From: a candidate division WS1 bacterium
GTDB lineage: Bacteria; Armatimonadota; Zipacnadia; Zipacnadales; UBA11051
Length of the DNA stretch: 64,000 bases
Assembly: GCA_012518355.1 (NCBI GenBank)
Contig: JAAYSP010000072.1
Span: 7,644 to 71,643, forward strand
Direction of reading: 5' to 3'
The notes under the pieces were generated by a model. It was not told the origin of the DNA and did not search any database. It saw nothing but the letters and a program-made list of their open reading frames with translations. Below are positions 1 to 64,000 of this stretch, piece after piece (position 1 is the stretch's first letter; every line of letters begins with the position of its first letter). The translations under genes and the position numbers were made by a program.

Positions 1-1167
1 GCACACTCTGGTGCCGTCACGGTTCCATCGTGGGTGTAAATCGCAGCGGATCTCACCTTGAAGCTCCGGTGGCGAATAAAATGCACCGATATCAGTACGT
101 TCGCCAGCAGCATTGTTGTAGAGAAGTATCGTGCGCAGGTGCCTCTCACCTTGCGGGTAGGTGTCAGTCAGGATGAAGCGACCGTCCGGCGAGTAGGAAC
201 AGTGCCCATCACAATTCAGGACACCCTCCCCGATGATTTCCGCATCCTGTGTATGATCGGTGAACAGTAAATAGTAGTCGCCGATGTCAAAACGCCGCGC
301 CCAGGCGAGGATCTCGTTGCCACTCTTCCAGTCGAAATGCGATGTCATGTCGTCTCTGTTGAGCAGGTACAGATCTGAGCCATCGGGAGAGGCCGTGAAC
401 ATGCGGGTATAGTGAGACTTTCTGCCATCGGGCAGAATTCGGCGCCAGCGGTGCAGGAACACAAACCGCGAATCGTCAGTCGAAAACTGCAGGTGATTGA
501 CCCAGTGCTTGCCCTGCTCGGTGGTCTCATCCGGTTCGATGGCGGCGATCTGATCCAGGGTGATGATCAGGTCATGCTCACCTGTTTGCAGATCCATCCG
601 CCAGATGCCGTACTGGTCAGGGTGCAACTCGTCGGGCAGCGGATCGGGTACTCCGTTATAGCCGTATCCTGGTCGGCCGGCGTGCAGACGTGAGAAATTG
701 ATGGATACGGCCTGAGTCCCATCTCGACTGACCGCGTATATCGGCAGTGGCAAGACAGTCTTGTCACCGCTTTGTATGTCATGCACGCACGCCGCGTAGT
801 GGTCGCCGTCGCGGATGTTGTAGATGATCTTGCGGTCCGGAGCGGTGGCGAGCCACTGCAGATGCGTCCCTTGCTGCCAATTCCACGCACGAGTCTCGTC
901 TAACGGTTCGAAATTGCCATCGCCCTCCAGATCTACAATGCCAATCCGCGCCGCATCATCCGGCGTAGGCGGCCGGTCCATGAAATCAGTCTCCAGTGCA
1001 AGCAGATATCTGCCAGTGATATCGTAGGGGAACTTGTCATAGTAACCGAAGTAGTGATGCTTCGGTCCTCTTGTAAGTGGTCTGCACTCGGGGTATTCTG
1101 CAGGCGCTGCCACGACGTTTCCTCCTTCGGTGGGGGCGGTCCAATCAGCGGACAACTGACTGTTCAT
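1..1167 (-). CDS. PD40/TolB-like beta-propeller protein, oligogalacturonide-lyase-like; N-terminal 389 codons, C-terminus lies beyond the window start
   Basis: Open reverse-strand frame from ATG (revcomp of cat 1165-1167, GGGAGA SD upstream) to position 1 with no stop; repeated blade motifs (YSPDGRF, HPRWNRDG, FTASPDGS). Absent from the ORF track only because it has no in-window stop. Confidence 0.5.
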   Translation of the reverse strand, partial: MNSQLSADWTAPTEGGNVVAAPAEYPECRPLTRGPKHHYFGYYDKFPYDITGRYLLALETDFMDRPPTPDDAARIGIVDLEGDGNFEPLDETRAWNWQQGTHLQWLATAPDRKIIYNIRDGDHYAACVHDIQSGDKTVLPLPIYAVSRDGTQAVSINFSRLHAGRPGYGYNGVPDPLPDELHPDQYGIWRMDLQTGEHDLIITLDQIAAIEPDETTEQGKHWVNHLQFSTDDSRFVFLHRWRRILPDGRKSHYTRMFTASPDGSDLYLLNRDDMTSHFDWKSGNEILAWARRFDIGDYYLLFTDHTQDAEIIGEGVLNCDGHCSYSPDGRFILTDTYPQGERHLRTILLYNNAAGERTDIGAFYSPPELQGEIRCDLHPRWNRDGTRVC

Positions 1168-1293
1168 GAGTCATTTCTCCCGCAGCTCAGCTGTCTCCTG
1201 CATGAAGATTGTGGACCGAGAGCTTGCTCATCTAAGCAGGATGTGATAGAAGAAAGCTGTTGCGCAACGATTTCGTATGATGCTGGTGAGGAC

Positions 1294-1716
1294 ATGACGG
1301 CGGGTTTTCGCATAATTGATCATACCGCTGACAAAGCAATTGAGGTTTGGGCGGCCGACATTGGGCGTCTCATCGAAGAAGCGGCGCGCGGACTGATGGC
1401 TTTGCTGGTGGAAGCCAGCGGCCTCCAGCCCGTGCAGTGGCTACGGCTTTCCTCGCATGAGCACGAGCCGGAGATACTGCTTCACGATATCCTGGCGCAG
1501 ATGCTCCACCTGGTTGAAGATGAGAGCCTTGTGCCAGTGCAAGTCCGTTCAGGCAATTGCAGCCCCGAAACGGCTACTTTGGAGATCGGCGTAGTGCCAA
1601 TTGCCCATGTGACTGAGCATCTACACAGCCCGATTAAGGCTGTGACATATCACAACCTCGAGATAGTCCGAGACACGGCTGGCCTGTTGCGAACCCAGAT
1701 AGTGTTCGACACATGA
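1294..1716 (+). CDS. archease family protein
   Basis: Internal Met of ORF 1054-1716 preceded by GGTGAGGA; N-terminus MTAGFRIIDHTADKAIEVWA matches archease signature (DHTAD...E). Confidence 0.7.
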   Translation: MTAGFRIIDHTADKAIEVWAADIGRLIEEAARGLMALLVEASGLQPVQWLRLSSHEHEPEILLHDILAQMLHLVEDESLVPVQVRSGNCSPETATLEIGVVPIAHVTEHLHSPIKAVTYHNLEIVRDTAGLLRTQIVFDT

Positions 1717-1865
1717 AGATAGTTTATAGTATTAAGAATAGTATTCGACCCGTAAGACGACAGTATGTAGGCTTGTAGGCGGGGCTTTGATTTGAGCAAC
1801 TGAAGTGCTCACCGGTGCTCAGCCAGGCATTTTGTTTTGGCGTTTTGCATTGTCAAACTAATGAT

Positions 1866-1894
1866 TTGACAACTGAGAAAGCAACAGCTATAAT
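1866..1894 (+). promoter_or_regulatory. sigma70-type promoter of tRNA operon: TTGACA (1866-1871), 17-nt spacer, TATAAT (1889-1894); T-rich UP-like tract upstream
   Basis: Perfect consensus hexamers with optimal spacing, 10 nt upstream of tRNA-Leu 5' end. Confidence 0.55.
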
Positions 1895-1903
1895 ACGTGT
1901 CAG

Positions 1904-1991
1904 GCCGAGGTGGTGGAATTGGCAGACACGCTAGCTTGAGGGGCTAGTGACCGTCTAGGTTGTGCGGGTTCGAGTCCCGCCCTCGGCACCA
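1904..1991 (+). tRNA. tRNA-Leu (anticodon GAG), long variable arm, CCA encoded
   Basis: Manual fold: acceptor GCCGAGG/CCTCGGC, anticodon loop TTGAGGG, T-loop TTCGAGT; aligns to E. coli Leu tRNA architecture. Confidence 0.9.
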
Positions 1992-2009
1992 GCATTGAGG
2001 ATAGTTTGC

Positions 2010-2085
2010 GGGCGGTTAGCTCAGCTGGAAGAGCGCTTCCCTCACGCGGAAGATGTCAGAGGTTCGAGTCCTCTACCGCCCACCA
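2010..2085 (+). tRNA. tRNA-Val (anticodon CAC), CCA encoded
   Basis: Cloverleaf: acceptor GGGCGGT/ACCGCCC, anticodon stem CTTCC/GGAAG with loop CTCACGC, T-loop TTCGAGT. Confidence 0.85.
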
Positions 2086-2088
2086 TAC

Positions 2089-2164
2089 GCGGGAATAGCT
2101 CAGCTGGTAGAGCATCAGCTTCCCAAGCTGAGGGTCGCGGGTTCGAGTCCCGTTTCCCGCTCCA
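2089..2164 (+). tRNA. tRNA-Gly (anticodon CCC), CCA encoded
   Basis: Acceptor GCGGGAA/TTCCCGC, anticodon loop TTCCCAA, T-loop TTCGAGT, discriminator U. Confidence 0.85.
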
Positions 2165-2212
2165 TAGCATGATAAAATTCGGCAGCGCAGTATCCGTTTG
2201 CATGGTTTGCGA

Positions 2213-2288
2213 GCGGGAGTAGCTCAGCTGGTAGAGCGCCACCTTGCCAAGGTGAAAGTCGCGAGTTCGAGTCTCGTCTCCCGCTCCA
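2213..2288 (+). tRNA. tRNA-Gly (anticodon GCC), CCA encoded
   Basis: Acceptor GCGGGAG/CTCCCGC, anticodon loop TTGCCAA, T-loop TTCGAGT. Confidence 0.85.
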
Positions 2289-2297
2289 ATTATTTCA

Positions 2298-2372
2298 GGC
2301 GGCATAGCCAAGAGGTAAGGCAACGGTCTGCAAAACCGTTATTCACCGGTTCGATTCCGGTTGCCGCCTCCA
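2298..2372 (+). tRNA. tRNA-Cys (anticodon GCA), CCA encoded
   Basis: Acceptor GGCGGCA/TGCCGCC, anticodon loop CTGCAAA, T-loop TTCGATT. Confidence 0.85.
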
Positions 2373-2382
2373 GATGAATTAA

Positions 2383-2410
2383 GAGACCGCAGCATGCACG
2401 CTGCGGTCTC
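2383..2410 (+). terminator. perfect 11-bp GC-rich hairpin (GAGACCGCAGC-ATGCAC-GCTGCGGTCTC) after tRNA-Cys; operon 3' end or processing hairpin, no U-tract
   Basis: Inverted repeat read directly; position right after last tRNA. Confidence 0.3.
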
Positions 2411-2455
2411 GGCGTGACTCAGTACGGTTTGAGAAGTAGGGACAATCCGCCGGTT

Positions 2456-2485
2456 CTGATAAGTGTCGCATGATTGTGCTATAAT
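2456..2485 (+). promoter_or_regulatory. candidate promoter of pfk with extended -10 (TGcTATAAT 2477-2485) and weak -35 CTGATA
   Basis: Sequence match only. Confidence 0.25.
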
Positions 2486-2559
2486 CCGCGACCGAAACCA
2501 ATCGGTGAGTTAATCTGAGCAATGTTGTAGTATCAGTACTTGATGGTTTAGGAAGGTGA

Positions 2560-3798
2560 TTGTACGTGGCGCTCAAAGGAAATGCTCTAATCGGCCAGTC
2601 TGGCGGCCCGACGATAGTGATCAACGCATCCATGGTAGGGGCCATAGAAGCCGCAGAAAGGCATCCCGAAATCGAACACTTCTATGGCGCACTATGCGGA
2701 TTGACTGGTGTTCTGAACGAAGAGATGATAGAGCTGTTTCGTGAAGACGACGATGTCATTCGTCAAATGCGGTATACTCCGTCGGCTGGTCTTGGTACCT
2801 GCCGGCTAAAGCCCAAAGAGTCCGATCTGGAACGCTGCATGGAGGTCTTCAAGGCTCACAACATTCGTTACTTCTTCTATAACGGTGGCAATGATTCACA
2901 GCTTACCTGCCACCTGATCTCTGAATTGGCCAAGGGCAGCGATTGGGAGATGCAGGTCATCGGTATCCCCAAGACCATAGACAACGATCTGGTCATAACC
3001 GACAACTGTCCAGGGTTTGGAAGCGCAGCGCGATATGCCGCATGGGCGGTCCAGTGTGCTGCACGCGACGCCATGGCTTTCGGCAACGTGGAGGTTGTCG
3101 AGGTCATGGGCCGCCATGCCGGATGGCTGACCGGTGCGACCCAGTGTGGGCGGAAAGAGCCCTGGATGGCGCCTCATCTCGTGTACTTGCCTGAGGTGAC
3201 TGTTGATCCTGACAAGTTTATCTCCGACTGCCAGAACGCCTATGACGAACACGGATATCTAGTCGTCGCGGTATCCGAAGGCTTCACGTTTGGTGAAAGC
3301 GAACAAGCCACCACCTCCGAGAAGCTCGACGAATTCGGCCATGCACGTCTGGGCGGAGTCGCTGAAGCCCTCGGTCATCTGATCGAAGAATCCATCGGTG
3401 TGCGAGCCCGCACTGACTGTCTGGGCAATCTGCAGCGTGCCTTTAGCCCATGCATGTCAAAGGTAGACAACGACGAGGCATACGCAGTCGGCGAAGATGC
3501 GGTCAATCGTGCTGTTGCCGGAGAAAATGATGTCATGATCACCATCAAGCGCAAACAGAACGACCCGTTCGAGTTTGAGACAGCGACCACTTCTCTGATG
3601 AGCGTCGCCGACAAGACCAAATTGGTTCCTGACGAGTGGATCAACGCTGACCGCAACGGTGTAACCGACGAGTTCATCGAATACTGCCTGCCCCTACTCA
3701 ACACTCCGGTATCTGATTTGCCGGCAGGACTGCCGCAGTATCCGGTGTTCCAGAAGCATTTTGCTGAACGGAAATTGGGAGAGCACGCGCGAGAGTAG
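2560..3798 (+). CDS. pfp: 6-phosphofructokinase, probably pyrophosphate-dependent type
   Basis: PKTIDND and MGR motifs of the PfkA family; the ATP-PFK GGDGS box reads GGNDS (Asp at the G104-equivalent position, a PPi-PFK hallmark). TTG start after GGAAGGTGA (GTG alternative at 2566). Confidence 0.8.
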   Translation: MYVALKGNALIGQSGGPTIVINASMVGAIEAAERHPEIEHFYGALCGLTGVLNEEMIELFREDDDVIRQMRYTPSAGLGTCRLKPKESDLERCMEVFKAHNIRYFFYNGGNDSQLTCHLISELAKGSDWEMQVIGIPKTIDNDLVITDNCPGFGSAARYAAWAVQCAARDAMAFGNVEVVEVMGRHAGWLTGATQCGRKEPWMAPHLVYLPEVTVDPDKFISDCQNAYDEHGYLVVAVSEGFTFGESEQATTSEKLDEFGHARLGGVAEALGHLIEESIGVRARTDCLGNLQRAFSPCMSKVDNDEAYAVGEDAVNRAVAGENDVMITIKRKQNDPFEFETATTSLMSVADKTKLVPDEWINADRNGVTDEFIEYCLPLLNTPVSDLPAGLPQYPVFQKHFAERKLGEHARE

Positions 3799-3834
3799 TA
3801 GCACTTCGCATCCACCGCACTCCCTGACATACAT

Positions 3835-3870
3835 CAGGCCCCCTCTACGCCGAGGGGGCCTGTTCTGTAT
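3835..3870. terminator. bidirectional intrinsic terminator between convergent genes: 11-bp stem CAGGCCCCCTC/GAGGGGGCCTG, then TTCTGTAT
   Basis: Perfect inverted repeat between pfp stop (3798) and the reverse-strand gene stop (3901). Confidence 0.5.
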
Positions 3871-3900
3871 ACGCTGCTGGGACTATATCTCAGATGGTAC

Positions 3901-5370
3901 TTACAGATTGTTGGCGAAGTCTAATCCATCAATCAGCCGCAGGGTCAAAGCTTCTACCTCATGGTCGTGAGTGGCTCGAAAGGCCTCATCAGACTGGACG
4001 AACTCCACCAGCGCCTCGCGGAAATACCGTTTGCCGTTCTCATCGCGCATGTTCAGGGCCAGGTACGAAGTGAAACGGAAAAAATCCGCCCTGGGATCGC
4101 GCTTCATTTTGGGATCGTGTGCTATCTGACGGTCATACTCTTCGAGTTGCCGGATGAGCAAGGGTTGTGCCAGTGGCCCGCCCTGGGCGACCTCGTCTCT
4201 GGTTAGCTGCAATACCGCATCAAAAATTCGATCGTATATCTTGCGCCCTTCAGATTCTGCCGACTGGGCGGCAAGCAGTTCCATCAGAAGTTCGAAATAC
4301 ACTCCGCTTATCTTGTATTTCACACTGCCCCCGGCACCAGCCAACACCGCCTCATAAGTGCCCTCGCCTTTGCCACTGTATGGAGTGGTACCTGAGCCTG
4401 AATGTATGGACAGCATTGCGCCGAATACCCCCTGCGCTATCGCATGGTGCTGTTTGACGCGGCTGCGCAGGGCTTCCATATCACCCGTGAAGTCGGCTCG
4501 CTTGGCAAAACCTATATTCGGCGCAAAGTAGTGGCAGGGCAATCCCAGCGCCTTCCATTCGGTCAGGTAGAATAGAGTCTCATGAGGAGAAGTCATCGCC
4601 TCTGTTTCGTCAAGAGATATCTCAAAGCTGAACGGCCTATCGCCAAGCTTCTCCGCGCAATAGCGGTATATGTCTGCGTTGATACGCAGGCTCTCACGGA
4701 ACTTCAGTGCCAGCCGCATAGCCTCCAGAGGGCTAAGCGTAACAGTAACAGGGTCGCCGTAGGCGGCAGGGAAGCTCTGGGGTTGGGCATAGCGCTGTAA
4801 CAGCTCCGCAGCAGCTTGAGCATCGTACTGTTCGGCAAACTCGCTACGAACCTGCTCTTCACCGAGGCGGTCAGCATCGAGCCAGAACAGATCGGAGGTG
4901 TCAGTGGTAAAGCACCCGACCACTCCGGTTTCAGCGGCTTCGTCTATCGCGGCCCAGTTGTACTCGAGTGACGCCTGCAATTCCTCGGGGCTGATATGAT
5001 GGGCCACATGGTGCCCGGCAATTCTCTTCACTGCAGCATCTGCTGAACCTATAACTATCAGGTGGTCCGCCTCGATTTCGGCTGTCACGCCCGCCTTTGT
5101 CGCTTCACTGGCACCCATCGTCATGTATTTGCGGATAGAAGTCCCGGTATGCCCTCGAGTGATCTCCCATGCTCCAGGTTTGGCGTCAATCACCTCTTCA
5201 GGAGCGGTTTCACGCCCAAACGAAAGCATCAAGCCAGTCGCGGTATTGCGCTGGCTGCACGCTGATAGGATGCCTGGCAAAAACAGTTCAGGGATGCGGA
5301 TGCCGATGGCAGGATGGCGTCTCACTCCCAGACATGCGGGGCCTGCAGGATACTCACTTTGTCCGGACAT
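3901..5370 (-). CDS. conserved hypothetical protein (about 489 aa); very tentatively UxaE-like tagaturonate/fructuronate epimerase family
   Basis: Long ORF; start moved to the ATG at 5370, which has a GGGAGG SD (the first in-frame start at 5412 has none). Family assignment is from memory of size and TIM-barrel-like composition only. Confidence 0.55.
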   Translation of the reverse strand: MSGQSEYPAGPACLGVRRHPAIGIRIPELFLPGILSACSQRNTATGLMLSFGRETAPEEVIDAKPGAWEITRGHTGTSIRKYMTMGASEATKAGVTAEIEADHLIVIGSADAAVKRIAGHHVAHHISPEELQASLEYNWAAIDEAAETGVVGCFTTDTSDLFWLDADRLGEEQVRSEFAEQYDAQAAAELLQRYAQPQSFPAAYGDPVTVTLSPLEAMRLALKFRESLRINADIYRYCAEKLGDRPFSFEISLDETEAMTSPHETLFYLTEWKALGLPCHYFAPNIGFAKRADFTGDMEALRSRVKQHHAIAQGVFGAMLSIHSGSGTTPYSGKGEGTYEAVLAGAGGSVKYKISGVYFELLMELLAAQSAESEGRKIYDRIFDAVLQLTRDEVAQGGPLAQPLLIRQLEEYDRQIAHDPKMKRDPRADFFRFTSYLALNMRDENGKRYFREALVEFVQSDEAFRATHDHEVEALTLRLIDGLDFANNL

Positions 5371-5472
5371 GAATACATACAACCTCCCAAGTCTACGTAG
5401 TGTGCAGCTCATGATCTTGCGATAGACGATAGGATTCGCCGCGCATGAAGGGCGGCTCCCGTCGAGAAGATG

Positions 5473-6258
5473 CTATGACGTCTTCACATGCTGCATAAGC
5501 AGCGCATGGCATTCCGGTGATGCCGCGACCATACAGGGCCCAGGCGCCCGATAGTCCCGGTTTTCCAGGTCAAAAAGCGATTGTCCATGGATATCGGTCA
5601 CCAGTGCCCCGACCTCCTTCAGTAGCACCATGCTTGCCCCCACGTCCCACACGTACCAGTGATTGCACACAGTCCCCACTGCGTTACCTGCGGCGACGAG
5701 TGCCATGGAGTAGGCGGTGCTGCCAGTGATGCGGTATTTCACCTGCGCTGAAAAATCCCAATGCGGTATATTGGGGGAAGATATCAATAGCAGATCGTTG
5801 CGTGCAAGCGTATCAGTGCGTCGCACGCTGACTCTTGTGCCATCACAGTATGCCCCCTCCCCATCGGACGCCCAAAAGGTCTGGTCAAGGCAGGGCATGT
5901 GCAGTACCCCCAGAAAGGGCTTGCCTTTATAAAACAGTCCGACTGAAATCCCCCAGATGGGTACTCCAGATGCGAAGTTGTTCGTCCCATCAATCGGATC
6001 GAGTAGCCACAAGAAGGGCGACTGTTCCATGCCTCCGGAGCCGTCTTCTTCGCCAAAAACCATATGATGCGGGTACTGGTCGAGGATGCGTTTTCGGATG
6101 TACTGCTCTACTCGCCTGTCCGCCTCTGTCACTAGAGTCCCATCGTCCTTCTCGCGGCCTTCGACCTGCCCGAACATACCCAGGGCGATCAGGCCAGCCT
6201 CTGCAGTGATATCCTGGACCATTTGCAGAGCGGACAGCATATCGAAATCTCGTGTCAC
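5473..6258 (-). CDS. inositol monophosphatase family protein (IMPase/SuhB/HisN-like)
   Basis: WLLDPIDGT and WD motifs of the IMPase fold; GTG start after GGGAGA SD. Confidence 0.8.
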   Translation of the reverse strand: MTRDFDMLSALQMVQDITAEAGLIALGMFGQVEGREKDDGTLVTEADRRVEQYIRKRILDQYPHHMVFGEEDGSGGMEQSPFLWLLDPIDGTNNFASGVPIWGISVGLFYKGKPFLGVLHMPCLDQTFWASDGEGAYCDGTRVSVRRTDTLARNDLLLISSPNIPHWDFSAQVKYRITGSTAYSMALVAAGNAVGTVCNHWYVWDVGASMVLLKEVGALVTDIHGQSLFDLENRDYRAPGPCMVAASPECHALLMQHVKTS

Positions 6259-6291
6259 AGCAAAACATCTCCCTGTTATTGTTTCGTCAGT

Positions 6292-7053
6292 CTATTCGAT
6301 GTCGCCCATACGTAGTGGCTTGTCCGGTTTCCATGAGGGTACTGAGACAATTTGCCAGATGCTGGTATAACGTGTACGTTCCTGAAAGACTGCATCTCCG
6401 GTCTGCACTTTCGAGGCAGTGCTAGACCAAGCGCGAACGCGGTATGCGCCACGCGGCAACTCAAACTCAATTGAATTATAGGGCGGTATCGCCTTAGTAA
6501 CACGGGTTGGCCCCTCAAAACTGAAGTACATGGCTTTGCCAGAGGCGTTGGTCATCCTGATCAGCGGCGTGATTTGTCCGCTCGGCCGCGCCTCGAACAT
6601 GGTCCCGATGCCCGAAGGCACAGGTAAGCCTGAGCCGATTGCCGGTGAGTTTCGTCCCGCAGGGAGACGCGCCCCGGCTGGCGCCTTTGCAGCCGGCCGT
6701 TGGGGGAGAACGCTGGTCAGGGCACCTCCGTCCAACGGCACCATGCTTACATCCTGGGCGGTCGGCCGCAGCCACCAGTGCCACAACGCTGCTGCCTCCA
6801 GGCTTAGCAGCAGCACCCCTGCCAGCAGTAGCCACACCAGAGGCACGACAGCCGGTCTACTCTTCCGATAGAGCGGAGCTTTGCCGCCGTGTCCCCGCTC
6901 CGAGGGCCCAACCTGTTGTTGCTGGAGTTGCTTCGGCGGTGGCTGACCAATCGCAGCGCCGCACCGCCGGCAGGCCGTGTTTAACCTCGTCATATAGTAA
7001 CCGCAATGCGGACAAGCTTGTGACCATTTCATGTCATCACCCATCCCACGCAT
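6292..7053 (-). CDS. hypothetical membrane-anchored protein with N-terminal zinc-ribbon (CPHCG...CRRCG), Pro/Gln-rich linker, one TM helix and an extracytoplasmic C-terminal domain
   Basis: ORF between cimA and the IMPase gene on the same strand; two CxxC pairs; hydrophobic segment VVPLVWLLLAGVLLLSL. Confidence 0.5.
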   Translation of the reverse strand: MRGMGDDMKWSQACPHCGYYMTRLNTACRRCGAAIGQPPPKQLQQQQVGPSERGHGGKAPLYRKSRPAVVPLVWLLLAGVLLLSLEAAALWHWWLRPTAQDVSMVPLDGGALTSVLPQRPAAKAPAGARLPAGRNSPAIGSGLPVPSGIGTMFEARPSGQITPLIRMTNASGKAMYFSFEGPTRVTKAIPPYNSIEFELPRGAYRVRAWSSTASKVQTGDAVFQERTRYTSIWQIVSVPSWKPDKPLRMGDIE

Positions 7054-7077
7054 TGCCTGCTACCGGCTTGCGCTTAC

Positions 7078-8649
7078 TCAGCCTCCATTTTTCAACAGAC
7101 CATAGATCAGCGAATCGACTACTGCCTGCCAACTGGCCTCGATGATGTTTTCGTGGACACCGACAGTGCCCCAGCTATCCTCAGCGTCGGCGGTCTGCAC
7201 GAGCACACGTACCGCCGCTTCAGTGCCTTCATCAGCGCGCAGCACTCTGACCTTGTAGTCCACAAGACTCAGCTCTTCTAGTTTCGGGAACAGTTCCGTC
7301 AATGCCTTTCGCAGTGCATTGTCGAGCGCATTCACTGGCCCGGTACCCTCGCCGGCGGTGTGTACTTCTCTGTCTCCGACGGCTACCTTGAGAGTAGCCT
7401 CAGAGTACGGTTCGCTGCCCTCATCAGCTTTGTAGACGGTAATCCGATAGCCGTGCAGGTCAAATGGAGGTAGCAGGCCCTCCTTCAGGCGACGTGCCAG
7501 AAGCTCAAATGTAGCCTCCGCTGCATCAAATTCGTACCCGCTCTTCTCTAGATTCTTGACCTGCTCCAGTACTGTGGCCACCAGGGGGTCGTCACGCTGA
7601 AGATCAGGCCAGATACGTTGGAGCTTGTGCACGATGGTGGAACTTCCGGAGTAGTCCGAAACCAGGATGCGCCGACTGTTGCCCACAGTTTCAGGCTCTA
7701 CATGCTCAAACGATGAGGGTTCTTTCAGCACCGCGTTGACATGCATGCCTCCCTTATGGGCAAAAGCAGATGCCCCGACGTACGGCTGTCGAGTGTCGGC
7801 AGGGAGATTGGCGATCTCGCTCACGAAATGCGCCAACTCGGTTATCTCGGTCAACTGGCCTTCTGGTAGGCAAACTGTGTCCATCTTGAGCTCGAGGTTG
7901 GGGATGATGACACACAGGTTCGCGTTGCCTGACCGCTCGCCGTAGCCGTTGATGGTGCCTTGCACCTGGCTGCAGCCCGCCTGGACTGCGGCCATACTGT
8001 TGGCCACGGCCAGACCGGCATCGTTGTGACAGTGTATGCCAAGTGCAATCTGGCACTCTGCGGCTACCGTCTCGACGATCTCACGTATCTCATCGGGCAG
8101 TGAGCCACCGTTGGTGTCACACAGCACCAGTGCATCCGCACCGCCTCGCTGTGCGGCTCGCAAGCACTCCAGAGCATATGCCGCATCAGCTTTGTAGCCG
8201 TCAAAGAAGTGCTCAGCATCGAACATCACCTCTTCACGATGAGCCTTGAGGTAGGCGATGCTGTCCTCGATCATCTGCAGGTTTTCATCCAGAGAGACAC
8301 GCAGCACTTCAGTGGCATGGAAGTCCCAGCTTTTGCCGAAAATGGTGATGACTGGTGCGCGGCTTGCCAGCAAATCCTGAAGTTGGCTGTCGTCTTCGAC
8401 GTTGATGTTGCCTCGTCGAGTGCTGCCAAATGCCGTGATGCGCGCGGTTTGCCAGGACATATCAGCGGCACGCTGGAAGAATTCGCGGTCACGAGGATTT
8501 GTCTCGTTTGGCCAGCCGCCCTCGATGTATGCAACGCCCACTTGATCCAGCTTCTGCGCGATGCGCAGTTTATCCTCTACGCTGAATGCCACACCTTCTG
8601 CCTGGCAGCCATCGCGGAGAGTGGTATCATATACGTCAACTCTTTTCAT
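7078..8649 (-). CDS. cimA: (R)-citramalate synthase, Geobacter type (LeuA/HCS superfamily)
   Basis: MKRVDVYDTTLRDGCQAEGVAFSVEDKLRIAQKLDQVGVAYIEGGWP N-terminus and about 520 aa length match GSU1798-type CimA; AGGAGG SD 8 nt upstream of the ATG at 8649. Confidence 0.85.
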   Translation of the reverse strand: MKRVDVYDTTLRDGCQAEGVAFSVEDKLRIAQKLDQVGVAYIEGGWPNETNPRDREFFQRAADMSWQTARITAFGSTRRGNINVEDDSQLQDLLASRAPVITIFGKSWDFHATEVLRVSLDENLQMIEDSIAYLKAHREEVMFDAEHFFDGYKADAAYALECLRAAQRGGADALVLCDTNGGSLPDEIREIVETVAAECQIALGIHCHNDAGLAVANSMAAVQAGCSQVQGTINGYGERSGNANLCVIIPNLELKMDTVCLPEGQLTEITELAHFVSEIANLPADTRQPYVGASAFAHKGGMHVNAVLKEPSSFEHVEPETVGNSRRILVSDYSGSSTIVHKLQRIWPDLQRDDPLVATVLEQVKNLEKSGYEFDAAEATFELLARRLKEGLLPPFDLHGYRITVYKADEGSEPYSEATLKVAVGDREVHTAGEGTGPVNALDNALRKALTELFPKLEELSLVDYKVRVLRADEGTEAAVRVLVQTADAEDSWGTVGVHENIIEASWQAVVDSLIYGLLKNGG

Positions 8650-8701
8650 TTGTCTTTCCTCCTGGATACGCCGGGGCCTTTTCGGCTGCGATGTCACCGC
8701 T

Positions 8702-8743
8702 GAAACACAAAACTCCGTCCCTGTTCAATTCAGAGACGGAGTC
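8702..8743 (-). terminator. intrinsic terminator of the T-box leader: stem ACTCCGTC/GACGGAGT followed by UUUUGUGUUU
   Basis: Inverted repeat plus U-tract read on the reverse strand, 52 nt upstream of the cimA ATG. Confidence 0.7.
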
Positions 8744-9018
8744 ATCCGCGGTACCACCCTGGTTACTCCCCCCCGAAAAGGAGGAGCCACTTTGCCAACA
8801 CGGGCCACCTGCGGCCGATGTCGTCTTCAGGATAACGGTAGAAGCTCCGACGAAGTCTACTCGGCCGCCTGTTGTCGGCCAGGCCTTTCGATTCGCAGCT
8901 CGAGGGTGATATTCAGATCGGACTTACCTGCCCGCTCTCACCATCCGGGCTCGCTGTCCGGTATAAACCGACCCTACTTGTCCCCTTCACAGCTTTTACG
9001 TGTCACGACTTAAATTGT
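8702..9018 (-). promoter_or_regulatory. T-box riboswitch leader (tRNA-sensing transcription attenuator) upstream of cimA; candidate specifier AUC-A (Ile) at complement 8908-8910 (CUC-G Leu alternative at 8902-8904)
   Basis: Canonical T-box sequence AACCAGGGTGGTACCGCGG (complement 8746-8764) immediately 5' of and overlapping an intrinsic terminator; about 315-nt leader length; amino-acid biosynthesis gene downstream. Confidence 0.75.
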
Positions 9019-9024
9019 GGGCTC

Positions 9025-9053
9025 AGTATAACATGAAATCGGCAGCAGAGCAA
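9025..9053 (-). promoter_or_regulatory. promoter for T-box leader/cimA: -35 TTGCTC (9053-9048), 17-nt spacer, -10 TATACT (9030-9025)
   Basis: Hexamer match and spacing; places TSS near 9018. Confidence 0.4.
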
Positions 9054-9070
9054 CACCACGATCACCCCAG

Positions 9071-9250
9071 TACTGTTTAACTCGCACACATACTGTCTCG
9101 CTCAGCAGACAGTGCTTCACTCACACACGTACTACCTCACCCATACAGGTACTGCTTCACCTGCCTGGGCATCGCTTCATCCACACAAGTACTGCTTCAC
9201 TCAAACACGTATTGTCTCGCTCAGCCAGGCAGTGCTTCACTTGTACAGGT
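9071..9250. repeat. nine tandem degenerate 20-bp direct repeats (plus-strand consensus aCTGcTTCAC tCAcACAcGT), two units containing TGTCTCGCTCAGC
   Basis: Units start every 20 nt from 9071 to 9231; array begins 6 bp after the upstream gene stop and ends 17 bp from the -35 of the T-box promoter. Confidence 0.75.
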
Positions 9251-9262
9251 AAGCGGGTCCAG

Positions 9263-11989
9263 TCAGTTGCCCTCCCCTTTACTCCATGAGGCGGTGCTGT
9301 ACATCGTGAAGCTCGGGTGGCCCGGTGCCGTCCTGATTGGGTAGAAGTGAAAGTGCGTCTCATCGCCGTCTACACTGAAATCAGGCGGTTCTGATACGTG
9401 CATGGTGATCACATCACCATCAGTTTCTAGTCGGTCAAGATACATCAGTGAGTACGCTCCGTCAGCATGAGTCACATGAATTGGTGTGCCTGCAGGCCAA
9501 TCTCCAGGATCTCTATCCGTGCTCACCCGCACAGCGGTGGAGCCCTCCAGGCTACCGCTGGCCTGCGCTATGTCACCGGTAACCGATGGAGCCGTTTCCA
9601 GCACAAAATCTCCCAACTGTAGAAGTGTGCCATCATGCATTTCGGCAGCAATCGGTCTGCCCTGCTGGAGCCTCACGATCGCAAACGCCGCATCTGTGAG
9701 CAGCCCAAATTGGTCGAGGGCGATGGGTTGCATAGGCTTTTGCAGGGGAGCGATAATCAGATCTGTATAGTCGCCGAAAACCACCTGTGCTCCCACGAGC
9801 TCACCGGCACAGGTCAGCGTGGAAAACGCCCCTAGCCCGGCCTCCTGCTCATAGGGCCACAGTAGAGCGGTGAAGCGACTTTGCAGGCCCTCTTCCCCAC
9901 GTCGGCGCACTATCACCAGTGGCTGACGAACCTGATCTACTCGGTCGGAATCTCTGTTGCACCGCTTTATGCTTGGTGCTGTGGCGAGGTAGTATTCACT
10001 GTCGGCAGCCGACAGGACGTGCAGCTCCATCTCTGGTTTGTCGGGCTCGACGTACGCAAAAGTAGCGACAAAGTGCTCCAGGTCGACCGCTTTTCGCAAA
10101 TCTTTGATCAATCCGTAGGGATTGAACTGAAGTCTGGCGCCTTCTCCAGGCTTCTCACTGGCGTTAGCTGCGTCTTCTGCCACCAGGTCAAAGCCGCCCT
10201 CGTTGATATACGGCACAAGCTTCCGACCGGGGCCCAATAGGCTGTACTCGAGCGGCTGTAGCGGCACATTCGCATCCGCTGTCTGGTCATGATCGGCGCT
10301 TCCACGCATAAGCCAGTCATGTTGTGAGCCACCATGCACATCGAAGAAATCTACCACATAGGCCGGCGCATCGGGGCGGTTCACAAGCACTGTAGAGCGC
10401 TGGTAAGTGCTGCAGGCTTCATAGGAAGGGGGACCGGCCATGTCAACGCAGACAGCCTGGCAGAGTTGCCCGGTGTGCCAGGTCCGTAGCGTACCGGCCC
10501 AGGGCACCTCGCGTGAGCCGTAGGATGCGGGAGTCTCATCTACGACCACCAGATTGTGGGCGGCTGCCGAGGCGGTGTAGCGGCGGTACTTGGTGTGAGT
10601 GTATCCCAGGTCAGAGACCAACTCATGACCGTATGCCCAGTAGGTAATATTGAGAGGATCCTGATGGGCATGTCCGTGAGATCCTGAGAAGTGCAACTGA
10701 GCTTCGGCCGCCAACGGCCCTGTCTCCGATTCGAGCACAGCATGCCCCATACTCCACAACAGTACAGATTTGGGCTGAGTTGACGGTGTCGTTCGATCGC
10801 CTGCCCAGGTATCGTGCACACATGCGTAGAATCCGTCGGGGTAAGCCAACGGGTTCATGGCGGTAAGCACCTTCTGAAGAAACAGCTCTGATGTGGATGG
10901 GTCATAGTCATCCAGCCGTTCACCCGTTGGTGGCCAGGTGTAGCCGGGTGGATCAGAGTATCCGTGCGCTGATGTGAACGCCGACCTGATGCCATTCGCA
11001 GTCTGCCTGTGGTAGGATACCGCTGCCTCGCTCCATACACCATCGGCCAAAAACATCTCGTTCAGCGTTCTGCGCAGAATGTTTACGCCTTCATGGACAT
11101 AGTCAGGCCGATCTACGATCCGCCCTGCAGATATCAGCCTTCGTGCCCATGATGGCGTCATGTTGCTGATGTGGCGCTCAAAAGTCAGTGTGAAGTCCGC
11201 CATAGCCTCTATGAGATCGGTCTTGACCAGTTCGCGGACGTCCACATTTGTCTCGGCGCTCAGGCGAGTGAATTCTTCACTATCATACAGGATGTCATAG
11301 GCCTGAAGCATGTCGACGTCGATTTCACCGTAAAACCAGGTTGAGCCCAGTTTCTGTGACAGATATGGAAAAGGCGGCTCATTTCCCGCCCACATGGGCC
11401 CACGGAAACTGTAGTCGCTTAGCCCGTGTATGGGTAGACCAGGGTAAATCTCCGCCATCCGGTGCAGTATCACCACCGCTCTGCGTGCGTATTTGGCGTC
11501 CTGCGTCTTCCACCATGCCAGGGCGCAGTTATAAGCCATGTTGGCCCAGTAGTAGCGAGCATGGTAATCAATCTTGGCCTGGAAGAAGTGATGAAAACCA
11601 TCCGGTCCGTCATAGTACGGGTAGCTTTGGATCTGGCCAGTTGGAGACAGGTGCTCATACACCCTATCCATGGGATACTTCTCGCTGGGATAGACGTGTC
11701 CGCAGTAGGCACATGTGAGCCGGTCAGGGGCATCTGTGCTCCACTCTAGCTGGCCACCCTGGCTGCCGGCAGTGCAGTTGGCACACTTGATCTCCAGGAA
11801 ACCAGCTTTCTCAGTGATCATATTGCGCACTTGTTGCTCTGTAAACGCGAGACACTCTTCGGCCTGCTTCACATAGGTGTCAGATACATCACCGGGCTCA
11901 TAGACCGGGTGAGACTGGCCGCGGGCAGGAATTGCCACAAGTGTTAAAGCAGGGATGAGACAGATCAGGCTGTGAAGAGCACACTTCAT
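9263..11989 (-). CDS. secreted heparinase II/III-like polysaccharide lyase family protein
   Basis: Signal peptide MKCALHSLICLIPALTLVAIPARG; alginate-lyase-like N-domain plus Hepar_II_III-like region (SGSHGHAHQDPLNITYWAYGHELVSDLGY); start at the ATG at 11989 with a GAGAGGA SD. Confidence 0.75.
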   Translation of the reverse strand: MKCALHSLICLIPALTLVAIPARGQSHPVYEPGDVSDTYVKQAEECLAFTEQQVRNMITEKAGFLEIKCANCTAGSQGGQLEWSTDAPDRLTCAYCGHVYPSEKYPMDRVYEHLSPTGQIQSYPYYDGPDGFHHFFQAKIDYHARYYWANMAYNCALAWWKTQDAKYARRAVVILHRMAEIYPGLPIHGLSDYSFRGPMWAGNEPPFPYLSQKLGSTWFYGEIDVDMLQAYDILYDSEEFTRLSAETNVDVRELVKTDLIEAMADFTLTFERHISNMTPSWARRLISAGRIVDRPDYVHEGVNILRRTLNEMFLADGVWSEAAVSYHRQTANGIRSAFTSAHGYSDPPGYTWPPTGERLDDYDPSTSELFLQKVLTAMNPLAYPDGFYACVHDTWAGDRTTPSTQPKSVLLWSMGHAVLESETGPLAAEAQLHFSGSHGHAHQDPLNITYWAYGHELVSDLGYTHTKYRRYTASAAAHNLVVVDETPASYGSREVPWAGTLRTWHTGQLCQAVCVDMAGPPSYEACSTYQRSTVLVNRPDAPAYVVDFFDVHGGSQHDWLMRGSADHDQTADANVPLQPLEYSLLGPGRKLVPYINEGGFDLVAEDAANASEKPGEGARLQFNPYGLIKDLRKAVDLEHFVATFAYVEPDKPEMELHVLSAADSEYYLATAPSIKRCNRDSDRVDQVRQPLVIVRRRGEEGLQSRFTALLWPYEQEAGLGAFSTLTCAGELVGAQVVFGDYTDLIIAPLQKPMQPIALDQFGLLTDAAFAIVRLQQGRPIAAEMHDGTLLQLGDFVLETAPSVTGDIAQASGSLEGSTAVRVSTDRDPGDWPAGTPIHVTHADGAYSLMYLDRLETDGDVITMHVSEPPDFSVDGDETHFHFYPIRTAPGHPSFTMYSTASWSKGEGN

Positions 11990-12176
11990 GTTCGATCGTC
12001 CTCTCACTTGTGCTCATACGGATGAAATGCTTTAATTGCTATAGTCATGGTCTTAAGTCTTGGCCTACAGTCTATGATGTTCTACACATGCACGTCCAGT
12101 CCTAGTTTTGCGGTTATAGTCTACCGAGATACCATGAATTCGAGATGGATGTCTTCCTTTGCGGATGTGATTGCCT

Positions 12177-12584
12177 ATGATGGAGAACGCAGAGCAGCTA
12201 AGCGAAACCGCGGCCATGGACCCAGTGACGAGTCTGTTGTTGGGGTTGATTGCCGTAGTAGTGGGTGTAGTGATCATGTGGTTGGCAGCTATCATCGTCC
12301 ACGTCAGGGATGCCACATTTGGCCGTACTGTGTTCGCTACACTGATGATGTCTGCTCTGACCGTTGGTGCCGTTAGCATGATATCGCGGAGTACAGAAAA
12401 CGCGCTGATAGCAGTGGGGGTGGCAGCGGTAGTCGGTGCGGTGATGGCCATCAAATTGATCTATCGAACAACTGTGTGGAAAGCTGCAGGAGTGCTAATT
12501 CTCAACATCATGATGCAAATCATCATATCTTCCCTGTACATTCAGGCGCGCCTGGGGGGAGCGGTGACATCGGGCCCATCCTAG
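12177..12584 (+). CDS. hypothetical small polytopic membrane protein
   Basis: ORF with 3-4 hydrophobic helices; weak SD; divergent from the lyase gene. Confidence 0.4.
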   Translation: MMENAEQLSETAAMDPVTSLLLGLIAVVVGVVIMWLAAIIVHVRDATFGRTVFATLMMSALTVGAVSMISRSTENALIAVGVAAVVGAVMAIKLIYRTTVWKAAGVLILNIMMQIIISSLYIQARLGGAVTSGPS

Positions 12585-12588
12585 CCGT

Positions 12589-12617
12589 TTGCCGAACTTT
12601 TGCCGGTGTGCTATACT
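12589..12617 (+). promoter_or_regulatory. candidate promoter for rnpA operon: TTGCCG-17-TATACT
   Basis: Hexamers and spacing; starts 5 nt after the upstream ORF stop. Confidence 0.3.
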
Positions 12618-12650
12618 TGTCACTCAACTGACATCGAACGAACGCCAACG

Positions 12651-12998
12651 GTGTGCGTCGTGACCGCAGTCCCCACTATACGTCTCCGCAGAGATTTCCG
12701 GCGCATATTCTCCCGGGGGCGGAGGTTCCACAGCAAGCGGCTTACGATGGTGGTTGCTGCTGCCGAGACTGAGCGAAGCCGGCTGGCGTATGTGGTAAGC
12801 GGCAGGCTCTGCGGTGCGGTCAAACGCAACCGCATTAGACGCAGGCTGCGTGAAGCGGCCCGTCGTCTAATTCCGTGCTGCTCGAGACATTGCGACATAG
12901 TTCTAATCGCTAAATCCGGGGCTGTAGAAGCCGATTATCGCACTCTATATGAGGAATTTGTCTCCCTGCTGTGTGCCGCCAGGCTTCTGAAGAGCTGA
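12651..12998 (+). CDS. rnpA: ribonuclease P protein component
   Basis: RLRRDFRRIFSRGRRFHS ... VKRNRIRRRLREAARR are the RnpA hallmark basic motifs; start uncertain (GTG 12651 or 12660, neither with an SD; ORF-track TTG 12600 would overlap the promoter). Confidence 0.7.
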   Translation: MCVVTAVPTIRLRRDFRRIFSRGRRFHSKRLTMVVAAAETERSRLAYVVSGRLCGAVKRNRIRRRLREAARRLIPCCSRHCDIVLIAKSGAVEADYRTLYEEFVSLLCAARLLKS

Positions 12999-13008
12999 TG
13001 ACGGGGAT

Positions 13009-13290
13009 ATGTTTGCACGATTGACCATCTGCCTCATCCGGCTGTACCAGCGGTCCATATCTCGGCTCATGCCCTCGATGTGCCGGTTTACGCCTTCGTG
13101 TTCGCAGTACTCCATTCGTGCGTTTCAGTTGCACGGCTTCTGGCGAGGGCTGTACCTGACCTGCCTGCGCATAGGGAGATGTAACCCTTTTAATGCGGGC
13201 GGCCATGATCCGGTGCCAGGCGATTCTGAAGTGGCTAACACAGCTTCTCAAACAGATTCTGATCAAAACAAGCTGACGGAGAGACAGTAA
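13009..13290 (+). CDS. yidD: membrane protein insertion efficiency factor YidD
   Basis: CRFTPSCSQYSIRA...GHDPVP matches the DUF37/YidD signature. Confidence 0.85.
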   Translation: MFARLTICLIRLYQRSISRLMPSMCRFTPSCSQYSIRAFQLHGFWRGLYLTCLRIGRCNPFNAGGHDPVPGDSEVANTASQTDSDQNKLTERQ

Positions 13291-13292
13291 AC

Positions 13293-15008
13293 TTGACATA
13301 CATGAGTAGCCGGAGCATCTGGACAGTGGCCCTTCTGCTAATGCTGACATACTGCACGTGTGTCAGCATGGTTGTTGCTGACACGAATACCGATGGTATC
13401 AGCTTCCAGGAAGGGTTGCCCGCCGAACTGGTGATCGACACCAACCTTCCGTTAGACGACCAACTGGGACAGCTCGACGCGATGGTGCGTTGGGGCGAGG
13501 AAAACGAACCCAAGCCGAAAGGCGGGCTACTGTCTGGCATCAAGAAAACGTTTGCTGGTCCTGAAGGACCGACGCCGACAACAGTCAGCGCGCTGCGCGA
13601 CAATCTCGGTGAGATACAGGGCGTCCAGGTGACTATAACCGGCATTTACACTGCCTCTGAGGATGGAGCCAGGGGGATATTGACGACTGCAGAGGGCACT
13701 GTCCCGGTGACCCTTGGCGGCGGCGTACAGCCGGAAGGCTTCGGTGAAAGCCCGCTTGGCGGGGTTCCGGCTGTCGTGGCCGGTCTGGTCGAAGTCGTCA
13801 ACACTCCACCCGAGCCTTCCATTCGCGTTACCAGGCTCACTCCTGCCGGCTGGCTGGCCACCCTGCGCATCGCGCGCATCCACGAGATTCAGGGCGATTT
13901 TAAGTCCGCACAGGCGGCCTACACGCAGGCCGCTGACTCAGCCCACACAGCAGGGGCCCTGTTCAGCGGCTTTGCCACAGTCCGTGCCGCCGAACTGGCT
14001 ATGGAACAACTGGCAGATCCTGCCCAGGCAGAGAAGCTCTACAACAAGGCATGGACCCAATGCGGGACGCTCGATAGCCAGGGGCACTGCGCCTATTTGA
14101 CGTGGCAGCTAAAGGACGGAGTGTGGGAGGAGAAGCCCCTGCGCAACGTAGTGGGGCCGGTGCTCGATAGCCTCAATCGGGAACGCTTCTGGTACCGGGT
14201 TGTTGCAGGCTTCGTAGCACTGGGCGGCAGCAACCCCGGTATCGGTGTCATCCTGCTCGCCTTTGCCGTCCGCCTGATGATTTGGCCATTGACGCGCAAG
14301 CAGCTCGAGTCAGCTCAGTCCATGCAAGCCCTGCAGCCGCAGATGAAGGCACTGCAGGAAAAGTATGTTGACGACAAACAGAAATTCCAGGAGGAATTCT
14401 GGAAGCTGTGTCAGAGCCGGGGCGTCAATCCTCTGGGGGGCTGTCTTCCGATGCTGATCCAGTTCCCCATCCTGATCATGCTGTATCGTGGTATCCGTGC
14501 CTACATCTGGCATTTCGACAACGCATCGTTCCTGTGGATCCACAACCTGGCTGCTCCTGACATGATTCTACTCGTGGCATACACCATAAGCATGATCATG
14601 TTCCAGAAGGCCACACAACGGATGCAACCTGCCGCGGCGATGAATCCTCAGCAAGCGCAGCAGCAGCAGATGATGACCTGGATGATGCCTATCATGTTCT
14701 TCTTTTTCTTCCAGAGTTTCCCTGCCGCCTTCCTGTTGTACTGGCTGTCGAGTAACGTGTTCTACTTTGGCGAGCAGTACGTACACAGAACGATGCGCAG
14801 CAAGTCTGCCGCAACCTGTGACGACGCTGCGGCCGATACGCCCAAGCCTGCGGGTGGATTGGTCTCAGGGATGGTCAAGCTACTATCTCCAGAAGATAAC
14901 TCCGAACAAAAGGAAGCTGAGACACAGCGGACCAGTTACGCGGACCGCAAGGCAGCCGAAGCGGGCAAGAAGGGCCGTAAGATGGACGCCAGGAAGAAAC
15001 GTCGGTAA
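13293..15008 (+). CDS. yidC: membrane protein insertase YidC with large N-terminal extracytoplasmic domain
   Basis: C-terminal 60-kDa insertase core (RLMIWPLTRKQ...GCLPMLIQFPILIMLY); TTG start 13293 (ATG alternative 13302). Confidence 0.85.
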   Translation: MTYMSSRSIWTVALLLMLTYCTCVSMVVADTNTDGISFQEGLPAELVIDTNLPLDDQLGQLDAMVRWGEENEPKPKGGLLSGIKKTFAGPEGPTPTTVSALRDNLGEIQGVQVTITGIYTASEDGARGILTTAEGTVPVTLGGGVQPEGFGESPLGGVPAVVAGLVEVVNTPPEPSIRVTRLTPAGWLATLRIARIHEIQGDFKSAQAAYTQAADSAHTAGALFSGFATVRAAELAMEQLADPAQAEKLYNKAWTQCGTLDSQGHCAYLTWQLKDGVWEEKPLRNVVGPVLDSLNRERFWYRVVAGFVALGGSNPGIGVILLAFAVRLMIWPLTRKQLESAQSMQALQPQMKALQEKYVDDKQKFQEEFWKLCQSRGVNPLGGCLPMLIQFPILIMLYRGIRAYIWHFDNASFLWIHNLAAPDMILLVAYTISMIMFQKATQRMQPAAAMNPQQAQQQQMMTWMMPIMFFFFFQSFPAAFLLYWLSSNVFYFGEQYVHRTMRSKSAATCDDAAADTPKPAGGLVSGMVKLLSPEDNSEQKEAETQRTSYADRKAAEAGKKGRKMDARKKRR

Positions 15009-15073
15009 TGAAACCTGCGCATTAGGCAGTGCTTTCGCTACCATACCATAGCTGCACAAAGAGGGGGCCTTCC

Positions 15074-15814
15074 ATGAGATCGGTGGAGGTCAGCGATAAG
15101 ACTATAGAGGCGGCAAAAGAGGCTGCGCTTGAGCAACTCGGAGTGCCTGAAGACCGGGTGCAATTCGAGGTGCTCAGAAGCCCTGACACAGCGGCCGGAT
15201 TGCCCAGTGGCGCAGAGTATGTCATCAGAGCTACGATAGCCGAAGATGCTGACAGCCCGGAGGGCACATCAATGACAGACAAGGCCTCGCCGGCCCAAAC
15301 TGACGGCTTTCCCGAAGCCCCGCAGATTAGTGACCGCGACAGTCGGCTGCAACAGATCGCCGAACGCGCCTGTCAGCTAACTACAGACATTATCGGCCTC
15401 ATGGGTGCTGCCGATGGAAAGGTCACACTCACCGGAACTACCGACCGCGAGATCGCTTTGGACATCTCAACAGAAAATGCAGGTATGATCATCGGCCGTC
15501 ATGGCGATACTCTAGATGCACTGCAGCTTATCGTCGCCATAGGGGCGAACAAGGGCTTCATCGAGGGAGCACGGGTCATACTCGACACAGAAGGATATCG
15601 AAGCCGCCACGTGGAGTCGCTGCAGGATATGGCTCGATCTTATGCAGACAGAGCCAGGGAGAAAGATCAGGAGCTTGTTATCGAAGGCCTCAATGCATAC
15701 GAACGGCGTATCATCCACATGACATTGCGCGATGACCCCGATGTGGAGACTTACAGCGAGGGTGACGGCAACGACCGCGTGCTCGTCATCTCCCCTACCG
15801 CCACCGCCAGCTAG
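15074..15814 (+). CDS. jag: RNA-binding protein Jag/KhpB (Jag_N-KH-R3H)
   Basis: Jag_N-like N-terminus, GxxG KH region (MIIGRHGDTLDALQ) and R3H-like C-terminus; start at the ATG at 15074 after AAAGAGGGGG. Confidence 0.8.
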   Translation: MRSVEVSDKTIEAAKEAALEQLGVPEDRVQFEVLRSPDTAAGLPSGAEYVIRATIAEDADSPEGTSMTDKASPAQTDGFPEAPQISDRDSRLQQIAERACQLTTDIIGLMGAADGKVTLTGTTDREIALDISTENAGMIIGRHGDTLDALQLIVAIGANKGFIEGARVILDTEGYRSRHVESLQDMARSYADRAREKDQELVIEGLNAYERRIIHMTLRDDPDVETYSEGDGNDRVLVISPTATAS

Positions 15815-15882
15815 AGAGACAACCGCTGCATAGCGCCTAACAGTGGTCAATTGGGAATGCGGCCCGCGCGACCAACAGGCTG

Positions 15883-16878
15883 CTATTCTGCCGCCATACC
15901 GTATGCCAACTGTTTCTGCATCTGTTCCCAGGTCAGCAGGCCAACCTTGGCGCCCAGGTACTGGATCACACCAGCCGCGTTGAGCGAACCGGCACGCAGG
16001 GCCAGGCGCAGTTCCAGACCGTGAAACAGTGCTGCTATGTACCCTGCGGCAAAAGCATCGCCGGCTCCAAGTGTGGATAGCTCCTTGACCGGTACTGCCG
16101 GTATCGTGTAGTGAGCAGTGCCATCATGTGCCTCTGCCCCTTCAGGGCCATCTGTCATGACCACGACCTGACATCCTGCCGATAACAGACTTGATAACAC
16201 CTGCATTTCGTCAGCCCGTCCCTGCCTCGGTTCGACACCAGTTAGCTCGTAGGCTTCCTCTTTGTTGACAAACAACGTATGAGTGGCCTCGAAAACCGGC
16301 TGCAGTGCTTCCATACCCTGTCGAATTTGAGTGCCGCCCGGATTCACTGCCAGCTTCACGCCATGTTCCCTTGCGTGTAAAGCTACCTTTTCAAAAAGTG
16401 GCGCACTTGGACCGGCCATGGATGATAGATATATCCATTCGGCATTTGCGAGAGCATCCCAGTTGACCTCATCCTCACGCAGGGCGGTACTGGCACCCCG
16501 GTGCACCAGCACAGTCCGGTCTCCGGTAAAACACGTGAGTATCACTGAGTAGCCGGTGGGATGCTCGTTGGTGCGAACCACCTGACTGATGTCAACTTTT
16601 TCACTGTGCAGCTCATCGAGTATGTGCTCTGCGGCCGAATCCTGCCCCAGTTTCGAAATGATACCTGCTCGCATGCCAAGCCTGGAGAAAGACACTGCAG
16701 TGTTGGTGGCGCCACCTCCGGTAGACACAAACAGTGTGTCAACTGGTATTTTGGCCCCATATTCAAATGAAATATAGGACCGGCGCTGATCCAGATCCTC
16801 GATAGAGATCAGCTTTAAGTCACGCGAACCCACGAAGACGTCTTCGGTAGCACTACCGACGCAGATGATGTCATGCAT
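15883..16878 (-). CDS. PfkB-family carbohydrate kinase (ribokinase-like)
   Basis: GGGATNTA and GAGDAF motifs. Confidence 0.85.
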   Translation of the reverse strand: MHDIICVGSATEDVFVGSRDLKLISIEDLDQRRSYISFEYGAKIPVDTLFVSTGGGATNTAVSFSRLGMRAGIISKLGQDSAAEHILDELHSEKVDISQVVRTNEHPTGYSVILTCFTGDRTVLVHRGASTALREDEVNWDALANAEWIYLSSMAGPSAPLFEKVALHAREHGVKLAVNPGGTQIRQGMEALQPVFEATHTLFVNKEEAYELTGVEPRQGRADEMQVLSSLLSAGCQVVVMTDGPEGAEAHDGTAHYTIPAVPVKELSTLGAGDAFAAGYIAALFHGLELRLALRAGSLNAAGVIQYLGAKVGLLTWEQMQKQLAYGMAAE

Positions 16879-17056
16879 TTGCTATCACACAAACCTACCG
16901 GGGTACTGTTCTGAGATGGCAGCAATATGGATGTGAAGGTGTATGGTCGTACCCTTTGTCAATTCTTCAGTCACTTCAGTTTCACCTGCCAGAAGGTGAA
17001 ACAGCTTCTACAGGGGAAAGACAATACATGCGATAGCACCTAAAGGAGGGACGCAA

Positions 17057-17248
17057 ATGCCATTTGTTACCGTGAAGATGTGGGAAGGGCGCACCACTGA
17101 ACAAAAAGCCGCTATCATCGAGAAAGTGACCGAGGCTCTGATAGAGTCCATGGGGGTAGAGCCTGAGCACGTTAGTGTGGTGCTTCAAGAGTACCCGAAA
17201 GAAAACTGGGGAGTGGGCGGACAGCTGGCATCAACGGCCCCTCAGTAG
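17057..17248 (+). CDS. 4-oxalocrotonate tautomerase family protein
   Basis: MPFVTVKMWEGRT...NWGVGG; 63 aa; AGGAGGG SD. Confidence 0.8.
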   Translation: MPFVTVKMWEGRTTEQKAAIIEKVTEALIESMGVEPEHVSVVLQEYPKENWGVGGQLASTAPQ

Positions 17249-17391
17249 CTTGCCTGGCTTACCGCTTCCCCTGCTGTTGAACTCATTCAGGCTTACACAT
17301 ACATACACATGCAGAGGAGCAGACAAGCACCTATCATGACATCTATGGTTCTTGCTTTTGCCTGACTTGTACACTTTTGAGGTGAACTTCC

Positions 17392-18663
17392 ATGGAACAA
17401 AAGTTGGTGAGCTTGCTCGACCAACGTGAACAGCGCACCATTGGCCTGCTGCAAGACCTGGTACGGATCAACACCAGCAATCCGTATTCAGGGGATGTCA
17501 ATCCAGGCGGAGAAAAAGCCGGCCAGGAGCTTTTGCGGCCACTACTCGAAGATATGGGTGCCCATATCCATATGTTTGACTGCCCTGACGATATCTACGA
17601 ACGGAACAAGGTTATCGGGCCAAAAAACCGCGACTTCACTGATCGACCCAACCTGGTGGCGACCTGGGATTTCGGTGGCGATGGCCCCACTGTCATTGTC
17701 AACGGCCACATGGACACAGTCGGCATAGACACCTATCAGGGTGACCCGTTGAGCGGTGCCATCATAGACGGTCGAATGCTGGGCCGGGGTACCAGCGATT
17801 GCAAGGGCGGCATCTGCACCGCCGTCAGTGCCATCGGAGCGATGCTGGACGTGGCGCAAGGTTTGCAGGGAAAGCTGATTTTCGAGAGTGTAGTTGACGA
17901 AGAGTGCAACGGCGGTGGCGCAGGCACGCTCGCGTGTCTGGAGGCAGGCTACAAAAGCGACATAGCGGTGTTTGTTGACGGTAAGGAGGGGGCCATCACT
18001 ATCGGCTGCAACGGTGTCCTGACTGCAGCGGCCGATGTGGTCGGCCAGGCCGGCCATGCGGCATTCGGCACTGGAGTGAACGCGATTGAGAAAGCGGGGT
18101 TGATCCAGGACGCTATTTTGGACTTCAAGCACACTCGTGAACAGCAACGTCAGGGTGCCAAGCTCAACCTCGGCATATTCAGAGGCGGAATTCATCCGGC
18201 AGTGGTGCCTGCCGAAGCTCGCCTGGAGATGAACATGGTTTACGAACTCGATGAGGCGCGTGCATCCAGGCAGTCCACGGGTGTCTGGGGAGCTGCGTTA
18301 TTGCGCGAGCAATTCGAGCAACATATCCGTGCTGCTGAGCAGAACGACGAGTGGCTACAGCAACATCCAACCGCCATAACCTGGATCAAAGATCTGGTAC
18401 CATTCAGCGAGGAGGAAAACCAGCCACTTGTACAGGCGCTGACAGCAGCCCACGAGGCGGTTAGCGGCAGCCGCCCAACTATCGACCGTATGGTGGCCTG
18501 GACTGACGCATGTTGGACTAGTGCTTACGCCGATATCCGCACAGTCCTATACGGCCCGGCGGCCCACGGGGCGCCACATACTGACAACGAGTTCATCAAT
18601 CTCGATATGCTGCTTCAGTGTACCAAGGTGCTGGCCGTTTTCTTGCTAAGACAGTTCACCTAG
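17392..18663 (+). CDS. M20 family metallopeptidase (ArgE/DapE-like deacylase)
   Basis: HMDTV, GRGTSDCKGG and EECNGGGAG metal-ligand motifs. Confidence 0.85.
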   Translation: MEQKLVSLLDQREQRTIGLLQDLVRINTSNPYSGDVNPGGEKAGQELLRPLLEDMGAHIHMFDCPDDIYERNKVIGPKNRDFTDRPNLVATWDFGGDGPTVIVNGHMDTVGIDTYQGDPLSGAIIDGRMLGRGTSDCKGGICTAVSAIGAMLDVAQGLQGKLIFESVVDEECNGGGAGTLACLEAGYKSDIAVFVDGKEGAITIGCNGVLTAAADVVGQAGHAAFGTGVNAIEKAGLIQDAILDFKHTREQQRQGAKLNLGIFRGGIHPAVVPAEARLEMNMVYELDEARASRQSTGVWGAALLREQFEQHIRAAEQNDEWLQQHPTAITWIKDLVPFSEEENQPLVQALTAAHEAVSGSRPTIDRMVAWTDACWTSAYADIRTVLYGPAAHGAPHTDNEFINLDMLLQCTKVLAVFLLRQFT

Positions 18664-18747
18664 ACAGGATATGCTGACGTGCTGATAGATTGAAGGCCTC
18701 CCGTGTCGCCCTTCCCAGCTGCACAGCGGCTGCCTATCACCTGTGAT

Positions 18748-19719
18748 TCACCGTGTCTGACTTGGTTTCCGCAATTCTTTCAGCAGGCCGAGTGCCAATG
18801 GCGTCCATGGTGAATCGAACTCTGGCGCCTTCTTGTCGTCGGTCTCAAAAGTCTGAAAAACCTTGATAGCATCTGCATACCGTTCCAGGACGACGAGGCA
18901 TACGCCCTTGTAGTAGCGAGCTTCCAGCAAACGCTCACTGTCCCTGTAGCGCACCATGTAGTCATCGAATTGCTTATATGCAAGGTCCGGATCTTCGGCT
19001 ATCCCGAGGACTATAGTGTCGAAGTAGGCATCGGCAAAAGCTCCGGTTTCGTTGTTTGGATCCAGTTGCATGGCCTTTTCCAGATGGGTTCTGGCATCTT
19101 CGAATTGCTCCATCTCCATGAGTATGTGCCCCGCCTGGGCATGCGCCTGCGCGGTTGGGCTCTCAGCGATTTGGCGCATCGCTGAGACCAGTTGAAGTAT
19201 GGTCTGTACCCGGCTGACGAACCCTTTGGCCGCCACAAACTCAAGGTCACTCTGCGAATCGTGGCTCGGTGGTGGCGAGACTGTACCATAGTCGCGGAAA
19301 TACTCCCTGCCATTTGCATCAAGGAACAGCAACACCGGTAGGATGGGTTGTGCGACCAACCAGGTATTATCTGCACTGACCACGCCAACCTGGTAGCGCC
19401 TGCAGAAATCAGCGGAGGTCGGGTTATCCACATCGGCGGCATATAGCTCTAGACTGTCAAGTTGCGCGACGACATCCGGATGAGGCAAAATGGAGTCAAT
19501 CAGTGTCTCACACGCTTCATGATTCTGGCGATAGCCGATGGCCAGAATTGGCTTGCCGCTTACGGTCGCCGCTGCCCGTGCTGCCGACAGCGATTCGTGC
19601 CAGGTGACCTCAGATGTAAGTGGCGCGGCCAAGATGGCGTGTGATGTGACAAGCAACAGCAAAAGCACAAGAGAAAGAAAAAGCAACCGCCAACAGACCA
19701 TAACGCTACCTCGGCGCAT
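18748..19719 (-). CDS. secreted hypothetical protein with thioredoxin-like N-region and TPR-like C-region
   Basis: Signal peptide; ATG at 19719 with a GAGGAT SD. Confidence 0.55.
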   Translation of the reverse strand: MRRGSVMVCWRLLFLSLVLLLLLVTSHAILAAPLTSEVTWHESLSAARAAATVSGKPILAIGYRQNHEACETLIDSILPHPDVVAQLDSLELYAADVDNPTSADFCRRYQVGVVSADNTWLVAQPILPVLLFLDANGREYFRDYGTVSPPPSHDSQSDLEFVAAKGFVSRVQTILQLVSAMRQIAESPTAQAHAQAGHILMEMEQFEDARTHLEKAMQLDPNNETGAFADAYFDTIVLGIAEDPDLAYKQFDDYMVRYRDSERLLEARYYKGVCLVVLERYADAIKVFQTFETDDKKAPEFDSPWTPLALGLLKELRKPSQTR

Positions 19720-19975
19720 ACGATATCCTCAGATTCTGAAGCGCATTAGGCTGCCGGAATCGGTCTATATAGTTGCACGATGAAATACAACCGAGCAAGA
19801 CCGTATGACTTGCAGCCTTTCGGTGCTCATGCCCGTGAGAAACTCGCTTCTTGTCGAAAAGTATAGCGTAAGATATGCTATGAGACAAGAGCAAACCACT
19901 GGGTGATCTATGTCCCATTGATAGACTTCGATAGCGCTTAACTGTTCACTTGCTACTCGATTATTCGGGGTTCCC

Positions 19976-21253
19976 ATGATCAGCGATACTTCCATCAAGA
20001 CGACCACTCTGAAACTGACGCAAGCCGCAGGTACGGTGTTGCTCATATGCCACGTGATAGTGTTCAGACTTGTCGGGCTACTGCCAACCCGCGACAGTCT
20101 ACAGCAAACAGCGGATGCGGATGCAATAGCGCTGGAGTGGCTTTCGTTTGTGGCCTGGCCGACTTTTCTGCTGGCAGGCATCGTCCTGTGGCTGCTGCCC
20201 CAACTCAAAGGGCGGTCAGGGGCATACTGGAGTCGTACGGTTATCATCCTGTCATTGTTGTTGGTGGGCATCTTCACAGAGACGGCAACGCGTATGACTG
20301 TCCTGGCTTCATTTGCCGAAGGCAGCCTCATGGTCATAGGGGCTGCGCTGCAAACAGCGGCTGTGGTTGCCTATCTGCTGGCAATCAGGCAGGATACCAC
20401 CCACTCACTTCACCCCTCAATACACGATATGTTGCTCCAAATTGGCGCCGTTTGGCTGGTAGGACTGCTATCACTTCATACAGCCCAAACTGCAGCATTA
20501 GTCGCTGGCTTTGACAGCATCTTGCTTGTGCAGATGCACGTTGGCCTATACAAAGGATTGGCATTGGGTTTTGTCGGCAACACAGCTCTATGGCTGCTCA
20601 TATCCACCATGCCACATCTCTTAGACACGCGGGAGCCGCCAGTCCGCTCATCAGGAGTTATAGTCACATACAATCTTCTGTTGATCGCCTGGATTTTCGG
20701 TGAAATCTGGTCACTGCATTACCCGTACACCTGGGTGCGACTGCCTCTTACACTCGTAGGCATTGCCTTCGGCGTCTCAGTGGTACGTTTACTCTCACAT
20801 CTGCGGGTGTTCGATTATTTGCGCGCACCTGTCAGAGACAAGCGACGCCTGGTCGTGCGGACATCTGTGGCTGCATTTGTGGCCAGCATATTGGCCTCGG
20901 CTGCCATCATCGCGGCTCTCGGCGTGTGGTTGGGGAGCACTCAGCAGGTTGTCTGGCCGTACGTGGGTTATGCGTTGCGTGAGCTTACTCAGCTTGGCAT
21001 GGGGAGTTACATTCTCGCTGCAATCCTGATAGCGCTGACCGAGCCTTCTCCGGTGGACGGCAAGCGATATCTATTGCTCTGGGGTCTTATCATCGTAGTC
21101 GGGATTGGACTGGTGTCCACAGTCTTAGTGAGCGCATTCGGAGCTGTTGCCCCTACAGACTTCTATCCGTGGTCCCAACTAGCCACGCGAATTGGCGCTG
21201 TAGGACATCTGATCGTTGCGTTGTGGTTGGTGGCGAGCATGACGCGCAGCTAG
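19976..21253 (+). CDS. hypothetical polytopic integral membrane protein (about 10-12 TM)
   Basis: Continuous hydrophobic helices; the overlapping reverse-strand ORF 19765-20337 is judged spurious. Confidence 0.6.
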   Translation: MISDTSIKTTTLKLTQAAGTVLLICHVIVFRLVGLLPTRDSLQQTADADAIALEWLSFVAWPTFLLAGIVLWLLPQLKGRSGAYWSRTVIILSLLLVGIFTETATRMTVLASFAEGSLMVIGAALQTAAVVAYLLAIRQDTTHSLHPSIHDMLLQIGAVWLVGLLSLHTAQTAALVAGFDSILLVQMHVGLYKGLALGFVGNTALWLLISTMPHLLDTREPPVRSSGVIVTYNLLLIAWIFGEIWSLHYPYTWVRLPLTLVGIAFGVSVVRLLSHLRVFDYLRAPVRDKRRLVVRTSVAAFVASILASAAIIAALGVWLGSTQQVVWPYVGYALRELTQLGMGSYILAAILIALTEPSPVDGKRYLLLWGLIIVVGIGLVSTVLVSAFGAVAPTDFYPWSQLATRIGAVGHLIVALWLVASMTRS

Positions 21254-21692
21254 CCAGCCCGGGGTGAATAGCCCCCACTCACGGGGTTTGCCTGGCTGTT
21301 TCCTTACCCCGCCTGCAGTGCAACCAATACACGTCCTACCCTACTGGACATGAACCTAGCAAGCACAAAAGATACTTGCCTATCGATGGCTCCTGAAACG
21401 GTGGTTTGGCGGAGAGGATCACCGGGAAGCTACATGCTCACATTGTCTGGCACAGGTGATTTGGTCTACGCTACGGGGAGTAGTATGGAAACAAGCCAGA
21501 CAAGGCAGTGGTAGACCAAACCTCCTGTGTCTGTCAGGTTTGATTACTGGTAGGGGCCAAACTCACCACGCTGGACATGATATACCTAGCAAGGCAACGC
21601 CATGGCATTACTGGCGCTGTGAGCAGCGGACTCTAACCGCTAATCAGATCCCCGTTGCTCTTCCCCCCGCTTACTTCGGCTGTAATCGCAGC

Positions 21693-22286
21693 CTATGCGG
21701 CATCTGGCGACTCCAGCGGCTCGGGCTGGGGCAAGATATCCACCGAACCGGCCAGAGTGCCCATGGGGATTTCGTACGAGCGCCCCTCCGAATGGTAACC
21801 AAGTTTTTCCAAAGCCTGTGTACTACACTCTCGTACAAGCGTTGCGGGTGCAACACCCACGGTAGCTGTTGTCCCGGTAATTAGAAGTGGCACGGCCTGC
21901 CGGCTACCTATCTCACCAAGCGTCCATGCTGCGCGTGCGCGGAAAGGTTCGGCCAGGTGGGCGTTTGCCAGGATACGCCCCACATCCTCGACGATGCGGT
22001 TAGACACACTGCGGCCATCTCGTTCGATCTCACGGCCCTTTTTGACTAACGCTACTGCAGCCAGGTCACAGAGTTGGTCGTCCTTTTCGAAGACGTCAAG
22101 CAACTTTTCTATGACCCGTGAATCATCAAGACTAGCCATAGTCTGGATGGCCTGTGTTTTCACCACGACTTCTTGTGATTCGATGTCCCTGCTAAGTTGC
22201 TCCATCGGGTCAATTGCACATCCAGCAATCATCATGACTGCTACCAAACTCAACAGCAACGCTGCACATCGCTGATTGTGCTGCAT
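21693..22286 (-). CDS. HEAT-repeat (PBS lyase-like) lipoprotein
   Basis: Lipobox LLLSLVAVMMIAGC; E/Z-type HEAT repeats; ATG at 22286 after a GGAGGA SD. Confidence 0.65.
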   Translation of the reverse strand: MQHNQRCAALLLSLVAVMMIAGCAIDPMEQLSRDIESQEVVVKTQAIQTMASLDDSRVIEKLLDVFEKDDQLCDLAAVALVKKGREIERDGRSVSNRIVEDVGRILANAHLAEPFRARAAWTLGEIGSRQAVPLLITGTTATVGVAPATLVRECSTQALEKLGYHSEGRSYEIPMGTLAGSVDILPQPEPLESPDAA

Positions 22287-22358
22287 GTATCTTCCTCCGC
22301 ATGACATATAGGCAATATGACAACATTGGCGGTTAGTGTTCCGCCATTTTTGCGGCAA

Positions 22359-23327
22359 TCAAACATCCAACAATCCAAGATTGCTACGAGCTTCTTTTGC
22401 AGCCTCACGAACCCAAAAGTGAGTGTCTTCCTCGGCAGAAGCCAGTGCCTGCGCTACCCTGGACTGGATCGCTTCGGGTACGATGCTAACTTTCCCCAAG
22501 GACTGCATCGCGGCGATGCGGACATCACCAACACTATCGCCGCATGCGAGAAGCATACCTTCAAGTGCTGTGAGTTGCTCGCTTTCCTTTTCATTTCTAG
22601 CAGCCAAATCACCGAGAGCATACACCGCGGCCACACGCACTGATGGAGCTATTTCTACGGCCTCGTCAACGGCCTGAGCCAGGCCTTCTACAGCCTCCGA
22701 CGACTGCAGGTAGCCGAGAGCCACTGCTGCGGCCAATCGCAGTGTCTGAGTTGTATCCTCTACCTCAGCCGGTGCTTCGTCCGCCTCTTCATCAGATATC
22801 GCGGGAGCAGGTACTGGTGGACGGGCGGCAAGTACTGCAAGCAACGGGATGGTTGCCTCTGCCGCCTCAAATGTACCTAAAGTGGTCGCGGCCCCTTCAC
22901 GCACTAGCAGGTCTTCCTGCTCATCTGACAGTACTGTTATCAATGTCGGTATTGCCTGTTTTGCACCAAGTCTGCCCAGTGCAAGTGTCACGTCTTTTCG
23001 GACGTACTCATCTTTATCGTTCTGGAGCAGCGGTGTCAACAGTTGTCCATGTTCAGGGCCGCCACACATCGCGATGAGCATGACGGCATTAGAGCGCACC
23101 AGGGGGTTAGCGTTGGTCAGCAGCGTCTCAACCATGGATACAACCCGCTCACCCTGGCCCGACAGAGCCTCGATGGCGCGGGTAGCCGCTGCGGTATCGT
23201 CTCCATCGAGAGCCTGTACGTGCTCTCGTATCTTGGCTGCACCCTGGTAAGTTGTGACGGCATAGACTCCGCCTAACACGATAATCAGGACCGCAATTGC
23301 TGTTATACTTCGCGTGTTCACTGGCAA
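22359..23327 (-). CDS. HEAT-repeat (PBS lyase-like) protein with N-terminal TM anchor and acidic linker
   Basis: Repeated LGxLG/AVxALG motifs; TTG start; 72-bp gap to the downstream lipoprotein gene. Confidence 0.7.
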   Translation of the reverse strand: MPVNTRSITAIAVLIIVLGGVYAVTTYQGAAKIREHVQALDGDDTAAATRAIEALSGQGERVVSMVETLLTNANPLVRSNAVMLIAMCGGPEHGQLLTPLLQNDKDEYVRKDVTLALGRLGAKQAIPTLITVLSDEQEDLLVREGAATTLGTFEAAEATIPLLAVLAARPPVPAPAISDEEADEAPAEVEDTTQTLRLAAAVALGYLQSSEAVEGLAQAVDEAVEIAPSVRVAAVYALGDLAARNEKESEQLTALEGMLLACGDSVGDVRIAAMQSLGKVSIVPEAIQSRVAQALASAEEDTHFWVREAAKEARSNLGLLDV

Positions 23328-23400
23328 TCAATCCTTGCTTAGGCCGGGCCGACGTATAGTAGCGCCCGAGTTCGGAATCCGTATGGTAGACTACAAACGA

Positions 23401-26028
23401 CTATCTCTTCTGGGTGCGAATACGCTCAGTCAACTGTTCGGCACGGGCTGCTTTTGCCGGGTCAGGTTTCTCCTGCTCGTGCATATGCTTGATGGCCTTC
23501 AGCGACCTATCGTCCCCTATACACTGCATGCTGATAGCCAGCCACATGCGGTAGTCGGCATCCTGCGTGCGATTACGAGTGTCTAGCACTGCCTCGGTAG
23601 CCTGACGCCCGATGCCCCCAATGGTGGCGGCTATCCACGGCTTGAGGCTATCGGATACTTTATCGAGTTCTTCCATCAGTGTTTTGACGGGGCCACTGCC
23701 CATCATAGACAGCGCGATCGCAGCCTGCATGCGTATATCTTCACCGCTACCAGGCTCTGTCAGGATTTCCACGAGCAACTTGCCGGCAGGTGACAGTTCG
23801 GATGAGACTTGCTGCTCCATTTCTTCCTGACTGGATTTCATCCCAATAAGCGCCACTGACTGGGCGGCACCGGCAGCAAATTCTCCGCCGGCCTTCAGGA
23901 GAGCACCTAGGACAGGGATCCCCTCTGCGTGTCCGATCCGGCCGAGACCTCGAATTGCATAGTGACGAACCGATGGCGAGGCTGTCTCGTCGCCGGCGGC
24001 AGCAGTCAACAGCTGGGCGACACTCCCCCGGATCCGGTCGTCAAATTGTGTTTCTCGGACTCCACCGATAGCAGTCTCGGCTGTCTGAACGGTCGATTCG
24101 CTTTCGAACACCAAAGATATCGCAGCGCGGTACTTCAAGTCGGTATCGGCACTGTCGAGCAATTTGGCTAGCTCATCGCGTGGGTGTCCAGACCGCCAGT
24201 TGGCGAGGGCATCCATTGCCATATCTCGAACTGCAGGCGAGGATGACTGCAGGGCCTTGACAAGCAACTCTACACCATCGGCGGAGGCGATCTTGCTGAC
24301 TGCCTTGACGACAGCTATGGCCAGGCCAGGCTGCACGTCGGTGTAGACAGATTTGAGAGTGGTGATGGCTTGTGGGTTACGTGTGTGTCCAAGGGCTGCC
24401 ACTGCAGCGACACGTGTAGGCACCGGTTCAGCGCTATTGCCTGCAAGCTCAGTCAACTGCGCGAGTGCATCCGTACCTAGCGCGCCGAGAGCGATAGCGG
24501 CCCAGTCAGCTTTGGTCGGATTAGTCGGCGCCTGCTTGAGCGCGTTGATCAGAGCGGGAATTGCCGGCTTACCAATTCGCACCAGTGCCTGTTCCGCCAT
24601 ATGAGCGACACGTTCATCGGTACTGCCCAAAGCTTCAGTGAGCACCGGGACCGCAGCTGGACCACACTTGGCCAGTGCATCACGGGCGGCGTAGTACACC
24701 CGCCAGTCACCATCGTGCAGAGCGCGGGCTAACGGCGCAGCGATTACGGCGGCATGGGAAGAGAGGTTGTGTCCGCTTTGTGCTCTCAGCGCTTCTGCTG
24801 CTGCCCGGCGTACTGCCGCGTCAGCGGCTCCCAGTGCCTGAGCAAGGGGCGGGACAGGGGTGGAGCCGGCAACGTTGGAAAGGGCGCGGATTGCTAGTAG
24901 TTGCGCTTCGCTCTGTCCGCTAGCGATTACTGTAGCAAGAGCCGGTACGGCAGCAGGGCCAAGTCTCTCAAGAGCGCTGACCAACTGGCTGGATATACCA
25001 GCGCGGCTATGGAGCAGGGCATGGGTCAGCGGACCAGCAGCGGCTGGATCGCCCAGTCTACCCAGTGCTTCGGCCACAGCGCCACGGACCTCGGAGTGCT
25101 GCCCGGTATCCTGCAAAGTGGCAATCAGCGGGCCAGCAGCTCCGTTTACACGGCCCACTTCGCCGAGACGTCCCAGGCTGAGTGCAGCCTGACGTCGGAC
25201 GGCATAGCTTCCGTCATTGCGAAGCCGGTCCAGCAACGGTGGCAACACCTGTAGCGCGCCCTCCTCACCTATCGGAGAAGCAACAGTCTGGTCGGCTATA
25301 ACGCCTAATAGAGACGTCCCCACGCCTCGAATGTCGGTGTTTGGCGATGTCAGCAGTTCAGTGATGATGGCAGGAATGGCTATGGCATTCATGGCCCTGA
25401 GAGCTGCTTGAGCGGCGGCCCGCTCACGCAAGTAGGCGTCAGCGTCCTGATCACCGCTTGGGCCTGTCTTCTGGATCACTGTGATGACGGCAGCCCGCGC
25501 AGGCTCCCCAATACCTCCAAGAATCGCACTTGCGCCAGCCCTGGCGAAATCATCCCACGCCGACAGGACGGGGAGAAGATAAGGAACCGCCGGCTCTCCG
25601 ATTGCGATCAGCACGGGATTCACTCCAGCACGGGTGTTCGCATCCTTGTCCTTGAGCGCTTCGATCAAGGTAAAGATGGCCGAATTGCCGGCTTGTGTGA
25701 GAATTTCGGTGATGCGCGCTTGAACCGGGGCATCAACGAATTTGAAAACCGTGAGCAGTTGATGCCATGCCTGGGGCGTGCTTATCTGTGCCGCGGCGGC
25801 TATCGCACGATCTTGCACCCAACGGGGCTGGTCCTTGATTGCCTCTGCTAGCGTGCGACTACGTATAAGCTCATCTACGGCACGAACCTGCTGGGTGGGC
25901 GTGCCGGTGGCCAGTTGTTCCTGTAGCCTGGCCATCCGTTGGCTTCGGCCGACCCCCCACACGAGAAGACAGGCGAGGGCGCCGATGATGATTACCCAGT
26001 TAATCTGCCGCCGGGTGCTTTCGTCCAC
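23401..26028 (-). CDS. large HEAT-repeat (PBS lyase-like) protein with N-terminal TM anchor (about 875 aa, more than 20 repeats)
   Basis: Pervasive AxxALGxxG repeats; GTG start at 26028 placed 9 nt after a GAGGAG SD (the ORF-track TTG at 26037 abuts the SD). Confidence 0.75.
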   Translation of the reverse strand: MDESTRRQINWVIIIGALACLLVWGVGRSQRMARLQEQLATGTPTQQVRAVDELIRSRTLAEAIKDQPRWVQDRAIAAAAQISTPQAWHQLLTVFKFVDAPVQARITEILTQAGNSAIFTLIEALKDKDANTRAGVNPVLIAIGEPAVPYLLPVLSAWDDFARAGASAILGGIGEPARAAVITVIQKTGPSGDQDADAYLRERAAAQAALRAMNAIAIPAIITELLTSPNTDIRGVGTSLLGVIADQTVASPIGEEGALQVLPPLLDRLRNDGSYAVRRQAALSLGRLGEVGRVNGAAGPLIATLQDTGQHSEVRGAVAEALGRLGDPAAAGPLTHALLHSRAGISSQLVSALERLGPAAVPALATVIASGQSEAQLLAIRALSNVAGSTPVPPLAQALGAADAAVRRAAAEALRAQSGHNLSSHAAVIAAPLARALHDGDWRVYYAARDALAKCGPAAVPVLTEALGSTDERVAHMAEQALVRIGKPAIPALINALKQAPTNPTKADWAAIALGALGTDALAQLTELAGNSAEPVPTRVAAVAALGHTRNPQAITTLKSVYTDVQPGLAIAVVKAVSKIASADGVELLVKALQSSSPAVRDMAMDALANWRSGHPRDELAKLLDSADTDLKYRAAISLVFESESTVQTAETAIGGVRETQFDDRIRGSVAQLLTAAAGDETASPSVRHYAIRGLGRIGHAEGIPVLGALLKAGGEFAAGAAQSVALIGMKSSQEEMEQQVSSELSPAGKLLVEILTEPGSGEDIRMQAAIALSMMGSGPVKTLMEELDKVSDSLKPWIAATIGGIGRQATEAVLDTRNRTQDADYRMWLAISMQCIGDDRSLKAIKHMHEQEKPDPAKAARAEQLTERIRTQKR

Positions 26029-27335
26029 TGATGTCAACTCCTCAGAAGCAGCGGAGCGCCCCGGCCTATCCGGGGCCTCCCAATAGTGCCGATCATAGAC
26101 TTACGCGTGAACTGGATTACTCTTCCAGCCACCTAATCGTGCAATTCCGCAACGACGCGCCGGAATCCTTCTCCGTTTTGCGCCGTATACCTTCTCCTGA
26201 ATCAGAAAATCCCAAAAAGCAAAAACAGTAGATCACCTGACCGTCTCACCGGCTATCACGGACTGTCGAAGGCTGGCGCCATTATATGCTCTCACGGGCC
26301 TGCTGACAAGAGTGTCTGTCATAATTGCCAGGGTGGAACTGGCGATGAGGCATCTCCAGACCGGGTCACAAGTGAGCCAGTAGCGTTCTTCACAACAATC
26401 AACGCTATCCGACAATGCTCTGCTAACACGCCATCACCTGATGGTGTCGACGGACGCCCGAGCACTGTTTCTTCCAACACTGCTTCAACGCAGAATTCCC
26501 AAAAGCAGCGCGCCTGGCGCGCCTCACGGGCCATTTGTTGGCGAGTAGCGTAAAATCTACTGCATCGCGAAAGGGTGCTTTGCTGATGCCATCGCAAAAT
26601 CTGCGCATATACTGCTACAGCTACTGCGTATATAGGATATACGGTAGATATATCGTAGGCACCAGCCGGGGGATAGCCACGAAGCGCCTTACCGGGGCGC
26701 AATGACGGGAGCCCACTATCCGGAGGCTGCGCCGATCATCTGCCTCTGTGAGAATACAACTGAAAATAGTTGGCAGTAGTGGCTAATGCTTACTTGGATA
26801 GCGCTATTTGTGTTACAATTGAGCGACAGTTCGGGCACTTGTGTCCTACAGCACGGATCGTCTTTGTGCTGTCCATGCTCGGCAAGATGCTTACCGCCGG
26901 CCCGGCTCCTGCTACGGCCTAGACTCTGGGCGATTGTACTGAACTCTATAGTGTTCTTGCACAGGTCGCCAAAACCATAGAGAGTGTGGGGCAATCGTAG
27001 CTAGAACCGGGCCTGTGTTGTGAAGTAGTGTGCTAGATATGTTGAGTGCCCAACAGAATAAGCCAGCACCAATACGCCTGACCTGATGGCCATCAGCAGC
27101 CTGTTCGACAGCAGATGTTATCGCTGTTACCAGTTACCAGGAGCACGCAGCAACTTTTTCTGATGACAGGTGAAGTCGGATCTGAACCGACAGCAATTGG
27201 CAATTGTACCTGGTGCGATAACTGGTTGGGCAACTGATTGATTTATTTATGAGTATCGACACTGAACAGCATACACGCCACAAAACCCGCACGAGTTCCA
27301 TTCACCGGCGCAACCGCCTGATGAGGGAGCACAGC

Positions 27336-28355
27336 ATGAACCATCACCGGCCGTTGACCGACCGCGCATCGTCATACACAAGACAGGCATTTGCCATTGC
27401 CATACTGTTGGTGGTGAGCGCATTGACTGGCTGTCGACCCACGGATGCTGTAGGCCGTTCACGCTCCGATGCTGACCACAATGACAGCACTAAAGGGGAC
27501 GCATTCAAAGCTCTAGGCCTACAACAGCTTGAAGCGGGCAACTACAATGATGCCTATGTTGCCTTCAAACACGCCGCAGCGTTGACAGGTGATGATTACG
27601 ATATTGCGTGGGGAATGGCTCAGGTCAACTCGAAGCTCGGTGATGACATCGAAGCATTAGACTGGATCAACCAGGCCTTGTCCCTACAGCCGGAGTCTGC
27701 CGAAGTGTTGGAGTTGAAGGGTCGGACGCTGTTGCGACTGGCCCGTTTCACGGAAGCGATAGGCGTACTGGAACGCACCGTACAGACACATCCAGACAAC
27801 ACAGTGGCGTGGCTAAATCTATCGGCGGCCTATGATGCTACCAAGCAGCCCGATAAATCCATGGACGCTGCCCGCTCTGCGATCACGAGTGCACCGGATG
27901 CACCTATCCCCTATTTTGCCATGGGCGACATATACCTGCAACGGGAGCAACTTGCCGAGGCCGAAAAGCAGTATCGTCTTGCGCTCGAAAAAGATTCCGC
28001 CCACGCGGCATCATATCTGCGACTGGCAGCACTGTACATCCGGCAAAACAAGGATCTTGACCAGGCCCGTACATGGGCAATTAAATCTGAAGAGCTCGAT
28101 CCGGGCGATGGCAGCGCCGCATCTGCCGCCGCATGGGTTCTCTTTTTGCAGGATAGGAAGGTCGAAGCCGTCAAGGAAATGGCCAAGACCGCCGAAGCGC
28201 ACCCTCAGAATTACCACATTTGGATGCGGCTGGGACACATTTTGGACGACATGGGCGATAAAGAAATGGCGCAACAGGCCTTTGACACAGGAGCCAGGTT
28301 TGCCCCGCGCGGGGTTAGAAGTGCGGTAGCCGATGACAAACAAGACAGCCAATAG
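27336..28355 (+). CDS. TPR-repeat lipoprotein
   Basis: Lipobox LLVVSALTGC; multiple TPR units; ATG at 27336 after a GAGGGAG SD. Confidence 0.7.
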   Translation: MNHHRPLTDRASSYTRQAFAIAILLVVSALTGCRPTDAVGRSRSDADHNDSTKGDAFKALGLQQLEAGNYNDAYVAFKHAAALTGDDYDIAWGMAQVNSKLGDDIEALDWINQALSLQPESAEVLELKGRTLLRLARFTEAIGVLERTVQTHPDNTVAWLNLSAAYDATKQPDKSMDAARSAITSAPDAPIPYFAMGDIYLQREQLAEAEKQYRLALEKDSAHAASYLRLAALYIRQNKDLDQARTWAIKSEELDPGDGSAASAAAWVLFLQDRKVEAVKEMAKTAEAHPQNYHIWMRLGHILDDMGDKEMAQQAFDTGARFAPRGVRSAVADDKQDSQ

Positions 28356-28368
28356 AGGAGTAGAGGCG

Positions 28369-29340
28369 ATGAACCTTCGGTATTTGAGCCGATCCGACGT
28401 AGAAGACCTGAATATATCCATGAGCCAAATCATCTCTGTTGTCGAAGAAGGCTTCCGCCTGAAGGGCCTGGGCAAGGTGCAGATGCCACCCAAGATTGCT
28501 GTCAAGTCGCGCGGCCCCGAGAGCTTCCTACACGCCATGCCTGCATACGTCGGTGGCCTGGACATTGCGGCCATCAAATGGGTTGGCGGCAACGATGACA
28601 ACCCCGATCGGGGTTTGCCGACCATCAGCGGTCTTATCGTGCTCAACGACCCTGAGACCATGTTCCCCGTGTGTGTCATGGATGCCATCTGGGTGACTGC
28701 AGTGCGCACCGGAGCAGCCAACGCTGTAGCAATGAAATATCTGGGCCCTGCGCAAGCAAAGACGGTGTCAATTGTCGGTTGTGGCGTGCAGGGCCGGAGC
28801 AATCTGCTGGCGATGGCAACCATTTATCCGGAAATCACTGAAGCACGTTGCTTTGATGTGAATCCAGATGCACTGGAACGCTTCGTCAGAGAAAGCCGAG
28901 ATGCGTACAACTTTCAGATCACGCCCGCTGCAAGTCCTCGGGAGGCTGTTGAGGAGGCTGATGTTGTGGTCACTGCCGGGCCCAGCCCCAAAGAGCCCAC
29001 ACCGTACCTGTCGGAAGAGTGGCTCAAACGCGGTGCTATGGCCGCTCCCGTCGATTACATGGGAGCATGGGAAGGGCCCATGGCATCCAGCGTGGACCGG
29101 CTCATCACCGACGATCATGGCCAGATGGAGTACTATAGAAGCAAAGGCTACTTCCGCGATGTCCCACGCCCCTATGCAGACCTGGGTGAAATAGTCGCCG
29201 GCGTCAAACCGGGTCGCCAGAATCCGGACGAACGGACTATGTCAATTCTGCTGGGCATAGCTCTGGATGATGCAGTCACCGCCAATCTAATCCATCAGCG
29301 GGCCATCGAGGAAAATATCGGGACGCTTCTACCGCTGTAG
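28369..29340 (+). CDS. ornithine cyclodeaminase/mu-crystallin family protein
   Basis: Rossmann GCGVQG motif and OCD-family N-terminal region; GAGGAG SD 8 nt upstream. Confidence 0.8.
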   Translation: MNLRYLSRSDVEDLNISMSQIISVVEEGFRLKGLGKVQMPPKIAVKSRGPESFLHAMPAYVGGLDIAAIKWVGGNDDNPDRGLPTISGLIVLNDPETMFPVCVMDAIWVTAVRTGAANAVAMKYLGPAQAKTVSIVGCGVQGRSNLLAMATIYPEITEARCFDVNPDALERFVRESRDAYNFQITPAASPREAVEEADVVVTAGPSPKEPTPYLSEEWLKRGAMAAPVDYMGAWEGPMASSVDRLITDDHGQMEYYRSKGYFRDVPRPYADLGEIVAGVKPGRQNPDERTMSILLGIALDDAVTANLIHQRAIEENIGTLLPL

Positions 29341-29461
29341 TGTCACGAGCTCTGGGATAAGTTTAGTCTCTGTAGACCCCGGCTTGGATGTGTAGCTGGA
29401 ATGTGTAGCGATTCGGCTGCAGCGCTGCAACGAATGTGCCTAGCAAGGGAGGCCTGACACG

Positions 29462-30832
29462 ATGTGCACAGATGCCCGTGTAAGAATTGCGGAACTCGAA
29501 TTAGAGCTGCAAGAGCGGGATACTCACATGGAAGCGATACGCCGCATAAGTGCGGCGCTGTGCCAGGTCACGAAAGTTGATGAACTGGTCCGCCGCGCTC
29601 TGGACACCTCGCTGCAGGTGGTAAGCGCTGATGCCGGATCCGTAATCCTGTATGATCCGGACAAAGACAAGCTGATATTCGAGTATGTGGTGGGTGGTGC
29701 TGCTGACATCCTCACGGGTACGGAATTGAGCCCCAATCAGGGCATAGCGGGTGCAGTCTTCCAGAGCGGTGAGATTGATGTAAGCGAAGATGTGACCACT
29801 CGCGACAAACATGATCGGGCCGTAGGAGAGAAGGTACACTACGTGACCAAAAACATGGTCACAGTGCCGCTTCTTAGTGCCGGAGGTAAGCGGTTTGGCG
29901 TCATGCAAGTGCTAAACAAAACTGATGGCACGTTCAAAGACAGGGACGTAGCGTTGCTAGACACTCTCGCCTCGCAAATCGCTACTGCGCTGGAGACAGC
30001 TCGACTTCACGAAGAGGCGCGGCTAGCCGAGGTCATACGCTTCATCGGCAACCTCAGCCATGACGTTAAGAACATGATGACACCGGTGCAGACCGCCGCC
30101 GAGACGCTCGAATTGATTGCATCAGACACATGGAGCGATTTCGACACCGCCGTGTCAACGCTGCCGGATCGAGATGAAGTGGCCGACACCATCGAAGGGT
30201 TGCGACAACTGCTCCCCGAGATGACCGAGATGATGAAAAACGGCTCTGAGGCCGTGCAGGGCCGGATGGCAGAGGTCTCAGCCGCTGTAAAAGGCATGGT
30301 CACCGAGCCTGATTTCCATCTCGAACACATCCGCACCGTAGTAGATCAGGTAGTGCCGATGTTGGCGGTGGTGGCCAAAAAAGAGCATATCACCATCCAA
30401 ACCGACATTCCGGACGACATAAAACCGGCGATAATGGACGCCAAGCAGATGTATAACGCAGTGTACAACCTGGTGAACAACGCCCTACAGGCCTGTCCTC
30501 CTGATGCCACCATCACGGTGCGTTGCCGCAGCGAGATAAATGGCAGCTTCCCTGATGGCGGTTATCTGGAGGTAGCTGTGCAGGACACCGGCGAGGGGAT
30601 GCCCGAGGAAGTCCGCCACAAGCTTTTCACTGATGACGCCATCAGTACCAAACCGATGGGGACCGGACTTGGGACGAAAATCGTGAAAAACGTGGTAGAT
30701 GTCCACGGAGGGACCGTCTGGGTCGAAAGCACTCTGGGACAGGGCACCACCATCACGCTCCGCATTCCCATCGAAGGCTCCTCTGAAGCGCGTGATCGCA
30801 TGGCAAAGAACAGACAGCAGGAGGAGCAGTGA
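29462..30832 (+). CDS. cytoplasmic GAF-domain sensor histidine kinase (no cognate response regulator adjacent)
   Basis: GAF region; H-box LSHDVKNMMTP; HATPase_c N, G1 and G2 boxes (NLVNNALQA, DTGEGM, GTGLGT). Confidence 0.85.
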   Translation: MCTDARVRIAELELELQERDTHMEAIRRISAALCQVTKVDELVRRALDTSLQVVSADAGSVILYDPDKDKLIFEYVVGGAADILTGTELSPNQGIAGAVFQSGEIDVSEDVTTRDKHDRAVGEKVHYVTKNMVTVPLLSAGGKRFGVMQVLNKTDGTFKDRDVALLDTLASQIATALETARLHEEARLAEVIRFIGNLSHDVKNMMTPVQTAAETLELIASDTWSDFDTAVSTLPDRDEVADTIEGLRQLLPEMTEMMKNGSEAVQGRMAEVSAAVKGMVTEPDFHLEHIRTVVDQVVPMLAVVAKKEHITIQTDIPDDIKPAIMDAKQMYNAVYNLVNNALQACPPDATITVRCRSEINGSFPDGGYLEVAVQDTGEGMPEEVRHKLFTDDAISTKPMGTGLGTKIVKNVVDVHGGTVWVESTLGQGTTITLRIPIEGSSEARDRMAKNRQQEEQ

Positions 30833-30836
30833 GCGG

Positions 30837-32006
30837 ATGAATTTCGTCTTCTATAACCCAACACGCCTCGTGTTCGGCGATGGGAGATTTCATGAATTGA
30901 GCGAACTGGCCGCCGGCCTGGGCAACCGCGCACTGCTGGTGACGGGGCGTTCGGCCATGCAGAAAACCGGGCATCTGGACAATGCGGTGGAGATGCTTGA
31001 GCAAGCCGGAGCGAGAGTCACCGTGTTCGATCACATACCACCTAACCCCACGCTTGAGGCTATCGAGGACGGCGGACGCCTCGCTCGCGAGACAGACTGT
31101 GATTTCATCGTCGGTCTGGGTGGGGGCAGTGCTATGGACAGCGCCAAGGCCATTGCCGTGGCGGCAACACATGACTGCAACCTGCGCGAATTCCTGCTAC
31201 CCGGAGAAAACGGCGTCAAACGCCAACCTACTGATGACACTTTGCCCGTAATTGCTATCACCTCAACCGCCGGCACCTCTTCCGAACTGACGCCATTCGC
31301 AGTTATCACCATGTCTGACACCTGCGAGAAGTCAGCCATGGGTGGTCCGGCACTGTATCCGCATGTGGCCATCGCGGATCCGCAACTGACCCGGAGTCTG
31401 CCGCCACGGATTACCGCTTCGACCGGTATGGATGTGATGTGCCATGCTCTGGAAGGCTACGTGTCTACTGTTGCAAACCCGATAACGGACGTGCTGGCAC
31501 TGCATGCAATTGAACTCGTGGCGCTCCATCTCCCCCATGCAGTGGCTGACGGCGGTGATGAAGATGCTCGCCGTGGCATGATGCTGGCCAACTGCCTTGC
31601 CGGATACGTGCTCTCACAAAACGGCACCAACCTGATGCACGCACTGGAGCACCCCATGAGTGGCCGATACCCTGACTTGCCTCATGGGGAGGGCCTCTGT
31701 GCCGTACTGTCTGCCTGGGCAGAGCTTATGGCAGAGCGTCAGCCCGACCGCCTTGCAGCGGTGGCTCGGCGGATAGGAGTACAGGAGGCTGACGATGTAC
31801 GGGCGGCTGCTCACACTGCGGAAGCGTTGAGCCAACTGCTCGCACAGGTGGGGATGGATTTGTGCCTGAACCAGTTGGGCGTCGAACCACACATGCTGGA
31901 CACGCTCGCAGATGACGCCCTGCGGTACATGCACCATGCACTTGCTAAAACACCGGGGCAGGTGACGCGCGAGCATCTCACCGACATACTGCAAGCGAGT
32001 TACTAG
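30837..32006 (+). CDS. iron-containing alcohol dehydrogenase family protein
   Basis: GGGSAMDSAKAIA motif and metal-binding His cluster; start 4 nt after the HK stop with a GGAGGAG SD. Confidence 0.85.
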   Translation: MNFVFYNPTRLVFGDGRFHELSELAAGLGNRALLVTGRSAMQKTGHLDNAVEMLEQAGARVTVFDHIPPNPTLEAIEDGGRLARETDCDFIVGLGGGSAMDSAKAIAVAATHDCNLREFLLPGENGVKRQPTDDTLPVIAITSTAGTSSELTPFAVITMSDTCEKSAMGGPALYPHVAIADPQLTRSLPPRITASTGMDVMCHALEGYVSTVANPITDVLALHAIELVALHLPHAVADGGDEDARRGMMLANCLAGYVLSQNGTNLMHALEHPMSGRYPDLPHGEGLCAVLSAWAELMAERQPDRLAAVARRIGVQEADDVRAAAHTAEALSQLLAQVGMDLCLNQLGVEPHMLDTLADDALRYMHHALAKTPGQVTREHLTDILQASY

Positions 32007-32028
32007 CCTTTTTTCGAGGCTGCGCAAA

Positions 32029-32868
32029 ATGACTTCCGCTCCACTGCAACGCTGGACAATCGCCAGGCCTGCTGAGCTCTCCGGATTGGGCGTGCGCACC
32101 GGCAGACACATCACAGTGCGTTTTTTGCCCGCAGAGGCCTACAGTGGTATCACTGTAACGCGCACAGACCTGGATATGACGTGGCCTGTGGATCTAGATC
32201 ATGCCCTTGATGTGCCCAATAGCACCTGCATCGGCGACCACAGCGGCATGGTCGCTTTCGTCGAGCATGTGTTAGCTGCATTGTGGGCTGCAGCCATCAG
32301 CGATGCGCAAATCGTGGTGGATGGGCCAGAGATACCGCTGCTCGACGGCAGTGCGCTACCGTGGTATGGTGCGGTGACTGCCGCCGGGCGCAGGCAACTC
32401 GACGGCGAGTGGACACCGTTGAAGTTAACCGAACCGGTTTTTGTGCTGGGAGACAACACAGCGCTGATCGCGTTGCCAGCGGAACGGCTCCGGCTCAGCT
32501 ATGCACTGCTGCACAGTCATCACATGATAGGCCATCAGTTCGCACACTTTGACGCCGAATGTGACAGCTTCGCCGATGACCTGGCACCGGCTCGAACTTT
32601 TGCCACCGGAGCGGAGCTGGAGCAACTGCAGCAGGCGGGGTTGATAGTTGCAGGCAGTGAAGAGAACTGCCTGATCGTCTATGATGACCGATATTCGTCT
32701 GCGCTTTTTGCAGGCAATGCCATGGCCCGGCATAAATTGGTGGACATGGCCGGAGACTTGTACTTGCTCGGGCGTCGCGTACATGCCCATGTGCTGGGAT
32801 ACCGGACAGGGCACACGGACAATCGTGCTCTGGCCCACCGCATCGCCGAGCAACAGCAGGCGCCCTGA
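32029..32868 (+). CDS. lpxC: LpxC-family deacetylase (UDP-3-O-acyl-N-acetylglucosamine deacetylase-like)
   Basis: Catalytic EH (FVEHVLAAL), HKxxD zinc site (ARHKLVDMAGDL) and the C-terminal His (GYRTGHTDN) are all conserved relative to E. coli LpxC. Confidence 0.75.
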   Translation: MTSAPLQRWTIARPAELSGLGVRTGRHITVRFLPAEAYSGITVTRTDLDMTWPVDLDHALDVPNSTCIGDHSGMVAFVEHVLAALWAAAISDAQIVVDGPEIPLLDGSALPWYGAVTAAGRRQLDGEWTPLKLTEPVFVLGDNTALIALPAERLRLSYALLHSHHMIGHQFAHFDAECDSFADDLAPARTFATGAELEQLQQAGLIVAGSEENCLIVYDDRYSSALFAGNAMARHKLVDMAGDLYLLGRRVHAHVLGYRTGHTDNRALAHRIAEQQQAP

Positions 32869-32931
32869 CGAGAGATTTCACGCAAACTGCACTCAATTTG
32901 AGCAGCATAACACAGCACTGGAGGACAAATT

Positions 32932-34194
32932 ATGGCTGAAGAACTAGCGATTAATGGTGGGCCCAGGACTGCCGAGGAAAGCTTTCCGAGTACCGGAAAT
33001 GCCAGTGGCAGAGATCTGGGTGAAGAGGAAATCGCTCTTGTAAGCGAAGTCATCCGCAGTGGCAGGATGTTCCGTTACAGTGGGAGCATGGTGGGGCAAT
33101 TCGAAAAAGAGTACGCTGAATATCTTGGCATCGAGTATGTTTTGGCCGTCACCTCTGGCACCGCCTCACTTCACACTGCAGTGGCGGCACTGGAATTGAA
33201 TCCCGGCGACGAGATCATCACCAGCCCCATCAGCGACATGGGTACCTACATCGGCATTGTGCAGTCTTGCTGCATCCCGATCTTCGCCGATTGCGACCCT
33301 CTGACGCTGAACATGAATCCGGAGTCTATCGAGAAACAGATCACGGACCGCACCCGCGCCATACTCGTGGTTCATCTATTCGGGCAGCCTTGCCGGATGG
33401 ACGAGATCATGGATATCGCCAAGCGTCATGACCTCTACGTCATAGAAGACTGCGCTCAGGCTCACGGGGCCACCTATGATGGGCAACAGGTCGGCACTTT
33501 CGGCGATATAGGCTGCTTCTCACTGCAGCAGAGCAAACAGATTACAGCCGGTGATGGCGGCATCATCGCGACTGCCAGGGAAGAGTTCCATGCGCGCGCA
33601 CGAGATTTCCATGACAAGTACTACGACCGCACGGGGCGCAGCCAGGACCGCAGTGGCGTGGCCCGCATCGGCATCAACTATCGCATGAACGAAGTCACCG
33701 GAGCGGTGGCGCTGGCTCAAACCCGCAAACTTAAGAGTATCCTCGAGCGGCGACGGGCATCCGCAGAACGGCTCGTCGAGTTGATCGAGCAGATCGACGG
33801 CATCAATGGCCCACATATATACCCCAATACCACTGACCACTCCTGGTGGCGCTTCACATTCAGCATAGACCAGGAAGCACTCGGTGTGGACAATGAAACC
33901 TTCGCCAAAGCCATCCGCGCTGAGGGCTTGCCATTCGGACTGGGCTATGTGGGCAATCTGATGGTCGGTACCAAATGCCTCGTCGACCACGTAGCATATG
34001 GCGACTCGAAGTTCCCCTGGGAACCTCCGTACGGACGCGATCCGGAGTATGATGAAGCCGACTATCCCGGTGCAGCATGGGGCGAGTCGAACCTGTTTAC
34101 TCATGCCTGGACAGAGGGCCACACGGTAGAGCACGCCGAGCTGATTGCACAGGGGCTCCGAAAGGTCGCCGACTACTACCGCTCTAAAAAATAG
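32932..34194 (+). CDS. DegT/DnrJ/EryC1/StrS-family PLP-dependent sugar aminotransferase
   Basis: PLP lysine motif SLQQSKQITAGDGG; family architecture. Confidence 0.85.
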   Translation: MAEELAINGGPRTAEESFPSTGNASGRDLGEEEIALVSEVIRSGRMFRYSGSMVGQFEKEYAEYLGIEYVLAVTSGTASLHTAVAALELNPGDEIITSPISDMGTYIGIVQSCCIPIFADCDPLTLNMNPESIEKQITDRTRAILVVHLFGQPCRMDEIMDIAKRHDLYVIEDCAQAHGATYDGQQVGTFGDIGCFSLQQSKQITAGDGGIIATAREEFHARARDFHDKYYDRTGRSQDRSGVARIGINYRMNEVTGAVALAQTRKLKSILERRRASAERLVELIEQIDGINGPHIYPNTTDHSWWRFTFSIDQEALGVDNETFAKAIRAEGLPFGLGYVGNLMVGTKCLVDHVAYGDSKFPWEPPYGRDPEYDEADYPGAAWGESNLFTHAWTEGHTVEHAELIAQGLRKVADYYRSKK

Positions 34195-34373
34195 TTTCGT
34201 TTTGTCTATACGGTATGCGCATCTGTGTCCTGCAGGCGTGGCGCTCATAGCCACGCCTGCAGAGGCGTGTGCCATTTGAAGGCATTTTCGGGATGACGAC
34301 GAAATATATATCTAGGGCACTAATACAGAGCACTAGTGCAAGCGATTATCAGAAATTGTAGAGGAAATCAACT

Positions 34374-35522
34374 ATGAGCAGGCGCATCGGCATCGGTCTG
34401 GTAGGATTTGGCTTTATCGGCAAGGTACACACGCACGCATACCAGACTCTGCCGCTATTTTTTGACCCTTGCCCGGTTCACGCCGAACTAGTCGGAGTGT
34501 GTACTAGCAGGCAAGAGACGGCCGATCGGGCAGCCCAGATCGGCCGGTACAGCTTCGGGACCACCGACTTCGACCAACTACTCGCCCGTGATGATATAGA
34601 CGTCATAGACATCTGCACACCCAATCATCTTCATCTAGACCAGATTCTGGCGGCGCTGGAGGCAGGTAAGCATGTTTACTGCGACAAACCGCTGACCGTG
34701 GATTTGTCGTCCGCCCAACAAATTGCAGCTGCTGCAAAACAGCGCCCAAATTTGTGCCATGGGATGGCTTTTCACTGCCGTTTCGTCCCCGCCTGTATGA
34801 AAGCCCGGCAACTCATCGCAGACGGCTTCCTAGGACGACTGTACCATTACCGAGCCACATACTACCACGCTGGTTATACGGATCCTGCCAGGCCTATCTC
34901 CTGGCGGCTGCAAAAGGAGTTCGGCGGAGGCGCTCTGAGTGACCTCGGCAGTCACATCATAGACATGATGATGTATCTGTTGGGCGACATAAGCCGTGTG
35001 CGAGGCTCGATCGAAACGTTTATCACTGAGCGGCCAGTGGCGCCCGGGGCATCGGAGACCGTGCCTGTGGAGGTAGATGACTACGTCTGTCTGGAGGCGG
35101 TCATGGGACGCGGTGGGCGTGGGTTGATAGAGGCCTCCCGCTTCGCCACCGGAACCCAGGACGGCTTCACGTTCGAGATATATGGCGAGCGCGGCTCTCT
35201 AAAATTCGACATGATGGACCCGAATTTCTTGTATGCCTATGACATGCGCGATCCTGAGGGAGAGCTTGGTGGCGAACGTGGCTACAAGCAAATTGAGTGT
35301 GTTCAACGCTACCCCAAACCTTCAGCGTTACCTTCACCTAAACTCCCAGTGGGTTGGATGCGATTTCACACACAGAGTATTTTCGACTTCCTACACGCTC
35401 TAAGCGAGAACCGACTTGGAACTGCGACACTGTTTGACGGTGTTAGAACTCAAGCAGTGGACGAAGCGGTCACGCGTAGCGTGGACACGGGCGATTGGGC
35501 CGAGGTGCACTACCCATGCTGA
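34374..35522 (+). CDS. Gfo/Idh/MocA-family NAD(P)-dependent oxidoreductase
   Basis: N-terminal Rossmann GLVGFGFIGKVH and the C-terminal alpha/beta domain. Confidence 0.85.
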   Translation: MSRRIGIGLVGFGFIGKVHTHAYQTLPLFFDPCPVHAELVGVCTSRQETADRAAQIGRYSFGTTDFDQLLARDDIDVIDICTPNHLHLDQILAALEAGKHVYCDKPLTVDLSSAQQIAAAAKQRPNLCHGMAFHCRFVPACMKARQLIADGFLGRLYHYRATYYHAGYTDPARPISWRLQKEFGGGALSDLGSHIIDMMMYLLGDISRVRGSIETFITERPVAPGASETVPVEVDDYVCLEAVMGRGGRGLIEASRFATGTQDGFTFEIYGERGSLKFDMMDPNFLYAYDMRDPEGELGGERGYKQIECVQRYPKPSALPSPKLPVGWMRFHTQSIFDFLHALSENRLGTATLFDGVRTQAVDEAVTRSVDTGDWAEVHYPC

Positions 35523-35619
35523 CCGCACGCGGCTCTTCGTGCAGTGTCAGTGGATCCGCAGACCCTAACCCATCAAACCCATCAGAGGATACTGCAGAGA
35601 TCATCCGGGGCGATACTTG

Positions 35620-36402
35620 ATGAGAGACGTAGCTTCCGAATCCGATAACAGAGGCATCACGATAGACAGAGTCGGTATACGCGACTTGCATTTACCTGTC
35701 CGCATAATGGAAAAGGACGGAGGGTACGCGCGCCTTCTGGGCCAAATTGAGGCCAGTGTCAAGTTGCCGCATGTCAGGCGAGGCACGCATATGAGCCGCT
35801 TTGTCGAGATCCTTTCGGCATGGAGCAAGCGGTCGGTCTCCATGACGGAAATGGAAGCCACTTTGTGGCACATGCTTGACGAATTCTCAGCCCCTGCCGC
35901 CCGTGTGCTGCTCAAATTTAAGTACTTCCTGCCCAAACATGCTCCAGCTTCCGGGCAAAATAGCCAACTGGATTACGATTGCAGCTTCGAAGGCACTGTC
36001 GCGGACGGTCAATTCCGCTTCCGGCTTGGCGTAGCGGTACCAATACTAACTCTATGTCCATGCTCCAAGGAGATCTCCGATCGTGGGGCGCACAGTCAGA
36101 GAGCCGTGCTTTCAGTGCAAGTCAACTGTCGGTCAGGTATCATACTCTGGCTGGAAGACCTCATACCTCTTTTGGAGCAGCAAGGAAGTGCAGAGATCTA
36201 CCCTCTACTCAAACGCACAGACGAAAAAGCGATAACTGAATCCGCGTATGACAATCCAAAGTTTGTTGAAGACGTGGTTCGTGACACCATCATCGCACTG
36301 AAGGGCCACCCCGCCGTGCTAGGTGCATCCGCCCAGTGTGACAGCTTTGAATCAATTCACAATCATGTGGCTTACGCTTATGCAGAACTCGGAGACCTGT
36401 AA
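35620..36402 (+). CDS. folE2: GTP cyclohydrolase FolE2/MptA family
   Basis: TLCPCSKEIS...GAHSQR active-site region. Confidence 0.75.
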   Translation: MRDVASESDNRGITIDRVGIRDLHLPVRIMEKDGGYARLLGQIEASVKLPHVRRGTHMSRFVEILSAWSKRSVSMTEMEATLWHMLDEFSAPAARVLLKFKYFLPKHAPASGQNSQLDYDCSFEGTVADGQFRFRLGVAVPILTLCPCSKEISDRGAHSQRAVLSVQVNCRSGIILWLEDLIPLLEQQGSAEIYPLLKRTDEKAITESAYDNPKFVEDVVRDTIIALKGHPAVLGASAQCDSFESIHNHVAYAYAELGDL

Positions 36403-37410
36403 ATGGTCGAACTGATCATCGGTTTGGTGTTGGGTACACTCGGCTTGTCAGCGTTCTGGCTGGTGCTTCGAACACTGAGACGTGCAGGCAAACCTGCCCC
36501 TGTCGCACCACCACCTGTAGAAGATGAAGAGATCGAACCGATTGACCCTGAAGGCGAAATCGGTACCGACGGGCTTGTATACATGTTTGCCGGCAAGTTT
36601 GTCAGGCCGGTCGGCCGCCGTTCGCTGGGTTCAATTCCGCGAGATCGGGCGTTCGATCTGGCTAGCGGCGATGAACTCGACCCGTTGGATTTTGCTATGC
36701 AGATGTTATATGCGGTACTCACCGACTTGCTTTCGGGCGAGTATATCAAGCTACGTCTGGTAGAGCGTGAGGCCACTTTCATGCCTCCTTTCCCCCACAA
36801 AAACTGGGAGATGGAGCTTCGACAGGTGAAAGCCTTCCGCTCCAGTCCACTGTGTGATGGCCTGAACATAGCTTTCGAGATGATCTACAAGAAGCGGATG
36901 AGAAAAACCCAGACGGACAATCCGCAGTCGCTGGCTGAGAGTACTCCGGAAGCCCTCTGGGTCCCACTCGATGAACTGGTAGAGAACGCGCTGAAAGCTA
37001 TGCGCCAGGAGATGCGCTTCTGGGACCGGGGCTGCATCTATTCGGACCTACGAAATTACGTAGGTATCGGTCTGACCGCCCAGCGCTACGTCCTGGCACC
37101 AGCGCAGGACACGTGGCTTGACAGGCTGCGGCGCAAAGGGCCACTTCTCAATCCTCACGCGATCAGCAAACACCGATTGGATGAAGCAGCCGAGGCGCTG
37201 CTGCGCCGCATCGAGACCTTCCACACCCGTTTTGGCTCTCCTGAGGCCAGAGAAGATCCTCGCTGGCCGGCAGGTGACGTCAGTCCCGCTCTTTTGCAGC
37301 CGCGCGTGCCGCTTCATGAACTGCCGCTCGATGACTGTTTGCGCCTGAGTGTCTACGAGACTCTGGTAGCCATCCGCCAGTTGGAGCCAAGTGGAGAGGC
37401 AGGGATTTAG
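36403..37410 (+). CDS. hypothetical membrane-anchored protein
   Basis: ATG immediately follows the folE2 stop (TAAATG); N-terminal TM helix. Confidence 0.55.
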   Translation: MVELIIGLVLGTLGLSAFWLVLRTLRRAGKPAPVAPPPVEDEEIEPIDPEGEIGTDGLVYMFAGKFVRPVGRRSLGSIPRDRAFDLASGDELDPLDFAMQMLYAVLTDLLSGEYIKLRLVEREATFMPPFPHKNWEMELRQVKAFRSSPLCDGLNIAFEMIYKKRMRKTQTDNPQSLAESTPEALWVPLDELVENALKAMRQEMRFWDRGCIYSDLRNYVGIGLTAQRYVLAPAQDTWLDRLRRKGPLLNPHAISKHRLDEAAEALLRRIETFHTRFGSPEAREDPRWPAGDVSPALLQPRVPLHELPLDDCLRLSVYETLVAIRQLEPSGEAGI

Positions 37411-37411
37411 C

Positions 37412-37744
37412 ATGAAGTGGGCTGAAGTGGTCGAGTGGATAGCCATCATGCTGATCATCGTTTTGTGGTGGCCACGCATATTTCTCGGTTACGGCTACAA
37501 CCATGATCCGATGTGGTACCATATACTCACCCACTATGTATCGCCCCTGGTGCTGATTGTCATCGTCCTGCGGCGTTGGCGTCGTATGCAGGAAGGCTTT
37601 GATTACAGTGAGGAAATGCTGAAACATATGCCACGGGCAGGTTCCGAAAGCCGCCACAATAGTGACGCCAAATCCAAACATGATGGCCCCCCGTCACTTC
37701 CTTTTGCACCACCGTCTGATGAAGAAGACGGCGACCGATCATAG
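37412..37744 (+). CDS. hypothetical small membrane protein (two TM, acidic tail)
   Basis: ATG one nt after the upstream stop. Confidence 0.45.
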   Translation: MKWAEVVEWIAIMLIIVLWWPRIFLGYGYNHDPMWYHILTHYVSPLVLIVIVLRRWRRMQEGFDYSEEMLKHMPRAGSESRHNSDAKSKHDGPPSLPFAPPSDEEDGDRS

Positions 37745-37913
37745 GCCGAAGAGCCCCCTAACCCCTGGCCGCGCCGCCACCGACGTCGACTCAGAGTGCC
37801 TCATCTGCGCAGTAAGCCGGGACCTTTTCGGTTTCCAACTGCTTCTGTGACATCATAGAATCTAAGCCACCGCCGTCTGCACTAAGCGTTGGGCCGGAAC
37901 AGTGAGAATAGCT

Positions 37914-38768
37914 ATGCCAGAGTTGCCTGAAGTCGAGACTATACGTCGAGGGCTGCAAGATCAGGTGGTCGGCGACACCATCGTGTGCGCACACCTGCGC
38001 CGCCAGGACATAATCCTGACACCGCCGGAAGAATTTCTATCCGCACTGGAGGACAGGCGGATAATCGGCACTGGCCGGCATGGGAAGGCACTGTGGCTGG
38101 CTCTGGAAGACCATGTGGGCCTGGGCATCCATCTGCGTATGAGCGGGCAGTTCAAACTTGTTCCTTCAGATAGCCTGACGCCCAAACACACCCACCTGGT
38201 GCTTGAGCTTGCCGCGAATGGCAGGCTGATCTTCGTGGACCCACGCCGTTTTGGCCGACTGGAGCTGCTCGACACTCGGCGACTGGACCAGGCCGTGCTT
38301 CTGCGGCGGCAGGGCCCCGATGCCCTGTCCGAACAGTTGACCAGAGAGCACCTCCTCGAAGCAGCTTCCCATCACAGTATCGCGATCAAGCAGTTCCTGC
38401 TGGACCAGTCACACGTGGCAGGCATCGGGAACATCTACGCCTGCGAAATTCTCCATCTGTGTCGGCTGCACCCGGACACGCCTGCCAACCGTGTCACCGC
38501 TAACGAAATGGCTCGTCTGCTGGAAGCTACACGTAGCGTGTTGACCGCGGCGGTGCAGGCTGGCGGTACCACTCTGGCCGACGCCCAGTACCAGACGCTG
38601 AACGGCAAATCTGGCGAGTACCAACACCACGCTGCCGTCTATGCGCGCGAAGACGAACCCTGTGTCCGGCGCGATTGCCGAGGCCGAATTCGCAGGTACA
38701 GACAGGCGGGCCGAAGTACCTACCTGTGTCCTGTCTGCCAGGCTTCCGGTAGGGGTCGCAAGAAGTAG
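37914..38768 (+). CDS. mutM: formamidopyrimidine-DNA glycosylase (Fpg/Nei family)
   Basis: MPELPEVE N-terminus (Pro2 nucleophile), H2TH region and C-terminal zinc finger CxxC...CxxC. Confidence 0.85.
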   Translation: MPELPEVETIRRGLQDQVVGDTIVCAHLRRQDIILTPPEEFLSALEDRRIIGTGRHGKALWLALEDHVGLGIHLRMSGQFKLVPSDSLTPKHTHLVLELAANGRLIFVDPRRFGRLELLDTRRLDQAVLLRRQGPDALSEQLTREHLLEAASHHSIAIKQFLLDQSHVAGIGNIYACEILHLCRLHPDTPANRVTANEMARLLEATRSVLTAAVQAGGTTLADAQYQTLNGKSGEYQHHAAVYAREDEPCVRRDCRGRIRRYRQAGRSTYLCPVCQASGRGRKK

Positions 38769-39156
38769 ACGCTATCTCACCATCCGTGGCTTCGCGCTTC
38801 CTCATCAGGCCGTCGTCAGTTGATGCTCCGAAGATACGGACTGACTTGTGATGCGAGGGATGGATGCGTAGAGGGCCTCCGCGCCTGATGGCACAGTGCT
38901 CGTCCGCTTGAGTGGAGTGCAAGGCAAATGTCACTGTGTCTATACACACATGAACGCCGCCGCCACAGTAGAGGGGCGATATCTGTCACCAGGGGGAAAA
39001 CGGTATCCAAACGGGAGTGTCGTGCTTGCAGCCATAGGCTATAGGCTATCGTACAGGTGAACTTCTCAACGCTGCGCGCAACCTACCCGAAATGCGAACT
39101 CGTCACTCGTCAGGCACTCGGTCCCACAAATGGTCATGTGTCATGTACAGCCCAGG

Positions 39157-39501
39157 CTACTCCGTCAACTCGTCTCTGGACACCTGAGGAGCAGGGCCGT
39201 TAGCTTCCTGCTGTTGCGACTCCGCCGACTTCTGTTCCCACAACTCTTCTTCCTCGCGATTTCGCTTATCTATGGCGACAATTGACACCCGCGTGAACAG
39301 GGCTAGCGACAGCAGCAAACCCGCAAGCCCAATCCACGTCAGCAAAAGTCCGTTGCCGACATACGTGAGCACCGCCGACGTGGCTGCCAGCGTCCAGGCT
39401 GAAAGAAGCAGGGGGCGGTTGACCTTGCTACGAAGGTCGTGCTTGCCCCACTCTTCCTGGGGCAGTATCAAACCTGCTCTCTCCAGGTCTCTCAGTGACA
39501 T
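39157..39501 (-). CDS. hypothetical small membrane protein downstream of the permease gene
   Basis: Two TM helices; 21-bp gap to the upstream gene. Confidence 0.4.
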   Translation of the reverse strand: MSLRDLERAGLILPQEEWGKHDLRSKVNRPLLLSAWTLAATSAVLTYVGNGLLLTWIGLAGLLLSLALFTRVSIVAIDKRNREEEELWEQKSAESQQQEANGPAPQVSRDELTE

Positions 39502-39522
39502 CCGGGCTTCTCCCTTACCTCA

Positions 39523-41901
39523 TCAGCCTTCTATGTCCCAGAAGAACTCGAAAAACTGGGAGACGCTGAACTTCATCCAGCCGCTGCTCATGTTCACCAG
39601 CATCAACGGGGTCTGTATCTGCCGCGCTATTTGAGCTGTCTTGTCGCCCCAGACCTTGCGACGCACCCAGCTTTCGCGCGAAGCACCGACGATAACAAGA
39701 TCGAACTCCTCAGACTGTTCGGCTATTGTCTCTACCACTTCTCCGGCTTCAACACGTATCTGAAAGCGCTGTTCAGCCAGCGGAGTTTCTACGTCTTGTT
39801 TATGCTTTTCCGTATAGCGCGCTACCGCCTCACGCAACTCCGTAGCTCGCTGGGCCTGGAGGGCTGGCGGCATGTCCCGATCCACGACATGCAGCAGGCG
39901 GATATACGAGTCAGAACGGTCCGCCATGACAGCGGCGAACTGGGCGATCAGGCTGGCATGCTGGGGATGCTGCACAGGTACCAAAATACGTTTGGCCGGT
40001 ACCTTCACATCGCCGCGCACCACTACCACGTTTGCATCGGCGTTTTTCACGATGCGATCGATGGTAGAGCCGATAACTGTACGCGGATCGCGGCTACGGC
40101 CGGCCCAACCCATAACTACAAAATTGGCGTGAGTGTCCTCCACGGTGTCCACAATCGCATCCGCAGCCCGATGGCCTATCCGCACCAGGCTGTTTGGCAC
40201 AATCCCCAGGTCTTCAGCCTGCGCGGAGACTTCATCCAGCAGTGGCCGACTGTCCCCTATGAAGTCGCGCCCGACGCTCACTGGCAGTTGATCCGGTACC
40301 GTGATTACGTTCAGAAGCATCAGATTACCTGGCTTCAAACGAAGCAAGCGATGGCTGACCGCCAGCAGGCTTGGAGCTGTCTGTGGATTAGCTATGGGCA
40401 CGAGAACCGAGAACTTCCGTCTCTCGATCTGGGGCATCTGCGCTGCGACAACAGGGCTCACATCGCGTTCACGTTCTCGTTTGGAGGCATAGAAGTGATG
40501 GATCAGCAATCCTGCGGCAATCCAGCCGGTGGTAATCAGGGCGGCCGTAGGCGAGAAAGCGAAAGTGAACACGATCAGCACAAGCTGCAGGGTGATGGCC
40601 ACCACCTGCACCCAGGGGAAAAACGGCAGCATGTAGCCGTAACGCAGCTTGTCGCCATACTTGCGCCGTATAGTGATGGAGGCCACGTTGACCTGAAGAA
40701 ACAGTAGCATAAACATGATGCCTGCAGATGCAGCCACCGCCTCCAGAGGGATGCTCACTGCCATCAAAGTGATGATCACTCCGCTGAAGATGAGTGCGAC
40801 ATGAGGGACCCGGGTCCGCGGATGGACGGCGGCAAACATATCGGGGAGGTTGCGGTCGCGTCCCATGGCGAACGCCACTCGTGTGGAAGAGTATGTCGTG
40901 GCGTTCAACGCGCTCATCGTAGAGAGCAGTGCGCCAATCGAGAGCAGTATGGTGAAGGGCCCCATGAAGCTTCGTGCGGCGCGTGCCAGAGCCACGTCGG
41001 GATCGGTCTGACTAAGCCATTGCCAGGTGGTGATTGCCCCTTCACTGGCGGGCACCTGCACAGCCCCAAGTGCAACAAAAGCCACTGCGATATAGGTGGG
41101 TATGACGATGATCATCGCCAGGAAAACTGCTTTGGGTATGTTCTTGCGCGGATTGCGGACCTCTTCACCCGCCTGAGCGATAATTTCGTAGCCCTCGAAC
41201 GCAATGAAAGTCAATCCCATAGCTATGAAAACACCGGTGATGCCGTTGGGCGCAAATCCGCGCACGCTATCATCGAGTCCGGGGAGATGGAGGTTCGAAA
41301 AGTGGCTCATCTGCTCAGGATTGCGCATGATCGCCCATAGCCCTGCGATGACGAAGATCCAGATGATCAGCATCTTGCCCACGGTGACGAAATTGCCTGC
41401 TCGCCCGGTTTCAGAAGCACCGCGGAAATTGACGTAGACGAACATCAATGCTATCGCAGCCGCAATCGCCTTCTGTAACGCTGGGCCTTCAAGTCCAAAG
41501 GCAGGAATGTTCAAGTCACGAAGCACGAGCGCGAAATAGGCCGCGAAACCCAGGGCGTACACACTGCCGACTACCGTATGAGAAAACCAGTCAATCCAGC
41601 CTGCAAGAAATGCATTTGCGCCAGGCAAGCCCTGTTTCACCCACTGATATCCACCGCCTGCAGTGGGTATAGCGGAGCCTAATTCGGCGTATACCATACC
41701 TGTCAGCAGGGTGACCACGCCGTTGAGGCCGAACGCAAGCAGCAAGGCGGGCCCTGCTTCTCCGGCAGCGATACCGGTCAGGACGAAAATGCCGGCACCA
41801 ATCATGCCGGCAACCCCAATCATGGTAGCATCGAAGAGCCCCAAATCACGACTAAGGTCGCTTTGGGGCTCTTGTGCACTTCCTTGCGAAACTCCTGCCA
41901 T
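39523..41901 (-). CDS. APC-superfamily amino acid permease fused to two C-terminal universal stress protein (UspA) domains
   Basis: 12-TM permease core, then a tandem USP-like alpha/beta region. Confidence 0.8.
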   Translation of the reverse strand: MAGVSQGSAQEPQSDLSRDLGLFDATMIGVAGMIGAGIFVLTGIAAGEAGPALLLAFGLNGVVTLLTGMVYAELGSAIPTAGGGYQWVKQGLPGANAFLAGWIDWFSHTVVGSVYALGFAAYFALVLRDLNIPAFGLEGPALQKAIAAAIALMFVYVNFRGASETGRAGNFVTVGKMLIIWIFVIAGLWAIMRNPEQMSHFSNLHLPGLDDSVRGFAPNGITGVFIAMGLTFIAFEGYEIIAQAGEEVRNPRKNIPKAVFLAMIIVIPTYIAVAFVALGAVQVPASEGAITTWQWLSQTDPDVALARAARSFMGPFTILLSIGALLSTMSALNATTYSSTRVAFAMGRDRNLPDMFAAVHPRTRVPHVALIFSGVIITLMAVSIPLEAVAASAGIMFMLLFLQVNVASITIRRKYGDKLRYGYMLPFFPWVQVVAITLQLVLIVFTFAFSPTAALITTGWIAAGLLIHHFYASKRERERDVSPVVAAQMPQIERRKFSVLVPIANPQTAPSLLAVSHRLLRLKPGNLMLLNVITVPDQLPVSVGRDFIGDSRPLLDEVSAQAEDLGIVPNSLVRIGHRAADAIVDTVEDTHANFVVMGWAGRSRDPRTVIGSTIDRIVKNADANVVVVRGDVKVPAKRILVPVQHPQHASLIAQFAAVMADRSDSYIRLLHVVDRDMPPALQAQRATELREAVARYTEKHKQDVETPLAEQRFQIRVEAGEVVETIAEQSEEFDLVIVGASRESWVRRKVWGDKTAQIARQIQTPLMLVNMSSGWMKFSVSQFFEFFWDIEG

Positions 41902-41965
41902 GCACTACCTCCAGCGGAGACAATCCGTGAATAGCTGTCGGGCCAACACGGATTGGACGAGCCCC

Positions 41966-42295
41966 CTATCCCGCAATAACCTTGTCCAGGCTCGAAGCCA
42001 GGTCTTCTTCGGAGTGCACGCCGACTATCGTCTCAACAATCTCACCGTTGTTGAAGATGGCCATGAAGGGAATTGCACGAATCTGATACTTCTGAGCCAG
42101 CTGTTCGTTGCTGCCATCAGAGATGTTGACACGAGCAATCACGGCCTGGTCACGGTACGTCTCGGCAACCTTATCCAGCACTGGATGCATCATCATACAC
42201 GGGCCACACCAGGGGGCCCAAAAATCCACCAGTACTGGTTTTTCAGCCTGCAAAACCTGTGCATCAAAATCTTCATTTGTGACATCAATCGGCAT
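41966..42295 (-). CDS. trxA: thioredoxin
   Basis: WCGPC active site; 109 aa; AGGAGGA SD. Confidence 0.9.
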   Translation of the reverse strand: MPIDVTNEDFDAQVLQAEKPVLVDFWAPWCGPCMMMHPVLDKVAETYRDQAVIARVNISDGSNEQLAQKYQIRAIPFMAIFNNGEIVETIVGVHSEEDLASSLDKVIAG

Positions 42296-42412
42296 GAGAT
42301 TATCCTCCTGACCATTTGCGTTATACTATAGGCTATAGTTGGTGTAACAGTATGACATAACGACATTTGAGCTGATCTTTGTTATCGAAACAGGCAAAGC
42401 ATACACAGCATC

Positions 42413-42988
42413 TTATTGTGACAGAGTTTTGGTGATTGCGTTGTTCAACTGCTGCTCGATGTCCGGCGCAAGCCCCTCCCACCTGTCAATCACTGTACCA
42501 TTGGAGAAAAGTAGCACCGTAGGTATCGCGCGGATCGAGTACTCAGAAGCCAACTGTGGTTCGTCATCTATATCAACGCGCCCCATGATTGCCTTCCCGG
42601 CAAACTCACTGGCCAGGCCGTCCATAATTGGGTGCATTTTTTCACACGGCCCGCACCAGGGGGCCCAGAAATCCACCAGAACAGGTGTCGAAGCGCCAAG
42701 AACGCTGTCCTGGAATGACGCTGTGGTGAAGTCAACAACTGCAGCTTCCGCCGCGCTCTCTTCGGCCTCACCAGCACTGTCTACCGCCTGTTCGGCCTCA
42801 GGTGCTTCCGCTTCTTCGACGGGAGACGGTAGTGGTGGCAGCTCGGCTTCAACGCCGGCGACATCTGTTTTTCCCGGGCATCCCGAAATCGCAAATGGCA
42901 CCACGAGAAGCAGCATGGCTATCAGTAGACCTGCGAGTGGCCTCGCACATCGAGACCGCCTGAAAGTATCGTACCAGGTAGATATCAA
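42413..42988 (-). CDS. membrane/lipid-anchored thioredoxin with acidic Ala/Glu linker
   Basis: Lipobox-like AISGC, then WCGPC thioredoxin domain. Confidence 0.75.
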   Translation of the reverse strand: MISTWYDTFRRSRCARPLAGLLIAMLLLVVPFAISGCPGKTDVAGVEAELPPLPSPVEEAEAPEAEQAVDSAGEAEESAAEAAVVDFTTASFQDSVLGASTPVLVDFWAPWCGPCEKMHPIMDGLASEFAGKAIMGRVDIDDEPQLASEYSIRAIPTVLLFSNGTVIDRWEGLAPDIEQQLNNAITKTLSQ

Positions 42989-43068
42989 TTCCCTACCTCC
43001 TTGTGACTAAATCGTAGAATTGGGCAATTCTACCACCTTTGCACACTTGACGCAACTGCAACACCACC

Positions 43069-44127
43069 TCAGACATGGATTGCCTCGTAAGCAGTGTCGT
43101 ACATAGCCACGATGTTTTCCGGTGGGCTGACCGCCTGGATGTTGTGGCATGGGGCCAGGATGTATCCCCCTCCGCAACCGAGGGTAGCCAGGTTATCGAG
43201 CACTTCCTGACGCACCTCATCCACAGTGCCAAAGGGGAGTGTGTACTGATTGTCCATCGCTCCGTGAAAGACAATCTGATCGCCGAAGTCGCGCTTGAGC
43301 GCTTCTCGTTCCATCCCTTCGCAACGCCACTGCACCGGGTTGAGCACATCCATGCCGATCTCGATCATATCCGGTATCACTTCGCGCACCGCACCGTCAC
43401 TGTGATGGAACACGTAGGCTCCTGCGTCATGAACCAGGTCCATCATCCGCTTCATCCGTGGCAGGAGAAACTCGTGCATGTGACTGCGCGACATCAGAAG
43501 TGACTGCTGCGTACCGAGGTCCTCGGCCACGTAGCTGAACAGTACTTTTCCCGGTATTTGCTCGAAGATGCGTTCCGTACTTTTGTAGCATAGGTCGAAT
43601 AGTCTGTCCAAACAGTAGTGGACGATATCGGGGTGAAGCACCAGATCCATCAGGGCCTGCTCCTGCCCACGCAAATGGCAGTAGGTTAGGAACGGTTCGG
43701 AGCCCCCACCACGTACAGGGCAATCAGGGAGCTGATCAGTCTGCGCGGGAATGTGCGTATAGTTCCACCAATCAGGGCTGGGCCAGCGGTACTCAGAGTC
43801 TATCTGACTTACGGTCTCAAATTCGGCCAGAGGATGAAATACGCATTCTCGATAGCTCCCCGTGGCGTAAGCGACATCGCGATAGCCGCAGCCGAACACG
43901 TCAAGCTCGGGGCTGATCGGCGGCCCGACATAGCGGCCGGAAACAGCCACCACACGATCTATGTGGAGTCGCTCATACAGTTGGCTGTGGTTCTGCAAGT
44001 CCAGATGATCGAGCAGTTTCTTCGTCGCTTCCGGAGTTGCCCAGTAGTCAGTTGGGACCCTATCTGTTGGCTCTCTTTTCAGCACAGCCATCCAACGCTC
44101 TCTGGGCGTCATCTGTTCTGTGGCCAT
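43069..44127 (-). CDS. uroporphyrinogen decarboxylase (URO-D) family protein, MtaA/CmuA-like
   Basis: URO-D fold length and composition; start at the ATG at 44127 with a GAGGTGA SD (the ORF-track start at 44253 has none). Confidence 0.7.
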   Translation of the reverse strand: MATEQMTPRERWMAVLKREPTDRVPTDYWATPEATKKLLDHLDLQNHSQLYERLHIDRVVAVSGRYVGPPISPELDVFGCGYRDVAYATGSYRECVFHPLAEFETVSQIDSEYRWPSPDWWNYTHIPAQTDQLPDCPVRGGGSEPFLTYCHLRGQEQALMDLVLHPDIVHYCLDRLFDLCYKSTERIFEQIPGKVLFSYVAEDLGTQQSLLMSRSHMHEFLLPRMKRMMDLVHDAGAYVFHHSDGAVREVIPDMIEIGMDVLNPVQWRCEGMEREALKRDFGDQIVFHGAMDNQYTLPFGTVDEVRQEVLDNLATLGCGGGYILAPCHNIQAVSPPENIVAMYDTAYEAIHV

Positions 44128-44569
44128 GTGTACTATCACCTCACGCGGAGATCGAAAGCTGTTATCACTACATGGTGGCATGGATTCACTGACAGACTTG
44201 AGCAGATGTTGCAGGCATGGTATCATCATTTCAGATGTGTGCATAGTAGACACTGGATGCCGCGCAGATGATCGTCACTCCTCGGCCTATCTCCACGCTT
44301 GACCTGTCAGGCGGTGGCTGTAGACCGGCAAACAGCTGTATCTCGTCCCCTGGCATCTTGTGTCGCGACCAGATACAGAACTACTCATGCAAATGCTATC
44401 TGATTTACTTCTCCAGTGGCATAGCCATCAGCCACTGCTTTACGCTGCCGTGACCGTGCTTTCGATGGTCGGGCTCGGCACGCTCTTCGCCCTGCTGACT
44501 AACTGGACGAGCGCGCGCAATCGGCCGTCTACCCGCAATTCACAAGAGCCCGATGCCGGTGATAAGTAA

Positions 44570-45613
44570 GTGCATTTCCCGATAGCCGGAGTAACGGTCA
44601 ACCCGTACTATCTGATCGGCCTCGGCGTATTGGTCGGTGTATCCGGCGGCTTTATGGGCATGGGCGGCGGTTGGTTGCTAGTGCCGGCCTTGAGCGCTCT
44701 GGGCACACCGATGAACATAGCAGTAGGGACATCCCTTGCCCAGATGCTGGGTGCTGCCATCGTGTCAGCGATGCGTCACTGGCAGTTTGGCAACATATCA
44801 TTTCGCATCGCGACAATCATGATCCCAGGCAGCCTGCTGGGAGTGGAGTTCGGAGCGTTCATCATCGAACTGCTCAAGGGGCAGGGACCTACCCAGGTTG
44901 ACTTCGGCATTGGTGTGACTTTTGCAGGCATTCTGACCCTGGTATCGCTGTTCGTCCTCCGCGACGCGCTGAAAGACTATACCAGAGCACGGCAGTTGGC
45001 CGCGTCTCATCCAGGTGACAGCATCCACAAGTACCATGTGACCCCGGTTCGTCCTATCCCCCGTCGCCTGCAGGCCATCAAGCTCAAGCCTTGCATCGCC
45101 TGCCCCATCTCGGGCATAGAATCGATTTCAGTTTGGGCAATTCTGGCCGTAGCATTCATCATGGGCACACTCACCGGACTGCTCGGCATCGGTGGAGGGC
45201 TGGTCGGGTTGCCACTACTGGTCTATGTCATCGGCGTGCCAACTAGAGTGGCAGTAGGCACGGTAGTTCTCACCGTAGTGGTGGCCTCAGGGTTTGGTAC
45301 CTTTTCACATGCATTGAAGGGAAATGGTGACCTGTTGATGGCGCTGTTCATCTTCATCGGCGCCGCGATAGGCTCACAAATTGGCGCCCTGGCCACACGT
45401 TATGTGTCGGGCATCTTCATCCGTGCACTTTTCGCCGTGGCTGCCCTTGGTGCAGCGGCATCCGTAGTGCTGAACACCTTTCTGGGGCTGCGTACCGCGG
45501 CTCTCGTCGTGGTACTGATGGTGGGCGTACTCACGTGTGCACTTATCATCCAGCTACTGTTCACTGGCCTGTTACGTTCGCGCCGTCAGAGGCTAGACAG
45601 CAATTCGCCATAG
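44570..45613 (+). CDS. TauE/SafE-family (DUF81) anion exporter
   Basis: Duplicated 4-TM repeats with GxGGG motifs; GTG start. Confidence 0.75.
   Translation: MHFPIAGVTVNPYYLIGLGVLVGVSGGFMGMGGGWLLVPALSALGTPMNIAVGTSLAQMLGAAIVSAMRHWQFGNISFRIATIMIPGSLLGVEFGAFIIELLKGQGPTQVDFGIGVTFAGILTLVSLFVLRDALKDYTRARQLAASHPGDSIHKYHVTPVRPIPRRLQAIKLKPCIACPISGIESISVWAILAVAFIMGTLTGLLGIGGGLVGLPLLVYVIGVPTRVAVGTVVLTVVVASGFGTFSHALKGNGDLLMALFIFIGAAIGSQIGALATRYVSGIFIRALFAVAALGAAASVVLNTFLGLRTAALVVVLMVGVLTCALIIQLLFTGLLRSRRQRLDSNSP
45521..45613. repeat. direct repeat copy 1 (about 93 bp, about 90% identical to 45870-45962); encodes the TauE C-terminus
   Basis: Read directly in sequence. Confidence 0.8.
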
Positions 45614-45869
45614 CCGCGCAACGTAGACATAGGGTGGATCGCACCTGTAGGCTTCGCGCTGTGTCTCATGGAGGTATTGCCAGAGACGGGCACACGTAAA
45701 CCGCTAGCCTCCATCCTCCCACCTGCCTCTTCAGGCTCGTAGCACACTCGCACCGCCAGGGCCGAGCAGCAATCATGTGTGGCCATAGCCGCGAGAGCAC
45801 GGTCACGGTTGTGAGACTCCCCTTGAAAGCTTCACGTTGTGCCTGGTGTGGTGGTACCGGGTACTAACA

Positions 45870-45962
45870 GTGGGCGTGCTCACGTGTAGTACTTATCATC
45901 CAGCTACTGTTCACTGGCCGTTACGTTCGCGCCGTCAGAGTCTGGGCAGCAATTCGCCATGG
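45870..45962. repeat. direct repeat copy 2; its reverse strand encodes the C-terminus and stop of the ECF T component
   Basis: Read directly in sequence. Confidence 0.8.
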
Positions 45963-46735
45963 CCTTGCAGGCGCAACCATATGCTTAGAGCTGCCGCACA
46001 AACGATCAGTACCATAGCTCCTACATCGGCCCACCTCACGGCAAATGTACGCAACTCAACGCGCCTGGCAGTAGCCATGAGTCCACGTGCTTCCAGAGCG
46101 CGCGACAGGTTGTCGGCCTGCCTTAGCGCATATCCGAATACTGGGGCGGCAAGGCTCAGATATCTACGTAAACGTGTCATCAGTCCGCCACTATCCAGAT
46201 CCAAACCGCGTGCGCGTTGAGCATCCTTCACAGTCTGCACCGTCGCGAGGAAGCTGGGCAGCAGTCGGAATGCAAGCGACAAAGCTACTGACATACCGCC
46301 TGGCAGCCCCAGCCTGCGCAACGCAAAGGTGAAGTCTTCGGGACGGGTGGTAGTCACAAACACCAGGCCGAACACCAGTAGAGCGGTAATTCGGCAGCCC
46401 ATCGCCACTCCATAGAGTACAGATTGCTCAGATATAGTCAGCGGGCCCAGTTCTGCCAGCACGTGTGGCTCCTCGACATCCAGCAGGAACAGTGACCACA
46501 TAAGTGAAGCCATGATGAACAGCACGACTAGAAACGCGCCTAACTGACGCAAGTTTGGCTTCCCCCCTGCCGCAATCAGCAATAGCAGGGCAACTGCGAG
46601 AACTACGGCCTCCCACAAAGGAAGATTGAAGGCCATAGCAGGGACAAAAAGCAGGATCAGCCCCAACAGCTTCACCACGGGGTGCAACCGATGAATAGCA
46701 GTGTCAGCGCTGATGAAAAGAGAACTGGTTTGCAT
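45935..46735 (-). CDS. ecfT: ECF transporter T component (EcfT/CbiQ family)
   Basis: CbiQ-family transmembrane architecture; ATG at 46735 after AAAGGAA. Confidence 0.8.
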   Translation of the reverse strand: MQTSSLFISADTAIHRLHPVVKLLGLILLFVPAMAFNLPLWEAVVLAVALLLLIAAGGKPNLRQLGAFLVVLFIMASLMWSLFLLDVEEPHVLAELGPLTISEQSVLYGVAMGCRITALLVFGLVFVTTTRPEDFTFALRRLGLPGGMSVALSLAFRLLPSFLATVQTVKDAQRARGLDLDSGGLMTRLRRYLSLAAPVFGYALRQADNLSRALEARGLMATARRVELRTFAVRWADVGAMVLIVCAAALSIWLRLQGHGELLPRL

Positions 46736-46797
46736 ACGTATTCCTTTCAATCGCTCCAGACGGCACCAAACAACACGGCAATCAATCCCAGGTCTCG

Positions 46798-49377
46798 CTA
46801 GCTCAAACGCACATACTCGCCGAATTCTTCCGGGCTCAAGAGTGGCACTCCAAACAGGGCCATCGAAATCTCGACCACCGCCGGTATACGCTGGCAGGCG
46901 GCCTGCAGAGCCCTCTCATCTGCTACCACATCGCGCACCGCACCATCAACCACCACCTGTCCTTCCCGCAGCAAAATGAGCCTGCTTGCGTAGCGCATAG
47001 CCATCTCTGTATGGTGTGTGACTACGATTATGGTATGGCCTTGTGTCTGCAATTGACGCAACAGTTCCATCATGGCCTCTTGCTGCGGGACATCAAGGCC
47101 GGTGGTGGGCTCGTCAAACACTATGATGCCGGGTTCGCAGGCCAAAATGGCTGCCAACGCTACGCGCTGTCTCTGGCCTCGGGTCAGTGCGAATGGATCA
47201 GCGGTCTCGAGGCCCACAAGCTCAGTGACTGCTATAGCGTCGGCTACCAACCGTGTGACCTCCTCGCGGCTGCGGCCGAGGTTGCGCGGCCCAAACGCTA
47301 CCTCATCGAAAACCGTGTCGGCGAAAATCTGGTTGTCAGGGTTCTGATACAGATAGCCAATCTGAGATGCCAGGTCGGTTACACTCATAGCTGCAACGTC
47401 ACGTCCGTTCACCTTCACAGTGCCCTGATGTGGTGTCAACAGGCCCATCATCAGCTTGCACAGAGTGGTCTTGCCCGAACCGTTGGGCCCGAGAATGGCG
47501 ACGAACTCACCCTGCCGCACCTGCAGCGATACCTTCTGGAGAGATGCAGGACCGCCATAGCTGTGAGAAACCAGGTCAACAGCGACGGCTTCACCGCCTG
47601 CGAAGGGCTCGCGCTCACTATCGCGTCGCCTCGTCAGAGCAGGCTCATCCAGCACTGCCGCACAATCACGCAGCGTGCGCACTGCCTCCGCGGCTGTCTC
47701 CGGCACATCGGGCAGGCCGACGGCTTGCGCTATCTCGGCCAGTGGATGGGGCCGCAAGCCAACGGCTCGAGCACGTGCCACATCTCTAAGCAAGTGGCCG
47801 CAGGCTCCGTCATACGCGACAGCCCCTTCGCTGAGGACCAGCAGAGGGTCTGTGCCTGTCCCGTGCGTCGGATCATCTGTAGCCAACAGAATGGTGCGCC
47901 CCTGAGTCGCTAGGCTCTCAACGGCGTCTATAACTTGAGCTCGACCCAGGGGATCAAGGTCAGTGGTCGGCTCGTCAAGCACCACTATGGGCGGTTCGGC
48001 AGCCATCACTGCAGCAAGCGCCAGGCGTTGTTTCTCGCCTCCTGACAGTGTAATCGGATCGCGTCCCAGCAGATGCCCAAGCCCCAGCGTGTCGAGCCAG
48101 TGATTTACTCGCTCACGCATAGCCTCTCTTGGTACTCCACGGTTTTCAAGCCCGAACGCGATCTCCAACTCTACATCGCTGCAGAAGAGTTGGGTCTCGA
48201 AATCCTGAAACACCAATCCCGCAACTTGAGACAGGTCATCCACCGATTGCGACCTGGTGTCCTGACCTCCAATGTGCACGGTTCCAACAAAATCACCGGA
48301 CTGCATGTGGGGGATCACGCCGTTCATGCACAGGCACAGCGTAGATTTGCCGGCACCTGTTCGCCCCATGAGTAGGCGCATTTGGCCTGACTTTTGCCGG
48401 AAGCTGACTTCATGTAGTGCCGGGGTGATGCTGTCACCATAGGCAAAATGCAGGTCAGAGACCGCTATCACACCATCGCTTACATCGGTAGGCTTTTCGT
48501 CTGACACTCCAGCAGTAGTAGCCTGCGAGCGCCTCGAACCGATTCGAGCCATCAGTGAACTACCCAACACGATTAGCAGACTACACCACATACCTAGCTC
48601 TCGAAGCGACATTTCTGCGGGCATTAGCAGAGACACCGGGATGGGTTTACCGTCAGCATCTAGAGTCGGCTCCAGCGTGAGCATCCCCAGTTTGCTCCCC
48701 CAGGAAGCGAGTGCGCCGGTCTTATCGAGTGCTGCAAACACACCCACTATGCAGGCCGCCATCAGGACAAGCCCGGCAATTGGCGTTATCGGCGTCGTCT
48801 TGATGTCGTCCTCGTGCATAATCTGTGAGTACGTCAAGTTCCATTTATGCGCTCGCGGATACATCAGTATCAGCAGAGGGATGCCGAGTACGATTCCCGC
48901 AATGCTATTGTTGATAGTGATGATGCTCGTGAGCACAACATATGGCACGAGACCCAGCAGATCCAGTCCGGTGCCGATGACGACTGCACAGGCAGCGCTA
49001 CCAAGGAAAATCACCAGTACCAGTAGAGGCACTTCCCGCCAGGTACCTCGGGGTGGGTTGAAACCCTTGAACATAACCCACAGCCTATATGGCACATAGG
49101 CGAAGAGGAAATTGCCAATCAGGCCGAAAAAACTGCCTGGTCCCACGGTACCAAAAAAATCGGCCATGAGATTGCCGATAGCACATCCCCATGCCGCCGC
49201 TGGTCCAAACAGTAGCCCGCAGACTACAGGGATTGCGTTACCGGGCCGCAACTCCGTGAAACCCGGGACGATCGGGATGATTTTGAACGGTATCAAAATC
49301 GCCGCATAGATGGCCGCTGAGAGGGCCACGAGCACCACCATCTTGCTGCTGCGCCACATCACAAGCACATCTCGCAT
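46798..49377 (-). CDS. ECF transporter triple fusion: N-terminal S-component-like membrane domain (about 280 aa) plus two ABC ATPase domains (EcfA-EcfA')
   Basis: Two complete sets of Walker A (GRTGAGKST, GPNGSGKTT), signature (LSGGEKQR, LTRGQRQR) and Walker B motifs after a 6-7 TM domain; GAGGAG SD before the ATG at 49377. Confidence 0.8.
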   Translation of the reverse strand: MRDVLVMWRSSKMVVLVALSAAIYAAILIPFKIIPIVPGFTELRPGNAIPVVCGLLFGPAAAWGCAIGNLMADFFGTVGPGSFFGLIGNFLFAYVPYRLWVMFKGFNPPRGTWREVPLLVLVIFLGSAACAVVIGTGLDLLGLVPYVVLTSIITINNSIAGIVLGIPLLILMYPRAHKWNLTYSQIMHEDDIKTTPITPIAGLVLMAACIVGVFAALDKTGALASWGSKLGMLTLEPTLDADGKPIPVSLLMPAEMSLRELGMWCSLLIVLGSSLMARIGSRRSQATTAGVSDEKPTDVSDGVIAVSDLHFAYGDSITPALHEVSFRQKSGQMRLLMGRTGAGKSTLCLCMNGVIPHMQSGDFVGTVHIGGQDTRSQSVDDLSQVAGLVFQDFETQLFCSDVELEIAFGLENRGVPREAMRERVNHWLDTLGLGHLLGRDPITLSGGEKQRLALAAVMAAEPPIVVLDEPTTDLDPLGRAQVIDAVESLATQGRTILLATDDPTHGTGTDPLLVLSEGAVAYDGACGHLLRDVARARAVGLRPHPLAEIAQAVGLPDVPETAAEAVRTLRDCAAVLDEPALTRRRDSEREPFAGGEAVAVDLVSHSYGGPASLQKVSLQVRQGEFVAILGPNGSGKTTLCKLMMGLLTPHQGTVKVNGRDVAAMSVTDLASQIGYLYQNPDNQIFADTVFDEVAFGPRNLGRSREEVTRLVADAIAVTELVGLETADPFALTRGQRQRVALAAILACEPGIIVFDEPTTGLDVPQQEAMMELLRQLQTQGHTIIVVTHHTEMAMRYASRLILLREGQVVVDGAVRDVVADERALQAACQRIPAVVEISMALFGVPLLSPEEFGEYVRLS

Positions 49378-49512
49378 CTACGGCAACTCCTCATCGATAT
49401 GAACTGGTCTTCGCGTACGAAGTCAGTATTCCACTCCGAGACCGCCTTTCCCTGTCTGTTGCAGCTAATAAACCAGGATGTTTACCTATTGACCTTGCAT
49501 ACTGGTGGATTT

Positions 49513-51603
49513 ATGGGCTTACTTACGGCTTTTTGCGCCGCCTGGAGGCAAACCGTAAAACGGCGTGGAGGAATTATCCGTACTAAGGGCGAAGTGGCTC
49601 CTGCCGCAGCAAGTACCGTATTCCGTTGCATTGCTGGAGGACTTGGCGTGACGTCTCGCACTCTGCTTCTATCGGTTGTCCTGGCTCTGGCTGCGATAGC
49701 GTGGATGCACCAGGCCAGTTTGGTACAAACCCCCGGACAGATATATGCTCCGGTGTACCTTCTTTCGGTGCCTCCGGTGCCGGCGATTTTTTGTCTACTG
49801 CTACTGGTGATCTTGGCACCTGTGCTGCCTCGACTAAGTAGGAAGCTCAAAAGCTTCAGCAAACAAGAGATGCTGCTGATATATATGGTCCTCGTAGTCG
49901 CTGTTCCGCCGGTGACTTTCGGCGTCGTCTCCAGTATGCTTCCGGCAGCATCGGCAGCAAATTACTTTGCCGCCCCTGATAACAACTTCCAGGCACTGGC
50001 CGACAATCTGCCGAAGTGGTTCGCTCCTCAGAATCCAGAGATCATCCGCACCATGTATGAGGGCAGCCCGGATGGCACCATCCCCTGGCGGCAGTGGGCG
50101 TATCCTCTGGCGATGTGGACCGGTTTCATGGCTCTGCTTTATTTCACAGGTCTATGCCTGGTCACGATTTTCCGCAAGCAGTGGTCTGAAAACGAACGGC
50201 TTCGCTACCCACTGCTTTTCATACCTCTGAGCATCGTCGAGAAAGAGGCACCGGGAAGCCACACGCAGTTTTTTCGCAATTCGCTTGTGTGGATGGGGAT
50301 CGGCATCGTGGTACTTCACCACGCTCTAAACATAGCCAATGCCTATAACCCCGCAGTCATGGCACTGAAGGACCGCTACGGATTGGGTGCACAGATCTTC
50401 ACCGAGTACCCGTGGACCGCGTACCGAGGCATCACCTTTTTCCATAGACCACAGGTCATCGGTCTGGCCTACTTCGTCCCCCTCGACATACTCTTTTCCG
50501 GGTGGTTCTTCTTTCTCCTGCAGCCCACTCTGCGACTGATTTCCGACCTGTTCGGCTTCACTGCCTCGGCGGGTTTTCCCCACACCCTGCCGCAATCTGC
50601 GGGGGGCTACGCAGGCATGACCCTGATACTGTTCTGGGTAGCACGCCACGAAATCGTGAAAATGCTTCGCAAAGCTTTCGGAGGCGACCGCAGCATTGGC
50701 GATTCCAGTGAGCCGATGTCACACCGTGCTGCACTCATCGGAGCTCTGGGCGGTATGCTGGCGATAATCATATGGGTAAGCGCGATGGGAGCCAACTGGG
50801 CCCATGCTACAGCCTACTTTCTCATGGTCGTTGGCTTTGGCCTGGTATATGCTCGCATACGTGCAGAAGCTGGCATACCTACCATGTGGGGCTATTTTGG
50901 CGGCCATGTGCGTACGCTAAGATACTTCCTCGATGTACGACAAATCATGCCCCAGAGCTCTCTGTCCAACCTGGCTGTCCTGACGTCTTTCGACTGGCTG
51001 ACTGAGGGCTACTTTCCGGGCCAGTGGGGATATGTGGCAGAAAACCAGAAACTGGCTGAAGACATCAAAATCAAGCCTCGAATTATCGTGCCTGTGATGA
51101 TGGTTGCCTTCGTCCTGGGCTGTGTTTTTGCATACTACCTGATCCTGCAATCGTACTATACATACGGCGCCATGGTATTGCATGGCGGCACCACTCGCGG
51201 CGGATATGCGATTATCAACGCAGTGAACGCCTGGACTCAGGCGTCATCTATGGTAGACACTGGAGGTGCGCCCAACCGAGAGTACGCCATCGCCATGATT
51301 AGCGGTGCCGCTTTAACCGTTCTCCTGGTGCTGGGCAGATGGCGCTGGCTGCGGCTGCCCTTTCACCCCCTCGGGTATATCTCCTGCATCCAGTACGGGT
51401 ACTGTCTATGGGGGCCGTTTTTCGTGGTCTGGATCATCAAGGGCCTGGTGCACCGGCTGGGAGGGGCACGTCTCTATCGTCAATTGATGCCGTTTTTTCT
51501 CGGACTTGCATTTGGGGATCTACTGTGTGGTGGCATAACCTGGATTCTCATGGCGCTTTTGGGCCCTGATATCACAGCGGGTTACATGGTGCAGTTCGGA
51601 TAG
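49513..51603 (+). CDS. hypothetical large polytopic membrane protein (about 697 aa)
   Basis: Long hydrophobic ORF divergent from the ECF gene; start set at the internal ATG at 49513, because the ORF-track ATG at 49399 is only 21 bp from the divergent gene and is followed by rare codons. Confidence 0.55.
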   Translation: MGLLTAFCAAWRQTVKRRGGIIRTKGEVAPAAASTVFRCIAGGLGVTSRTLLLSVVLALAAIAWMHQASLVQTPGQIYAPVYLLSVPPVPAIFCLLLLVILAPVLPRLSRKLKSFSKQEMLLIYMVLVVAVPPVTFGVVSSMLPAASAANYFAAPDNNFQALADNLPKWFAPQNPEIIRTMYEGSPDGTIPWRQWAYPLAMWTGFMALLYFTGLCLVTIFRKQWSENERLRYPLLFIPLSIVEKEAPGSHTQFFRNSLVWMGIGIVVLHHALNIANAYNPAVMALKDRYGLGAQIFTEYPWTAYRGITFFHRPQVIGLAYFVPLDILFSGWFFFLLQPTLRLISDLFGFTASAGFPHTLPQSAGGYAGMTLILFWVARHEIVKMLRKAFGGDRSIGDSSEPMSHRAALIGALGGMLAIIIWVSAMGANWAHATAYFLMVVGFGLVYARIRAEAGIPTMWGYFGGHVRTLRYFLDVRQIMPQSSLSNLAVLTSFDWLTEGYFPGQWGYVAENQKLAEDIKIKPRIIVPVMMVAFVLGCVFAYYLILQSYYTYGAMVLHGGTTRGGYAIINAVNAWTQASSMVDTGGAPNREYAIAMISGAALTVLLVLGRWRWLRLPFHPLGYISCIQYGYCLWGPFFVVWIIKGLVHRLGGARLYRQLMPFFLGLAFGDLLCGGITWILMALLGPDITAGYMVQFG

Positions 51604-51867
51604 ACGGACGTCAGCACGTTGGGCGACGCCAGGTTGGCCGCCCCACATAGAGATTGCAGTCGGAGCTTTCCGAACATACCAGACTGTATGACGTACCTCT
51701 TACCCCGTTGTCTCTTCGGGGCTGCCAGGGTATCTGGAAGCGACGTCAGATGTCACACCGACCACGCAATCCGACTTGTGGCCGGATAGATGGCAGCTTT
51801 GGGGCTTGAGACACGCTTACCGAACGGGAAACTTACTTCTCTCAGATGGCCAGGGTGCAAACACGAA

Positions 51868-51903
51868 AAAGCCCTTCCCGTGGTATTACACGGGAAGGGC
51901 TTT
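51868..51903. terminator. palindromic intrinsic terminator (AAAGCCCTTCCCGTG-GTATTA-CACGGGAAGGGCTTT), with a U-tract on the reverse strand 3' of tRNA-Asp
   Basis: Perfect 15-bp inverted repeat; TTTTCGTGTTT follows on the reverse strand. Confidence 0.7.
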
Positions 51904-51912
51904 AGTATACGT

Positions 51913-51991
51913 TGGCGGGGCTGACGGGACTCGAACCCGCGACTTCCACCTTGACAGGGTGGCACTCTAAAACCGACTGAGCTACAGCCCC
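51913..51991 (-). tRNA. tRNA-Asp (anticodon GTC), CCA encoded
   Basis: Acceptor GGGGCTG/CAGCCCC, anticodon loop CTGTCAA, T-loop TTCGAGT; close to E. coli tRNA-Asp. Confidence 0.85.
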
Positions 51992-52054
51992 AGCGTCGCC
52001 GACAAAAAACACTTCCTCTTGCACAACAACTACGGTGCGTGTGGAAGCCTGTAC

Positions 52055-52083
52055 AGTCTACCATGCAAGCAACGAATTGTCAA
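52055..52083 (-). promoter_or_regulatory. promoter for tRNA-Asp: -35 TTGACA (52083-52078), 17-nt spacer, -10 TAGACT (52060-52055)
   Basis: Hexamers and spacing; about 55-nt leader before the tRNA 5' end. Confidence 0.45.
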
Positions 52084-52112
52084 CAATCAGATGCGCTGCA
52101 AGAAACAAAAGA

Positions 52113-52142
52113 CCCGCCGGGCCGTGGGAGAGACCCGGCGGG
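52113..52142 (-). terminator. 9-bp GC hairpin (CCCGCCGGG...CCCGGCGGG) followed on the reverse strand by TCTTTTGTTTCTT; candidate terminator of an unannotated reverse-strand transcript
   Basis: Inverted repeat plus T-rich tract. Confidence 0.35.
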
Positions 52143-52669
52143 CACCATCTCTTCCGCCCGTGCCTGCATCTGTAGCTACATCATATGGGCGGCAAGTGTC
52201 TGCTCTTAGCCTGGGCGCAAGTCAAGGGGGCGACCTTGAAGTTGCTAAGAACAGACCAGGGTAGTAGACTGCATGTGAAGCTATGTCTAAGATGCAAGCA
52301 TTGTTACTATACAACCCTGCACGCAGTATAGTGTAGCTTTAGGCTGCTGTCAAGTACAGTTTTCTACGATAGCATCACAGGAACCAATATGCTCATCAGG
52401 TAACATGGCGGCTGCTGTGCGTAGTTGAATGCAACAAAACTCGATGCATTCCAACCGCCAGTCATCGGCATTTGTGCCGAGAAAATCGGTGCTGGACATA
52501 TGGCTGCCACTTTACATGGATTTTCTACGGCTTTCCTGTTATACTTGCATATCAAGGAACTGCCTGGTCACACCTGTACGTTAGGGATAATGGCACGGGC
52601 TTGCTACTTTTCGTGTCTAACGTTCGAAGGCTGGGACATACTCTTCATACTGATGGGAGGTGTTGGATC

Positions 52670-53614
52670 ATAGGCCTGGCAATTGAGACGGAGAAGCTTA
52701 GTAAGATTTATACACATGACGCAAATGGTCAACCGGTCGGGCTGATAGATCTGTCACTTGTAGTAGAGGAAGGACAGATTTTCGGTTTGCTGGGGCCCAA
52801 CGGTTCCGGCAAGACCACAACGCTCAAACTGCTCCTCGGACTAATTTTTCCTACTGCGGGTAGAGGCCAGGTGTTTGGCCAGCCGCTGGGCAGTAACACC
52901 TACAAGCAGCGCATCGGTTTTCTGCCCGAGGGGCCCTACTTTTACGAGCATTTGAACGGTGTGGAGCTATTGCAGTTCTACGGCAGCCTGTTCGGCATGG
53001 GTGGCAGCGCACTGTCTGCACGCATCGAAGAGCTGCTCAAGCTGGTGGGCATGTGGGACCGGCGTTTTATCCGGGTTCGCGACTATTCTCGAGGCATGCG
53101 CCAGAGAATAGGAGTGGCCCAGGCGCTCATAAACGACCCCGACCTTCTGTTTCTCGATGAGCTCACATCAGGGCTCGATCCAATTGGCGTCGTCGACATG
53201 CACCACCTGCTAACGGATCTGCGAGACATGGGCAAGACCCTCTTTGTCTGCAGCCACCTGCTCAAGGACATGGAGCCACTTTGCGACCGAGTGATCATCC
53301 TCAACAGAGGCAAAGAATGTCGCACCGGTACGGTGGATGAACTGCTGCGAGTGGCTGACCAGGTACGCTTGGTCCTGTCCAACTGGTCTGATGAGCTGAA
53401 AACCCGGCTGGCGACCTCCGCAGCCGATTGTGAGGTGGCCGACAAACAACTGATCTGTCACTTCCAGGATCAGAGCCAGGCGTTGGCAGCCGCGACAATC
53501 GCCGTGGAGGCCGGCGCGGTCATCGAGGATCTTGGTGCCCGCCGCCGCACTCTCGAAGAAGTATTCATTGAAGCTGTGGGAGGCGAGGAACCATGCGACC
53601 AATCTTCAGAGTAG
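52670..53614 (+). CDS. ABC transporter ATP-binding protein (ABC-2 exporter type); start codon uncertain (non-ATG)
   Basis: Walker A GPNGSGKTT, signature, Walker B and H-loop motifs; no ATG/GTG/TTG near the expected N-terminus (AIETEKLSKIY); GGGAGGTG SD at 52655-52662 is followed by ATC/ATA/CTG candidates (an in-frame GTG at 52613 has no SD). Confidence 0.75.
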   Translation: MGLAIETEKLSKIYTHDANGQPVGLIDLSLVVEEGQIFGLLGPNGSGKTTTLKLLLGLIFPTAGRGQVFGQPLGSNTYKQRIGFLPEGPYFYEHLNGVELLQFYGSLFGMGGSALSARIEELLKLVGMWDRRFIRVRDYSRGMRQRIGVAQALINDPDLLFLDELTSGLDPIGVVDMHHLLTDLRDMGKTLFVCSHLLKDMEPLCDRVIILNRGKECRTGTVDELLRVADQVRLVLSNWSDELKTRLATSAADCEVADKQLICHFQDQSQALAAATIAVEAGAVIEDLGARRRTLEEVFIEAVGGEEPCDQSSE

Positions 53615-54405
53615 CTCGAGCCACCTTCCACGAAGCATGGCGACGCAGATTTCTTAACGGAATCCTGATTTTTGCCATCCTCATCATCGGCTCATCATGG
53701 GCTTTCGCATATCTACAGCCCGGAGCCGAACTGCAGATGGTAATTGACATTGGCCTCGGCTCCATCCGCTTTTTCGGAATGTTGATTGCGGTGTTCCTCG
53801 GAACCAGATTGGTGCCTGACGAGATTGAGCTACGCACGATTCACACCATATTGGCCAAGCCAGTCAGCCGTGCACAGTTTCTATTCGGCAAATATCTGGG
53901 TGGCGTAGGCACCTTGGCGGCTAACATGCTGCTGATGGGCGCCGCATTCTATGTGGTGTTCGCCATCAAGGCGCCGCAATTTCTTGCCGAGAAGCCGGAA
54001 GATGCGATGATTGTCGCAGCGATGTATTCCAACATCGCTAAGGCCATACTGCTGACTTTCTTTGAAGTCTTCCTAATACTAGGCATTGCTGTCGTTGCCG
54101 CGACGCTGTTCTCGTGGGTGCTGTCAGTGATCTTCACATTTGTCTTCTACTTCGTGGGCCATATGAGCGACTTTTTCCAGCAGCTCTCCGACCCGGAACG
54201 TGGCGCCTCGAAAATCGCCCAGATAGTCATGGGTGCGCTATACCGTATTCTGCCTCACTTCGAGATCTTCGATATCCGCGAGGCAATTCTAATGGGTACA
54301 TATACCCCCTGGTCGGTGATGTTCAAGACCATCGGCGAAGGTGTAGCGTATCTTGTAGTGGTATTACTTATCGGTTATCTCGTGTTCAACGAACGCGAGG
54401 TCTAA
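53593..54405 (+). CDS. ABC-2 family transporter permease
   Basis: 6-TM ABC-2 topology; ATG overlaps the ATPase gene end by 22 nt with a GGAGG SD. Confidence 0.8.
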   Translation: MRPIFRVARATFHEAWRRRFLNGILIFAILIIGSSWAFAYLQPGAELQMVIDIGLGSIRFFGMLIAVFLGTRLVPDEIELRTIHTILAKPVSRAQFLFGKYLGGVGTLAANMLLMGAAFYVVFAIKAPQFLAEKPEDAMIVAAMYSNIAKAILLTFFEVFLILGIAVVAATLFSWVLSVIFTFVFYFVGHMSDFFQQLSDPERGASKIAQIVMGALYRILPHFEIFDIREAILMGTYTPWSVMFKTIGEGVAYLVVVLLIGYLVFNEREV

Positions 54406-54423
54406 AAGGGGGGTCTGGCAGAC

Positions 54424-55473
54424 ATGAAGCTGTATCGAATTGTCGGTTGGCTACTGGCTATCGCCATGCTGTTTGCCATCCACCCGCTGGATCAAAGCTT
54501 GCAGTACGATCGCCTTGTTCTGGGGCTTCGTCAACCGACGCCGTGGTTTCAGATCGTCGCACGGGCATCTGGAGGCGACACAGAGCTCGCCGTTACCGGT
54601 GTGACTGGCGTGATAGTCGGAGCGGCCCTGGGTGGTTTCCGCGAGGTAGCCGCAAGCATGCTTTGGATGAAGACCCACGAATACTGGCACAAGGGACACG
54701 GTACACAGGCGAAGGCTCTCTGGCTGATGCGCTTGGTCACGCTGCTGGATCCACACTGGCTGGAGCCATGGCGCATCACTGCCTGGCACCTGGCCTACAA
54801 TCTATACGTAGAGACCGATGACCCTGCATTGCAGGCAAAATATCTGCAGATGGGCGTGGAATGCCTGAAAGAGGGCATCTCATGGAACCCCGATAGATAC
54901 GACCTCTATCTGGAGCTTGGTTGGACTCTCTTCGACAAGGTCAAAGACTATGAAGAGGCACCCAAATGGTTCCGTGCCGCTATGCGCTATCCGCATCCCG
55001 AGTATGTGGACCGTCTGGTAGGCCATGCGTATGAGCGCATGCCTGACATACCCCGTGCCCTCGATGCCTACGACTACTGCATGAAGCGCAACCCTCTTGA
55101 CCAGACTGCAGTAGGCGCTACGCTGACCATACGCGAACGGTACCTGCCGGCATGGGATCTGGCAGAGCAAGGGAGCTACGACGAAGCGTTGGACGCAATC
55201 AACGAATATCTATTGGCCCAGCCTACCAGCAGCCTTGGCCTACATGTCAAGGCTCATATTGCCGAACAGGCAGGGCAGTTGCGGCTGGCCTATGATACGT
55301 GGTCGCTTGCTGGCAACCTCTCAGCGCTGGACTTCCTGGCTCAACGAAAAGCTGTGGAGCTCGCTCAGAGACTGGGCATCCCGGTCGAAGAAACACCACA
55401 GCACATATACATGCAACGTACCGGGAAAGAGATGAAGGCAGGGAGTCCCGACCGTGACCGGTTGAGCCGTTAG
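54424..55473 (+). CDS. hypothetical membrane-anchored protein with TPR-like helical repeats, co-transcribed with the ABC-2 transporter
   Basis: N-terminal TM helix; 18-bp gap from the permease gene. Confidence 0.55.
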   Translation: MKLYRIVGWLLAIAMLFAIHPLDQSLQYDRLVLGLRQPTPWFQIVARASGGDTELAVTGVTGVIVGAALGGFREVAASMLWMKTHEYWHKGHGTQAKALWLMRLVTLLDPHWLEPWRITAWHLAYNLYVETDDPALQAKYLQMGVECLKEGISWNPDRYDLYLELGWTLFDKVKDYEEAPKWFRAAMRYPHPEYVDRLVGHAYERMPDIPRALDAYDYCMKRNPLDQTAVGATLTIRERYLPAWDLAEQGSYDEALDAINEYLLAQPTSSLGLHVKAHIAEQAGQLRLAYDTWSLAGNLSALDFLAQRKAVELAQRLGIPVEETPQHIYMQRTGKEMKAGSPDRDRLSR

Positions 55474-55512
55474 TAGACAGCATACTGAGATAGCTGAAAT
55501 ACTGAGCAGTGC

Positions 55513-55549
55513 AGATCACCGGGTTCAAATCCCGGTGATCTTGCTTTCT
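55513..55549 (+). terminator. intrinsic terminator; 11-bp stem AGATCACCGGG/CCCGGTGATCT with tRNA T-loop-like loop TTCAAAT, followed by TGCTTTCTG
   Basis: 40 nt after the stop of the 54424-55473 gene. Confidence 0.5.
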
Positions 55550-55738
55550 GGCCTCCAGTCACATGTTACAGCCTAGCATGGCAGAGTGTGGATAACAGAT
55601 GGTCGCTGCTGCCTATAGAGCAGTAATGACCAGGCCAGATTCGTACAGTTGCAGCAGTTCGCAGCGGTTGTAGCAGTGCGGTAAGGCTCACCCGCGATAT
55701 GTGCTGATATGGGGGCTTATGGGCAGTGCGTATATCTC

Positions 55739-57973
55739 TTAGGGCTCCGTACTACGCACTGGCAGGTCCCCACAAAGCCTACCGCGCAAGCGTGTGTAGC
55801 GCCGCGCCTCCTCCCCACGCCTCACCGCAGTCCATAGCCCCTTGTCATCGCCGATCACCACCGCCATCTTCTCGGCCCGTGTCAACGCGGTGTACAGCAG
55901 GTTGCGCTGAAGCATGATGTAGTGGGTGGAGTGGAATACCATCACGACCGCCGGATACTCGCTGCCCTGTGACTTGTGGACCGTTAATGCGTAGGCCAAT
56001 CGCAACTGATCGGCCTCGGAGAACTCATAGGAAACTCGCCCCTGATCGAACTCTACCACAAAAGTGCTGTTGCGAGGATCTATCTGGAGCATGCGGCCGA
56101 TGTCGCCGTTGTACACTTCCTTATCGTAGTTGTTGACGTTCTGCAACAGCCGATCTCCGCTGCGAAATATCTGATTGCCATGCCGAAGCTCAAACCCACC
56201 GGGCCTGGGCGGGTTCATCTTTTCCTGAAGTATACGATTGAGTTCGATGACTCCGGCAGGGCCTCTATGCATCGGCGTGATGACCTGGATATCATCACGC
56301 CGGAAGCCGAGACGCGGCAAAGCTAAGGTGACCACCTGGAGCACGGCGGCGGGTACCTCGTCCGCTCTCTGCCGGCTCATGAAGACCGTATCCTCACCGT
56401 TCCAATCACGGACTGGTGTGAATTCCGGAAACTGCCCTTCGCGGATGCGATGGGCGTTGTGGACGATGTCACCGCCCTCATCCTGCCGGAATATCCTTTG
56501 CAGACGTGCCACAGGCACCACTTCTGCGGCGACCAGATCGCGGAGAAACGAACCCGGCCCGACACTTGGCAACTGATCTGCATCGCCGATGAAAACCATC
56601 TTAGTGCCTGATTTGATCGCTGACACCAAATCGTTGGCTAAGAGTGCGTCCACCATGCTGGATTCGTCCACTATCAGTAGATCGGTCTGCAACGGCTCGT
56701 CCGCGTTGTGAGAGAACTCGTGAGTACGTGGGTCATAGACCAGAAGGCGATGAATCGTGCTGGCCGACTTTCCCGCCAGCTGCGACAGGCGCTTGGCCGC
56801 CCGCCCTGTCGGTGAACACAAGGACACATGCCAGCCCTGGCTGTCACAAGCATCGCAAATGGCACGTGTGACGGTGGTTTTGCCAGTGCCCGGACCGCCG
56901 GTGATGACCGATATCGGCCCCTGCAGGGCCATATGCACAGCCCGCAACTGTTCGGATGATAGCTCCGTCGCGCCCATCGTCACTCGTTGCCCCAGCCACT
57001 GTACGAGCGTATCATACTCGGGCGCTGAGGGGCTGGGCGAAGCGCTGAGAGCCAACAGCCTTGCCGCCAGGTTCTTTTCCGTACTAAGCATGCCGGGCAG
57101 ATAGTATGCGCTACAGCCCTCAAAATCCTCGCGCTGCAACTGTCTCTCGCGTAACACCTGGTCAAGCTGTAGTTCCACGGTCGCTTCGTCCAGCTTCAGC
57201 AAGCGACAAGTTTCTGCGAGCAGTGTGTCTGCAGGAAGAAAGAAATGCCCCTCATCACTTGCTCGTCGCAGAATATGCTTCAACCCTGCAGTGATGCGCG
57301 CAGGGTCCTCCAAAGCGATACCGGCAACTTGTGCGATACGGTCAGCGGTCAGAAATCCTATCCCGTAGACATCGTCTGCCAGCCGATACGGCTCCTGCTC
57401 GATCACACTCATGGAACGGGACCCGAAGTGCTGATATATGCGTGCGGCCAAAGCGGGCCCCAGCCCGTGCTGCTGAAGAAACACCATCACCCGATGTGCA
57501 TGCTCACTGGCTTTCCAGGCTTCACGCAAGGCGGCGGCTCGAGTGCGCCCGATGCCCTCGACTTCTCGGAGCCGTTCAGGTTCCCTGTCAAGCACATGCA
57601 GCGTCTGCTCACCAAATTTGTCCACCAGACGCTTTGCCATGACCGGACCGACACCATGCACAAGACCCGAGCTAAGATAGGCTGCGATAGCCTCGCGGGT
57701 GACCGGTCTGACAAGCTCATAGTGTTCAAATTCATACTGGCGGCCATACTTGCGGCTGTCCACCCATTGCCCATGGAGGCGCAGACTCTCACCATTTGTG
57801 AGCCCTAAAGTGTTGCCGACTGCTGTGAATTGCGTGCCTCCAGCTCCGATTACAAGGACAGTGTACCCGTTAGCGTCGTTATGATACACGATACGCTCTA
57901 CCGTGCCTTCTACTACCTGCCGCTGATCTGAAGCCGGTTCTGTACTAGACTTGTCGCGGTCAAACAGACGCAT
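55739..57973 (-). CDS. recD2: RecD2-type ATP-dependent DNA helicase (RecD/TraA family)
   Basis: N-terminal OB-like region; Walker A GGPGTGKTT; SF1B helicase motifs; start at the ATG at 57973. Confidence 0.85.
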   Translation of the reverse strand: MRLFDRDKSSTEPASDQRQVVEGTVERIVYHNDANGYTVLVIGAGGTQFTAVGNTLGLTNGESLRLHGQWVDSRKYGRQYEFEHYELVRPVTREAIAAYLSSGLVHGVGPVMAKRLVDKFGEQTLHVLDREPERLREVEGIGRTRAAALREAWKASEHAHRVMVFLQQHGLGPALAARIYQHFGSRSMSVIEQEPYRLADDVYGIGFLTADRIAQVAGIALEDPARITAGLKHILRRASDEGHFFLPADTLLAETCRLLKLDEATVELQLDQVLRERQLQREDFEGCSAYYLPGMLSTEKNLAARLLALSASPSPSAPEYDTLVQWLGQRVTMGATELSSEQLRAVHMALQGPISVITGGPGTGKTTVTRAICDACDSQGWHVSLCSPTGRAAKRLSQLAGKSASTIHRLLVYDPRTHEFSHNADEPLQTDLLIVDESSMVDALLANDLVSAIKSGTKMVFIGDADQLPSVGPGSFLRDLVAAEVVPVARLQRIFRQDEGGDIVHNAHRIREGQFPEFTPVRDWNGEDTVFMSRQRADEVPAAVLQVVTLALPRLGFRRDDIQVITPMHRGPAGVIELNRILQEKMNPPRPGGFELRHGNQIFRSGDRLLQNVNNYDKEVYNGDIGRMLQIDPRNSTFVVEFDQGRVSYEFSEADQLRLAYALTVHKSQGSEYPAVVMVFHSTHYIMLQRNLLYTALTRAEKMAVVIGDDKGLWTAVRRGEEARRYTRLRGRLCGDLPVRSTEP

Positions 57974-58278
57974 GATGCTCGAGGACTCCTGCAAGAGTTT
58001 TCCACAATTGCTCCACAACGCAAGCTGTGCGCTGTGGAAAAGCGGCTGTGCGTTAGATTTACTGCCTAGGTGCCACACTGCCAATCAGCGCTGGTAAACG
58101 GCATGATTTGCATCTACAGCTGCTGACATACTCCGCAACAGATACGTCTAGTTTTCCACATTTAGAGATGCTTGTCCACACTGGGACGCAGAATGCCCCT
58201 CTAACCGTCCTGAAAACGCTCCGGTATTCCGGTATTTATGTCACCGAAAGCAGGCGGTCAACTGTATGCAGCTACAGA

Positions 58279-59670
58279 CTACTGCCGATTAATCGCGCTT
58301 GATGTCAAAGCGCGCTGGCGCAGCCTATCATCCCACCGAGCAAGCGCGCGCCAGTCCTCCTGGAGAGAGTACTCTGAGAACCACTCCTCGGTGTACTCAT
58401 GCCCGGCCATCTGCAAGAGTTGTGCGTCCTGCAGCCCCAGAAACAGCCGCTCGGCAGCAAGTGACATCCGTACCTGCTCACCTACATGGAAGAGGCTGGT
58501 CGTGGCGCTCTGTTCCTGCATGTCCCCCGTGGCGTCCGAATCCTGCGTACCATCTGCTACGACATCACCAAATGATGAGCTGACTACAATCCCATCAAGC
58601 CCGAGATAGTACGCCAGGGGCCCTGCAGCATAGGAATAGACAGCGGGAAGGCCATTCTGTATGCTGGGGCCGTCATCACCGGGGTCCAGAAAACCCCACA
58701 CAGTCTTGCCCATAGAGCGCAACTTGTCCACGGTCTTCGGGGATGGCTCAGTCAATCCCTGCAAAGGTAGCGCCACACGGTCCACCTGGTCAGCCAATTC
58801 CAGCGCAGTCTCCGCACTGTCCACCGTGACCCCTATGCGACAGTCGGGACTGTGGGAGCGCAGAAGTCCTGCAGCGTGGGCAAAACGTCCGACATCTTCC
58901 GTCTCCGCTGGGCGGTCTGTCGGCCACACGTAGATGTCGGACGGTGACGCTACATGCCGCCAATGCCTGGCCAAAGCCTCACCGAAAGCTGCCCACGCAT
59001 CATCGAACATCTCCTCACCAGGCTCAGCCGTGACTGTCTGAAGCTCGCCAGCCTCGTCGAAATAGTGAACCTGCGTAGGCTCTCCAGTACCGAACATCCC
59101 AAGATAACTGGTAGGCCCGTCAATTCCGCAGTCATGGCACAGTCTTCGAAATCGGTCCAGTCGTGTGAAATCAAACTGCCACTGCCCATCCGCGACACGC
59201 CGCCAGTCACAGAAAGCCCGCCCCACCTGTGCAGACTGCACTCCCAGGGTTGCAAGGGCCATCATGTAAGCCTCAGCCGTGGCCCACCATGGTTCGGTGA
59301 AGAGCGCCGCGCCCTGACTGTGGCCTAACAAAGACCATGGCTGCCAGACCTCCAATCCCAGAGACCAATCAGACGGGTTGGGAAGCAGCACATCGTGGAC
59401 ATGAACCGTGAACGGAAAATGACCACATGGGGTACCATCAGCAGAGAACTCGAGGGCACTTGTGTAGACGCCTGGGGTGGCATCAGAAGGCACAGCAACT
59501 CGAAGCCACAGCACTGTATCCTGCGTGCTGCTAACAGACACCCCCTTTGGCCCGATGTCACACAGCATCACCGCCGTTGCCGCACGCCCATTCGGAACTT
59601 CTGCCGGAGATCTGACTTCGTACAGCTCTACGTGTCGCCGTGCCAGGCTTTGGCCATCAGGGCCGTGCAT
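58279..59670 (-). CDS. hypothetical protein, Trp-rich glycoside-hydrolase-like/DUF4091-like (tentative); possibly the C-terminal part of a frameshifted larger gene
   Basis: ORF begins 18 bp after the stop of the upstream CBM9-like ORF, in another frame, without an SD. Confidence 0.5.
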   Translation of the reverse strand: MHGPDGQSLARRHVELYEVRSPAEVPNGRAATAVMLCDIGPKGVSVSSTQDTVLWLRVAVPSDATPGVYTSALEFSADGTPCGHFPFTVHVHDVLLPNPSDWSLGLEVWQPWSLLGHSQGAALFTEPWWATAEAYMMALATLGVQSAQVGRAFCDWRRVADGQWQFDFTRLDRFRRLCHDCGIDGPTSYLGMFGTGEPTQVHYFDEAGELQTVTAEPGEEMFDDAWAAFGEALARHWRHVASPSDIYVWPTDRPAETEDVGRFAHAAGLLRSHSPDCRIGVTVDSAETALELADQVDRVALPLQGLTEPSPKTVDKLRSMGKTVWGFLDPGDDGPSIQNGLPAVYSYAAGPLAYYLGLDGIVVSSSFGDVVADGTQDSDATGDMQEQSATTSLFHVGEQVRMSLAAERLFLGLQDAQLLQMAGHEYTEEWFSEYSLQEDWRALARWDDRLRQRALTSSAINRQ

Positions 59671-59687
59671 ATCCGCGGCAGAGGCTG

Positions 59688-61145
59688 TTATTCGGCGCGA
59701 GGCCGTCGAGAAAAAGGGGCCATCACCAACTGCATAGCGGCCCGACTGTTGCGCGCGGCATGAAGGCGCGCCAGGGTGAACGGTCGGCTTGCTCCGGGGG
59801 TGGTGTCCGGGTCAGCCAGCACTGGTATGGCATGGATTTGCAACCCGGCAGTATGGGTCTGAATATGAGCATCCAATTGCTCTCTGAATTGATGGGCATC
59901 GGCCGTTACACTGAGCAGTTCGGCCTCCAGTTGTGCCAGCTCATCAGTGGTCATCCCCCGCCTCTGCGTCCGGTACCTATCGTTGAGTGTCCACCACTGC
60001 TCCAGTAGCTCAGTCAACTGTTCGCCGCTCTCCTGCTTGAATGCAGATTCATCCAGCACTGACCACACACGCAAGGCGCCAGCCAGTGCTGTCTCCAAAT
60101 CCCCCAACGCCATTCCCACTGGCGGCAGCATCACCGGATACGGCGGAGTGCGACTGATGGTTCGACCCTCGGCATCGGTCAGTGAAAACTGGACCAGATT
60201 AGCTCCATCTTGAGCGATTCTATAGGGCACCCTCACCGTCTCAGTCTTACCTGGTGTGATGCTGATCTTCTCGGCCCCATAGTAATCGCCGTAACTTGTC
60301 GGCGCAATCAGGCGTACGTTTGCCTTGCCGGTAAATGTCGCAGCACTGTTGTTTTTGACGGCCAGCACCGCGGTATTTTCGCCCAGACTGCGAACACCCA
60401 TAGTGGCCATCTTCATGCTGGCAGACTGGGGCATAAACATGAGCTTTCCGAGACTCTCAAATTCGTGGAAATCTCTCAGTATTCTGGTCGAACAGCTTTT
60501 CTCATCCATATGTGGCACGAATCGGCCTGCAGCAAATCCCCAGACGGCCCCCGGTGATGGGGCAATAGCACCTTCAAAAGGCAGTGTCAGCTCTGCCGAC
60601 CATCCCGACTCCACTGTGGCGGTTTTGACCTCCCAACGGTAGTCAACTGTACTATCATGATCGAGAGCATCATAGCGTGTGCCTGCGGGGTTAATAGCAA
60701 GATGAATGTATTTGTCACCGGTGTCACTCGGATCGAAAAATAGCTGGAGACAGTCGTCTTCACAAACCAGGCCGTCGCGGACGGTGGCCTCTGACTTGAT
60801 CTTATCGGGCTCAGGATCGTGCATGATGGCACCAATGTATAGCTGTTCGTCATCATATCCAACCCATATTTCAGTCTGGGTCTTCGGCTCACTCTGCCCG
60901 CCCAGCAAGATTAAGCCACTCATGGCCCCAGCGCCGGCCCACTCTTCGGGCTTGACCAACCCATCTATAGTAGGAGGATGAGGCATGACTGGAGCAGTGA
61001 CCAACGGAGGTGTGAAAAAGACCCTCTGTTGGGCTTGGGCTGTGTGGAATGGAATTAGGATGATAGCTAAAGCGACTGCGACTATACTGTAGCGCACTTG
61101 TCGCACCTCCCCATAGCGGGCTGATGCCCGATTCATTTGCTGCAT
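59688..61145 (-). CDS. secreted protein with CBM9-like (DOMON-like) carbohydrate-binding domain
   Basis: Signal peptide; WVGYDDEQLYIGA...DCLQLFFDPSDTGDKYIHLAINPAGTRYDA resembles CBM family 9. Confidence 0.5.
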   Translation of the reverse strand: MQQMNRASARYGEVRQVRYSIVAVALAIILIPFHTAQAQQRVFFTPPLVTAPVMPHPPTIDGLVKPEEWAGAGAMSGLILLGGQSEPKTQTEIWVGYDDEQLYIGAIMHDPEPDKIKSEATVRDGLVCEDDCLQLFFDPSDTGDKYIHLAINPAGTRYDALDHDSTVDYRWEVKTATVESGWSAELTLPFEGAIAPSPGAVWGFAAGRFVPHMDEKSCSTRILRDFHEFESLGKLMFMPQSASMKMATMGVRSLGENTAVLAVKNNSAATFTGKANVRLIAPTSYGDYYGAEKISITPGKTETVRVPYRIAQDGANLVQFSLTDAEGRTISRTPPYPVMLPPVGMALGDLETALAGALRVWSVLDESAFKQESGEQLTELLEQWWTLNDRYRTQRRGMTTDELAQLEAELLSVTADAHQFREQLDAHIQTHTAGLQIHAIPVLADPDTTPGASRPFTLARLHAARNSRAAMQLVMAPFSRRPRAE

Positions 61146-61216
61146 CTTGCCAGGTGGCGAAACACCGAAAATAGGAGTACAACCGTCTCTGGCACTGTTG
61201 CTGAGGCCCACACTAT

Positions 61217-61891
61217 TTATGAGACCAACACTTCCTTGACGTCTTCAAGCACTTCCAGATGCTGGCACATGGGTTCCAGCAGCATAGAGTCGGCCATCTG
61301 AATACGCACAGACATTCGGCGTAACTGTCCCGGCTTGCAGGGGTCAAATTTGACGCTGCTAATGTTTGCACCGTGCTGACGTATGGTTTCAAGGATAGCG
61401 GGCAGAGTTTCAGGATTATCTCGTGTGACCAATTCCAATTGAACAACACCACTACGTGACATAACCACTTGTGCAAACCAGTCCACAACTGCTAAGGTGA
61501 GTATGCCGATGACGGTAGTGAAAACCGCCGGTGCATACCAGCCGACTCCGCATGAAAGCCCTATCGCTGCCACCATCCACAGCGATGCGGCAGTTGTCAG
61601 CCCACGCACCACGTTGCCGTAGCGCATGATGGTACCAGCACCCAAAAAACCAATGCCGGACACTACTGACGCGGCCACGCGTGAAGGATCGCCTTCGCCG
61701 ATGCTAACACCAGTCACCGCAGCGGCTGAGATGATACCAAAAAGTGCAGACGCTACGCAGACGAGGATGTGCGTACGCAACCCGGCTGGCCGATGGTGCC
61801 ATTCTCGCTCCAAACCCATAAGCCCGCCGAGCACGAACGCTACTACCAACCGCAATATAAGAGTGCCATAAGCATCAGGCGCAAGATCCAT
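61217..61891 (-). CDS. MgtC/SapB family membrane protein
   Basis: MgtC N-terminal signature (LGGLMGLEREW). Confidence 0.8.
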   Translation of the reverse strand: MDLAPDAYGTLILRLVVAFVLGGLMGLEREWHHRPAGLRTHILVCVASALFGIISAAAVTGVSIGEGDPSRVAASVVSGIGFLGAGTIMRYGNVVRGLTTAASLWMVAAIGLSCGVGWYAPAVFTTVIGILTLAVVDWFAQVVMSRSGVVQLELVTRDNPETLPAILETIRQHGANISSVKFDPCKPGQLRRMSVRIQMADSMLLEPMCQHLEVLEDVKEVLVS

Positions 61892-62116
61892 AACACCGTG
61901 GGTCCTTTCGTGGTGTATACATCTTTCGCCATTGCATGGCCATCACCTGCATACCCAGCAACTCAATGGTGATGGCCCATCCTGGCAGCGAAGCGGAACG
62001 TATGTGCAGCAACTGTTGTTGATAATTCTTGGACGAATACAGGGGCCAGCATGCGACTTGCCCAGGCAGGTCCTGCGCTGCCGGTCCGTTTTTTACCAGT
62101 GAAAAGAGGGAGCGTA

Positions 62117-63295
62117 GTGTCTGACAGTATCGAACGTATCGATTTCCCCGAACATGAAAATCCTGTAACTGTGTTTTCGGGCCCAGGGGCAATTGGGCAG
62201 GCCGCCGGACTGTTGGCTGATTTGGGCGCACAACGGGTGATGATCGTCTGTGGTCAGACAGTCGCTGGGCTGCCAGCCGCCAAGGCACTTGCTGACAGCG
62301 CCAAAGCCAACGGCGCCGTCAGAGTGTTCGATCAGGTTGAGCCAGACCCATCAGACGTGACTTGTGCCGCAGGTGGTACTGCAGCCCGAGACTTTGGCGC
62401 AGAGGCTATCGTAGGCATCGGTGGAGGCAGTAGTATGGATGCGGCCAAAGCGATCGCCGCGGAGGCGATTCAAGCCGGTTGGACGCAATCACAAGACAAT
62501 CCAGGGCAACCTACTGAAGTAGACTTTGAACCCTTGCCCACCATCCTGATCCCCACCACTGCGGGAACCGCATCCGAGGTGACGCCATTTTCGGTGATCA
62601 TCTACACCGAAACCAAGCGTAAACTTGTGCTGAGCCACCCCAAACTATATGCCAAATACGCTCTGTTAGACCCGGAATTGCTGAGTACTTGCTCACCCCA
62701 GGTGCGCATGGCTGCCGGGATGGACGCTCTGACCCACGCTATCGAATCGTATGTCAGTAAGCAGGCTACAGAACAGACCCGTCGCAGGGCTTTGGAGGCC
62801 ATCCGTATGCTCGCACCGCATCTTGTGCGCGCTGTGGAGGCCCCCGGAGACATGGCAGCTCAACAGCAAGTGCAAGAAGGTGCGATGATTGCGGGACTGG
62901 CGTTCTCCAAGAGCCGTCTCGGCATCGTCCACGCTATGGCACTACCGTTATCAGCGCTATTCCAGGTCCCACATGGAGTGGCAAATGCATTGCTCTTACC
63001 ATACGGAATGCGTTTCAACGCAGAAGCCGCAGCACCACTCTATGCGGACATCGCCGAGGCTTGCGGCATCGAGATTTCCGGCTTAACAGCTTCGCAAGCC
63101 GCAATCACCCTGATCGAACATGTCGAACAGCTAGGCAGGGCTATCGGCGCACCTACACGGATGGCCGAAGTTGGAGTAGAGGAGGCTGCGATTCCTCAGA
63201 TGGCCCAGGACGCGATGCCTAGCGCCCATATCGCCTGCAATCCCCGCACGCCTGGTATGGATGACCTGATCGAGCTATACACGGAAGCCTACTAA
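62117..63295 (+). CDS. iron-containing alcohol dehydrogenase family protein (second paralog)
   Basis: GGGSSMDAAKAIA and His-rich metal site; GTG at 62117 after AGAGGGAG (the ORF-track start at 62051 has no SD). Confidence 0.8.
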   Translation: MSDSIERIDFPEHENPVTVFSGPGAIGQAAGLLADLGAQRVMIVCGQTVAGLPAAKALADSAKANGAVRVFDQVEPDPSDVTCAAGGTAARDFGAEAIVGIGGGSSMDAAKAIAAEAIQAGWTQSQDNPGQPTEVDFEPLPTILIPTTAGTASEVTPFSVIIYTETKRKLVLSHPKLYAKYALLDPELLSTCSPQVRMAAGMDALTHAIESYVSKQATEQTRRRALEAIRMLAPHLVRAVEAPGDMAAQQQVQEGAMIAGLAFSKSRLGIVHAMALPLSALFQVPHGVANALLLPYGMRFNAEAAAPLYADIAEACGIEISGLTASQAAITLIEHVEQLGRAIGAPTRMAEVGVEEAAIPQMAQDAMPSAHIACNPRTPGMDDLIELYTEAY

Positions 63296-63329
63296 ACTCG
63301 ACTGATCTGCCGGAGGAGAATTGAGAGAC

Positions 63330-64000
63330 GTGGAAGAGCACAGAGAACTAGCCATGCAGCTCATCGGCGAGATCGAGAAGGTGATTGTAGGGAAACGACA
63401 TGCCATCGAACTGGTCATCATAGGCTTTCTGTGTCGGGGACATATCCTGATAGAAGATATACCCGGCCTGGGCAAGACCATGCTGGCTCGGGCACTTGCC
63501 AGGGCCATCGAGTGCGATTTCCGCCGCATCCAGTTCACCCCTGATCTGCTCCCTGCTGACATCACCGGAACTACAGTGTATGACAAAAGCAATGGCAAAT
63601 TCAGTTTCCGCCAGGGGCCCATTTTCGGCAATATAGTACTGGCTGATGAGATCAACCGCGCCACCCCCAAATCGCAGGCGTCGTTGCTTGAGAGTATGGA
63701 AGAGTTCCAGGTTAGTGTGGATGGCGCCACCCACCAGCTACCAGATCCGTTCTTCGTCATCGCCACCGAAAATCCCATAGAATACGAAGGGACCTACTCT
63801 CTGCCGGAAGCGCAATTGGACCGTTTCATTTTGAAGGTGCGCCTGGGCTACCCCACGCCGGACGATGAAGTCACCATCATGCAGCGTCAAATTCTGGAGC
63901 ACCCCATACAGACCGTCCAGCCTGTTGTGGGAGTTGACGAGGTGCATCAGATGCAGGACGCGGTACGCCAGGTGCATGTAGACGACTCACTTCACCGCTA
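63330..64000 (+). CDS. MoxR-family AAA+ ATPase (N-terminal 223 codons; continues beyond the window end)
   Basis: Walker A GLGKT, DEINRA Walker B and FxVxATxNP sensor motifs; absent from the ORF track because it has no in-window stop. Confidence 0.8.
   Translation, partial: MEEHRELAMQLIGEIEKVIVGKRHAIELVIIGFLCRGHILIEDIPGLGKTMLARALARAIECDFRRIQFTPDLLPADITGTTVYDKSNGKFSFRQGPIFGNIVLADEINRATPKSQASLLESMEEFQVSVDGATHQLPDPFFVIATENPIEYEGTYSLPEAQLDRFILKVRLGYPTPDDEVTIMQRQILEHPIQTVQPVVGVDEVHQMQDAVRQVHVDDSLHR

What the first reader, a model, noticed from the sequence alone, without database searches (positions are those of the whole stretch)
32029..36402. LpxC-family deacetylase clustered with a GnnA/GnnB- or WbpB/WbpE-like oxidoreductase plus aminotransferase pair and FolE2
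An LpxC homolog with every catalytic and zinc residue conserved sits next to a DegT-family aminotransferase and a Gfo/Idh/MocA oxidoreductase. That pair is the two-enzyme module that converts a UDP-HexNAc to its 3-amino derivative (GnnA/GnnB for GlcN3N-type lipid A; WbpB/WbpE for O-antigen sugars). Without lpxA, lpxD or lpxB nearby, this is either a dispersed lipid-A (2,3-diamino-glucose backbone) pathway in a diderm or a non-lipid-A diamino-sugar pathway using an LpxC-like deacetylase. If the host is a monoderm lineage (the T-box and RecD2 hint that way), an intact LpxC would be unexpected. An Fe-ADH, a GAF histidine kinase without a partner regulator, FolE2 and two coupled hypothetical membrane proteins complete the same-strand run.
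Basis: partly seen in the sequence, partly recalled or inferred. Interest (0 to 1): 0.55.

Follow-up and report, generated by a model that had tools for sequence, protein, structure and literature searches.

The report
Stand-alone lpxC in a diderm Armatimonadota
This is an ordinary lipid A deacetylase gene (lpxC) of an uncultured outer-membrane-bearing Armatimonadota bacterium from a biogas reactor, sitting away from the other lipid A genes; the neighbouring aminotransferase and oxidoreductase are probably just neighbours, not a special diamino-sugar module.

Summary

The interpretation mostly fails.
- **Host:** it is Armatimonadota, class UBA5377 ('Ca. Zipacnadia'), not a monoderm.
- **Rest of the pathway:** a published relative, MAG Meg22_1012_Bin_300, carries the whole syntenic block. 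It has lpxA, lpxB, lpxD, lpxK, lpxL, kdtA, kdsA/B and lptB/F elsewhere.
- **Copy number:** that MAG has only one CE11/LpxC call, and it is the syntenic one.
- **Catalysis:** all zinc and catalytic residues are invariant in 56 of 56 clade members.
- **Oxidoreductase:** its closest characterised relatives are levoglucosan and scyllo-inositol/L-glucose dehydrogenases. None of the top 60 PDB matches is labelled WbpB, WlbA or GnnA.
- **Aminotransferase:** it is no closer to WbpE than to many other DegT enzymes.
- **Linkage:** the LpxC-DegT-Gfo order holds only in family-level relatives. Two relatives lack Gfo, more distant clade members have unrelated neighbours, and DegT orthologues elsewhere stand alone.

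This is a relocated, moderately divergent housekeeping lpxC. Interest is low.

The parts
32029..32868 (+). lpxC: UDP-3-O-acyl-N-acetylglucosamine deacetylase, 279 aa. A stand-alone, moderately divergent form typical of Armatimonadota class UBA5377.
   Evidence: PF03331 230.9 bits; TIGR00325 190.2 bits against a cut-off of 187.25. End-to-end alignment to Yersinia and E. coli LpxC structures 3NZK and 4MDT, E 3e-36. Catalytic and zinc residues invariant in 56 of 56 clade members.
32932..34194 (+). DegT/DnrJ/EryC1-family PLP aminotransferase, 420 aa, substrate unknown. Lies 63 nt downstream of lpxC and is probably co-transcribed, but not shown to work with it.
   Evidence: PF01041 287 bits. Best PDB matches are 8GYH 197 bits, perosamine synthetase and BtrR about 170 bits; WbpE only 117 bits. 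It is 77-82% identical in relatives. Orthologues at 54-59% identity stand alone.
34230..34262 (+). GC-rich hairpin with a 13-bp stem and 7-nt loop in the 179-nt DegT-Gfo spacer. Possibly a transcript boundary.
   Evidence: Sequence read. Fold of 34195-34300 gives -47.5 kcal/mol, z = -4.3, and 0 of 200 shuffles fold as well. There is no T-run, so the terminator function is inferred.
34374..35522 (+). Gfo/Idh/MocA oxidoreductase, 382 aa, of the levoglucosan / scyllo-inositol / L-glucose dehydrogenase subfamily. Likely a separate transcription unit.
   Evidence: Pfam domains. NF052479 levoglucosan dehydrogenase 262 bits, below its 650-bit cut-off; UDP-GlcNAc 3-dehydrogenase model 76 bits against 450. 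PDB 4H3V 253 bits, 6A3F 222 bits, 5YA8 162 bits; no match labelled WbpB or WlbA in the top 60. Absent from this position in L013 and L015.
35617..36402 (+). folE2: GTP cyclohydrolase IB (TTG start). A housekeeping gene unrelated to lipid A.
   Evidence: NF010200 250 bits against a cut-off of 215, aligned over residues 4-257 of the 261-aa form.
30837..32006 (+). Iron-containing alcohol dehydrogenase, 389 aa. It ends 22 nt before lpxC. This is the most persistently linked upstream neighbour.
   Evidence: Pfam Fe-ADH and ADH_Fe_C. The gene call starts at this position in L001. Kept next to LpxC in L007-L011, L014-L017, L020 and L021.
29462..30832 (+). GAF-domain sensor histidine kinase, 456 aa, with no adjacent response regulator.
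   Evidence: GAF plus HATPase_c domains. Kept upstream of Fe-ADH and LpxC in the same loci.

Best explanation
The gene at 32029-32868 is the single housekeeping lpxC of an uncultured, outer-membrane-bearing Armatimonadota bacterium (class UBA5377 / 'Ca. Zipacnadia', family near UBA11051) from anaerobic-digester metagenomes.

It would remove the N-acetyl group from UDP-3-O-acyl-GlcNAc by the usual zinc-dependent mechanism. [quoted passage not shown] The remaining Raetz-pathway genes lie elsewhere in the genome. In this lineage lpxC has left the ancestral lpxC-fabZ-lpxA-lpxB cluster and diverged somewhat.

The DegT aminotransferase, the Gfo/Idh/MocA dehydrogenase, FolE2 and the two small membrane proteins are neighbours by descent within one family-level group. 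They are not a lipid A or diamino-sugar module.

Shown: family membership, residue conservation, host phylum, the limits of the synteny, and the rest of the pathway plus a single LpxC call in a syntenic relative. Inferred: enzymatic activity, single copy in the window organism itself, and no functional coupling with the neighbours.
For: - **Family and residues:**
- **Host:** all 16 genome loci with related LpxC are Armatimonadota, Armatimonadia or Ca. Zipacnadia MAGs. The window matches biogas-fermenter contigs.
- **Phylum makes LPS:** Armatimonadetes have LpxA-D (PMC5007114). A canonical lpxC-fabZ-lpxA-lpxB-PEMT-msbA-kdtA-lpxK cluster occurs in another Armatimonadota MAG.
- **Rest of the pathway in a syntenic relative:** Meg22_1012_Bin_300 (L009) has LpxC at 62% identity and the whole block conserved. 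It has lpxA, lpxB, lpxD, lpxK, lpxL, kdtA, lptB and lptF each scored 1 (PMC10290634, Supplementary Table 8).
- **Single copy:** its only CE11 (the CAZy family of LpxC) call is scaffold_6465_6, which is the syntenic gene.
- **Relocation:** in AB_3033_Bin_184, CE11 is gene 150 while GT30 and GT19 (kdtA and lpxB) are genes 259 and 262 of the same scaffold. That places lpxC about 110 genes from the cluster, with no second CE11.
- **Neighbours vary with distance:**
- **Neighbour subfamilies:** the oxidoreductase and aminotransferase are not of the nucleotide-sugar 3-dehydrogenase / WbpE type.
Against: - I could not search the window organism's own genome for lpxA/B/D/K or for a second LpxC. The evidence comes from a relative that is only 62% identical in LpxC and about 89% complete.
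- lpxC itself is not a row in the paper's KEGG table.
- The clade is separate from cluster-embedded LpxC in a simple NJ tree. It scores only 162-207 bits on TIGR00325 against 251-268 bits for canonical LpxC. dbCAN missed it in two MAGs. It carries T instead of F at the E. coli F194 position. These points would also fit a paralogue with a shifted substrate.
- One Zipacnadia MAG shows CE11 = 2.
- lpxC and DegT are only 63 nt apart and always adjacent in the closest relatives.
Confidence: 0.8

Rival explanations
1. GlcN3N-type lipid A. DegT, with or without the Gfo oxidoreductase, acts as a GnnB/GnnA analogue and makes UDP-GlcNAc3N, so that this lineage builds a 2,3-diamino-glucose lipid A backbone. 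LpxC then deacetylates the N-acylated intermediate.
For: - lpxC and DegT are 63 nt apart on the same strand and adjacent in all close relatives.
- A Gfo/Idh/MocA gene follows.
- GnnA and GnnB belong to these two superfamilies (PMC8036547).
- The clade-specific F-to-T change near the acyl-binding passage could reflect an altered substrate.
Against: - The oxidoreductase is in the free-sugar / cyclitol dehydrogenase subfamily, not the UDP-sugar 3-dehydrogenase one.
- DegT is no closer to WbpE than to perosamine or inosose aminotransferases.
- Gfo is absent in L013 and L015, and a strong hairpin separates it from DegT.
- More distant clade LpxCs lack both neighbours.
- DegT orthologues elsewhere stand alone.
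- No GnnA or GnnB sequence was available for a direct comparison.
Confidence: 0.07
2. Repurposed LpxC paralogue. Like the orphan 'lpxC2' reported in some Bacillota, this clade deacetylates something other than the lipid A precursor, as part of a GAF-kinase / Fe-ADH / LpxC (/ DegT) unit.
For: - The clade is monophyletic and separate from cluster-embedded LpxC, including another Armatimonadota LpxC.
- It has borderline equivalog scores.
- GAF-HK, Fe-ADH and LpxC stay together in relatives down to 42-46% LpxC identity.
- There is a precedent for stand-alone lpxC paralogues (PMC11448272).
Against: - Syntenic or related MAGs with the rest of the pathway show only this one CE11 and no cluster-embedded copy. 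The pathway would therefore lack its committed step if this were not LpxC.
- Every catalytic, zinc and UDP/acyl-contact residue checked is kept, except one.
- The HK / Fe-ADH linkage disappears in more distant clade members.
Confidence: 0.07
3. DegT and the Gfo dehydrogenase work together, independently of LpxC, on a free sugar or cyclitol. An example would be inositol or a glucoside oxidised to the keto form and then aminated, as in aminocyclitol or kanosamine-type pathways.
For: - The best characterised relatives of the oxidoreductase are levoglucosan and scyllo-inositol dehydrogenases.
- DegT matches glutamine:scyllo-inosose and 2-deoxy-scyllo-inosose aminotransferases at about 169-171 bits and has their length of about 420 aa.
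- Both are strongly conserved, at 72-82% identity.
Against: - The pair is split in L013 and L015.
- DegT orthologues in L031-L033 have no such partner.
- The two genes are separated by a 179-nt spacer containing a hairpin.
- No other pathway genes are nearby.
Confidence: 0.12

Closest known systems
LpxC (UDP-3-O-acyl-N-acetylglucosamine deacetylase; Pfam PF03331, TIGR00325, CAZy CE11) of E. coli, Yersinia, P. aeruginosa and A. aeolicus
   Same: Full-length two-domain homology. Identical zinc ligands and catalytic residues. Similar length to the A. aeolicus enzyme. Occurs in a lineage that has the rest of the Raetz pathway.
   Different: - About 35-39% identity to canonical LpxC and a borderline equivalog score.
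- T instead of F at the E. coli F194 position.
- Not next to fabZ and lpxA.
- No long C-terminal tail of the E. coli type.
Cluster-embedded LpxC of other Armatimonadota (P0098, GCA_012512265.1)
   Same: Same phylum and same family.
   Different: That copy sits in lpxC-fabZ-lpxA-lpxB-msbA-kdtA-lpxK and scores 251 bits on TIGR00325. The window copy is stand-alone and groups in a separate clade.
GnnA/GnnB (Acidithiobacillus ferrooxidans, Campylobacter) and WbpB/WbpE (P. aeruginosa)
   Same: Same two superfamilies, Gfo/Idh/MocA and DegT. Same-strand neighbours close to an lpx gene.
   Different: - The oxidoreductase belongs to the levoglucosan / scyllo-inositol dehydrogenase subfamily.
- The aminotransferase is not specifically WbpE-like.
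- The pairing is not conserved.
- No direct sequence comparison with GnnA or GnnB was possible.
Orphan 'lpxC2' of some Bacillota (Desulfotomaculum acetoxidans; PMC11448272)
   Same: An LpxC homologue located outside the main LPS cluster.
   Different: In the Bacillota cases the genome lacks the other lpx genes or has a main-cluster copy. Here the relatives have the pathway and only this LpxC.

Membership tests
LpxC (PF03331 / TIGR00325 / CE11) | Full-length homology to the two-domain LpxC fold | tested here: met
   PF03331 230.9 bits over profile positions 3-267 of 268. 3NZK E 3.4e-36 over residues 7-278 with only small indels.
LpxC (PF03331 / TIGR00325 / CE11) | Zinc ligands (E. coli H79, H238, D242) and catalytic residues (E78, H265, T191, K239, D246) | tested here: met
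   Window H80, H235, D239, E79, H262, T190, K236 and D243. All are invariant in 56 of 56 clade members.
LpxC (PF03331 / TIGR00325 / CE11) | Score above NCBI's equivalog cut-off | tested here: met
   190.2 bits against 187.25, so only just. Clade members range from 162 to 207 bits and canonical LpxC from 251 to 268 bits.
LpxC (PF03331 / TIGR00325 / CE11) | The genome encodes the rest of the lipid A pathway (lpxA, lpxD, lpxB, lpxK, waaA) | tested here: inconclusive
   Met in the syntenic relative Meg22_1012_Bin_300 according to published tables. The window organism's own genome could not be searched.
LpxC (PF03331 / TIGR00325 / CE11) | It is the only LpxC in the genome (orthologue, not an extra paralogue) | tested here: inconclusive
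   CE11 = 1 in Bin_300, and that call is the syntenic gene. CE11 = 1 in AB_3033_Bin_184 as well. The MAGs are incomplete, and one MAG shows CE11 = 2.
LpxC (PF03331 / TIGR00325 / CE11) | Deacetylase activity on UDP-3-O-acyl-GlcNAc | not testable with these tools
   Needs an enzyme assay or complementation.
GnnA / WbpB (UDP-HexNAc 3-dehydrogenase) | The closest characterised relatives are nucleotide-sugar 3-dehydrogenases | tested here: not met
   Best matches are 4H3V, levoglucosan dehydrogenase 6A3F (222 bits) and scyllo-inositol/L-glucose dehydrogenase 5YA8 (162 bits). No match labelled WbpB or WlbA in the top 60. NF040723 scores 76 bits against a 450-bit cut-off.
GnnA / WbpB (UDP-HexNAc 3-dehydrogenase) | Conserved pairing with its aminotransferase | tested here: not met
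   Gfo is absent between DegT and FolE2 in L013 and L015. DegT orthologues in L031-L033 lack it.
GnnB / WbpE (UDP-3-keto-HexNAc aminotransferase) | Specific similarity to WbpE or GnnB beyond general DegT-family similarity | tested here: not met
   WbpE scores 117 bits. That compares with 197 bits for 8GYH and 169-186 bits for perosamine, Kdo8N and inosose aminotransferases. GnnB itself was not available.
Bacillota-type orphan lpxC2 | An LpxC homologue in a genome lacking the other lpx genes, or additional to a main-cluster lpxC | tested here: not met
   Relatives have lpxA/B/D/K/L and kdtA and no second CE11.

The most novel reading that the evidence does not exclude
[quoted passage not shown] This could mean one of two things. 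Either lpxC is under a new kind of signal-dependent control, in a lineage without the E. coli-type LapB/FtsH circuit. Or, together with DegT, the unit reflects an altered (for example 3-amino) lipid A precursor, matched by the clade-specific change in the acyl passage.
Probability: 0.1. Interest if true: 0.45.

Novelty: already known. Interest (0 to 1): 0.12.

Why it matters
It matters little. The result corrects a plausible-looking guilt-by-association inference. In Armatimonadota, adjacency of an lpx gene to members of two very large enzyme superfamilies is weak evidence for a shared pathway.

There is one small practical point. This stand-alone LpxC clade straddles NCBI's equivalog cut-off and is sometimes missed by dbCAN. 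Automated surveys could therefore wrongly score these diderm lineages as lacking lpxC.

Tried and rejected
1. **Finding lpxA/B/D/K in the window organism itself.**
   - tblastn of a canonical Armatimonadota lpx cluster against the window and all fetched loci found only LpxC and generic ABC ATPases.
   - A protein search with Armatimonadota LpxB and two context look-ups chosen by source fingerprint hit other lineages with canonical clusters, not this organism.
2. **Exact look-up of the 914-aa protein at 9263-12007.** It found nothing, so that end of the window was annotated with Pfam instead.
3. **LapB-like role for the upstream TPR protein.** Rejected. It has a lipoprotein signal (lipobox LTGC) and no C-terminal rubredoxin-type cysteines.
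4. **Identity of PDB 8GYH, the best DegT match.** It could not be traced in the paper library.
5. **Monoderm host.** Rejected from the genome titles and the canonical LPS clusters in the phylum.
6. **The promoter/terminator consensus scan.** It gave nothing useful in the operon: 3 promoter-like sites against 6.2 expected.

Full report
**Observation**

The + strand between 27.2 and 38.8 kb carries a run of genes:
- a TPR lipoprotein (27249-28355)
- an ornithine-cyclodeaminase/mu-crystallin protein (28333-29340)
- a GAF histidine kinase (29462-30832)
- an Fe-ADH (about 30837-32006)
- LpxC (32029-32868)
- a DegT aminotransferase (32932-34194)
- a Gfo/Idh/MocA oxidoreductase (34374-35522)
- FolE2 (35617-36402)
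- two uncharacterised proteins with N-terminal transmembrane helices (36403-37410 and 37391-37744)
- Fpg (37902-38768)

LpxC matches PF03331 end to end at 230.9 bits. It passes NCBI's lpxC equivalog model only narrowly, at 190.2 bits against a cut-off of 187.25. It aligns over residues 7-278 with the Yersinia and E. coli LpxC structures. All zinc ligands and catalytic residues are in place.

**Host**

The exact LpxC protein occurs on contigs from biogas-fermenter and related metagenomes, including a 130 kb contig. A scan of species-representative genomes with an alignment of the closest homologues returned 16 loci. Every one is from Armatimonadota MAGs labelled Armatimonadia, Armatimonadota or Candidatus Zipacnadia. 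The Zipacnadia MAG Meg22_1012_Bin_300 (L009) is classified c__UBA5377; f__UBA11051.

Armatimonadetes were reported to possess the four core LPS genes (PMC5007114). Another Armatimonadota MAG carries a textbook lpxC-fabZ-lpxA-lpxB-PEMT-msbA-kdtA-lpxK-heptosyltransferase cluster. The T-box (upstream of a leuA-like gene) and RecD2 therefore do not point to a monoderm. The window's 571-aa YidC, with a long region before the 60KD_IMP domain, also fits a diderm, but that is only a weak hint.

**Is this the working LpxC or an extra copy?**

No other lpx gene lies within 10 kb of this LpxC type in any locus, nor anywhere in the 64 kb window. I could not search the window organism's whole genome. A published study of this class does give per-MAG tables (PMC10290634).
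- Meg22_1012_Bin_300 carries the entire syntenic block, with LpxC at 62% identity. It is scored 1 for each of lpxA, lpxB, lpxD, lpxK, lpxL, kdtA, lptB and lptF.
- Its only CAZy CE11 (LpxC family) call is scaffold_6465_6, which is the syntenic gene itself.
- In AB_3033_Bin_184 the single CE11 is gene 150 of a scaffold whose genes 259 and 262 are GT30 (KdtA) and GT19 (LpxB). The lpxB...kdtA cluster is therefore retained, while lpxC sits about 110 genes away.

A canonical LpxC would be easy for dbCAN to detect, so these MAGs appear to rely on the stand-alone copy.

**Caveats**
- The MAGs are about 89% complete.
- One MAG shows CE11 = 2.
- dbCAN missed the LpxC of two MAGs that I know carry one (L016 and L018).
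- lpxC is not a row in the paper's KEGG table.

**Divergence of the clade**

In a neighbour-joining tree of the 120 best homologues, the 56 stand-alone sequences form one clade. It is separate from cluster-embedded LpxCs, including the Armatimonadota P0098. Clade members score 162-207 bits on TIGR00325, against 251-268 bits for canonical LpxC.

The equivalents of E. coli E78, H79, R190, T191, H238, K239, D242, D246 and H265 are invariant in all 56. The one systematic difference I found is T instead of F at the E. coli F194 position, in 49 of 56 members. Within close relatives LpxC is less conserved (53-64%) than DegT (77-82%) or Gfo (71-81%).

I read this as a relocated, faster-evolving orthologue. 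An old paralogue that replaced the cluster copy cannot be excluded with a simple NJ tree.

**The neighbours**

The oxidoreductase's best characterised relatives are:
- levoglucosan dehydrogenase (6A3F, 222 bits; NF052479, 262 bits, below its cut-off)
- scyllo-inositol/L-glucose dehydrogenase (5YA8, 162 bits)

No match labelled WbpB or WlbA appears among the top 60 PDB matches. The archaeal UDP-GlcNAc 3-dehydrogenase model gives 76 bits against a 450-bit cut-off.

The aminotransferase's best PDB match is an uncharacterised DegT protein (8GYH, 197 bits). Next come perosamine synthetase, the Kdo8N aminotransferase and inosose aminotransferases, at about 169-173 bits. WbpE scores 117 bits. Neither protein therefore shows the specific affinity expected of GnnA/GnnB or WbpB/WbpE. 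I had no GnnA or GnnB sequences for a direct test.

**Synteny**

The whole block is kept in the closest relatives (L007-L011, L014). Beyond that it breaks up:
- L013 and L015 lack Gfo between DegT and FolE2.
- L016, L017, L020 and L021 keep only GAF-HK / Fe-ADH / LpxC, mostly with the TPR gene, and have other genes downstream (an aldo-keto reductase in L017).
- Still more distant clade members (L029, L030) have entirely unrelated neighbours.
- DegT orthologues at 54-59% identity in other genomes have neither a Gfo nor an lpx neighbour.

Within the window, lpxC follows Fe-ADH by 22 nt and DegT follows lpxC by 63 nt. DegT and Gfo are separated by 179 nt containing a 13-bp GC-rich hairpin (z = -4.3). 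The LpxC-DegT-Gfo arrangement is therefore a family-level inherited gene order, not a conserved module. The most persistent association is with the upstream kinase and Fe-ADH, and it also disappears at greater distance.

**Conclusion**

This is the ordinary committed-step enzyme of lipid A synthesis in a diderm Armatimonadota. It is encoded away from the other lpx genes and is somewhat divergent.
- The GlcN3N (GnnA/GnnB-like) reading and the repurposed-paralogue reading remain possible at low probability, roughly 7% each.
- A DegT plus Gfo partnership on a free sugar or cyclitol, independent of LpxC, is a separate minor possibility of about 12%.

Homologues are already annotated as LpxC in public records, and LPS genes in this class are published. 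Novelty and interest are therefore low.

Noticed in passing
window 8729-8999 (-), upstream of 7078-8697 (-): A full-length T-box leader (RF00230, 103.8 bits) precedes a LeuA-like 2-isopropylmalate/citramalate synthase gene (HMGL-like plus LeuA_dimer domains). This is a T-box in an Armatimonadota genome, so it is not a monoderm marker here.
   Followed up: partly
L002 (JGI 3300002898 draft_10007960) 1-9652, compared with window 27000-32006: A contig carries the identical LpxC, DegT and Gfo. Upstream it has a truncated Fe-ADH (191 aa, C-terminal domain only) and a different set of genes: Rieske/LigXa oxygenase, ferredoxin reductase, another Gfo/Idh/MocA, MarR and a TRAP transporter. This is either a strain-level rearrangement inside the Fe-ADH gene or a chimeric assembly.
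   Followed up: no
window 32029-32868 and clade members P0001-P0056: The stand-alone LpxC clade has T (49 of 56) where other LpxCs have F (53 of 64), at the position of E. coli F194 beside the acyl-chain passage. Its TIGR00325 scores straddle the cut-off (162-207 against 187.25). dbCAN missed it in MAGs AB_3033_Bin_153 and Meg22_1618_Bin_20, so automated surveys may under-call lpxC in this class.
   Followed up: partly
window 34230-34262 (+): A perfect 13-bp GC-rich stem with a 7-nt loop lies in the DegT-Gfo spacer (region fold -47.5 kcal/mol, z = -4.3). It has no following T-run. It may be a non-canonical terminator or a regulatory hairpin. Conservation in relatives was not checked.
   Followed up: partly
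window 35617-37744 (+): FolE2 is directly abutted by a 335-aa protein (stop at 36402, start at 36403) with one N-terminal transmembrane helix, followed by a small two-transmembrane-helix protein of 110-117 aa. Neither has a Pfam or NCBIfam match. The trio is conserved in L007-L010, L014 and L015 (L011 ends inside the 335-aa gene). Function unknown. Public gene calls shorten FolE2 to 231 aa, but the NF010200 alignment supports the 261-aa form with a TTG start.
   Followed up: partly
window 27249-28355 (+): The TPR protein upstream has a lipoprotein signal with lipobox LTGC. It stays upstream of the kinase / Fe-ADH / LpxC group even in distant relatives, at 29-31% identity. It has no rubredoxin-type C-terminus, so it is not LapB-like.
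   Followed up: partly
window 21693-26037 (-): Three consecutive HEAT-repeat proteins (221, 322 and 878 aa) of unknown function. The same genes are present on the source-organism contigs L001 and L003.
   Followed up: no
window 62051-63295 (+): A second Fe-ADH paralogue lies about 30 kb from the one next to lpxC.
   Followed up: no
window 1904-2372 (+): A tight cluster of five tRNA genes: Leu-GAG, Val-CAC, Gly-CCC, Gly-GCC and Cys-GCA.
   Followed up: no
PMC10290634 Supplementary Table 10, MAG Meg22_1416_Bin_144: One Zipacnadia MAG is scored with two CE11 (LpxC-family) genes, while all others have 0 or 1. This could be a real duplication, a canonical plus a stand-alone pair, or bin contamination.
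   Followed up: no
window 46798-49377 (-): A large 859-aa fusion protein combines a QueT-type ECF substrate component with two ABC ATPase domains, next to a CbiQ-type T component (45935-46750).
   Followed up: no

Follow-up and report, generated by a model that had tools for sequence, protein, structure and literature searches.

Gene overlaps in bacteria undergo high turnover, and studies of this turnover have centred on the creation of overlaps, while their loss has been little studied (PMC4161906). In synthetic recoded genomes, overlaps have been separated by duplicating the overlapping sequence, so that both genes receive a copy of their own (PMC9952402). A full-text literature search found no natural bacterial case in which an overlap was lost by duplication, although absence from such a search is not proof. 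Here we describe a locus from a candidate division WS1 bacterium in which two convergent genes, one for a TauE/SafE-family membrane protein (TauE) and the other for the T component of an ECF transporter (ECF-T), end in different copies of a head-to-tail direct repeat (Table 1). We consider this arrangement to be, with a probability of roughly 85%, an evolutionary scar of repeated tandem duplication that separated overlapping gene ends, and not a functional device. The process is one of ordinary molecular evolution, made up of tandem duplication, complementary degeneration, unequal crossover and conversion.

The locus is similar to the engineered refactoring (PMC9952402) in the operation performed and in its result, namely that each gene can now change independently, and differs from it in that the WS1 case is natural and multi-step, includes decaying junk and a recombinogenic array, and concerns a convergent 3'/3' overlap. 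It shares its volatility with the turnover of convergent overlaps by stop-codon movement (PMC4161906), as the two genes overlap by 28 nt in some lineages and by 4 nt in others, and in one are separated by a 92-nt gap, but here duplication, rather than a point mutation or a stop arising further upstream, would have removed the overlap. Head-to-tail repeats, single-copy relatives and the retention of one function per copy are also found in tandem duplication followed by duplication-degeneration-complementation with concerted evolution, as are the copy-number variation and the hybrid breakpoints that lie in the most similar stretch. Unlike in duplication-degeneration-complementation, what has been split are the 3' ends of two genes on opposite strands rather than two functions of a single gene, and the units are only ~175 nt long, with no whole gene duplicated. 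The attL and attR sites of integrative elements likewise present the 3' end of a gene twice in direct orientation, one copy being functional and the other displaced, whereas here there is neither integrase nor cargo, the intervening DNA comes from the same gene end, and the displaced copy is used by a gene on the opposite strand. The chief value of the locus is that of a clean case study and of a caveat for annotation. It would be a traceable natural example of overlap loss by duplication, with the ancestral state present in relatives and both relic ends readable, and it also displays constraint-release substitutions together with crossover and conversion as strain polymorphism.

Both flanking genes are identified by clear profile matches. 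In the window, by which we mean the whole 64-kb stretch of DNA that was analysed, the TauE ORF matched its Pfam family with E=6.9e-40 (137.6 bits, against a curated cut-off of 32.6) and the ECF-T ORF matched the CbiQ family PF02361 with E=1.5e-33 (116.7 bits, against a curated cut-off of 25). The start of ECF-T in public gene calls is the ATG at 46735, giving a protein of 266 aa, and the longest ORF, of 271 aa, is five codons longer. In the locus comparison the gene for the ECF-S/A/A fusion lies beside ECF-T in all outgroups, and the gene order of URO-D and TauE followed by the convergent ECF-T and ECF-S/A/A is also kept in relatives. A protein identical to TauE carries the NCBI label 'candidate division WS1', relatives in the genome collection are named Armatimonadota, and genes for the identical protein, or for close variants, were found on numerous contigs that had been assembled independently from metagenomes of anaerobic-digester and biogas origin.

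Table 1. Features of the locus, in positions counted from the first nucleotide of the window.
Feature	Position	Strand	Remarks
TauE/SafE-family membrane protein gene	44570..45613	+	ORF of 347 aa, stop TAG 45611-45613; Pfam PF01925
ECF transporter T component (CbiQ family)	45935..46750	-	Stop TGA 45935-45937; Pfam PF02361
Fused ECF S component (QueT-like) and two ABC ATPase domains, 859 aa	46798..49377	-	Same operon, upstream of ECF-T
Copy 1 (A1), conserved 105-nt core	45511-45615	+	From gapped local alignment
Copy 2 (A2), 105 nt	45860-45964	+	Plus strand, TauE pseudo-3'-end; minus strand, last 30 nt, real ECF-T end
29-nt stretch identical in both copies	45541..45569 and 45891-45919	+	Crossover site of the hybrid middle copy in three-copy strains
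Unit U1, ~175 nt, functional TauE 3' end	45441..45615	+	From whole-unit alignment with U2; left boundary approximate
Unit U2, old decayed copy	45616..45792	+	A-like part ~45689-45792, ending in GCCATAGCCGCG
Left decayed part of unit U3 (spacer x2)	45793..45859	+	Weak likeness to TauE sequence upstream of A
Relic 28-nt overlap in copy 1	45586..45613		TauE stop real; ECF-T relic TGA 45586-45588, minus strand
Relic 28-nt overlap in copy 2	45935..45962		ECF-T TGA real; TauE stop TAG changed to TGG at 45960-45962
Copy-1-type patch in copy 2, minimum extent	45915..45929	+	Flanked by sites of last-copy type at ~45890 and ~45941

The preliminary description of this DNA had reported a direct duplication of 93 bp (45521-45613 and 45870-45962) with one indel, flanking a 256-bp piece. 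The duplication is real, its extent having been drawn slightly too narrowly: the two cores, A1 and A2, measure 105 nt each and share 89.6% identity, 9 positions being mismatched (blastn E~1e-33). The gapped alignment contains two single-base indels rather than one, and these compensate each other (+1 near 45888 and -1 near 45920), so that the register is restored after 31 nt. Between the corrected boundaries the intervening piece, referred to here as M, measures 244 nt. The copies lie in the same orientation, head to tail, at a spacing of 349-350 nt, and the only other comparable local repeats found in the 64-kb window are those of tRNA genes and of a pair of thioredoxin paralogues. The assignment of one gene end to each copy was correct, as the last ~34 codons of TauE with the TAG stop lie in A1, and the 9 terminal codons of ECF-T with the TGA stop lie in A2, read from the minus strand. 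In window-type strains the left boundary of A2 is marked by a 7-nt microduplication (GGTACCG directly followed by GGTAC at the boundary), which is compatible with a microhomology junction.

The single-copy state was found at the orthologous site in the outgroup loci L014/L024-L026, L007/L015, L008/L016, L009, L010 and L011, where the comparison with related genomes recommended in the preliminary description could be made. In the closest lineage, seen in four assemblies (L014 and L024-L026; TauE 80% and ECF-T 87% identical), the TAG of TauE and the TGA of ECF-T overlap by 28 nt, and an overlap of the same length at homologous positions is present in L007/L015 (64% and 73%) and in L008/L016 (60% and 71%). 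The overlap is 4 nt in L009 and L011 (TauE 51-52%, ECF-T 74-75%), and in L010 (46% and 66%) the genes are separated by a 92-nt gap with a hairpin. Within the WS1 locus itself, a distance of 28 nt separates the functional stop from the relic one, in A1 as well as in A2. Since three outgroup lineages overlap at homologous stops and both relic ends show the same distance, the earlier suggestion of a former 3' overlap inside the shared segment is confirmed, and the TauE and ECF-T stops can be taken to have overlapped by 28 nt in the ancestor. A database of 5.8 billion proteins contained no homologue of TauE with an identity between 80% and ~96%, which accounts for the fact that no lineage with a two-unit intermediate was found.

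In each copy the end of one gene is intact and that of the other is degenerate, TauE being intact in A1 and ECF-T in A2. The minus strand of A1 encodes an ECF-T pseudo-C-terminus, '...LRGYGELLSSL' followed by a stop (translation of the ORF 45586..45786 on the minus strand), and comparison with outgroup ECF-T proteins shows that this relic reads LLSSL before the stop where real C-termini have LPRL. The plus strand of A2 encodes a frameshifted TauE tail, 'VLTVGVLTC/STYHPATVHWP/LRSRRQSLGSNSP', in which a +1 and a -1 shift are followed by TGG in place of TAG.

The middle piece M was found to be related to the repeat itself. By local alignment, 45713-45790 is collinear with 45545-45615 (0 of 300 shuffles). 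An nhmmer profile built from seven strain copies of M was used on both strands of a 121-kb target, made up of all outgroup loci together with the window in which M had been masked, and its best two matches were A2 (45876-45966, E=0.0023) and A1 (45551-45615, E=0.21), the overlap region of L007 being also among the matches. When U2 was aligned from end to end it gave z=5.7 against 45441-45615 and z=7.1 against 45793-45964 (0 of 1000 dinucleotide shuffles in both cases), and the spacers x1 and x2 alone were only marginally similar to the TauE upstream sequence (z=1.0-2.4, with 29-30 of 1000 shuffles at z=2.4), a similarity to which no weight is given. In addition, GCCATAGCC recurs at a spacing of 175 nt, and GCCATAGCCGCG occurs at 45607-45618 and at 45782-45793. 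Only the latter of these lies in the middle piece, to which both had been assigned before; the former is the end of copy 1. On these alignments the locus consists of three tandem units of ~175 nt, of which U1 carries the functional TauE end, U2 is old and decayed and U3 carries the ECF-T end; the second GCCATAGCCGCG marks the end of U2. Tandem Repeats Finder reported nothing in 45000-46500, as the middle unit is too diverged. Preservation is uneven, with the 105-nt core 77-90% identical and both U2 (~60%) and the adjacent ~70 nt of U3 much poorer, a pattern that one duplication with an even rate of neutral decay thereafter cannot explain. The statement that the middle piece has no ORF requires some qualification, since mechanical ORFs of 46-66 aa do cross M; none of them has a Pfam match, however, and the gene calls vary between strains. 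A protein-level likeness between 'MEASGL' of the 66-aa ORF and 'LEARGL' of ECF-T was dropped because it is not collinear with the DNA alignment.

Variation between strains was followed in loci that span both copies (L002-L004, L017-L021, L023, L027-L029 and L031, plus further similar places), every copy being scored at 28 diagnostic sites that separate the TauE-proximal from the distal type. Repeats can break short-read assemblies, and the contigs L005, L006, L022 and L030 end inside the repeats. The window is 100% identical to L002 across the region, and no single-copy allele was seen among the surveyed assemblies of the species. Three strains (L018, L019 and L020, with TauE variant P0121, from three JGI samples) have three copies in the arrangement A-M-A-M-A; their flanks are 95-97% identical to the window, and the distance from the TauE stop to the ECF-T stop is 672 nt in these strains compared with 321 nt in the window. 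The unit that is at present variable in copy number is thus ~350 bp long. The two middle pieces of the three-copy strains, M1 and M2, are 96% identical and are therefore distinct sequences. The middle copy of L018 is of distal type up to 45540 and of proximal type from 45565, with a single switch inside 45541-45569, as is expected of the product of an unequal crossover. A2 of the window and of L021 shows a double switch, being of distal type, then of proximal type at the equivalents of 45565-45580 (including a 1-nt deletion), and then again of distal type. This patch indicates gene conversion or, equivalently, a reduction from three to two copies by a crossover that joined a hybrid middle copy to the last one. 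It is absent from copy 2 of L004 and L023 and from the last copy of L018, which are 77-84% identical to A1, so that the identity of about 90% between A1 and A2, although correctly given in the preliminary description, is due in part to recent homogenisation by the patch. The repeat array is thereby shown to be still recombining. L021 combines window-type flanks with an M of the L023 type, which indicates recombination between strains. Between strain groups M has diverged by 7-11% and the coding flanks by 3-5%, i.e. M has changed about 1.5-2 times faster, as expected for unconstrained DNA.

Several other explanations of the locus were weighed against that of a scar left by repeated duplication. 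All of the data are from short-read metagenome assemblies, and one entry, FZPS01000091.1, which had been considered as a 2.65-Mb genome contig, is a concatenation of pieces that matches the window over 6.9 kb only and is given no weight; a repeat wrongly expanded by an assembler had for this reason to be considered, and checking for it had also been advised at the outset. The same duplicated structure recurs in independent metagenome assemblies, at least 14 in number, which stem from different projects and runs and from different assemblers. In them the copies differ by 10-20% plus indels, which assemblers do not invent, and the strain variants are consistent across samples, so that we regard the chance of an artefact as negligible. 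A more serious competitor is a single tandem duplication of ~349 bp, close to the ~348 bp proposed in the preliminary description, that would have comprised the TauE upstream flank, the overlap and the ECF-T 3' flank, leaving decayed ECF-T and TauE fragments as the middle piece. It would agree with the unit that varies in copy number today, with an alignment that pairs 45709-45770 with the 3' region of ECF-T in L014 (z=5.0, score 17, 0 of 300) and with the resemblance of the sequence left of copy 2 to the TauE upstream sequence of L014. In the profile search, however, these bases matched the repeat core best and not the ECF-T gene of L014, and M has no detectable match to the window's own flanking genes (z=1.8 for the ECF-T 3' region and z=-0.9 for the TauE upstream sequence) despite the 80-90% identity of the core. 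The significant whole-unit alignments in the 175-nt register and the spacing of GCCATAGCC also point to the shorter period, and a single ~349-bp event is in our view unlikely.

Alternatively, selection could act on the spacer, on the non-coding part of copy 2 or on both as a functional element, such as a terminator or a 3'-UTR that couples the two transporters by antisense pairing with the end of the TauE mRNA, and could itself have maintained the similarity to copy 1. In favour of this view, strains vary little in the left part of copy 2 and over the final ~85 nt of M. Furthermore, the ancestral ECF-T termination signal would have had to sit within the TauE coding sequence, and the duplicated segment could carry such a signal. 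Against this, the central part of copy 2 differs between strains at 8 of 16 positions, copy number is variable, M diverges faster than the coding flanks, no promoter- or terminator-like sites were found in the spacer, and the spacer folds no better than shuffled sequences on either strand (z=0.2 and 1.1). There were no compensatory pairs among six strain copies of M, and an Rfam scan of 44000-47500 at E<=1 returned no family in the region, its sole match being a chance sRNA inside the TauE coding sequence. Selection on such an element is thus very unlikely. We consider it extremely improbable that M is a foreign or mobile insertion of 244-256 bp (a MITE, or what is left of an integrative element) with the repeats as its target or att duplication, an origin by insertion having also been raised in the preliminary description. 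Direct repeats do surround a non-coding piece, and a 9-nt imperfect inverted repeat (8/9) is present at 45616-45624 and 45834-45842, but its arms are short, the right one lying 17 nt from the boundary, there are no terminal inverted repeats at the boundaries of M, and 105 nt far exceeds the target duplications of transposons. No other copy of M was found in the 64-kb window and no match in plasmid and phage collections. No integrase or transposase is encoded between the repeats, where the 244 nt contain no supported ORF, and the neighbouring genes are those for URO-D, TauE and the ECF components. M is moreover homologous to the repeat itself, and an A-M-A-M-A array with a crossover hybrid is a typical product of recombination between tandem repeats.

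Under the preferred reading, that of repeated tandem duplication, the ancestor of the species had, as the outgroups show, convergent TauE and ECF-T genes with their last 28 nt in common. A segment of ~175 nt, comprising the TauE 3' end, the overlap and a few bases beyond it, would then have undergone tandem duplication repeatedly, slippage or unequal recombination being the presumed mechanism. TauE would have stayed on the proximal unit, and of the distal unit ECF-T would have come to use no more than the final ~30 nt, while the remainder of the extra units became non-coding and decayed, leaving frameshifts, a lost stop and a barely recognisable middle unit. Unequal crossover in the identical 29-nt core subsequently produced the three-copy arrays of some strains, and conversion or copy reduction the copy-1-type patch in copy 2 of the window. 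One or more old duplications of ~175 nt, after which the proximal core served as template for homogenising the distal one, would be the most economical account of the uneven preservation, the direct evidence for such homogenisation being the small patch only. Once the genes were apart, terminal changes were fixed in each of them, and reversal would have become harmful, in the manner of a ratchet.

These terminal changes can be read in the former overlap, in which differences were polarised with the outgroups. A1 is derived at 45592 (T to G) and at 45597 (G to A), which changes Ser to Arg and Gly to Asp in TauE; read on the ECF-T strand the same substitutions are R to S and P to S and convert LPRL to LSSL. 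The ECF-T C-terminus LPR[L/I] followed by the stop is invariant in 6 of 6 outgroup lineages and is retained in the real ECF-T of the species. The distal copy is derived at the equivalent of 45612 (A to G), which changes Tyr to His in ECF-T and TAG to TGG in TauE. The polarised differences show that after separation a terminal change became fixed in each gene that, had the overlap persisted, would have been harmful to the other gene. From this we infer a ratchet, since a return to one copy would yield either an ECF-T ending in LSSL or a TauE with a long read-through tail. It is possible, though we hold it only tentatively and think it less probable than not, that relief of an antagonism between the TauE tail and the LPRL of ECF-T led to the fixation of the duplication, as a natural 'refactoring' that then became irreversible through mutually lethal changes, the derived substitutions that would harm the other gene lending indirect support to selection; if so, the polymorphic copy number would offer a rare population-level view of the resolution of an overlap by duplication. 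The read-through tail of TauE is visible in the 127-aa ORF at 45837..46220. Like the 66-aa ORF, this ORF runs across the repeats as an artefact produced by the relic ends, and annotation of either as a gene is unwarranted.

In locus L021, from a strain of the window species, the sequence upstream of TauE, the second repeat copy (A2) and the ECF transporter T component gene (ECF-T) are all of the window type and 100% identical to it (L021 2731-3633), and the middle piece between the repeat copies is 100% identical to that of L023, a strain of about 95% identity. This combination of window-type flanks with an L023-type middle piece indicates homologous recombination between strains at the TauE/ECF-T locus. 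A same-species TauE variant from JGI (P0123, 283 aa) diverges completely past residue ~261 and ends early (…LMALFIYVCKPALFSSALTLLFIGCIPW), which suggests an insertion or rearrangement within TauE in one sample.

In the most distant relative, L010, a gap of 92 nt lies between TauE and ECF-T (L010 4659-4750). It holds a GC-rich hairpin, with A- and T-runs on its flanks (AAAACCCGGGCTTTGAAGTCCGGGTTTTACTTTT), that looks like a bidirectional terminator; nothing similar to this hairpin was found in the window species. The GenBank record FZPS01000091.1 (GCA_900198705.1), a 2.65-Mb contig according to its listing, shares just 6,862 bp with the window (L001 1529-8390, window 41098-47959). Because the matching stretch is so short and its neighbors there are unrelated genes (TPR and UQ_con, the latter E2-like), separate metagenome pieces appear to have been concatenated in this record.

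The ECF-T gene is adjoined by a gene for a fused S component and ATPase polypeptide, and this fusion occupies the same position, at 60-74% identity, in all outgroups whose fetched DNA extends to it. The gene encoding the DUF6785/DUF6784 protein is oriented divergently from the ECF operon.

Genes neighboring ECF-T, in window coordinates
Feature	Position	Strand	Description
S/ATPase fusion	46798-49377	-	859 aa; ECF S component (QueT / ECF-ribofla_trS) and two ABC ATPase domains in one polypeptide
DUF6785/DUF6784 protein	49399-51603	+	734 aa; DUF6785 (E=8e-114), DUF6784 (E=2e-21)
ABC ATPase	52472-53614		follows the 734-aa protein gene

Elsewhere in the window, a tandem array of ~9 units of 20 nt (TGCTTCACYCAnACAnGTAC-like; 9060-9245) sits in the gap between an ORF at 8561..9013(+) and the 3' end of a 914-aa ORF at 9263..12007(-).

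Follow-up and report, generated by a model that had tools for sequence, protein, structure and literature searches.

A conserved S-A-A' fusion in a dedicated ECF-type importer with 5'-methylthioadenosine or a related compound as its most likely substrate

Introduction

How an ECF transporter completes its transport cycle is debated, with the S component either expelled from the module or toppling in place. Here, we analyze a locus that bears on this debate, because a single 859-aa protein is read as an S-component-like domain joined to two ABC ATPase domains, with a T component encoded downstream and a large membrane protein encoded divergently. The locus lies within a stretch of 64 kb, the whole of which was analyzed and is referred to as the window. 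The questions that it raises are whether the fusion is genuine, whether it forms part of a self-sufficient importer, what this importer takes up, and whether the divergent neighbor belongs to it. A literature search returned nothing relevant on QueT fusions or on single-polypeptide ECF systems. We conclude that the locus encodes a genuine, fairly ordinary vitamin-type (ECF) ABC importer.

Results

The open reading frames were found at the positions given in the first-pass annotation of the window, i.e., 46798-49377 (minus strand, 859 aa), 45935-46750 (minus strand, 271 aa) and 49399-51603 (plus strand, 734 aa); the features resolved in and around them are collected in Table 1. Pfam and NCBIfam bore out the fusion of an S component to two ABC ATPase domains in the 859-aa protein, and AF2 bore out its S fold. 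Proteins of this kind are currently labeled just "ECF transporter ATPase", and their S domain is ignored. Based on the ORFs and Pfam matches in the window, no solute-binding protein gene adjoins the ECF genes; by analogy to other ECF systems, uptake by the module is predicted to be ATP-dependent and to proceed without a solute-binding protein.

Table 1. Features of the locus (positions in the window)
Feature	Position	Strand	Basis or details
T component (CbiQ/EcfT family), probable start ATG 46735, ORF opens at TTG 46750	45935..46735	-	PF02361, Shine-Dalgarno
Fused ECF gene, 859 aa: S, TM7-TM8, linker, NBD1 (A), NBD2 (A')	46798..49377	-	ORF, Pfam, NCBIfam
NBD2 (A'), ~residues 597-859	46801..47589	-	Walker A GPNGSGKTT, degenerate signature LTRGQ, Walker B IVFDE, H-loop His788
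NBD1 (A), ~residues 306-545	47743..48462	-	Walker A GRTGAGKST, canonical signature LSGGE, Walker B VVLDE, Asp501 replaces H-loop His
Low-complexity cytoplasmic linker from TM8 to NBD1, residues 281-305	48463..48537	-	pLDDT ~55
Extra TM7, periplasmic beta-hairpin loop and TM8, residues 191-280	48538..48807	-	Hydropathy, AF2
S-component core, residues 1-190, 6 TM helices, AxxxA in helix 1 (residues 21-26)	48808..49377	-	PF06177, AF2
Divergent intergenic region, 270 bp	49378..49647		No Rfam match at E<=1
Shine-Dalgarno GAGGAG, 9 nt upstream of ATG 49377	49387..49392	-	Sequence
Conserved upstream block AGACARGGAWA-N12-RTGGAATA (extended -10-like TGnAATACT)	49427..49457	-	4 loci
Neighbor gene, DUF6785+DUF6784, 651 aa from GTG 49648, OPT/YSL-type fold (modeled)	49648..51603	+	Pfam, AF2, Foldseek

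Residues 15-172 of the 859-aa protein match the Pfam profile for QueT (PF06177) with 58-60 bits (cut-off 33.7), and the protein also matches ECF-ribofla_trS (PF07155) with 29.4 bits (cut-off 26.7). The AF2 model of the S domain has a pLDDT of 87.5, and 12 of its 13 PDB matches with a probability of at least 0.35 are ECF S components, the best being TmRibU, ThiT, FolT and PanT; a profile search with the S alignment found no relative of this subfamily among PDB sequences. In helix 1, 15 diverse sequences all have A21, A25 and A26; across 75 sequences, A26 remains invariant, and A21 and A25 are at least 90% conserved. An AxxxA motif in this helix has been tied to docking on the ECF module (PMC11109136). 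Altogether, the profile scores above the cut-off, the S-fold matches of the model and the AxxxA motif identify the N-terminal domain, as modeled, as a genuine ECF S component. The first-pass annotation had recognized the S-like character of the domain correctly and had counted 6-7 helices; hydropathy and the AF2 model support 8 TM helices, i.e., a 6-helix core and two extra helices (residues 198-217 and 258-277) with strands at residues 235-248 between them, which correspond to TM7, TM8 and the beta-hairpin. The topology is N-in/C-in, with positive residues after TM6 and TM8, including the stretch RIGSRRSQ directly after TM8. Unfused homologs of 260-275 aa, which have 48 invariant residues in common with the S domain of the window, carry the TM7-TM8 extension, and it is missing from the fused form of Nitrospirota.

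The protein contains two ABC_tran stretches in Pfam, and each of the NCBIfam models TIGR04520 (ECF_ATPase_1; 405 bits, cut-off 315) and TIGR04521 (ECF_ATPase_2; 392 bits, cut-off 330) matches it in two stretches. The signature motif of NBD2 is degenerate in 120 of 120 fused and 37 of 37 unfused proteins, and NBD1 of the window protein has lost the H-loop histidine. The product of the T gene matches CbiQ (PF02361) with 116.7 bits and carries two ARG motifs (residues 180 and 221). While the T gene lies downstream of the fused gene as described before, the gap of 48 bp given for it does not hold exactly: it is 47 bp if counted from TTG 46750, and 62 bp from ATG 46735, which we consider the more likely start because it has an AAGGA Shine-Dalgarno sequence upstream and gives a protein of 266 aa, as in the ortholog at locus L001. 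Wherever the downstream sequence is long enough, T follows the fused gene at the other fused loci as well.

The first-pass annotation regarded S-A-A' fusions as rare and named a frameshift as a possible cause. We found the same full-length architecture (845-890 aa, 38-97% identity) in 119 of the best 120 database clusters, from Armatimonadota and Nitrospirota, and an independent assembly encodes a 97%-identical protein of 859 aa; therefore, the fusion does not result from a sequencing frameshift. Consistently, the fused clusters come from independent NCBI, JGI, ENA and Logan assemblies, and none of them has a break in the reading frame across the linker. With at least 119 clusters at 90% identity among the best 120 examined, the fusion is a conserved and well-populated architecture. 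In the wider family, the fused form is a minority that makes up 11-13 of the best 150 representatives at 50% identity (~8%) and occurs at 13 of 80 species-level genome loci.

At the remaining family loci, S, AA' and T are separate, tightly packed genes. These unfused orthologs (AA' of ~570 aa, T, and S of ~265 aa) are arranged in a single operon, either as AA'-T-S or as S-AA'-T, in which the genes abut or overlap (as in L037 and L048). T is located within a few kb of S in ~66 of 86 loci, most of the others being short contigs or contig ends, and in most loci with flanks sufficient to show it, S shares its operon with AA' and T. Thus, the module is a dedicated (group I-like) ECF, and the argument that S has to remain separate in order to swap, which is true only of shared-module (group II) systems, does not apply. 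In our reading, the fusion originated from an S-AA'-T operon with abutting or overlapping stop and start codons. It probably arose more than once, as suggested by an unbootstrapped neighbor-joining tree of ~185 residues.

The substrate, which had been thought beyond inference, most likely is 5'-methylthioadenosine (MTA) or a related 5'-deoxynucleoside by orthology, because the unfused orthologs cluster with genes for MTA salvage. Specifically, at ~21 Firmicutes, Spirochaetes and related loci, the orthologous module adjoins genes for MTAP, MtnA, methionine gamma-lyase, an MTA/5'-dAdo-deaminase-like amidohydrolase and a class II aldolase. The MTAP neighbor scores 272.8 bits with TIGR01694, just below the cut-off of 274.85, and passes the S-methyl-5'-thioinosine phosphorylase model NF006599 (246.7 vs 223), and the MtnA neighbor reaches 445 bits with TIGR00512. 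In this neighbor clustering, clusters 8 and 9, which consist of spurious antisense ORFs from loci of high GC content (NC10, Rubrobacter), were left out. E. coli gene clusters for the DHAP shunt and MTA carry a transporter gene of their own (PMC12632272). No MTA-salvage gene was found in the 64-kb window or beside any fused gene examined; therefore, the substrate assignment rests on the 53-59% identity of the S domains of the context-linked, unfused orthologs. The polar intramembrane residues K32, E42, R44, N69, D73, N89, N156 and N157 are invariant between these orthologs and the window protein.

The divergent neighbor most likely starts at GTG 49648, because GGAGGA is present at 49636-49641 and the equivalent residue is the first one in homologs of 648-654 aa. 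We adopted this start in place of the 734-aa ORF, and the protein has 651 aa instead of the ~700 aa stated previously. With this start, the intergenic region is 270 bp and the promoter-like block of the ECF genes lies well inside it (Table 1), which does not support promoters interleaving in 20-135 bp. This block is conserved in the window, L001, L007 and L008, whatever gene stands upstream, and occurs once in the window. We infer that it probably serves the ECF operon as a promoter or operator, with a leader of ~40 nt. A sigma-70 consensus scan of the intergenic region gave no promoter. As had been noted before, there is no riboswitch upstream of the fused gene, with no Rfam match near the ECF genes at gathering score.

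The neighbor, previously of unknown family, matches Pfam DUF6785 with 381 bits and DUF6784 with 76 bits. Its AF2 model has a pLDDT of 91.4, and Foldseek matches the whole chain to 7wst (barley YS1) with an E-value of 4e-9 and TM scores of 0.67/0.72. The neighbor gives no Pfam OPT match at E<=1; the family member P0318 passes this profile with 36.3 bits (cut-off 25.8). Organism-named matches of the DUF6785 family are mostly from Armatimonadota, and DUF6785 genes occur in several copies: L001 has a tandem pair, and a single 88.8-kb contig has three. A literature search returned nothing relevant on DUF6785. DUF6785 and DUF6784 could be reassigned to the OPT/YSL superfamily.

Discussion

We consider it likely that the locus encodes a self-contained, dedicated (group I-like) ECF importer of two polypeptides, in which S is tethered to A-A', the substrate is of the MTA type and the DUF6785 neighbor is independent. 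In the mechanism that we propose, polypeptide 1 would consist of the 8-TM, QueT-related S component, the cytoplasmic C-terminus of which is tethered by the ~25-residue linker to the tandem A-A', while polypeptide 2 would be the T scaffold, with its two ARG coupling helices sitting, by analogy, in grooves of the NBD dimer. A single consensus ATP site would be formed by the Walker A, Walker B and H-loop of NBD2 together with the LSGGE signature of NBD1; the second site appears degenerate and would probably bind ATP without hydrolyzing it. Binding of ATP and its hydrolysis at the consensus site would make the tethered S component topple against T and carry the substrate inward, and the covalent link would fix a 1:1 stoichiometry and rule out S exchange. 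The toppling and the cycle with one active site are drawn from other ECF systems and from the reading of motifs.

Overlapping stop and start codons of S and AA' in some relatives mean that a single indel could mimic a fusion, and S-fold domains occur in receptors as well (PMC11109136). The fused gene might, therefore, be an artefact in which a frameshift joins two genes, or its N-terminal domain might be an unrelated leader or an S-fold sensor instead of a transport subunit. The artefact is refuted by the fusion in 119 of 120 clusters from independent assemblies with an in-frame linker; the AxxxA motif in helix 1, the adjoining T gene and the orthology to operon-encoded S components favor a transport subunit, making either version extremely improbable. 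For the substrate, the alternative is that the S domain is a true QueT and the module imports the queuosine precursors preQ1, preQ0 or queuine. PF06177 is the best Pfam match and above the cut-off, NCBI names the unfused homologs "QueT transporter family protein", and QueT and QrtT are established S components for Q precursors (PMC11130926). However, the PF06177 score is modest for a model of 141 positions, a preQ1 riboswitch is absent from the window and from 8 loci that encode the closest unfused homologs, and no Q-salvage family is among the neighbor families that recur in at least 5 of 84 clustered loci, whereas MTA-salvage genes recur. Moreover, the subfamily is distinctive in its length of 260-275 aa, its two extra TM helices and its operon with its own AA' and T. 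We consider import of Q precursors unlikely, and labeling the unfused relatives "QueT family" is probably misleading as to what they carry.

The first-pass annotation also paired the ECF genes with the divergent membrane protein, and the two could be a functional pair, either in the co-regulated uptake of one compound class or in an import/export cycle. In L008-L011, as in the window, the two genes diverge from each other without a gene between them; in L001 and L007, one gene separates them. The DUF6785 proteins are only 54-70% identical across these loci. However, the check for co-conservation placed this adjacency in a single shallow clade of the S tree only. Near the other fused genes of Armatimonadota, in L014, L023, L024, L036, L047, L072 and L088 (upstream flanks of 1-10 kb), and in the sequence around the fused Nitrospirota loci, the analysis turned up no DUF6785 relative. 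In addition, DUF6785 paralogs occur several per genome, both transporter classes are self-sufficient, and the upstream block of the ECF genes is kept where a GHMP kinase gene stands upstream instead. The pairing thus strikes us as very unlikely. Judged by its modeled fold, the neighbor is a probable secondary transporter of the OPT/YSL type; we take it to act independently and to share no more than synteny with the ECF genes. The GHMP kinase was rejected as a conserved partner, since it is present at only 4 loci, at 2 of them with 27-29% identity.

Our findings leave the known picture of ECF transport unchanged. What the natural S-A-A' fusion, conserved in two phyla, offers to the S-release debate is a ready-made tethered variant that exists in two forms, with and without the two extra anchoring helices, and that comprises only two polypeptides, which is convenient for biochemistry, cryo-EM and structural work. 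More tentatively, a whole lineage may operate with an S component that never leaves the motor to which it is tethered and with catalysis at just one ATP site, and the family may be an uncharacterized uptake route for exogenous MTA and 5'-deoxynucleosides in many uncultured phyla; this is possible rather than probable. If true, such a lineage would be natural evidence that the ECF transport cycle needs no S release.

The known systems closest to that of the window include dedicated (group I) ECF transporters whose two ATPases are fused in tandem, such as those of the YkoEDC type. Rodionov et al. in 2009 reportedly predicted a methylthioadenosine ECF system, MtaTUV (TCDB 3.A.1.33). In this YkoEDC/MtaTUV type, as in the family of the window, the genes for S, T and a duplicated A-A' ATPase stand together and no solute-binding protein belongs to the system; S is unjoined there, whereas in the window it is also fused to AA' in one chain of 859 aa. 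The S subfamily may be the published "MtaT"; a literature search returned nothing relevant on MtaT. The group II ECF structures (4huq, 4hzu, 5kbw RibU, 3rlb ThiT and 6zg3 PanT) have the same S fold (target-normalized TM scores of 0.49-0.67, probabilities of 0.9-1.0), and the group II complexes also resemble the window system in a T component with ARG motifs and in ECF-type NBDs; however, their S component is separate and exchangeable and their A and A' are separate proteins, in contrast to the single S-A-A' chain. QueT/QrtT (PF06177/PF12822; PMC11130926) provide the best Pfam match and share the 6-helix S core, but the S domain of the window exceeds them by ~90 residues and has two more TM helices, and the system has its own AA' and T in place of a shared module and no preQ1 riboswitch or Q-gene context. 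Finally, barley Yellow Stripe 1 of the OPT/YSL superfamily has the same whole-chain fold as the modeled neighbor, yet the two are only 13% identical.

Architecture of the fused ECF gene

The three ORFs proposed in the first-pass annotation are all present as described, with gene starts that were then corrected, and the fusion of an S component to two ATPase domains is genuine; the claimed rarity of the fusion, its pairing with the divergent gene, and the view that no substrate can be proposed are not supported. The fused gene has a Shine-Dalgarno sequence, GAGGAG, 9 nt 5' of ATG 49377. Based on Pfam, its product matches QueT (PF06177; 58.2 bits versus a cut-off of 33.7) and ECF-ribofla_trS (29.4 versus 26.7) over residues 10-172, and two ABC_tran domains (NBD1 and NBD2) lie C-terminal to these matches; in NCBIfam, ECF_ATPase_1 and ECF_ATPase_2 both score above their curated cut-offs on two stretches apiece. 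The next gene 3' encodes a T component of the CbiQ/EcfT family (Pfam, 116.7 bits) with one ARG motif at residue 180 and another at residue 221. Because its ORF opens with TTG 46750 but more probably starts at ATG 46735, which is preceded by AAGGA and gives a 266-aa protein equal in length to the orthologue in comparison locus L001, it and the fused gene are 47-62 bp apart. Downstream of T, a block of four genes, all with sulfur- or methyl-related family names, is syntenic with L001.

Coordinates of features in the window and in comparison loci (L-numbers)
Feature	Location	Coordinates (strand)	Remarks
Five-tRNA cluster	Window	1904-2372 (+)	Leu(GAG), Val(CAC), Gly(CCC), Gly(GCC), Cys(GCA)
LeuA-like gene	Window	7078-8697 (-)	HMGL-like + LeuA_dimer
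T-box leader	Window	8729-8999 (-)	103.8 bits; directly upstream of LeuA-like gene
Syntenic block	Window	41966-45613	
Second thioredoxin	Window	41966-42295	
Thioredoxin	Window	42413-42988	Lipoprotein-like N-terminus
URO-D/MtaA-like methyltransferase-family gene	Window	43069-44253	
TauE-like permease gene	Window	44570-45613	
Fused S-A-A' gene	Window	46798-49377 (-)	859 aa
One-degenerate/one-consensus ATP sites	Window	46801-48462 (-)	Also in protein relatives P0121-P0240
Conserved upstream block	Window	49427-49457 (-)	AGACARGGAWA-N12-RTGGAATA
DUF6785+DUF6784 gene	Window	49648-51603 (+)	
tRNA-Asp(GUC)	Window	51868-51991 (-)	Just past DUF6785 gene; coordinates include the terminator
Terminator	Window	51903-51868	Strong 15-bp stem; follows tRNA-Asp(GUC)
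ABC-2 type exporter pair	Window	52472-54405	
ORF	Window	54424-55473 (+)	349 aa; after exporter pair; no Pfam match at E<=1e-5
ORF	Window	59688-61211 (-)	507 aa; no Pfam match at E<=1e-5
GHMP-family kinase gene	L001	6645-7658 (-)	Between DUF6785 and fused gene
GHMP-family kinase gene	L007	6987-7991	Between DUF6785 and fused gene
Distant kinase relative	L053	9562-10563	Unfused Armatimonadota; 1-2 genes past T
Distant kinase relative	L062	5314-6315	Unfused Armatimonadota; 1-2 genes past T
5'-Nucleotidase gene	L003 (Nitrospirales)	6318-7868	Metallophos + 5_nucleotid_C; directly upstream of short-form fused gene, same strand
T-box leader	L013	12398-12693	Few kb downstream of unfused S gene
T-box leader	L021	9188-9447	Few kb downstream of unfused S gene
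S; AA'	L037	3-938; 935-2662	
S end; AA' start	L048	10780; 10782	

A frameshift that artificially joined two genes is excluded as the origin of the fusion. In a whole-protein search, 119 of the 120 clusters listed carry QueT and two ABC_tran domains in a single chain of 753-896 aa, at identities to the fused protein from 97% down to 38%, and their sources include NCBI, JGI, ENA, and Logan; the 97% match, an independent Logan assembly, is likewise 859 aa long. Where source labels are given, these proteins, which come from Armatimonadota, Zipacnadales, and Nitrospirota, are called "energy-coupling factor transporter ATPase" or "ATP-binding cassette domain-containing protein," and the S domain is omitted; correction of this annotation is a further value of the present analysis.

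The N-terminal domain is an S component

An AlphaFold2 model of residues 1-295, built on a 75-sequence alignment (pLDDT 87.5, pTM 0.85), has a six-helix core followed by helix 7 (198-217), a short periplasmic hairpin (235-248), and helix 8 (258-277). Its best-supported Foldseek matches in the PDB are nearly all ECF S components, including Thermotoga maritima RibU (probability 1.0, target-normalized TM-score 0.67), ThiT, FolT, PanT, and the S chains of 4huq and 4hzu. Because the Foldseek E-values are weak (at least 0.04), the fold match backs the Pfam result but cannot stand alone; for the S subfamily itself, we found no solved structure of any sequence relative. In the AxxxA motif of helix 1, a motif linked to docking on the ECF module (PMC11109136), A21, A25, and A26 are invariant among 15 diverse sequences. 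Altogether, the Pfam scores, the fold matches, and this motif support the proposed S-component identity. The positive residues after TM6 (YPRAHKW) and after TM8 (RIGSRRSQ) argue for eight transmembrane helices with both termini inside and, consequently, for cytoplasmic NBDs.

The two ATP sites are predicted to be asymmetric

Motifs were compared across 120 fused and 37 unfused AA' proteins. The NBD1 signature is canonical throughout (LSGG(E/Q)), while that of NBD2 is degenerate in 120/120 fused and 37/37 unfused proteins, mostly LTKGE or LSKGE and LTRGQ in the window. In addition, the NBD1 H-loop His, present in 86/120 fused proteins, is replaced in the window (D501) and in close relatives. 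Thus, pairing of the NBD2 signature with the Walker motifs of NBD1 yields a degenerate site; the other site, which combines NBD2 Walker A/B/H788 with NBD1 LSGGE, is fully canonical. We infer that the transport cycle would operate with one active and one degenerate ATP site, an asymmetry for which we found no report in ECF transporters in the searchable literature.

Distribution and origin of the fusion

Using the S domain alone as query, we recovered a large stand-alone family, ~260-275 aa long and 50-58% identical, from Clostridia, Spirochaetes, Halanaerobium, and other groups, whose members already possess the two extra helices. When each species was represented by a single genome, at least 591 genomes had an S relative, with the best match (83%) in a MAG of Candidatus Zipacnadia (Armatimonadota), which makes that group the probable source of the window. 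Of the 80 top-ranking loci, 13 have the fusion: 12 are long forms with TM7-8, all from Armatimonadota, and the remaining one, from Nitrospiraceae, is a short form lacking these helices, as is the Nitrospirales locus L003. When 50%-identity representatives were searched exhaustively with HMMER (E<=1e-30), the best 150 clusters included 11 of at least 750 aa and two further possible partial fusions; the fused form makes up ~8% of family diversity in this set. Rather than a rarity, as first supposed, the fusion is a variant of a dedicated ECF module that recurs across whole lineages. No prior description of S-A-A' fusions was found in the searchable literature.

Two gene orders occur among the unfused loci: Firmicutes, Spirochaetes, Synergistetes, and Rubrobacteraceae have AA'-T-S, and NC10, Binatia, Latescibacterota, deltaproteobacteria, and some Armatimonadota have S-AA'-T. 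In the latter order, adjacent genes abut or overlap one another, as in L037 and L048, so that loss of a single stop codon suffices for fusion. In a neighbour-joining tree of the S domain (no bootstrap), Nitrospirota fused forms lie beside NC10 sequences that are unfused, a subclade of unfused Armatimonadota falls within fused ones, and one fused sequence is close to Latescibacterota. Combined with the two architectures, this unbootstrapped tree suggests that fusion or fission may have happened more than once.

S components are swapped in shared-module (group II) ECF systems, and the first-pass argument that S is normally kept separate to be swappable applies to those. Here, wherever the flanks permit checking, the S gene is accompanied by an AA' and a T gene of its own; the module is therefore dedicated, and fusing S loses no modularity. 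The fused protein is chiefly of value to mechanistic studies, for which it offers a naturally tethered S component.

Substrate

The reported absence of an upstream riboswitch is borne out by Rfam: at the gathering score, the window contains no riboswitch and, elsewhere, only a T-box and tRNAs, and 49330-49700 has no match at E<=1. Contrary to the first-pass view, a substrate class can nevertheless be proposed from the salvage genes beside unfused orthologues. Clustering of S-gene neighbours across 84 loci revealed, in addition to AA' and T, a recurrent 5'-methylthioadenosine (MTA) phosphorylase (18 loci; its TIGR01694 score of 272.8 bits is slightly below the cut-off of 274.85, and the S-methyl-5'-thioinosine phosphorylase sister model passes), methylthioribose-1-phosphate isomerase MtnA (TIGR00512, 445 bits; 15 loci), methionine gamma-lyase (15), an amidohydrolase similar to 5'-deoxyadenosine/MTA deaminases (11), class II aldolase (11), and a GntR/UTRA regulator (9). 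MTA phosphorylase, MtnA, and class II aldolase belong to MTA salvage and to the DHAP shunt that handles 5'-deoxynucleosides; the Escherichia coli DHAP-shunt/MTA gene cluster also has its own transporter gene (PMC12632272). Also, K32, E42, R44, N69, D73, N89, N156, and N157, all polar and intramembrane, are invariant among 75 sequences including the window protein. The loci linked to MTA salvage all come from Firmicutes, Spirochaetes, and related lineages and carry unfused genes, and no MTA-salvage gene is present in the window or beside any fused gene inspected. Based on the neighbours of unfused orthologues and the invariant polar residues, we give about even chances that the substrate is MTA or a related 5'-deoxynucleoside. 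A preQ1-type substrate is unlikely, and eight loci of the closest unfused relatives yielded no preQ1 riboswitch. The 5'-nucleotidase gene in L003 would be consistent with a nucleoside as substrate. The system probably corresponds to the predicted "MtaTUV" of Rodionov et al. 2009.

The T-boxes of L013 and L021, two Clostridia loci, lie within MTA/methionine-salvage clusters. tRNA-Asp is a queuosine-modified tRNA; the closeness of its gene to a "QueT-family" gene in the window is probably a coincidence.

A conserved block upstream of the fused gene

The conserved block, whose end lies 49 nt ahead of the fused-gene start codon, occurs once in the window and is kept in the window, L001, L007, and L008, regardless of whether the upstream gene encodes DUF6785 or a kinase. 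It is readable as an extended -10 element (TGnAATACT), and a sigma-70 consensus scan found no promoter at the block. We consider it a putative promoter or operator of the ECF operon; a promoter here would give a leader of ~40 nt, too short for a riboswitch.

The divergent neighbour

Homologues of the divergent protein are 648-654 aa long and begin at the equivalent of V84 of the 734-aa ORF, i.e., at GTG 49648, which has GGAGGA in front; accordingly, the intergenic region is 270 bp, not 20-135 bp as first proposed, and in L009-L011 it is 236-264 bp. DUF6785 matches with organism names are mostly from Armatimonadota, and the family is multi-copy, with a tandem pair in L001 and three members on one 88.8-kb contig. 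DUF6785 lies beside the fused ECF gene only in the window's own clade, directly divergent also in L008-L011 and with a GHMP kinase gene interposed in L001 and L007. The flanking sequence examined at the other fused Armatimonadota loci and at the Nitrospirota loci yielded no DUF6785 relative. Thus, the suggested pairing reflects clade-level synteny with an unrelated transporter, which does not amount to evidence that the two work together. The GHMP kinase gene, which is absent from the window and is 27-29% identical to its distant relatives in L053 and L062, could encode a sugar or nucleoside kinase, a possible but unsupported assignment.

The divergent protein, first described as of unknown family, matches Pfam DUF6785 and DUF6784, both families of "unknown function." Using Foldseek on its AlphaFold2 model (pLDDT 91.4), barley Yellow Stripe 1 (YS1; 7wst) matches the whole chain (E 4e-9, TM 0.67/0.72), and the next PDB match has an E-value of 7e-3 and a TM of 0.1. 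Moreover, an Armatimonas rosea family member passes Pfam OPT (36.3 bits versus a cut-off of 25.8) and is named OPT/YSL transporter by NCBI. The fold match and this family member identify the divergent protein as a predicted remote OPT/YSL-type secondary transporter. Compared with the OPT/YSL protein YS1 of barley, DUF6785 and DUF6784 together have, in the predicted model, the fold of YS1.
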